Assembly: GCF_004010195.1 (NCBI RefSeq)
Contig: NW_025214129.1
Span: forward strand, 1 to 33,551
Length of the DNA stretch: 33,551 nucleotides
From: Chiloscyllium plagiosum
Taxonomy: Eukaryota
Reading direction: 5' to 3'
Shown: piece by piece, positions 1-33,551 of the stretch
How positions within the stretch are numbered: position 1 is the stretch's first letter
Layout: the number at the start of each line of letters is the position of its first letter
Made by a program: the position numbers and the translations under genes
Notes under the pieces: generated by a model
Seen by the model: the letters and a program-made list of their open reading frames with translations, nothing else
The model's database searches: none
What the model was told of the DNA's origin: nothing

Positions 1-425
1 TTCGGGTCTGAACAGAACTGGAAGCTTCAGTGATTGTTTCCTGGCTGCTACTCGGCCTGAATTTTCTCTGGATTTTTCTCTCGTCGTTTAGAGAATTTTC
101 TGTGAGAATTCGTGTCTGAAATGTTCATTTATGCACGGGGGTGTTTGAATACTTTATTGCTACGTTAGAACTTTTAATTTAGTAATGGTTAATGTATCTA
201 ATATGTTGTTCAGATTTCCAATGAGGTTATTATACATTCCTTTTTAATTGCTTGTGGTTTACCCACAGTGTGTAAATAAATTGTTTTTATGTGAACACCA
301 AACTTAAAACCAATCAGATCGCATCTGCAACAGCCACTTCATATTCCCCTTTAAAATAAGAAGCCATTACGATGTAGGCGATCGCCTTAAATAATTATTG
401 AGGAGCTCTATTGTGATCCATAGCA
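1..425. mobile_element. Possible LTR-like repeat remnant (3' part)
   Basis: AATAAA near 275 followed by an AT-rich tract ending ...GATCCATAGCA (CA terminus) at ~425; resembles a dispersed shark LTR-type repeat from memory. No PBS, PPT or partner LTR is visible. Confidence 0.3.
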
Positions 426-439
426 CGAGACACTTTTTC

Positions 440-570
440 TTCCTGTATAATAGGCTGGAGGGACTGAATGCGCTACCACTGTTCTTGTCCAATCCTTTCA
501 AAAGACTGAATGACTTCCTCATATTCCTGTGATGCAACGTGAGGAATTGAATGAAATCATCAATATTAAC
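440..570 (+). repeat. Degenerate ~40-bp tandem array derived from a CR1 3'-UTR motif (GGCTGAATGGCCTCCTCCTGTTCC-like)
   Basis: GACTGAATG recurs at ~461 and ~504, and ATTGAATG at ~547, i.e. ~43-bp spacing. A related unit lies at ~1580-1650. Confidence 0.4.
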
Positions 571-719
571 TGAAGAAATGTGCAGTTTCGCAGTACTGTT
601 ATATGATCATTAAATGCACTTTAATAGAACAAGCATGAATATTGTCCAGATCTAACTGCACATGGACACATACTGCTTCAGGAGCAAAAGGGTGACCCAT
701 TTTCTGAACATCGTGTAAT

Positions 720-1000
720 CCTCAATGACATCCCCACTTTGAATATATGATTGGAAAAGATATTGATTAAGCAGTTGAAGAAAGTTTTGCTGAGTAAACT
801 ACTCTCAGCATTGCCACAGAGATGTCCAGGTATTTAGATGTTGGATATCCACAAGAAACAGAATTTGTCCTTTGTGCTGTGATTGACTGCACTCATTTAA
901 GAGTTTAAACGGATTCCCACCCATTCTAATTTTGATTTGCTCATTGATGACTTCCTCAGTCAAACATTGCCTTGACATCAGAGAGAGTTACTGTGAACTA
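720..1000 (-). mobile_element. Highly decayed LINE (CR1-clade) reverse transcriptase fragment
   Basis: Reverse complement resembles the plus-strand LINE piece at 28870-29340 (ALDIKAAFD to SGVPQGS region). Confidence 0.5.
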
Positions 1001-1899
1001 TCGTTCATCTCTTCCGAGCATATCAATCGATCACGGTGGAGGAGCAGGGAGTGTTTATTTCCTTCAAACACAGCGTAGTGTATGTCAGGGCACCGCTTTT
1101 CCAGGGTTTAGGGCATCTAGAATACTGAAACTATATAAGGAGGGCATACGTCGACTTTGATCAAGCAAAGAGTTGAGAACACTGAAGATTTTGACATTTA
1201 GGAGGATTTGAGACGTACAGCAGATCAGCCATGATTTTTGTGGAGGACAAGACAGATTTGGGGGTCGGGTTTGGATGGAACGACCTGTTTCTGATGTTAC
1301 CCTATTCTGTTATTCGAATTTCAGTGGCTGTTAGTTTCCTGTATCTCTGGTATTGAATGGTGCTGTCATGGAAAACAGATGATTTCGTCTACCATCTCTT
1401 GGTAAGGTGATGGGACTGTATTCACAGTGACTCCTGATCTCCAGTTTGACCAACAAATGCAGCTAAACTTGCATAGAGGAGAAGCCCTGTAACCAGAGAG
1501 GTGAGAGCCCTTTTTCATACCAACTGCGGCTTTCCCATTACTTTCTCCAAATCCCCCGAACCGAGTGTGACAGTGTTCATGGACTGAATGATCTCCTCTG
1601 TTTTTGTACGCTAGATTATCGGATTAAGTGGCCTAAAACTACTCCTATCCAGCGGTTTGGAGGTGTTGAAAGGAACATTGGTACATGGGAAAGACGGGCA
1701 GGTGTGAGTCATTAGATACTTTGAACATTCTTCACAAGGCACGAAGATTGTGTCTGATCAGGCTGTGGACTCAGCCACAATTTCTTGTCTGTAACCCATA
1801 ATCGATAAATTATTTCTCTGTCAAATATTAAATTAACTCAACCTTCAATATACATAAACAGAGAGGCACCTTGTAAACGTTCTTTTTATCCCTCTTCTA

Positions 1900-2480
1900 G
1901 AGTCTGAGAGACACGCAGCACAGAAACAAACCCATTATGCCAGCTTGTCCATGCCCAGATCACACAATATAATCTCGGCCCAGTTTTCAGCAGTGGGTAC
2001 ATATCTCCCTAAATATATCCCATTCATTTACTCATCCAGACGTGCTTTTTAAAAAAGTCGTCATTGTACCAGCTTCCAACACTTCCTTCGACATATCGGT
2101 CCATGCATACACCTGTTCTGAGTGAAACGGTTACTGTCAGGAATCCAAAAAATAAAGCCCCCGTCAACATAAACCTTTGCCCTATATTTGTCGACTCTCC
2201 TATCCCGGCAGAAAAGACCGGGACTATTTATAATATCCGTGCCACTTACGATTTTGTAAACATCTGTGAGGTCATCGCTCAGCTTCCGATGCTCCAATGT
2301 AATAAAGCCCCGATCTTTCTAACCTCTCCCTCGATTTCAAACGCTCCAGTCCGCCAACCTCCGCGGAAATCGTTTCTGCATCATCTCAAGGTTAACAATA
2401 TATATCCAGCAGATTGAAGCAAATTAAACACAGTATTTTAAATGTGACAATATCAACATGTTGTACACCCGCAACGTGAC
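1900..2480 (-). mobile_element. Decayed CR1 LINE 3' end
   Basis: Minus ORF 2061-2297 (RKLSDDLTDVYKIVSGTDII) matches the CR1 ORF2 C-terminal RRLRGDLIEVYKIMxGxD motif also seen in younger copies in this window. Confidence 0.7.
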
Positions 2481-2696
2481 ATCTCTTATGACACTGAAGG
2501 TGTCTGCTGTACCTTTAAGAGAGAATGAATGTTGTTTGCACTGAGAGCTTACAAGGACCTATCGTATTACAAACCACTGGACTGAACGTGTACTCGAAGA
2601 TTGAAAATATGCATCATTAGCTACAAAACAGGTAACTGGGCTGATTGGTATTTTGACATTAATTCGAATTTAACCCATCAGTATAAGTTAGGTCAC

Positions 2697-3190
2697 GGGA
2701 AAGAAGGAACTGTCCATGCAGGAGATCAGAGTCAAGAGTGGGGTGCAAGAAAATCATAGTAGGTAAAGCCGCATCCGAGTAGAAAGTGAATCGACGCTTT
2801 GAGCATAACCCCTGCATCATGAATGAGGTTTGTAGGCAGTGCGGCTGAGCGAGGGTTGGGGATGTGGGGAAGGTAGCTGTGAAAAAAATAAGTAAATGAA
2901 GGAGGGGGAGAAGGTGATAAGTCACAGAGGAATGTGGAGCAGAAGAATTGGAAGTACTGTGGACATACCAAAAGGGCTGTGTCGAGTTAATACTTGGGAC
3001 TAGGATAAAGTGGGTGGAGGCGAAATGAGGTTACTGGTGAAATCCACATGAATCCTGTGTGTTTCCAGGTTCTCAAGGCGGAAGATGATGCGCTCTTCCT
3101 CCAGGCGTCGCGTGGTTAGAGTTTGGTGATGGAAGAGGTCCAGGACCTGCATGTCCTTGGTGGAGTGGGATTAGAAGTTAAAGCATTCAG
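2697..3190 (-). mobile_element. Penelope-like element 3' end: GIY-YIG endonuclease C-terminus plus terminal repeat (pLTR)
   Basis: Minus-strand translation from ~3188: ECFNF*SHSTKDMQVLDLFHHQTLTTRRLEEERIIFRLENLETHRIHVDFTSNLIS, resembling the PLE GIY-YIG C-terminal E..LI.RLGTL.P.G.N motif. It is followed by the same terminal sequence as the elements at 5739, 19662 and 32507. Confidence 0.75.
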
Positions 3191-3330
3191 GCGATTGTAA
3201 ACACCATCTTATTTCACCGATGTACTTTAATAAATTGAATCTCTCGTGCTTTCCTGGTCTGGCTGATAAGTGACTCCAGACATGCAGACATGTGACAAAC
3301 TCTTCAATGGTGTCTGAAACGGTCAGAGAT
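3191..3330 (+). mobile_element. SINE body fragment (same family as 24236-24570)
   Basis: CCTGGTCTGGC...GTGACTCCAGAC core shared with 17670-17950 and, in reverse complement, with 24330-24362. Confidence 0.65.
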
Positions 3331-3939
3331 GACACTCAACTTTATCAAAGATTTTCGAGATCTTAAATAATGTAACTGGACAGAATACCTGACATGAGCC
3401 TCAGTATCGGAAAAGGAAATGGGAAGCACAGACCGGTTTACCCGACAGAGACGTCCTACCTAAAAACTGAGAGCTTGTGCCTGCACTTACAGGGGTTTCA
3501 CACCGAGTGCACAGAAACATCGTGAAAGGAGTCGTCCAATCAATACATTGAGACAATAATAATGGTCGGATATCTCCACAATGCAATTTTTCCACAGTGT
3601 GTACATATCCCTTGATGTGAGTGAACATTGGAAACTGTAAAACAGTAACTGCGGTAATCCCTTCGGTCCATCGATTTTTCTCCGCAATTTTAAGTAATGA
3701 CAGCTGATTCTTTGTCTCCTCATCATACCCCTGTTCTCTCCTCATCCGTTTCGTGATAGAAATCCTTATTCATATTCAGTGCCTTGCATTCCACAGCTGA
3801 TGTGGTAGAAAATTCCCAGTTTCACCAGTCGCTGAGAGCAGACAATAATCCCTATGTTAATGCAGAGTGGGCTGCTTGTAACCCATGTTGTAGACGCTTG
3901 TTTTATATGTCCCAGCGAGATGAAATGTCGACCTTTTTT

Positions 3940-4310
3940 CCAATCTGTCTTAGACTTCCAGTATTTTATACATTGCACTTAGATATTAATTTATTTTCCT
4001 AAACCACTTAGAATAAAGACCAATTCGACAGAAATTCTGCACACACAACAAGCCTATCATCGCAGAGATCAGTCTGGTCACTCTTCACTTCAATTCCACA
4101 ATGTCAGATTTGTTCTTTATGACTAACGAGACCAAAACTGCACACAAAACTGCATGATGTACGAGATTCTGTACCTTCAAGGACATGTACAGATGCAGTA
4201 AGACATCCTTACTGCTGAACTCAAATCGCCATGAAATGAAGATCAACATACCATTTATCTTTCTCATTGGTGCCGTTTCCTGCAATGTTGCTTTCAGTTA
4301 CTGATGTATG
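3940..4310 (-). mobile_element. Decayed CR1 LINE RT C-terminal fragment
   Basis: Minus ORF 4085-4285 FEFSSKDVLLHLYMSLKVQNLVH matches CR1 IEFKSREVMLQLYRTLVRPHLEY. Confidence 0.65.
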
Positions 4311-4539
4311 TGGTGATCCGGATCATTTTTAATATTACAGGTACCCATTGGTGAGGTCTATCTACAATGTCATTGTCAACGTTGATGTCTGGTTTCAGGA
4401 CTCACTTACCTCCATGTACCACGGAGGTCTGCACGGAAGGAAACAAACCTACATTCCCTTAATTCATGTGCACACCCAAGTGATGGTTAAATGTCCCTAA
4501 TTTATCTGATTCTGCATTACGCACACCAACCATGCTCTG

Positions 4540-7500
4540 GTAAAGGATCAACATCTCCATCTCCGCTATACCTTCCTCCTATCACCGAAAAAGATGCGTC
4601 ACTTGTGACAGCCAAATTCCCAGAGGAAAGCGTTTCTTAATATTCACTCGATATAGCACTCTCATCATCTTTTACACTTCTATCAACTCACCTCTCATCC
4701 ATCCTCGTTCCATTGAGAAATGCCTTAGCTGCCTCAAACTTTCTTCATGCAACATGCCCTTCAGTTGAAGGAGCATTTTAGCAATTCACCTCTGAAGCCT
4801 CCCCATCCTTCCTCGCAACCAGAACTGAATCGAATATTCCAAATGTCATCTGACTAGGGCTTTAATGAGCTGAAGCAGCACCTCGCGGCTTTTCAAGTGG
4901 GAATCCCTGTTCATGAAAGCCAACACGTCATACAACCTCTTTACATCCGTATAAACATGGGTCACAACATTGCGGGATCTATTGATGCTTCTGTTCCGAT
5001 ACATTGCCAAGAATCCTTTCTTTACCCCTTTTTTGAAATCAGGTTCGACTATATAAAATGAATCTCTTCACTCCTTTCCATGTTGAATTCCACCTATTAC
5101 ATCGCAGCCCACTTCTAAATCCTGCAGTACCCTTTTGCAAACTGCAATAGCCCTACACCTTATGCACCACGACTCTGCATTATTTTATTGTAAAGCTTAT
5201 GAACCTACGCTTCCATTTCCTCATGCATGTCATTTAAATATTAATCACAAAGAACAAAGGTCCCAGAGCAGAGAACGATGGAAAACCACTATTCAAAGTG
5301 CTGAAGGTTCAGTATATTCCATCGACTATAACCCATCTCTCGGCATACAACTTTCCCTGTCCCTCATGCCTCTTTAGTTTGTGAATGAGCGGACTGTGGG
5401 GAACCTTATCAAACGCCCCACTAAAGCTCTTGTGCACCACATCCATTGTTGCACGTTCATTAACATGGTTGCCACATTTTCAGACAATTCAATAAGTCTT
5501 ATGAGGAGTTACCTGAATCTCACAAAGCCATGCTGACCATCTCTAATCGTTTTCCAAGTATTTGTAAATCCTGTCTATCAGAATGCTTTCCAATAACGTG
5601 CCTGGAACAGACAGAAGACTGAATAGTCTGTAATTCCCAGAGTTAAGCATATTTGCCAATATGCAATACCCCAATAGAAACATTTGCTACAGTCCAACCA
5701 TCTCGGTCTTCTCCAATGGACAATTATGATGCAAAGATTAGAGTCGAGAAAGTGGTGCTGGAAAAATACAACAGGTTGCGCAGCATCCAAGGAGGAGCAT
5801 AGTTGACTTTTCAGGCATGAGATCTTCACCACGCAGAAGGCCTCATTCATGATGAAGTGCTCATGCGCGAAACGTCGATTCTTATGCTACCTGGATGCTG
5901 CCTGACCTGCTGTGCTTTTGCAGCATACACTCACGATTCTGATCTCCAGCATCTGCAGTTCTCACTTTCTCCAGGATGCAATGATCAGCCAAATGCACAG
6001 CAACTTATTTCCTTGCTTCCCGTAGTAAGTTTGAGTATATCCGGTGTGACACATCGAGACACATCTACTCTAATCGTTTTTTTTTTCAAAGTTTGCAGCG
6101 CATCTTCCATCTTAACATCAAGCTGATCGAGCGTATCAGTCTTTTTCCTGCTGTACTCAGCAATGACAATATTCCTCTCAGTAGGGAATACTGAAGTAAA
6201 CAATTTATTCAGGAACCTCCCCAGATTCTTGCCACAAGTTCCCTTCGCTATCCCTGAACGGCCCGACACTCACTTTATCCATCCTTTTGTTCCTTACATA
6301 AATGTAGAAGAATTCTCCCTAACCCGAGCCAATCAAACTTTTTCATGCCGCTTTCTAGCTCTCCTATGTCCATTTTCAGTATCTTCCTGGATACCTTGTC
6401 ACCCTGGACAGCCCCGCCTATTTTTTTCTCTTCTCAAACTTCAGTAAACTTCCTTGTTCCTCTTGACGAGATGTCCCACATCTCTTGTCAAACAAGGTTC
6501 CTTCAAACTGCCATCCCTTCTTTGCCTCAGTGGGACATTCCTCTACATTTCTGCCATGCATTTTCCTGATACATTTGTTCTCAATTTAGGCGCCCCGTGC
6601 CTGCTCAATAGCATTGCAATACCCCTACCACAATTGAATACTTTCGCATACATTCTGCTCCAATCACTATCACCGAAATTTTCTCTCACTGAGGTGTCTG
6701 AAATCTGTCCTGTCTCGTCGCCAAGCATCAAATCCAGTATTGATTCCACTCTTGTCGTCTGATCTACATACTGAATCAGGTTTCCTTCCTTGACAAACCT
6801 GACAAAAACTGCTCCAAACAACGCAATTAAACTACGGAGGCTCCAATCAATATTAGGCCAGTTGAATTCACCCATGCCAACAGCCCTATTACTTCTGCAC
6901 ATTTCCAAAATCTGTCTCCCAAGCTGTTCCTCCATGTTTCTGTTGCTATTTTGAGGTCTACAGAAAACTCCAAAAACCAGACGGCTTCTTTCCTTTTTTC
7001 TGAATTCACCCATACTGAGTCTGTAGAGAAATTCTCATTGGCAACCTCCCTTTCTGCAACTGTAGTACTATCCCTGGTTAGGAATGTCACTCCGCCAACT
7101 TCTTTATCTCCCAGTTTTTCCTGTTGAAACATCTAAACCCTGGAGCATCCAACAGCCATTCCTGCCTGTATAATATGCCAGTCGTAATGGCTGCAACATA
7201 ACAGTTCCAATTACAGTTCCATGCTAAAGTTCATCACCCTTATTCCTGACACTTCTGACGTTAAATTCTCTGTATGCTGTATTTGGCTGTTCACTTGCTA
7301 CTCCATCCTCAGATCCATATCTTTGATTCTCTCCCCTCCGCCAAACTGATTTCAACCCTCCCAAAGAGGTCTAGCAAACCACCTGCCCAGGATATTGATG
7401 CCTCTCCAGTTCAGGTGCAAACTTTCCTTCTTGTACAGGTACCCCCTTCCCCAGACATATCCCAATGATCCACACGCCTGAAGTCCTCCCTCTTGCGCCA

Positions 7501-7715
7501 TCCCTCGTAGTCACGTCTTCATTTTCACTCGCACTCTATTCCTAACATCAGTAGCCCGTGAAACTAGAGGCAATCTTGAGATTACTAGACGAACTGTCCT
7601 GCCTTTTAACTTTCAATCTAACTCCTAAGAATCACTTTTGAGGTCTACATTGCCTTTTCCACCTGTGCTATTGATGTGTGCCAAGATTTCTGGCTGATCT
7701 ATTTCTCCCTTTAAA
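4540..7715 (-). mobile_element. Long decayed CR1 LINE (ORF1 esterase end, APE endonuclease, RT, 3' end), interrupted by a PLE hairpin at 5739-5974
   Basis: ORF 6543-7013 has APE motifs (GVFCRPQNS, MGEFNWPNIDW, TRVESILDLML, FGDSD). ORF 6827-7132 has GGV...DSVWV. 5300-5700 is homologous to the RT of the 9368-13010 element, and 7330-7700 to its ORF1 end. Many stops and frameshifts. Confidence 0.85.
5739..5974. mobile_element. Short Penelope-derived inverted (hairpin) terminal-repeat insertion
   Basis: Left arm ~5739-5830 and right arm ~5845-5972 are reverse complements. TSD GATGCAAAGAT (5728-5738) / GATGCAATGAT (5975-5985). Confidence 0.8.
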
Positions 7716-7829
7716 ACGGAGAACAATCATCTTCAGAGGTGAATAAAAAAGTATTGAACAAACTTCTGGGATTGATGACAAATTGTTAAATCCTTCATTA
7801 AGGAATTCATCACTCCTTAATATTCGCAA

Positions 7830-8920
7830 AGTCAGACCACACTCCATGGGGGTCAGCTTGGTTTTATGAAGGAGAAATCATGGTTGATTTATTTGCTTGA
7901 CTTCTTTAAATATGTGACAATTGAGGTGGATAATGGGGATTATGGTGATTTATCAATGGTAGATCTACGAAGTGCGTTTAATAAGGTGCTGCATAAATGT
8001 ATAATCAATGGAATAAGAGCCTTTGCGGTTACAAATAACTCATATGCTTGGACCGAGGTTTGGCGAACCAACAAAATGCATTGATATTGAATAGGGATGT
8101 CTAGTTTCCTGGATGGCAGTTTTATGGTCATAGAGTTCAGGCCATTTCTATTTTAATCTACTTCATTACGTAGGAGGGGACAGAAGATACGACAGACAAA
8201 TGTTCACATCAAACTAATTCAAGTGCAAAGGAAGGTTGCACTGATGATTTGACAATTTTTAAAAAATGGATATTGATTGGTGACGTGATTTCAGCAACAT
8301 TTGGCAGTGAAATCTAACGTGAATAAATATGTAGTTATCCATTCTTTTCAGCCGAATATAAAGGCAACCTATTACCTGAATGGTGCGACAATTCAGAATG
8401 CTTAAGTTCAGAGGAATTTGGGTGTTCTCGTGCTTCTCAGAAAAAATCAGCATGCAGGTACAGCAGATGAGACAGTCAATTGAATTTGCAGCGCTTATTT
8501 ACAAAAGAATAGAGGAGAAAGGGAAGACAGTGTTGCTGCAAATACGAAAGGCATTCGTGAGATCGGAAAAGGAGTACTATGAACGTTCTTTGAGGTGAGA
8601 TGCCGTTGCATTCGAAGCAATTCAGAAATGATTCACTCGATTGATTCCAGAGATGAGCTTTTTCGTACAATGAGAGATTGAGGAATTCAGGCATTACTCT
8701 CTACAGTTTAGAAAAACGAAAGGCGATGTCGATGAACTGTGAAAGATGCTAAAGGGAATTGACAATGTAGTTGTGGTTATAGAAATTTACTCATGTGGTT
8801 CCAATCAAAACAAGAGATCACAATTTAGGGATAGGCGGAGCAGAGGTGAGGAGAACTTCCTACACTGAAAGGGTTGTGACTCTGTGTAAGTCACTGTCCC
8901 AGAATGCAGTGGATCTGGGA
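7830..8920 (+). mobile_element. Old decayed CR1 LINE, RT to C-terminus
   Basis: ORF 7866 (KSWLIYLLDFFKYVTIEVDNG...VDLRSAFNKVLH) matches CR1 [33 protein letters not shown] 8380 has IEEKGKTVLLQIRKAFVR. Confidence 0.8.
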
Positions 8921-9151
8921 GATGGAGGAAATGAAGCGTTATTGAGAGTAAAGTGGAACCGTGGCGAAGATGACATCATCCATAGTTGTATTAAATTGCA
9001 AAGGATGTTCGAGGAGCTGAATTACCGACGGATCTCGCCGTTATTATTCAGCTTTTCGAATGTGATGTACAGGAATGTCTCAAAGGAGTTAACCAGTAAA
9101 GAAATTGGAAGGCCACGGCCTCGGGATATGAGCACCTAACTGCTAAATCAG

Positions 9152-9359
9152 CGGGCAGTGAATGGTTGACTGGTGTTATCACGAGACTGTTAATGCCAGC
9201 ACGCAAATAACGCTCGACGGATCCGGGTCCGAATCCATCTGTGGCAAATAATGTAATATGAATTCAGCAAAATCAAAAGAGAATTGTCTAATAATGACCG
9301 TGAATCCATTGTTGGAAAACCCCATCTAGCTCACTGATGTTCTTTAGGGAGGAAGGTTC
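9152..9359 (+). mobile_element. tRNA-derived SINE, 5' half (split by CR1 insertion; continues at 13019-13130)
   Basis: B-box-like GGTCCGAATCC at ~9226; colinear with the reverse complement of the 24236-24570 SINE up to ...TTTAGGGAGGAAG. Confidence 0.75.
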
Positions 9360-9438
9360 CATGTTTAGAACATCGAACATAGAACAATACAGCACAGAAC
9401 AGGACCTTCGGCCCATGATGTTGTGCCGAACATTTGTC

Positions 9439-11137
9439 CTAGCTTAAGCACCTATCCATATACCTATCCAATTGCCGCTTAAAGGTCACCAATGATTCTG
9501 ACTCTGCCACTCCCACAGGCAGCGCATTCCATGACCCCACCACTCTCTGGGTAAAGAACCTAACCCTGAAAGAAATTACCTCTATCAAGTAACCCCTCAT
9601 CCTTCGCCTTTCTAATGAGAAAAGGCCTAGCACTCTCAATCTAAGCTCATACGACCTATTCCCCATTCCAGGCAACATCCTTGTAAATCTCCTCTACACT
9701 CTCTCCAAAGGTTCCACATCTTTCCTAAAGTGAGGCGACCAGAACTGCACACATTACTCCAAATGTGGCCTTACCAAGGTCCTGTACAGCTGCAACATCA
9801 CTTCACGACTCTTGAAGTCAATCCCTCTGCTCATGAACGCTGATACACCATAGGCCTTCTTACAAGCTCTATCCACCTTAGGGACACTTTCAAAGATCTA
9901 TGAACATAGACCCCAAAATCTCTCTGCTCCTCCACCTTACTAAAAACCCTACCGTTTACCCTGTATTCCGCATTCATATTTGTCCTGCCAAAATGGACAA
10001 CCTCACACTTGACAGGGTTGAACTCCATCTGCCACTCCTCAGCCCAGCTCTGCGTCATATCTAAGTCTCTTTGCAGCCGACAACACACTCCTCACTATCC
10101 ACAACTCCACCAATCTTCGTATTATCTGCATATTTACTGACCCACCCTTCGACTCCCTCTTCCAAGTCATCAATAAAAATTACAAACAGCAGTGGACCCA
10201 GAACTGATCCCTGCGGAACTCCACTTGTAACTGGGCTCCAGACTGAATATTTACCATCTACCACCACTATCTGACTTGGAACAGTTAGCCAGTTTTCTAT
10301 CCAACTGGCCAAATTTCCCACTATTCCATGCCTGCTCACTTTCCGCATGAGCCTACCATGGGGAACCTTATCAAATGCCTTACTAAAATCCATGTACACT
10401 GCATCCACTGCTCTACCCTCATCCACATGCTTAGTCTCCTCCTCAAAGAATTCAATAAGACTTGTAAGGCAAGACCTACCCCTCCCAAATCCGTGCTGGC
10501 TGTCCCTCATCAAGCAGCGTCTTTCCAGATACTCATAAATCCTATCCCTTAGTACCCTTTCCATTCCATTACTTTGCCTACCACCGAAGTAAGACGAACT
10601 GGCCTGTAATTCCCGGGGTTATCCCTATTCCGTTTTTTGAATGGGGCATAACATTCGCCACTCACCAGTCCTCTGGTACCACCCCTGTTGACAGTGAAGA
10701 CGAAAAGATCATTGCCAACGGTTCTGCAATTTCCTCTCTTGCTTCCCACACATTCATAGGATATATCCCGTCAGGCCCGGGGGAATTGTCTATCCTCAAG
10801 TTTTTCAAAATGCCCAACACATCTTCCTTCCTAACAAGTATCTCTTCGAGCTCACCAGTCCATTTCACACTCTCCTCTTCAACAATACGGTCTCTCTCAT
10901 TTGTACATACTGAAGAAAAGTACTCATTCAAGACCTTTCCTATCTCTTCCGACTCAATACAGTCTCCCACTACTGTCCTTGATCGGACCTACTCTCGTTC
11001 TCGTCATTCTCAAGTTTCTCACATACGCATAAAATGCCTTGGGGTTATCCTTGATCCTACCCGCCAAAGATATTTCATGCCCTCTCTTGGCTCTCCTAAT
11101 CCCTTTCTTCAGCTCCCTTCTGGCTATCCTGTATCCT
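9439..11137 (-). pseudogene. CR1 ORF2 reverse transcriptase region, frameshifted
   Basis: Consecutive ORFs carry [65 protein letters not shown], and KYADNTK (catalytic YADD changed to YADN), then WQMEFNPVKC and LGLFSLERRRMRG. Confidence 0.92.
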
Positions 11138-11993
11138 NNNNNNNNNNNNNNNNNNNNNNNNNNNNNNNNNNNNNNNNNNNNNNNNNNNNNNNNNNNNNNN
11201 NNNNNNNNNNNNNNNNNNNNNNNNNNNNNNNNNNNNNNNNNNNNNNNNNNNNNNNNNNNNNNNNNNNNNNNNNNNNNNNNNNNNNNNNNNNNNNNNNNNN
11301 NNNNNNNNNNNNNNNNNNNNNNNNNNNNNNNNNNNNNNNNNNNNNNNNNNNNNNNNNNNNNNNNNNNNNNNNNNNNNNNNNNNNNNNNNNNNNNNNNNNN
11401 NNNNNNNNNNNNNNNNNNNNNNNNNNNNNNNNNNNNNNNNNNNNNNNNNNNNNNNNNNNNNNNNNNNNNNNNNNNNNNNNNNNNNNNNNNNNNNNNNNNN
11501 NNNNNNNNNNNNNNNNNNNNNNNNNNNNNNNNNNNNNNNNNNNNNNNNNNNNNNNNNNNNNNNNNNNNNNNNNNNNNNNNNNNNNNNNNNNNNNNNNNNN
11601 NNNNNNNNNNNNNNNNNNNNNNNNNNNNNNNNNNNNNNNNNNNNNNNNNNNNNNNNNNNNNNNNNNNNNNNNNNNNNNNNNNNNNNNNNNNNNNNNNNNN
11701 NNNNNNNNNNNNNNNNNNNNNNNNNNNNNNNNNNNNNNNNNNNNNNNNNNNNNNNNNNNNNNNNNNNNNNNNNNNNNNNNNNNNNNNNNNNNNNNNNNNN
11801 NNNNNNNNNNNNNNNNNNNNNNNNNNNNNNNNNNNNNNNNNNNNNNNNNNNNNNNNNNNNNNNNNNNNNNNNNNNNNNNNNNNNNNNNNNNNNNNNNNNN
11901 NNNNNNNNNNNNNNNNNNNNNNNNNNNNNNNNNNNNNNNNNNNNNNNNNNNNNNNNNNNNNNNNNNNNNNNNNNNNNNNNNNNNNNNNNNNNN
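11138..11993. other. Assembly gap (856 N)
   Basis: Run of N inside the CR1 element, between ORF1 and ORF2 remnants. Confidence 1.
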
Positions 11994-12812
11994 CCAGAAT
12001 GCAGTCCAATTGTCCAAATACCTGAAGCCCTCTCTCCTACACCATCCTTGCATCCACGTGTTCAACTTCACTCTCCCTATTCCTTGCCTCACTGTCACGT
12101 GGCACCGGTAACAACCCAGAAATAACGACTCTGTCCGTCCAAGCTTTTAGCTTCCAGCCGAACTCCCTGAGCTCCTGAATGACCTCCCCACCCCTCTTCT
12201 TACCTATGTCGTTGGTGCCAACGTGCACCACGACTTCTGGCTACACACCCTCCCCCTTAAGGATTCTGAAGACACGGTCCGAGAAGTTTCAGACCCTGGC
12301 ACCCCGGAGGCAACAAACCATCCGAGAGTCTCGCCCATGTCCACAGAACCGCTGGTCTGTCCCTCTGACTACAGAGTCTCTTATAACTAGCGCTCTCCTC
12401 CTCTCACCTTTCCCTTCTAAGCCTCAGAGCCGGACCTCGTGCCAGAGACCCGGTCACTGCAGCTTAACCCTGCTAGGCCGCCCCCCCAAAAGTATCCAAA
12501 GCCATATACTTATTGTTGAGGGGAACGACCACAGGGGATCCCTGCACTGCCGCTTCCTCCCCTTCCCATCTCTAACTGATACCCAGCTACCTCTGTTCTC
12601 TGGCGTAACTATGTCCCTGTAGCTTCTATCTATCACCCTCTCAGCCTCTCGAATAATCCTCCGTTCATCCAACTCCAGCTCCAGTTCCCTAACGCGTTCT
12701 GTGAGGAGCAGGAGCTGACTGCATTTCCTGCAGATGAGGTTGGCAGGAGCATCGGTGGTCACCCCTGCCTCAAATATCCTCAGGAGGAACATTCCACTGC
12801 CTGGTCTGCCAT
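11994..12812 (-). pseudogene. CR1 ORF1 (Cys-rich N-terminus, coiled coil, SGNH/GDSL-like esterase), frameshifted
   Basis: ATG at 12812 gives MADQAVECSS, then a frameshift into ...ICRKCSQLLLLTERVRELELELDE; VHVGTNDIG (SGNH block III GxND), VVISGLLPVP, LNTWMQGWCRREGFRYLDNW. Confidence 0.85.
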
Positions 12813-13018
12813 AAATCTACACTGAGTCTCCAAAACAAGAACACTGAGTAGCTTACCTGTGGACTTTAAAGTTAGGTTAGAGGAGGAGAATGGGAGGGAG
12901 GCCTAGGGTCTAGAACACACCAACTCAAATGTCAATCACTTACCTTCCCGACCAGCTCTGCGCTCCAACTTCACTTCCGCCCAGCTCCTGCCGCTCTCTG
13001 CTGTGAAAAGCATGTTTA

Positions 13019-13130
13019 CATGTGATTTCAGACTCACAGCAAGATGTATGAGTCTTAACTGCCCTCCTGGCAATGAATGTTAGGCAATCCAGCGCTGCCC
13101 TCATCCCATGAATGCATTTAAAAAGAAACA
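13019..13130 (+). mobile_element. tRNA-derived SINE, 3' half
   Basis: CATGTGATTTCAGACTCACAGCAA...CTTAACTGCCCTC...CATCCCATGAATG plus an A-rich tail; continues the SINE broken at 9359. Confidence 0.75.
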
Positions 13131-15781
13131 GTGGAGTCACACAGTGACAATCTCTGCGTCTTCAACTAGGTACAATCTATAATAATCAATTGGAGGAATG
13201 GAAGAACTATTCTGTAGTGAAGATGGCGGTGGCACTACGATGGTGAGGATTCTGCAAATAGATACAGATGGATAAATTCATTGGATAATAGTTTGATAAA
13301 TAGAATACGAAGTGAAAATTTATCTTTCTTTTTCGGAAAGAATGGAAGGTACTAAGCTTCTCAAGTGGAGAGAGATTACGAGACTTATTGATAAGTTGTG
13401 TAATGGAAGATTCACGCTGAACCATTCAGACATCGGATGTGTTTACCCGTCTCTCTGACTGTCTGCTTCCTGATGTTCCCAGTGGCCACATTGCTGTCAG
13501 GTCACATCGGATATTTTGATATGATTTGTTGGCACTGGGGAGTTTGGAGGGAGGGTGTTTTTAAACGTGCATCAAGCCTTTATCCGAGAGGCCATCCTTT
13601 CATTCTACGTGGAGAAACGAAGACTATGAGAATGACTGATTGCTTCTGTATGAAGGGGCTGTGTCTCCTGGCAAGAGAGTGGGCATTCACATGATGTACT
13701 ATGTATTGTAAAAATGCCGCATTAATGGAGTGAGTGTTCATTCATTTCTCTACATCTTGGATGTAGGTTTGCTTGTCAAAACCTCAACCTGAGCTACAAA
13801 TCTCTCAACACACACTTCATCTGCCTTTCCCCATTGACATGGAGACCCCGCTTAGCCATCTACACCAACAGGAATCTCCATATTCTGGGAAAACAAGGAT
13901 ACACTCGGACGCCCCCTGCTGAGGGAGAAAACATTCACTTCATCCATCATTTACTGTGTGTATATCTTCCATCACCAAATGGTGACATAGATGCTGACAT
14001 TCTAGATATGTCACCAACTCATGCTGGCAAGTTTTAGATCATAGAATCTGAATGAAAATAGTGGACGAAGCACCTGCACTAACTTCTCAATAACAAGAAT
14101 CCGTCAGCCGCCACTCAGCTACAAGCGAGATGCCTCGTCCATCATAGTAACACTGGAGGGGCTTCCTTATGTCACTGACCAAACGATTACCTGCCAGGGA
14201 TAAATACAGGCGTTAATTGGGCAGGCACAGACAAGTCTCCGAGATGACTGTCAAAGCTGGCGAACTCTCCACTACCCCAGTCCAACATGCAGCACCACAT
14301 GAGACACTCAACATCTGATTGCTTCTGAATGTCACGATGCCAGCACTCGATACACTACAGAGCAAAACCCAAAACCAAGGAAAGACACAGAGGGACAGTG
14401 AAATGCGTATTAAAGATAGAAACAGACAACTGTTTAATTCAGAGCACCTTGTGGAAACATGGCAAAGTAGACAAGGTAGTGGGAATAACTGCAGCAGTGA
14501 GACCTTGAAGCATTTAATCACAAAAATAGAACATTGCATAAAGGCATTGCCAGATTAGATGAAATGGTTCGTTACAACAAATTCCAAATATGTATCTCGG
14601 AACTAATCCAGACACCATAAATTGGGATAAGGTAACAGCCCAGAATAGAGAACTGTGCAGACTGTACTCGTGCATTGTTCAGTAAACAGGACTGCCTGAT
14701 CAACACTTGCAGTATTGAAAACCATTGCCAGAAAATTGGCGCTTTACTGACACGATGAAACTGCCTGGCATGGGAAATTTGAAATTCCTGCTGAGTCACA
14801 GTAAATGGAACTCCCAGCAATTGATATCTCTATATCTCCGTTGCACCAGAACAAAGCTGTGTGTAAGTTTAGGATCATAAGGCGATAAGAACTAGATGTG
14901 GAACTAAGGTCATTTGGCCCATCGAGTCCACTCTGCAATTAAATCAAACCATTCACAGTTTGTCTGTGTATTTATGTGTCCGTGTGTGCATATGTGTGCG
15001 CGTGCACGTGTGTGTAATCTGTTGAAATATTAACAACTGACAGGGGTTTGGGCAATCGACAGAGAGAAACTGATGGATGTTTCATAGACAGATGTGTTGA
15101 TGCGATAACAATAGAGATTAGTGTGCACAAGAATGAGCGACGGATGAATGGATTTTTAGTGTCAGTTCGGACACAGGCCATGAAGTATCGACGAGATTTG
15201 CTTCTACAGGTTTGAAGATGGGAGTGCCAACAATAGAAAATTGCCATCAGTAAGACCGTATTTCGTAGCTCAAGACTGAAATAGAAGATCAGATGAGCCC
15301 GTTCGTTATATTTTGGAAGTTTGAGTGTTTAAAACCAGAAATGGCCAGGGTATGGTGTTCGGAATCAGACCATGGCCAAAAAGATCACCATCGTTGTGAT
15401 TCGTCAATTTCAGCCTCATACATTGGCCAGGGATTGGACAGCGTCGGAGGAAGGAAATGGACCTTTTAAGCAGAACAGAAGGCAGTGACCTCTCTGCTGC
15501 GAATATTTAAATGACGATGGCTGTGACACAATGAATCACAGTTCACATCTGAATCTGAGCAGGTCATGTTAGAGACCCAAGAAGAAAAATGCCAGAAGCA
15601 AAGACCGAAAGTATAAATGAGCGATTTCACTGATGAAGTTAGTGGTGGGTTATCAATTGAATATCTGGATTCAAGTCCCAGCCAGAGAAATAATATCAGC
15701 AGGGCGATTCAAATAAATGAGAACAGCAGTAATAAATTTAAACATGGTTTATAGAAGTACTTAATGTAGAGAGATACTTAC

Positions 15782-16079
15782 CAGGAAAACCAACGATGGC
15801 CAGGATTGGATAATACAAATATTGAATAATGTAAAGTGCATATTCGATCCGATACGAGAATGGAAACCAAACGTATGTAGAAAGAAACCAAATATCCCAG
15901 GATAAACTTTTATCCATTGTTGTAACATTCCAGTGCTTTGTTCTCAGATTCTGATTCATTGTTAGAACATTCCAGTCTAATATTCTCAGATTCTGACCGC
16001 TGCTTCCCCTTTCTCTGGATCTCCTGATCCCCATTCGTGCTGTCAATGATGCTCCTGCTTCTACTGTGGGCATGCACAT
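15782..16079 (-). CDS. GPR139-like: First coding exon of a GPR139/GPR142-like class A GPCR (ectodomain plus most of TM1); the remaining exon(s) are not seen in the window
   Basis: Open frame ...MNQNLRTKHWNVTTMDKSLSWDIWFLSTYVWFPFSYRIEYALYIIQYLYYPILAIVGFP followed by G|GTAAGT (phase-1 consensus donor at 15781-15776). The YYxxLxxxGxP TM1 with an intron straight after the Pro fits the GPR139 family as I recall it. N-glycosylation sequon NVT. In-frame ATGs at 16079, 16073, 16034, 15959 and 15917; the true start is uncertain. A paralogous exon at 30081 has the same donor position. Confidence 0.8.
15915..15998 (-). repeat. 42-bp (14-aa) coding tandem repeat in the GPCR N-terminus
   Basis: GQNLRILDWNVLTM / NQNLRTKHWNVTTM; TTCTCAGATTCTGA recurs at 42-bp spacing on the plus strand. 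Confidence 0.85.
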
Positions 16080-16127
16080 TGAACGGAATATATTTAAAGA
16101 TGAAAATACTCATCCAGGATAATGAAA

Positions 16128-16163
16128 ATCCATGGAGACTGACATTAATCACAGTCGCTGAAC
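16128..16163 (-). promoter_or_regulatory. Conserved non-coding block upstream of GPCR exon 1 (5'UTR or promoter candidate)
   Basis: 31/36 identical to 30410-30445, upstream of the paralogous exon. Confidence 0.45.
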
Positions 16164-16611
16164 CAGATTCAGTTAACTCTTTCCCGACATCACTTTTCTA
16201 CCTCAACAAAGGGGAACATTTGAGCAGTCTCGATGGAATGGATGAAAGTTACCGACAGATGAACTATCAACCTTTTCAATATTTCTACCTTTTATGTGGC
16301 GGTAGTGGCAGAACACTGGAAGGTTGTTTTTGTTCCACCGTGTTTATATAAAGAGACAGATAATATAACGACCAGCTGCATCAAATGTCTTTTTGTGCAA
16401 GTCCCCAGATACTTTAACCATATTTGTTGCCCATTGACTTCGTGTAGTGCTGCTCCTAGTTTTTAATGCACTGTTATAAAATCTTTTCTTAATCTTGAGG
16501 CATCATTCAGAGCATTGAAACGTCTGCTCAGGAACAGGAAAAAACAATTCTGTCCGTATATGCCTCTTAGAGATTGGAGGTGGCCATTTAATACTCACGA
16601 GCGTATTTGTA

Positions 16612-17327
16612 CTAGAAAGGTTGGGAAGATACTTGGTAGTGTGAATGAGCAGAGGGATCTTGGTGTCCATGTACACAGATCTTTGAAAGTTGCCACCCAG
16701 GTAATTTGTGCGGTGAAGAAGGCATATGGCGTACTGGCTTTTATTGGTAGAGGAATTGAGTTCCAGAGTCCTGAGGTCATGTTGCAGTTGTCTAGGACTC
16801 TGGTGCGGCCCCATCTGGAGGATTGTGTGCAGGTTTGGTCGCCATACTATCGGTAGGATGTGGAGGCACTGGAACAGGTGCAGAGGAGGTTTACCAGGAT
16901 GTTGAGATGGTAGGAAGATCGTATGAAGAAAGGCTGAGGCACTTGGGGCTGTTTTCATTGGAGAAAAGAAGGTTTAGGAGTGACATGATAGAGGTGTACA
17001 AGATGATTGCGGTTTCGATAGTGTTGACCATGAGAATCTTTTTCCACGTATGGAGTCAGCTATTACGAGGGGGCATAACTTTAAATTAAGGGGTGGTAGG
17101 CATAGGACACATGTTAGGGGTAGATTCTTTACTCAGAGAGTCGTGAGTTCATGGAATGCCCTGCCAGTAGCAGTGGTGGACTCTCCCTCTTTATGGGCAT
17201 ATAAGCGGGCATTGGATAGGCATATGGAGGATAGTGGGCTAGTGCAGGTTAGGTGGGTTTGGATCGGCGCAACATCGAGGGGCAAAGGGCCTGTACTGCG
17301 CTGTATTCTTCTTTGTTCTATGTTCTA
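16612..17327 (+). mobile_element. 5'-truncated, relatively young CR1 LINE 3' end
   Basis: EQRDLGVHVHRSLKVATQV...LVRPHLEDCVQVWSPY, LGLFSLEKRRFRSDMIEVYK, TRGHNFKL...FFTQRVVSSWNALP; ends in a TGTTCTATGTTCTA tail. Confidence 0.92.
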
Positions 17328-17334
17328 ATTTGTT

Positions 17335-17650
17335 TCACTGCATGTGAGATGAAGAAGCTGAACACAGTAGATACAACAAAGGCAATGGGCCCTGACACCA
17401 TTCCTGCAATAGGACTGAAGGCGTGTGCTGCACAACAAGCCGTGTCCCTGTGGAAGCGGTTTCATTCCAGCTCCAATTCTGACATCTCCCTGGCAATGCG
17501 GAAAATTACTCAGCTATGTCCACTCCCTTAAGAGAAGAATAATGAAAACCTGACCAATTACCACACCTTCAGTACAATCACGATAGTCAAATTGATGGGA
17601 GTTCTTTTTGACAGAGCTGTCAAGCAGCACAGAAATAACTTGTTCAGTGT
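17335..17650 (+). mobile_element. Decayed LINE ORF2 fragment (N-terminal to the RT core)
   Basis: LNTVDTTKAMGPDTIPAIGLKACA...ITQLCPL matches the K..GPD.IP...LK motif; followed by an NLTNYH (NYRP-like) motif. Confidence 0.7.
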
Positions 17651-17669
17651 GGTTTCTGATAGGTCCCCA

Positions 17670-17950
17670 TGTGGAGAAGGTGCTATTGTGGAAATGTCAT
17701 TGGATTACTAATCCAGACAATGATAATGCTCTGGCACCTGGTGGAAGTTAAAAACAATTAATAAAATGTTGAGACATAACATCTGGTGTCAGTAATAGTT
17801 ACCCTGAAGCCAATGTCGATTGTAAATATCAGTTTTCTTCTCCAATGTACTTTCAGGAAGTAAATCTCCCGTGCTTTCCTGGTCTGGCATAAAAGTGACT
17901 CCAGACGCACAGACATGTGATAAACTCTTCAATGGTCCCTGAAATGGCTC
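17670..17950 (+). mobile_element. tRNA-derived SINE (decayed)
   Basis: Head GTGGAAATGTCATTGGATTACTAATCCAGA and core CCTGGTCTGGC...GTGACTCCAGAC shared with the other copies. Confidence 0.7.
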
Positions 17951-17959
17951 CACAATTAT

Positions 17960-18930
17960 CATCCTTACTTGTAATCTGTCTCACCCTGTCAGTGTTTTAT
18001 ATATTTCACTGCTATATTTTGCTAAAGCACATGGAATATAGGTTCAGTCGACCCAAACTCTGCTCCCACAACAAGCCTGTCATCCCAGAGATCAGTCTGG
18101 TCATCCTTCACTACTGTCCTGGAATGTCAGCCTTGTCCTTTATTAGGTATGGAGACCAAAACTGCACATAATACTGCACAATTTTCGAGATGGGGTCTCA
18201 TCAAGGGCCTATACAGCTGTAGTAAGACACCCTGACACCTGGACACAAATCCCCCTTTTCAATGTTACAGCTACCCAACTGGTGGGTCTATGTACACTGG
18301 TAAGTGTCCCAATGCCATTCCCAGTATTTTATTCTGGCTTCAGAACTCACTATCCTGTATAGACGGCGGAGGTCGGTGAAGAATGAAACAAAAAGAATCA
18401 TAAGTCCCTTTATAGCGTAACATTTTCCAACCTTTTCAACTGGTAGGCTACCGTTCTCTTTTTCGCATCAAAGGGTACAACGTCATTGCTCTTCATTGCC
18501 CCGTATTTGCACAGACACTCCCCTTGCCTCAATTACCTTGGAGCTACTTTTACATCCTCCTCACGCACTCATAAACCGACATCGATTAGTGCCATCAGCA
18601 GGCTTGGAAATATTACATTTGATTCCCTCTAACAAACGTTTGGTGTGTATTTGAAATAGCTATGTCCCAAACACTGAATTCTGCTACACCCCCGAGTCCT
18701 CTGCTGTAAACAAAATCGATTTATTCCTACTCACTGTTTCCTGTTTGCTCTCCCATTCTAAAACCATGCCCTTCTGTTAGCCCCAGTCCCATAGGATTCG
18801 AATTTGCATAGTAGGCTTGGGGCTTTATCAAAAATCTTCCTGAAAATCCAATCGTATTGCATTGATTGCTTCTCCATAGTTTTGCTAAAAGTCAGGTTCT
18901 CAAATATGATTCCCATTTGATAAATCTCTG
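17960..18930 (-). mobile_element. Decayed CR1 LINE RT region with an unrelated ~130-bp insert (18265-18395)
   Basis: GAGACCAAAACTGCAC...TACAGCTG homologous to CR1 copies at 9730-9800; GGGGCTTTATCAAAA at ~18820 corresponds to the FDKxP motif on the minus strand. Confidence 0.6.
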
Positions 18931-19661
18931 TTGCCTTTGTCTCAGCCCACTACTTTCAGTTAAAGTACTTTCTCCATAACGTTTATTTGCTAATAGTATT
19001 CTACTCCCCTTTTCTCTCTCACCAGATTAAGCTTTCCTTGTGTTGCTGGGCAGATTGATTTTTGGTTTGTTTTCTTATGTGAAGACATAACTGAAATGTT
19101 TGCTGCATAGTTCTGCCATTTTCCTCTTCTCCATTCTCCAACAAAGAATGGAAAATGGTAACAAACCTGCACTTTTTTCCCTTAATTTTGACATTGATGT
19201 ACTTTTTAAAGCTATTACAAGTTCACTCTTATTACCCTTCTGCATATAGAGTGTTCTGAAACTCATCAATTCCTGTCTTAAGCTTCTCAGTGATTGACCT
19301 TGCACAAAAATGTGCTGATCAAAAATACATCAGAAATACACACACGAGCCCCACTTTTCTTCACGAGCCCCATAGCTGGGAATGCTATGACAATTCAAGT
19401 GGTCGTTCAAGTAACAAATGTGAGATTACCCGTGACAACTCCCTCTTCGGTAGTGCATTCCAGACCCCAAAACCCTCTGGGAGAAGTATGATCCTCAAGT
19501 CCCCTCTCAATCTCAAACCCTTTACTTTAAGAATGTGCTCCCTTTGTTCTTCTCCCTCTGACTAAAAGGAACAGCTGTTGTATATCCACCCTGTCCATGT
19601 CCCTCATAATCTTCCTTCTGAATCACATCACCCTCAGCCTTCTCTGCTCCAATGTAAACAA

Positions 19662-19872
19662 GGAGAAAGTGAGGACTGAAGATCTGGAGATCCGAGCTGA
19701 AAATGTGTTTCTGGAAAAGCGCAGCAGGTCAGGCAACATCCAAGGAGCAGGAGAACCGACGTTTCAGGCATTAACCCTTCTTCCTGAAGACGGGATCATG
19801 CCCGAAAGGTCGATTCTCCTCCTCCTTGGATGCTGCCTGACCTGCTGCACTTTTCGAGCAACACATTTTCAA
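19662..19872. mobile_element. Short Penelope-derived inverted (hairpin) terminal-repeat insertion
   Basis: Arms ~19694-19783 and ~19784-19875 are reverse complements; perfect 15-bp TSD CTCCAATGTAAACAA at 19647-19661 and 19873-19887. Confidence 0.85.
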
Positions 19873-20442
19873 CTCCAATGTAAACAACCCGAGCTTATCC
19901 AGCCTCTTTCCATAGCTGATATGCTCCATCACAGGGAACATGCTGGTGAATCTACTCTGCAACCCCCTCCAGTACAATCACATCCTTCCTGGAATGTGGC
20001 TCCCAGAACTACACACAGTATTCCATCTTGGCCTAACCAAAGTTCTGCAGAGCTCTTATAATCTGTGCCTCGATGAATGAAAGCTATGCTTACGCTCCCC
20101 TTTGCTTTCTGAACTTGTGTATTAACCAGTCCAGTCACATGCAGGGTTGTGTGGAGAAGCTCCCTCTGAGCTCCCTCGTGTGCTGCCATTCACTGAGTAC
20201 TCCACTGTCTGGTTCCTTCTTCCAAAGTGCATCACCTCATTTTTATCAAGGTTGCATTCCATCTGCTATTGATCTGTCCATCTGACCATTCCATCTGTAT
20301 CTTCCTGTAATATAAGACCTTCCTCCTCACTGCCAACCAACCGGTCATTCGTTGTATCAAACACAAACTTAGTTATCACACTCTCCCCACCCCTCGTCCA
20401 TATTTACAGATGCACCATTTATGAATACCACAAATAATAAGG

Positions 20443-20619
20443 TTATATATCACACAACACCAGGTTATAGTCCAACAGGTTTATTCGGAGGCACCAGCTT
20501 TTGAAGTGCTGCTCTGTAATCAGGTGGTTGTGCGCTTTGAAAGCTCGTGCCTCCGAATAAACCTGGTGTGCATGAGTTTTAACTTTATCCACCCCAGTCC
20601 AACACAGGCACCTCCGAAT
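20443..20619. mobile_element. Second-family Penelope-like inverted terminal-repeat insertion
   Basis: CAGGTTTATTCGGAGGCACCAGCTTT (~20477-20502) pairs with AAAGCTCGTGCCTCCGAATAAACCTG (~20540-20565); perfect 14-bp TSD CACAAATAATAAGG at 20429-20442 and 20620-20633. Confidence 0.75.
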
Positions 20620-20799
20620 CACAAATAATAAGGGTCACAACATTGATCCCTATGTTGCACCATTATACACCAGCCTCCAGTCATACCAACAGGCTTCTAC
20701 CATCACCCTCTGACTCCTACCACTAAAGTTGATTTAGATGCAACTTGGCAAGTCACTAATGACTCCTACCTCTTCCCTGGTTATTCTGTTCGACATGAC

Positions 20800-22240
20800 A
20801 CACTTGTTGAATCCCTAAACTTGTTGATTCTTCCTAAACTTGCCGTGCCAGCAGGTTTCCATCTCCCTGTATTAGTCAGTCCTCTCCGAGTCAAGAATTT
20901 CCTCCTTATTACTGTCTTAAATGGCTTGTCCTATATCCTGCCATTATTTGCCTTAAATGTAGAGTAGACAGCCAGAAAGTCATCCTTATTATTTCCACCT
21001 TGTCATATGTTTAGTGAATTTTCTAAACTTCACTGCAGTCACCTCTCATTCTTTGAAACCCTAGAGAACACGGGCCGAGTTTCTGCATCAGACAATCTTG
21101 CCATCTGAAGGACGAATCTGAAGAATATCCATTGCAATTCCTCTGTGGTCAATATATTCTTTCTCATATTAGGTCACCAAAACTGTGCACAATATTCCAG
21201 ATGCAGTCTCAGCAAAACTGTACACAATGCTCCAGGTACAGTCTAACCAACCCTGCACACAATATTCCAGGTACAGTCTCACCAATACTATATGAAACTA
21301 CTTCAGCATTTTATTGCATCGATATTCTGATTCCTTTCATTGAAGGTGAACCCAACTTTAACTTTCCACTTACATATATTCTTCCAAATACCCTTCAAAA
21401 AGTCCGAAATTATGAAGTGTGATTTCCTTTCAGAAATGTATACTGATTCTCTCCAATGTTGCTATTGATTTCTAAATATCCAATATCGCATCCTGTCTCA
21501 TAGATTCCAAACGTTTCTCTACAGGTGTCAAGTTAATTGGTCTGCATTTCTTCACACTATCACTTTTTCCGTGTCCAAATGCCTGAATCCATTACATTCA
21601 TCTCCCTCCCATGCTTGGATCACGTTTATTCCCTTCCATTTATTGACACTGGCTTTCCAGCCTCAAGAATGTACAGGAAAATAAAAGACAGTCATCGACA
21701 GTGCAATTAATACATCTATTGCTGATTTATTTCTGACGCTTTGAAATGAATTACATCTGTTTCGTTAGACATGGCAATGCTCCATCCAGCTCCATGTTCA
21801 AGTATTACCTTGTTACTGATATGAATTGACTTTGTGTCTTTAGTTCCACACGTCCTATATGATCACTTAGTATTACTGGGTGATTTTCTGGATCTTCCTC
21901 CATGAAGATAGATGCAAAGTAACTGGTTATTTTCTTGGCCATTTCCCTGTTCTCCACAATAACATCTCCTCTCCCGATTACAAATATCCACATTTGACCT
22001 TGCTTCTATTTTGTTTCCTTTGAAATACATATGTAGATGTATGCAGTCTTTGTGTTCCTGTTTGTTAGCACGCATGTTCGCTTTTTGATTTCCTTATCAG
22101 TTTCATGGCCCTCCTTTTCTGGACTGTAAATTTCTGACATTTCTCAGGGTTCCATAATGTCTGGAATTCTTCTGAAGTCACTTCTTATGATTAATATAAT
22201 CTTTCATTTGTTATGTTAACCATCATTAAGTCACTTTCTC
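20800..22240 (-). mobile_element. Old decayed CR1 LINE ORF2 with internal deletions
   Basis: ORF 21805-21993 GDVIVENREMAKKITSYFASIFMEED matches the CR1 E..EMAE.LN.YF.SVFT.E motif; 21020-21300 is homologous to the CR1 RT C-terminus. Confidence 0.7.
21181..21285. repeat. 3 x 35-bp tandem repeat inside CR1
   Basis: AACTGTGCACAATATTCCAGATGCAGTCTCAGCAA / AACTGTACACAATGCTCCAGGTACAGTCTAACCAA / CCCTGCACACAATATTCCAGGTACAGTCTCACCAA. Confidence 0.85.
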
Positions 22241-22324
22241 ACTCTTAGGTGTTTTTTACCGTAAAGAAATTGACTTTTGCTTCAGACTTTGCAATATTTC
22301 TAGAAACAGGTATATCCAAGAATA

Positions 22325-23847
22325 TTTCAAGAGGACAGAAAAGAGATTGCGGGGGCCTGGCTGATATGTTTGCATCATCGCTGGCCATGGGTGAGGTCCC
22401 GGATGACTGGAAGAGAGGGAATGCTGTGCTCTTCTTCAAAAAGGGCTACAAAGAAAAACCTGGGAACTACAGACCAGTAAACCAAACATCTGTAGTTCGT
22501 AAGGTACTTGAGAAGATTCTGAAAGATAAGATAAACATACATTTGGAAAGGCAGGGTATGATTAGGAGCAGTCTGCACGGCTTTGTGTATGGGAGATCAT
22601 TGCTGACAAATTTATTCGAGTTGTTTGATGAAAAGTGACCAGAAACGTTGACGAGGGCAGGGTGATATATGTAGTCCAATTGATTTCAGCAAGGCCTTCA
22701 TGGTACACTGCTCTGAAAGGTTAGATTGCATGGAATTGAGTAGGAACAGGGCAAATTAGATACAAAATTGTCTTGATGGTAGGAAGCAGAGAGTTATAGT
22801 GGAAGGATGCTTGTCGGACTGGATACCTGTCACTAGTGGAGTGCCTCAGTGTTCGGTGCAGGGACCATTTCTGTTTGTTTTATGTATAATGATTTAATTT
22901 TGAATGTACAAGGAATGATTATTAAGATTGTAGATGACAATAAATAATGTGGTATCGTGCACAGTGAGGAAGGTTGTCAGACATTGTTGCAGGATCTTAA
23001 TCAGCTGAGGAAGTGGGCCAAGAAATGGCAAATGGAGTTGAATGTGAATAAATATGAGTTCTTGCATTTTACAAAGTCAATTCAGGGTCGGCGTTTCATG
23101 GTGAATGGTTGGGCTTTAAGGGTTGTAGTGGAACAGCCAGACCCTGGAATTCAGATGCACGGTTCTATGAAAGTTGATTCAGACATAGACAGGAGAGTGA
23201 GGAAGGCTTTTGGCACACTGACCTTCATCGGTCAGGGCATTGAATATCGAAGTTGGGGATTTATGTTACAGTTATACAGCATGCTGATGAGGCCATACTT
23301 GCAGCATTATATTCAGTTTTGTTCACTTTGTTAAGGGAAGGATGTTATTAAACTGGAAGAACTGGAAAGAGGAACTTGACAAGGATGTTGCCAAGGGCTC
23401 AATGGTCTGTGTTTTAATGAGAGGTTTGACAAGCTAGGACATTTTACTTTATCGTGTATGAGACTGAGGGGGAATCTGATGGAAGCGTATAAGATCATGG
23501 CAGGCATGGATAGTGAATGCACTCAGTCTTTTTTTCCCCACTGTTGGACAATCCCAGACTAGAGGGCATCAGTTTAAGGTCAGACGAGAAAGAATAAAAG
23601 TGAATATGAGGGGCAACATTTTTTACACAGAGGGTGGTATGCATATAGAATGAGCTGCCAGCGGAAATCATTGAGGCAGGTACATTAACAACACTTAACA
23701 GGCATTTGGACAAATACATGAACAGGAGAGGCTGAGAAGGATACCGGGAAAGAGCATGGAAACGGTGTTAGTGTGAATGGACATTTTGTCTGGAATGGAC
23801 TACTTTGGGCTGAAGGGCCTTTCTCTATGCTGCAGGACTCTGTGACT
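22325..23847 (+). mobile_element. 5'-truncated CR1 LINE: RT domain through 3'UTR
   Basis: GEVPDDWKRGNAVLFFKKG..EKPGNYRPV, HGFVYGRSLLTNLFE, AGTGGAGTGCCTCAG (SGVPQ), WAKKWQMELNV, GIEYRSW; ends GACTCTGTGACTC. Confidence 0.92.
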
Positions 23848-24235
23848 CGAAAAAACATTGCTTGTCTCTCACTGAATGTTATATTGTACTTTTCCAATTC
23901 ACTGGAGCTAACTTGACCCTCGCGCCTCCAGGCTTCCACGATGTTTGACTATAATGTTCAAAATTTCTATATTACATGCAGACGGTATGTAAAATGCAAC
24001 ATATTAATGTCTCAATTCCTCAAAGCTGCTTCAGAGCAAGGTTAGTAATTAGTCTTTCTGACCACAGAACACCAAATCCTAAATAACCTGCTCTCTAGTT
24101 TGGTTCACAACATACTCTTCAACCCACCTGATACACAATTATGGAATTTATTTGTCACAACACTAGCAGTCACTTAGTTAACGCAGTTTCGATACAACTT
24201 GATGCCATCCAGTATTATTGCAGCACCCACGATTA

Positions 24236-24570
24236 TTTGTTACTCATTTACAGGATGAGGGTGTCGCATTTATAACCAGCATTTATTGCCCATGCCTGAA
24301 GGCTGTTAAAAGTCAACAACATTGCCTTGATCTGGAGTCACATGCAGGCCAGACCAGGTAAGGACAGCAGTTTCCTTCCCTGAAGGACATCAGTGAACCA
24401 GATGAGTATATACAACATTCGACAATGGGTTACTGGTCGTCATAAACCCTTGATTCCATGTACTTATTGAATTCACATTCCACCATCCGCCATGACAGGA
24501 TTCAAACTTGGTACTCCCTGGGTCTCTGGGTTAAGAGCCCAGCGATAATACCACGAGGCCATTTTCCCCT
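24236..24570 (-). mobile_element. tRNA-derived SINE, near full length
   Basis: Minus-strand A-box-like TGGCCTCGTGG (24561-24551) and B-box-like GTTTGAATCC (24507-24498), then the conserved core and a GGGCAATAAATGCTGG tail. Confidence 0.85.
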
Positions 24571-24574
24571 TGCA

Positions 24575-25050
24575 TATACTTGCATATCCAATTTCCAGAG
24601 CATATGATGCAAAATATTTGTGCGACAGTTTTGGTCTCGATATATAACGCACCAATGTTTGCTTCTCTTTGCTATTTGTAAGATCCACCCAAACTGATTC
24701 TGTGGAATCTGAGGGACAGGGTCTGTGGCGTTGGTAGTGATCGACTTGGACAAGACATAAAGGGAGACTCGCCTCGACGCTGGGATGATATGAAGAATTG
24801 GTCAGCAATACAGGACAAGCATCAACATCCTCCCCGCTCTGTCAGGATAAGTGCTACTATATTCTCTCTGCTCCCTCACACTCACTGTATACCTGTTATA
24901 GCACCTACCCCTGAACAAGGCTCACACTGTCTCTCCAAATAAGGCTCAAGCATGACAACTCTCACTCTTAAATTCAGCACCTTCCTTCACCGAAATTTTC
25001 TGTCACTGACAAAATAGCCCTGCACATTAATATCATGGCGTGGATACAAC
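24575..25050 (-). mobile_element. Decayed CR1 endonuclease N-terminal fragment
   Basis: ORF 24473-24808 contains STESVWVDLTNSKEKQTLVRYISRP, matching CR1 APE E..WV.L.N.KG..TL.G..YRP. Confidence 0.6.
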
Positions 25051-25429
25051 ACTATGGACAGACTCCATCCTGACACCTCACCCTTCCCCCATCCACCTAC
25101 ACCAGCACTAACAGCAGGGCTACCCACTCCAACCCTCACTCCTTCCCTTCCTTTCTCCCATTCCTGGAGAAACAGCCTGGAATAGGACAGAAAGGACCAA
25201 GCCAGATGGTGGAGTGCCTGACATCCATTCCCTCATCCCCCTACTCCGCCATGTGGGGAGGACCCTTGTAGGAGCCGGAAAGGACCAGGAGGCCTTGTGT
25301 GGAAATTCTGAAACATCCACATCCCACCAAGCGAGTAAGGAGCAATAGTCAGTAAAGAGCAGTTCTCAATTTAAACTCACTGGCAATTCCAACCTCATCT
25401 CTCTCACTCGTAAAAAGAACAGATGCCCC

Positions 25430-25690
25430 ATTGCACAGAGATGCAGGCATTGAAATACACAGAAATATTGGTAACCACTACAATATACTAACATGCACAG
25501 TGCATACAAGGAGATAAGCATACACACACAGAGAAGCACACAGAGACATATATAGTCACTCACAAATAGACAGAAACACAGATAGAAACACACAGTCTGA
25601 TACCCAGACAGACAGAGGTAGTCACAAAAATACACAGATAACAAGCACATAGACACACACACACATACACACAAAGACACAGACACTAGT
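25430..25690 (+). repeat. Degenerate (CA/GACA)n microsatellite-like low-complexity tract
   Basis: ACACACAC/ACAGAC runs; accounts for the Cys/Val/Leu-rich spurious ORF 25366-25800. Confidence 0.85.
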
Positions 25691-25850
25691 GTCATTAAGA
25701 CACAAATAAATAAGTTTTTGATTGATAAGGAGATCAAGAATTCTAGGGAGAAGGTAGTAGAATGATGTTGAGAAACATGTAAGAAATGATTGAACAGCAT
25801 GACAGACTTGATGGGCCGAATGGCCTAATTCTGTTCCTTTCTTTAATGCT
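25690..25850 (+). mobile_element. CR1 3'UTR fragment
   Basis: GATGGGCCGAATGGCCTAATTCTGTTCCT terminal motif. Confidence 0.65.
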
Positions 25851-26499
25851 TGTGTGGTGTTATTCTATCAGGTATTCTCTTCCTGAGACAGCAACAGAGG
25901 CTGGGTTTGATAAATATTTGATTGGAAAGAATCAGTGGTATTGTGGAACAGAGCTGGATGCCGGAATGGTTTATGTCTATTCATAGTTATCGTATCCTTT
26001 TATCCGAAAAGGGGCAGTCATTTGATGTGAGATCAAGGCAGACTTAAAATAATGGGTCCCACAGTGAAATCAGGATGTGCCCTTCCCTTTAGTGTTTTGC
26101 TCCCTGTGGTGTACTCATCCTCAGAGAGCAGTGAAGACTCAGTTATTGAAGATATTCTAGGCTGAGCTCGACTGATCTTTGCTGGACTGGAGAGTCAATG
26201 TTTGTTGGGAACAGACAGGAGAGGGATGGTTAGACACAATCGGATCTGCCATGAGCATTCCGAATGGTGCAGCCGAATGGCCAACTGCCGCCCCTACCCC
26301 ATGTGTGGTTCCCTCAATCCAGCCCTCGAGTCTATTACAGGGTAGGGGACCACCCCATCCAGTTACACAGGTCGTTACAATGAGATGGGAAGAGACCATT
26401 CTGCTCGTCAAAGGAGTTACACAGGAATATAGAATGAAGTAATTCAGCTCGTTGAGTACATTTCACAGCCCAGGAGGAGGCCATTCAACCTGCCTAAAC

Positions 26500-27200
26500 T
26501 ACTGCATAGGAACAGGGATGCTGTCCCTAACAGGAAATAGACAGTAGAAATAAATGAATATTTTTACCAATATATAGGTAGTTGGACGAAGGGATTGAAT
26601 GGATATCATTCGATATATCTTCGAATGGAGGTAGTGAATCTGCATTGTGATATAGACAGGGAAGGTTAGTGAGCAAACCTTCAGCAGAAATAATATAACG
26701 TGAGATTTCTATTGTGGTAGGAAGGATAGAACAGCCGGAAACAATTTAAATGGAGAGAGATCACAGAACTCTGTGATGCAGAGTTTTTTCATATTCCTGG
26801 TACATGAATCATATGAAGTCTGTCTGCAGATGCTGCAAGTGGCTTGGACGGTAAGTGAAATGATGCTGTTTGTGGCCACGGGTATTGGGTTTAATCAGGA
26901 ATGTTTTGCTTCATCTGTACAGGGCATTACTGAAACCACATCAGATACACTGGGTGCAGTTTTGATTCTTTAAACTAAAAAACTGATATAATTCCTTCCT
27001 AAGATTTTCAAAGATGCTTCCCTTTACTCATTCCTGAAATGAAAGCCATTTGTTATCGGGGATGATCTTTTTGGGTCTTCGATGAGAAATCTTATTGAAC
27101 CACGGTTTTCAGAAAAGTGTATCAGCTGGATACATATTTTCTCTTGCTAAAGAGGCTAAAGCTGGAGATTATTTTTTACGAATGAGATGTATTGATATTA
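26500..27200 (+). mobile_element. Very old CR1 RT C-terminal fragment
   Basis: ORF 26773 VCLQMLQVAWTVSEMMLFVATGIGF weakly matches the CR1 QV..A.KKA.GML.FI.RGIEF motif. Confidence 0.5.
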
Positions 27201-28374
27201 ACACAAATATTATGAAGATATTAACCCATTTTTGAAAATTATGCAGACACATATAAACATGTCATCAGATTATAAAGCGGGCACTTTTTTTTTGCTAATG
27301 AAAGACACTGTGCATAACAAAAGCAATGATGCTGCATACAACATATATTCCAATACCATCCATTCCAGAGCATGTTCATGGAGAGTACACATGGCCCAGT
27401 TTGGTGGTCAGTTGACATTATTTTATTTTTCCACACAGGGAGGGAGAAAAATATTACCTACCTCAGAAGTAGAAGCCAATTGCTCTCTCTGTCTCTGACT
27501 TTGTTCTGCCTGAAATCAAGGTATAAGAGCAGAAAATCCCTGCGTCATCTTTACCTCTCGTGGAGGATTCCTGATGAGGATTCATAGAAATCTCTCCACT
27601 GCCCGAAGCAAAGGGAATTCAGCCAAATCCAACTGTTCTGGGGAAAAATCCCATTACCAGACATTTGTGGGAGCAGAATAATTTCAATGGCAGAAAAACA
27701 TTTGAGACACTCTGTCATTCTACCATTTGTTAAGAGTTCAACTTTGTGTGTCTCACACTTTTCTAGGAAATTACCCAGCCTGACACCTATATCATTGGAC
27801 ACATGACTAAACGGGTTACATTTGAAATTTGCTTTCACCCGGAGGTGTGGGAAAAGCATTAGAGACCCTCGAACATTGGTTAGAACATGAACAAGAGATT
27901 CTCAAAGGGCTGTTAAAGTGTGAATTCCCTTCCCCAGAAGTTTCCATTTATTAAAAATTGTGTATGTTAAACATTTGACAGACAAACGAATGTCGGTAAA
28001 TGGCACACAGACAGAAAACTGTTGTTGAGACGATAATCAGAACTTATTCCTTGGTGGAGCAGTGACAAAGTGTGTCATGACAAACTCCTGCTCCTCAGTG
28101 CTATGTTCCTATGTTCCATTCAGCTCCTCACAGCTCCTGCAAGGAGCAGATGGGGGCCACTTGCTCCAAATACCTGGTCCACTGCAATACAGGATCTCAC
28201 TCAATCCCTCGCAACTGTCACACACAGATTGGTATGGATTGGAAAATGTTATTTGGAAATGCAGGCTGGGTTCTAAAGATGTCTCTGGTCTCTTTACAGA
28301 GTGCCCCCTCTCTGCAACTTATGCTTCATTTGTTGGTCTTGGTCTAGACCACGATTCATTATGAATAAAGCCCC

Positions 28375-28591
28375 ATATCTCACTCAGAGATGACTCAAAA
28401 TGCTTTGTTCTCTCTGAGTGCAACACTCAATAACAGAACATCCAGGAAAATTACAACCGTTTACTTTGCAAATAAAGAAAATATATCTCACTCAGAGATG
28501 ACTCAAAAATGCTTTGTTCTCTCTGAGTGCAACACTCAATAACAGAACATCCAGGAAAATTACAACCGTTTACTTTGCAATTAAAGAAAAT
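28375..28591. repeat. Near-perfect 108/109-bp tandem duplication; each unit has a 10-bp inverted repeat
   Basis: Units 28375-28482 and 28483-28591 differ by one A insertion and one substitution; CACTCAGAGA (28381-28390) / TCTCTGAGTG (28411-28420). Confidence 0.95.
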
Positions 28592-28830
28592 GAGAACATA
28601 AGGAACAGTATAAGGTAATTCGGACAGTCAAGCCATTGTATACAATATTGGCTGATCTGCTGTAAACATTAACTCCTCTTTAATGCCCAATTCTTCACAC
28701 CCCTCAGCTCTCTGACAGGTCAACTATCCATCTACCGCCTCTTTAAATAGTTTCAGTGATGTAGCTCCCTTAACTCTCTAGCCCAGATAATTCCTGACAG
28801 TGATTACCCTCTGTGAGAGGACAACACTCC
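28592..28830 (-). mobile_element. Decayed CR1 3' end
   Basis: GAACATAAGGAACAG...ATTC..., TGGCTGATCT and ACCCTCTGTGAG motifs of a reverse-oriented CR1 terminus. Confidence 0.5.
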
Positions 28831-28869
28831 CTGCAAATACGCTATCACCTATTGATATGAACAAGAGGT

Positions 28870-29340
28870 GAACATAGGAGCTCAGGAAAGAGTGAATGGC
28901 CTTGATATCAAGGCAGTATTTGACTGAGAATGTCATCGGGACCACCTACTTATTTGAGCTGAATGGGATTCAGGGGTAACCTCCCACTGGTTGGGGTCTT
29001 TCAGAGCACAGAGGAAGATGTTTGTGGGCGGTGGCAGACTATCCTCTCAATCCCAGATCATCTCTTCAGGAGATCCTCAGGTTAATTTCCTCAGTGCAAA
29101 CATCTTCAGCTGCTTTGTCGACATCTACGCACCCGCACCCCTGGCACCCCACATCCCTCATGAGATCAGCGGCGGGGTGATCACTGAAGATCACACAATG
29201 TTTAGAAAATTTTGTCCCTCCTCAGCTCCTGAACCAGTCTCTGTGTCCATGTGCAGCATGACCTGGACAGCATTCAGATTTGTACTGTTAAAGTGTCGGT
29301 AACATTCATGTAACAGCAGAGCCAGACACTGCATATTTCC
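28870..29340 (+). mobile_element. Decayed LINE RT core fragment
   Basis: GCCTTGATATCAAGGCAGTATTTGAC (ALDIKAVFD) and ORF 28991 SSGDPQVNFLSANIFSCFVD, matching [14 protein letters not shown]. Confidence 0.7.
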
Positions 29341-29384
29341 ACAGTTAAAAAAGGATCTCATTCAGCATATCAAGCTGGTTACAT

Positions 29385-29640
29385 GGATATGTAGAAGCCA
29401 TTCAGCCCATCGAAATGACTGAACAAGAAGAGTGACAGCCCATTCAATCCTGCTGCCTGTTCCCCAGGAATTGAAGTGGTCTGGTCAGTACATTGAGCTG
29501 TTAAACAGGAACAGGTAGAGCCCAATCAGGCACTTGAACCGATGGAACGAGGAGGAGGCCATTCAGTCACTCAAGATACTTATACATGAACAGGAGAGTG
29601 TCATTGATGCTCCAACCTGAATAACCAATGGAGCAGAGAA
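29385..29640 (-). repeat. Degenerate ~40-bp tandem array (GGAACAGGAGGAGGCCATTCAG-like unit)
   Basis: GCCATTCAG (~29397), CCCATTCAA (~29439), CCCAATCAG (~29521), GCCATTCAG (~29558), most preceded by GAACAG/GAACAA; reverse complement of the 440-570 array. Confidence 0.55.
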
Positions 29641-30080
29641 TGCACTCATAGACGGCTTACGATGTTCCTTGTGGCTCCATGACCTGTGCAACATATGGTA
29701 CTTTAACGTGGTTTGCCGGCAGTGAGGAAGGAAGCCAGATGTTTTGTGCCAAGTCTCAAAGGGGCATCTTTCATCACCGAGAAGACAGACCCGCGAAGGA
29801 GACTGAAATATCCTGAAAGTGGTCTTGGGCAGGATTGGTGAGTGTGGAGAATATGTAGAAATGTAAATCTGAATGGAGAGAAAAGGTCATGGAGATTAAG
29901 AACAGTCTGGTTTCTCCTCGTGTATTGTTGAGTAAGTTGTGAATAATAATGTGATAGTTATAATTTGAAAGGAATAACATTTTTGACCGTATCTGAAAAT
30001 GATGACTTCCAAATTCCAAAATTTAAATATGAACAGCAATTCAGTTCAACTCAGTTTAATGGTCAGATGGAATGACTTAC

Positions 30081-30278
30081 CAGGAATACCAACTATACCG
30101 AGGATGGGATAGTAACCACCTTGAATAATCCAAAGGATACCTTCGATCCGTGATGCTCATGATATCCAAGGCTGAGAAAGGTAGTAAAGACCCGAGGATA
30201 AACTCCTGTGTGGTGTAATGTTCTCAGATTCTGATCCATTATTGGAACATTCCAATCTAATGTTCTCAGATTCTGATC
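30081..30278 (-). pseudogene. GPR139-like: Disrupted paralogous first exon of the GPR139/GPR142-like GPCR
   Basis: DQNLRTLDWNVPIMDQNLRTLH, frameshift, then HRSLSSGLYYLSQPWIS*ASRIEGILWIIQGGYYPILGIVGIP-G|GTAAGT (donor 30080-30075). ATG 30239 to donor is 159 nt versus 178 nt in the intact copy (19 nt shorter, out of frame); TGA at 30159-30157 in the TM1 frame, with no in-frame ATG after it. Confidence 0.8.
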
Positions 30279-30519
30279 TCTTCTCCCTGTCTCTGGAGCT
30301 GCTGATCTCTGTTAGTCCAGTCGATGATGTTCCCACCCATACTGGGGTAACACATTGAATCAAGTCCTTAATTAATAGAAGAGGCAAACCCTCCAATGAC
30401 ACATTTACGATCCACAGAGACGGACATCAATCACAGTCACTGAACAAATAGCTCCAGCCAAAGCCTTTCAATTCAATATTTTATTAAAATTCAAAACAAT
30501 GATTCAAACATTCGCATTC

Positions 30520-31060
30520 TGGATGGGATATGTGAGGGTGACTTATGGACCAAATCTTGAAGCTGGTAGATGAATTGAGTGTTACCATTTAATCTGCCTT
30601 AGATGCAGGAGTAATGCCATAAGTTTATCAGAACGTAAACATGTTTCTCTGTTTATAAATGAAAACATACATTCTGTAACTAGTGATCAAGCATTATAAT
30701 TTCAATAAAACATTGAGATAATCTTTATAGTTCATGATCCGAGGGGAATGTGTGTCTGAGAAACTTGGAGTTATAACAGACAAATGGCATGGATATGTTA
30801 ACAGAGAATTGAACGTGACAAATGACATTCAGATTGTTATTCCAATTTCAGAGAGAGGCAGATGAGGCCTGTGCTATCGATGTTATCGATGTTAGTGAAC
30901 TGTGATGAAGTGTCATTTACTGGACTTCAATTTCAGTGTGATTATAGCATTGTGGAGGAAACAGAAAACAGAAAGAATTGTGGGACATGGCAGTTCAGAC
31001 TGGAGGGAGGGACAATAATATTCATCAGTCAACAGTATTGAATGTTACCCTTTATAACTC
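30520..31060 (+). mobile_element. Very old CR1 RT fragment
   Basis: CATGGATATGTTAAC...TGACAAAT...GCAGATGAGG...GATGTTATC follows the order of the CR1 HGF / LTN / VDEG..VDV motifs. Confidence 0.4.
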
Positions 31061-31674
31061 ATATGAAGAACAGATTCAAAGATACATTTAAAGTGAGGAA
31101 TGAGGAGTAAAATTTGATTATTGAACACAAAATACAGGAACAAAATGATTTTCTGTCCATACTAAACTATGGAAAGTACAACCAGATAAGAAACACTCAT
31201 GATGTTGAGCTACATAAATTGAAATGTGTATTACAAAACCAGGGAAGTGGTGTGCAATCTTTCTCAATCATTATTTGGCCCACAGCTGAGATGCTGATAT
31301 CCCCTCTGTCAGTGATCCACCTCATTGAGATTCTCTGGCGCAGTATCTCAGTATCGAGCAGGATTCTCAGTTCCTGCTGCTGTTCACCCAGTGTATTTAA
31401 ATTTAACCAACTTCTAATTGCAAAAACAAAAATCGCCTTTTGGGCTCTGTTTCACTGTCAGCACCTCAGCTCTGTGATATTATTGGAGATAAATGATCTG
31501 AGGCCACAGCCAGTATCCGCACAGTGCTCACAGGGTATGGTACTAGATAAAGGCCTTGCAATCCGCGAGAATTTCTAAATGCAACTTTCATTTTCTGTCT
31601 GTTCCTGTCTATCTTCCGTCATGCTGTCTTCTGATCTATCCAACACACCCTCGTTTAACATTCCTCCAATCACT

Positions 31675-32439
31675 NNNNNNNNNNNNNNNNNNNNNNNNNN
31701 NNNNNNNNNNNNNNNNNNNNNNNNNNNNNNNNNNNNNNNNNNNNNNNNNNNNNNNNNNNNNNNNNNNNNNNNNNNNNNNNNNNNNNNNNNNNNNNNNNNN
31801 NNNNNNNNNNNNNNNNNNNNNNNNNNNNNNNNNNNNNNNNNNNNNNNNNNNNNNNNNNNNNNNNNNNNNNNNNNNNNNNNNNNNNNNNNNNNNNNNNNNN
31901 NNNNNNNNNNNNNNNNNNNNNNNNNNNNNNNNNNNNNNNNNNNNNNNNNNNNNNNNNNNNNNNNNNNNNNNNNNNNNNNNNNNNNNNNNNNNNNNNNNNN
32001 NNNNNNNNNNNNNNNNNNNNNNNNNNNNNNNNNNNNNNNNNNNNNNNNNNNNNNNNNNNNNNNNNNNNNNNNNNNNNNNNNNNNNNNNNNNNNNNNNNNN
32101 NNNNNNNNNNNNNNNNNNNNNNNNNNNNNNNNNNNNNNNNNNNNNNNNNNNNNNNNNNNNNNNNNNNNNNNNNNNNNNNNNNNNNNNNNNNNNNNNNNNN
32201 NNNNNNNNNNNNNNNNNNNNNNNNNNNNNNNNNNNNNNNNNNNNNNNNNNNNNNNNNNNNNNNNNNNNNNNNNNNNNNNNNNNNNNNNNNNNNNNNNNNN
32301 NNNNNNNNNNNNNNNNNNNNNNNNNNNNNNNNNNNNNNNNNNNNNNNNNNNNNNNNNNNNNNNNNNNNNNNNNNNNNNNNNNNNNNNNNNNNNNNNNNNN
32401 NNNNNNNNNNNNNNNNNNNNNNNNNNNNNNNNNNNNNNN
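31675..32439. other. Assembly gap (765 N)
   Basis: Run of N. Confidence 1.
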
Positions 32440-32506
32440 TGGGGTATAAGGATTTCAGTAAAACATTTGATAAGTACCCCATGTTAGGCTATTGCAGAAA
32501 ATATGG

Positions 32507-32727
32507 CGAGTGTGGTGTTGGAAAAGCAGAACAGATGAGGCAGCGTCCAAGTAGTAGGAGAGTCGATGTTTCATTTGTAAGCCCTTCATCAGGAATCAGT
32601 GTTCTGGTCTACAGCATCTGCAGTCTTCACTTTCTCTTAGCTCCTCGGATGCTGCCTGACCTGCTGTGCTTTTCCAGCACCACACTTTCGACTCTGATCT
32701 CAAACATCTGTAGTCCTTACCTTCTCC
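32507..32727. mobile_element. Penelope-derived inverted and tandem terminal-repeat insertion
   Basis: Left arm 32507-32596 is inverted relative to 32640-32727, with an extra partial terminal copy at 32603-32637; TSD CAGAAAATATGG (32495-32506) / CAGAAAATACGG (32728-32739). Confidence 0.8.
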
Positions 32728-32751
32728 CAGAAAATACGGGGACGTGGAATT

Positions 32752-33551
32752 ACATAGAACATAGAACAATACAGCACACGATATTGTGCCAAACATTTGT
32801 CTGAGCTTAAGCACCTATCCATGTACTTATCTAATTGCCGCTGAAAGGTCACCAATGATTCTGACTCCGCCACTCTCACAGGCAGCGCATTCCATGCCCC
32901 CACCACTCTCTGGGTAAAGAACCTACCCCTGACATCCTCCCTATATCTTCCACCCTTCACCTTAAATTGATTTCCCCTTGTAACACTCTGTTGTACCTGG
33001 GGATAAAGCCTCTGACTGTCTACTCTATCTATTCCCCGATCATCTTATAAACATTTATCAAGTCACCCCTCATCCTTCGCCGTTCCAATGAGAAAAGGCA
33101 TAGCACTCTCAACTTATCTTCGCACGTCCTATTCTCCATTCCAGGCAACATCCTGGTAAATCTCCTCTGCACCCTCTACAAAGCTTCCACATCTTTCCTA
33201 AAATGAGGCGAACAGAACTGCACACAGTACTCCAAATGTGGCCTTACGAAGGTCCTGTACAGCTGCAACATCACCTCACGACTCTTGAATTCAATCCCTC
33301 TGCTAATGAACGCAAATGCACCATAGACCTTCTTACAAGCTCTATCCACCTGAGTGGCAACTTTCAAAGATCTATGAACATAGACCCCAAGATCTCTCTG
33401 CTCCTCCACCTTACAAAGAACCCTACCATTAACCCTGTATTCCGCATTCTTATTTGTCCTTCCAAAATGGACAACCTCACACTTGACAGGGTTGAACTCC
33501 ATCTGCCACTCCTCAGCCCAGCACTGCATCATATCTAAGTCTCTTTGCAGC
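32752..33551 (-). mobile_element. Young CR1 LINE 3' part (same subfamily as 9368-13010), runs off the window end
   Basis: ORF 33176-33532 WQMEFNPVKCEVVHFGRTN...RPHLEYCVQF, highly similar to 9370-10080; ACATAGAACATAGAAC tail. Confidence 0.93.

What the first reader, a model, noticed from the sequence alone, without database searches (positions are those of the whole stretch)
15782..30445. Two tandem GPR139-like first exons with no second exon between them: possible variable-first-exon receptor locus
Seen: two homologous minus-strand exons (ending at 30081 and 15782) encode different ectodomain+TM1 sequences and stop at the same codon position (GxP + G) before GTAAGT, so they are splice-compatible (phase 1). 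The interval between them has no gap, is mostly retroelement, and has no ORF or remnant I can recognise as TM2-TM7; none is seen in 1-15781 either. Established: GPR139-type genes put most of the 7TM in a large downstream exon, and protocadherin and UGT1 clusters splice variable first exons to shared constant exons. Inference: either both exons feed one shared 7TM exon to the left of the window, giving swappable receptor N-termini, or the upstream exon is an orphan of a partial duplication. Its disruption here favours the second reading for this copy.
Basis: partly seen in the sequence, partly recalled or inferred. Interest (0 to 1): 0.75.

Follow-up and report, generated by a model that had tools for sequence, protein, structure and literature searches.

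The report
Dead spare exon, shark receptor family
This shark DNA holds one broken and one intact first exon of a receptor family with about a thousand copies, likely brought together by partial gene duplication rather than forming a switchable menu of receptor ends, although another locus with three intact first exons ahead of one receptor body leaves that idea untested for the family.

Summary
In detail: two homologous, same-phase first exons (donors at 30081 and 15782) and no exon 2 anywhere in the window, which is a whole unplaced contig. The shared-exon reading fails here. The upstream exon A has a frameshift and a stop; its nearest paralogue shares the stop. Exon B is open, and its 95%-identical paralogue on C8 has its own exon 2, 16.4 kb downstream. 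The window is a mosaic of three duplication units joined at 17326-17328 and 3190; no fetched paralogue shares either join. The family is huge: motif counts give 2069 first exons and 1026 second exons. In 12 tandem first-exon pairs the upstream exon was open in 3, the downstream in 8. Best reading: debris of birth-and-death duplication. One result runs against this at family level. At C8:57.87-57.96 Mb three open, divergent first exons precede one intact exon 2 with no gap between them. No junction reads were obtained, so alternative first-exon use is untested. The scan reported this kind of exon pair before on other shark DNA and in this genome.

The parts
30081..30445 (-). Exon A: broken first exon (A-type) of the shark GPR139-like family, with conserved 5' region; start codon 30239 out of frame with the donor, stop at 30159-30157, GT donor intact
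   Evidence: at least 39 other copies at 85-93%; stop shared with C8:8,741,052
17329..30080 (-). Truncated intron of the A-type unit; collinear at 80-95% with introns of A-type paralogues on C16:74.86 Mb and C8:8.69/8.74 Mb; no exon 2
17326..17328 (.). Junction between the A unit and the B unit at the 3' tail of a LINE-like repeat, with about 3 bases of microhomology; absent from all fetched paralogues
   Evidence: tail repeat at 17309-17327
16632..17328 (+). 3' part of a very high-copy LINE-like repeat upstream of exon B, also present in three B-unit paralogues
   Evidence: the LINE label is inferred from similarity to the repeat at 9365-9943 that adjoins the RVT_1 ORF
15782..16163 (-). Exon B: open first exon; start codons at 15959 (59 codons) and 15917 (45 codons), N-terminus plus TM1, phase-1 GT donor
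   Evidence: 70% identical to the N-terminus of Rhincodon P0001; 7 of 7 copies at 93% or more are open
3190..15781 (-). Intron of the B unit, 91-95% collinear with C8:51.862-51.876 Mb; homology ends about 3.4 kb before that paralogue's exon-2 acceptor; contains the 856-N gap
1..3189 (.). Third duplication unit replacing the end of the B intron; 12 other pieces at 89-97%, none of which continues across 3190

Best explanation
The window is a mosaic of three duplicated segments from a very large two-exon receptor family, in which a broken first exon (A) likely came to lie upstream of an unrelated intact first exon (B) through a partial duplication that broke inside the long intron. Shown: exon 1 encodes the N-terminus and TM1, and exon 2 encodes TM2-TM7, with introns of 2.7 to about 35 kb in the copies mapped. 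Also shown: A is doubly broken, B is open, and B's paralogue has its own exon 2. Inferred: because the introns are long and repeat-filled, duplication breakpoints often fall inside them and copy promoter plus exon 1 without exon 2. The stranded exons decay but are carried along in later duplications, giving a surplus of first exons. B likely belongs to an ordinary two-exon gene whose exon 2 lies off the contig or was lost at the 3190 join. A would at most start a non-coding transcript.
For: A: out-of-frame start and in-frame stop, with the stop shared by its closest paralogue, so it was likely copied after it died. A-unit homology runs to 17326 and B-unit homology to 17328; three B paralogues continue with other DNA, and two fetched B paralogues have another subfamily's exon 2 about 4-5.5 kb upstream of B instead of an A exon. 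C8:51,862,373 (95% to B) is followed by an open exon 2 that is 74% identical to the Rhincodon protein matching B at 70%. There are 7 B-type first exons at 93% or more and 5 B-type second exons at 94% or more. In 12 tandem same-strand pairs the upstream exon was open in 3 and the downstream in 8 (Fisher p 0.10, pairs not independent). All 5 complete C-type upstream exons share one stop where Stegostoma P0008 and Rhincodon P0018 have His. A-type exons are open in 18 of 30 against 0.49 expected under neutral decay (p 0.16), with dN/dS 0.84-0.94, whereas 25 of 30 A-type second exons of about 900 bases are open. Among 120 annotated shark proteins no pair joins two different family-type first exons to one exon 2. 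The RefSeq isoform sets seen differ only by truncated or non-homologous starts or ends, and the gene of P0122 has a single first exon 2.7 kb from exon 2.
Against: First exons outnumber second exons about 2:1 by motif (2069 vs 1026). C8:57,874,401-57,960,332 has three open, 49-70% identical first exons before one intact exon 2 with no N between them. D-type first exons, which sit at the head of arrays in at least two loci whose flanks are about 85% identical, are open in 15 of 20 against 0.40 expected (p 0.002; biased sample). Neither join in the window was confirmed by independent reads. UGT1 clusters also contain pseudogene and relic exons (PMC1885805, passages), so dead exons alone do not exclude a variable array.
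Confidence: 0.74

Rival explanations
1. The family uses variable first exons: arrays of promoter-plus-first-exon cassettes splice alternatively to one downstream exon 2, giving receptors with different N-termini and TM1 on one TM2-TM7 body. The window would be a decayed piece of such an array, with A a dead cassette.
For: Same-phase donors and a conserved 5' motif at each exon. About 2:1 exon surplus. Tandem runs of up to four first exons without exon 2. The gap-free three-open-exon locus on C8. D exons stay open more often than neutral decay predicts. The exon-2 tree does not sort by first-exon type: 6 changes, at least 2 forced by well-supported branches; the C16:75.009 and C8:57.874 second exons are sisters (99/95) although their nearest first exons differ in type.
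Against: In the window A is dead and the A-B adjacency is private, not a conserved array. Exon 2 has about 1000 copies, not one constant set. Upstream exons are mostly broken (9 of 12). No annotated isoform pair of this kind among 120 proteins plus 10 clusters. Short exons stay open by chance 40-49% of the time at these divergences. The tree pattern is explained equally well by DNA-level re-pairing or gene conversion.
Confidence: 0.14
2. The A-B adjacency is an assembly mis-join at the LINE-like repeat (and possibly also at 3190), so the two exons are not neighbours in the animal.
For: The contig is unplaced in an assembly of 101,977 contigs. The join lies at the tail of a very high-copy repeat. 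No fetched paralogue and no listed read contig spans it (only 16 of about 44,700 pieces were listed).
Against: The join lies in called sequence, not at an N gap, with only about 3 shared bases. Gap-free tandem first exons recur at other loci. A test for a switch point inside the repeat found only 1 informative site, and it sided with the B unit.
Confidence: 0.12

Closest known systems
Shark and ray 'probable G-protein coupled receptor 139' automatic gene models (NCBI/UniRef; e.g. P0001 Rhincodon typus, P0008 Stegostoma tigrinum, P0122 Chiloscyllium plagiosum)
   Same: Exon B is 62-70% identical to their first 60-74 residues and ends at the same junction. The C-terminal part is Pfam 7tm_1. 479 proteins at E 1e-100 or better.
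   Different: The window has no exon 2 and A is a pseudo-exon. The models are automatic and give no account of surplus first exons.
Human GPR139 (PDB 7vug, 9m42)
   Same: The only solved structures matched by P0122 at E 1e-5 or better (2 sequences, E 3.3e-7).
   Different: The match is weak (33.5 bits; P0001 had none at 1e-15), so the shark family is a distant relative. Orthology was not tested. That GPR139 is a single-copy gene in mammals is recalled, not from a call.
Variable-first-exon clusters: protocadherin alpha/gamma, UGT1, GCNT2, UGT2A (PMC1885805, passages read)
   Same: Tandem, similar, same-frame first exons, each with a conserved upstream motif; pseudogene and relic exons occur there too; GCNT2 and UGT2A have only 2-3 variable exons.
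   Different: There, each variable exon is shown to splice to one conserved constant set and encodes the ligand-recognition domain. Here the downstream exon has about 1000 copies and likely holds most of the ligand pocket (TM2-TM7), upstream exons are mostly dead, and no such splicing has been shown.
Birth-and-death multigene families with relic fragments (olfactory, vomeronasal receptors; recalled)
   Same: Huge copy number, clustering on many chromosomes, many pseudogenes and fragments.
   Different: A long intron after TM1 makes the promoter-plus-first-exon fragment the common relic.

Membership tests
Variable-first-exon cluster (Pcdh/UGT1 type) | Tandem array of similar, same-phase first exons, each with its own conserved upstream motif | tested here: met
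   Window has 2; runs of up to 4 elsewhere; 5' motif shared. Promoter activity not tested.
Variable-first-exon cluster (Pcdh/UGT1 type) | At least two variable exons of the locus are intact | tested here: not met
   In the window only B is open. Met at another locus, C8:57.87-57.96 Mb.
Variable-first-exon cluster (Pcdh/UGT1 type) | One shared constant exon set downstream of the array | tested here: not met
   No exon 2 in the contig; B intron replaced from 3190; about 1000 exon-2 copies genome-wide.
Variable-first-exon cluster (Pcdh/UGT1 type) | Transcripts join different first exons to the same constant exon | tested here: inconclusive
   No RNA read reached the B donor in 2-6% of two runs. 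No such pair among 120 annotated proteins and 10 clusters; these are automatic models.
Variable-first-exon cluster (Pcdh/UGT1 type) | Organisation conserved across species | not testable with these tools
   No related shark genome is held.
Shark 'probable GPR139' family | First exon homologous to the family N-terminus plus TM1, phase-1 donor after G-x-P | tested here: met
   (HMM 79 bits for B, 39 for A).
Shark 'probable GPR139' family | Second exon encoding TM2-TM7 (7tm_1) | tested here: not met
   Absent from the window; present in B's paralogue on C8.
GPR139 orthologue | Phylogenetic orthology and ligand-pocket residues of GPR139 | not tested
   Only a weak sequence match to the solved human receptor.

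The most novel reading that the evidence does not exclude
Part of this thousand-copy shark receptor family is organised as small variable-first-exon arrays. At loci such as C8:57.87-57.96 Mb, two or three promoter-plus-first-exon cassettes splice alternatively onto one TM2-TM7 exon, so promoter choice swaps the N-terminus and TM1 of a class A GPCR, and re-pairing of first and second exons multiplies the repertoire.
Probability: 0.2. Interest if true: 0.8.

Novelty: new member of a known kind. Interest (0 to 1): 0.33.

Why it matters
For this window: little. It is a dead spare exon beside a live one, typical debris of gene-family turnover. For the family: a roughly 2:1 surplus of first exons means gene counts from either exon alone mislead, and stranded first exons are raw material for re-pairing promoters and N-termini with new receptor bodies. 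If the three-open-exon locus on C8 proved to splice alternatively, it would be a protocadherin/UGT1-style system in a class A GPCR. My searches found no paper on such a system or on this shark family. One targeted long-read experiment would settle it.

Tried and rejected
Hidden or decayed exon 2 in the window: rejected by tblastn, protein HMM and DNA HMM with positive controls. Exon 2 just beyond the left contig end at its usual distance: not supported, because 1-3189 comes from another unit. Homologue search with an open A-type first exon: 23 candidates, none at E 0.001. RNA: no RNA holder listed. On 15300-18200, run X5 (about 2% read) gave depth of at most 0.77 over 15882-16075, the family-wide repeat part of the exon, and none over 15785-15881 or the donor; X6 gave no reads, so expression and junctions are untested. 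X1 and X4 behave as DNA (contigs cross the donor unspliced) and show no listed piece across 17326. Switch point inside the LINE-like repeat: 1 informative site, inconclusive. Position-picked regions: C8:20.0-20.2 Mb had 0 first and 0 second exons, and C8:40.0-40.2 Mb had 4 and 3, too few for a ratio. The tally over 14 fetched regions that held any exon, 42 first vs 12 second, is biased because 10 were picked by a first-exon hit. A family-wide motif count covering the other subfamilies was not obtained, so the 2:1 ratio could be inflated if the first-exon motif also marks genes whose exon 2 lacks the counted motif. One search scored A-type exons in the wrong frame and was redone. Dropped from the pair count: two pairs whose upstream exon ends in an N gap, and all pairs separated by a 500-N scaffold join. 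Papers: searches were listings and abstract starts only; PMC12208981 was searched for four terms with no hits; PMC1885805 passages were read. No supplements were read; shark genome papers outside the library or their supplements may mention the expansion. Look-up of earlier findings by sequence found nothing.
Full report
Observation. On the minus strand the last exon bases are 30081 (exon A) and 15782 (exon B), each ending G-x-P plus one base before a GT donor. They align at 69% over about 390 bases, including a conserved 5' region. N gaps lie only at 11138-11993 and 31675-32439. Exon B is open, with start codons at 15959 and 15917, and is 62-70% identical to the N-termini of three shark 'probable GPR139' proteins. 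Exon A has its start codon (30239) out of frame with the donor and an in-frame stop at 30159-30157. No exon 2 was found anywhere in the window by tblastn, a protein HMM or a DNA HMM whose controls recovered frameshifted and partial second exons. The window is the whole contig G000:C100724 of a 3.56-Gb assembly in 101,977 contigs, so nothing is assembled to its left. A protein that NCBI labels Chiloscyllium plagiosum matches G000 exactly, so this is a bamboo shark genome.

Anatomy. The contig is a mosaic. Bases 3190-17328 match B-type paralogues at 91-95%. Bases 17326-31674 match A-type paralogues at 80-95%. Bases 1-3189 match a third set of 12 pieces at 89-97%, none continuing across 3190. The A-B join lies at the 3' tail of a LINE-like repeat with about 3 shared bases. 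Three B paralogues continue with other DNA there, and no fetched region spans either join. The B paralogue at C8:51,862,373 (95%) is an ordinary two-exon gene: its open exon 2 lies 16.4 kb downstream and is 74% identical to the Rhincodon protein that matches B at 70%. Upstream of it lies another subfamily's exon 2, not an A exon. The window's B intron follows this paralogue until about 3.4 kb before the acceptor and then switches to the third unit. B's own exon 2 is therefore either farther away than usual or lost; this cannot be decided from the contig. There are 7 B-type first exons at 93% or more, all open, and 5 B-type second exons at 94% or more.

The family. Exact motifs gave 658 first-exon donors and 316 second exons. 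Motifs with up to 2 mismatches gave 2069 first exons (control 15) and 1026 second exons (control 1). In my samples those two motifs captured 26 of 29 and 30 of 30 first exons, and 30 of 30 A-type second exons but only 1 of 4 others. The ratio is therefore about 2:1 with uncertain subfamily matching. Tandem first exons without exon 2 recur. C8:14.38-14.58 Mb has 6 first and 0 second exons, C8:8.67-8.77 Mb has 4 and 0, and C16:74.80-75.10 Mb has 11 and 1. These regions were picked by first-exon hits and are cut by 500-N scaffold joins. Position-picked regions gave 0/0 and 4/3; regions picked by a second exon gave 1/1, 2/1 and 3/1.

Are upstream exons alive? I scored an exon open if an in-frame Met lies 40-90 codons before a GT donor. 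In 12 same-strand pairs with no exon 2 and no 500-N join between them, the upstream exon was open in 3 and the downstream in 8 (Fisher p 0.10; pairs not independent; two pairs with the upstream end in a gap dropped). All 5 complete C-type exons share a stop where Stegostoma P0008 and Rhincodon P0018 have His, and window exon A shares its stop with C8:8,741,052. Dead exons were therefore likely copied as passengers. A-type first exons are open in 18 of 30, against 0.49 in a neutral simulation from intron divergence (p 0.16), with dN/dS 0.94 over the last 44 codons and 0.84 over the last 20. Of 30 A-type second exons, 25 are open, 4 broken and 1 unscored.

Results against this reading. At C8:57,874,401-57,960,332 one intact exon 2 is preceded by three open first exons, with donors at 57,908,122, 57,941,232 and 57,959,862. 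They are 49-70% identical over their last 46 codons, with no N and no other exon 2 between them. The middle one is D-type. Its flanks match, at about 85%, the D unit heading the array at C8:14.50 Mb, where D is also open and lies upstream of three broken exons; the same unit's downstream DNA precedes C exons in other arrays. D exons are open in 15 of 20 against 0.40 expected (p 0.002), with dN/dS 1.17 over 44 codons and 0.54 over the TM1 part. However, 16 of the 20 were chosen from the 39 best hits to an open query, and their position in arrays is unknown. The exon-2 tree of 27 rows does not sort by first-exon type: 6 changes, at least 2 forced by starred branches, 14 of 24 inner branches open. 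The second exons at C16:75.009 and C8:57.874 Mb are sisters (99/95) although their nearest first exons differ in type. Pairings there are automatic models or nearest neighbours, not transcripts. This shows re-pairing of exons at some level, by DNA rearrangement, conversion or splicing.

Transcript evidence. Among 120 annotated proteins (of 479 hits), four pairs had exon-2 parts at least 97% identical. None joined two different family-type first exons: three paired unrelated or missing N-termini, and one had identical N-termini. The isoform sets seen in 10 clusters differ by truncated or non-homologous starts or ends. The P0122 gene has one first exon 2.7 kb from exon 2 and no other within about 35 kb upstream. 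Reads laid on 15300-18200 did not reach the B donor in RNA and did not show the 17326 join in DNA contigs, so neither was tested.

Mechanism. Most likely (0.74), breakpoints of segmental duplication fall in the long repeat-filled intron and copy promoter plus exon 1 without exon 2 (inferred). The stranded exon decays, and later duplications carry it along. Exon A is such a relic, joined to the front of the B unit, and B is the first exon of an ordinary two-exon receptor whose second exon is off the contig or lost. Rivals are a decayed piece of a true variable-first-exon array (0.14) and a mis-join (0.12).

Comparison and novelty. Protocadherin, UGT1, GCNT2 and UGT2A clusters have tandem same-frame first exons with conserved upstream motifs, each spliced to one constant set, and include relic exons (PMC1885805, passages). 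This locus meets the first feature, fails on intact variable exons and on a shared constant exon, and has no transcript support. The receptors are Pfam 7tm_1 and only weakly like human GPR139 (E 3.3e-7). Searches listed no paper on this shark family or on a GPCR with variable first exons (listings and abstract starts only). Earlier notes of this scan reached the same verdict on other windows; my reading was recorded before the first look-up, and those notes are not independent support. The window is ordinary (interest 0.33). The lead worth following is the three-exon locus on C8.

Noticed in passing
L201-L209 (G000:C8:57,874,401-57,960,332, minus strand): Three open, divergent first exons (donors at 57,908,122, 57,941,232, 57,959,862) upstream of one intact exon 2, with no N gap between them; best candidate for real alternative first-exon use.
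   Followed up: partly
L097-L103 (G000:C8:14,448,170-14,503,263, minus strand): Run of four first exons: an open D-type at the head, then three broken ones; the D, C, A order seems to recur on C16 and C8 as a duplicated unit.
   Followed up: partly
G000:C8 overall: A 107-Mb chromosome densely filled with this receptor family: 80 exact first-exon donor motifs in its first 22.8 Mb; further clusters on C5, C7, C16, C18, C26, C46, C48 and others.
   Followed up: no
L002-L007 (G000:C8:51,856,103-51,913,153): Inverted duplicate of the B unit facing the complete B gene; a short-first-exon subfamily gene lies upstream of each copy, and one of these has a frameshifted exon 2.
   Followed up: partly
window 15915-15996 and 30216-30279: The N-terminal coding region is a 42-base tandem unit whose copy number varies among family members, changing ectodomain length.
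   Followed up: no
L178 (G000:C8:40,171,699-40,172,578): A broken first exon whose 3' part is duplicated in tandem.
   Followed up: no
window 28375-28591: Recent two-copy 109-base tandem duplication at 98% identity inside the A intron.
   Followed up: no
window 10061-10618 (minus) and 32752-33551: Reverse-transcriptase ORF fragment (RVT_1, E 6e-20) of a LINE; a 91% similar copy of the adjoining repeat lies at the right end of the window.
   Followed up: no
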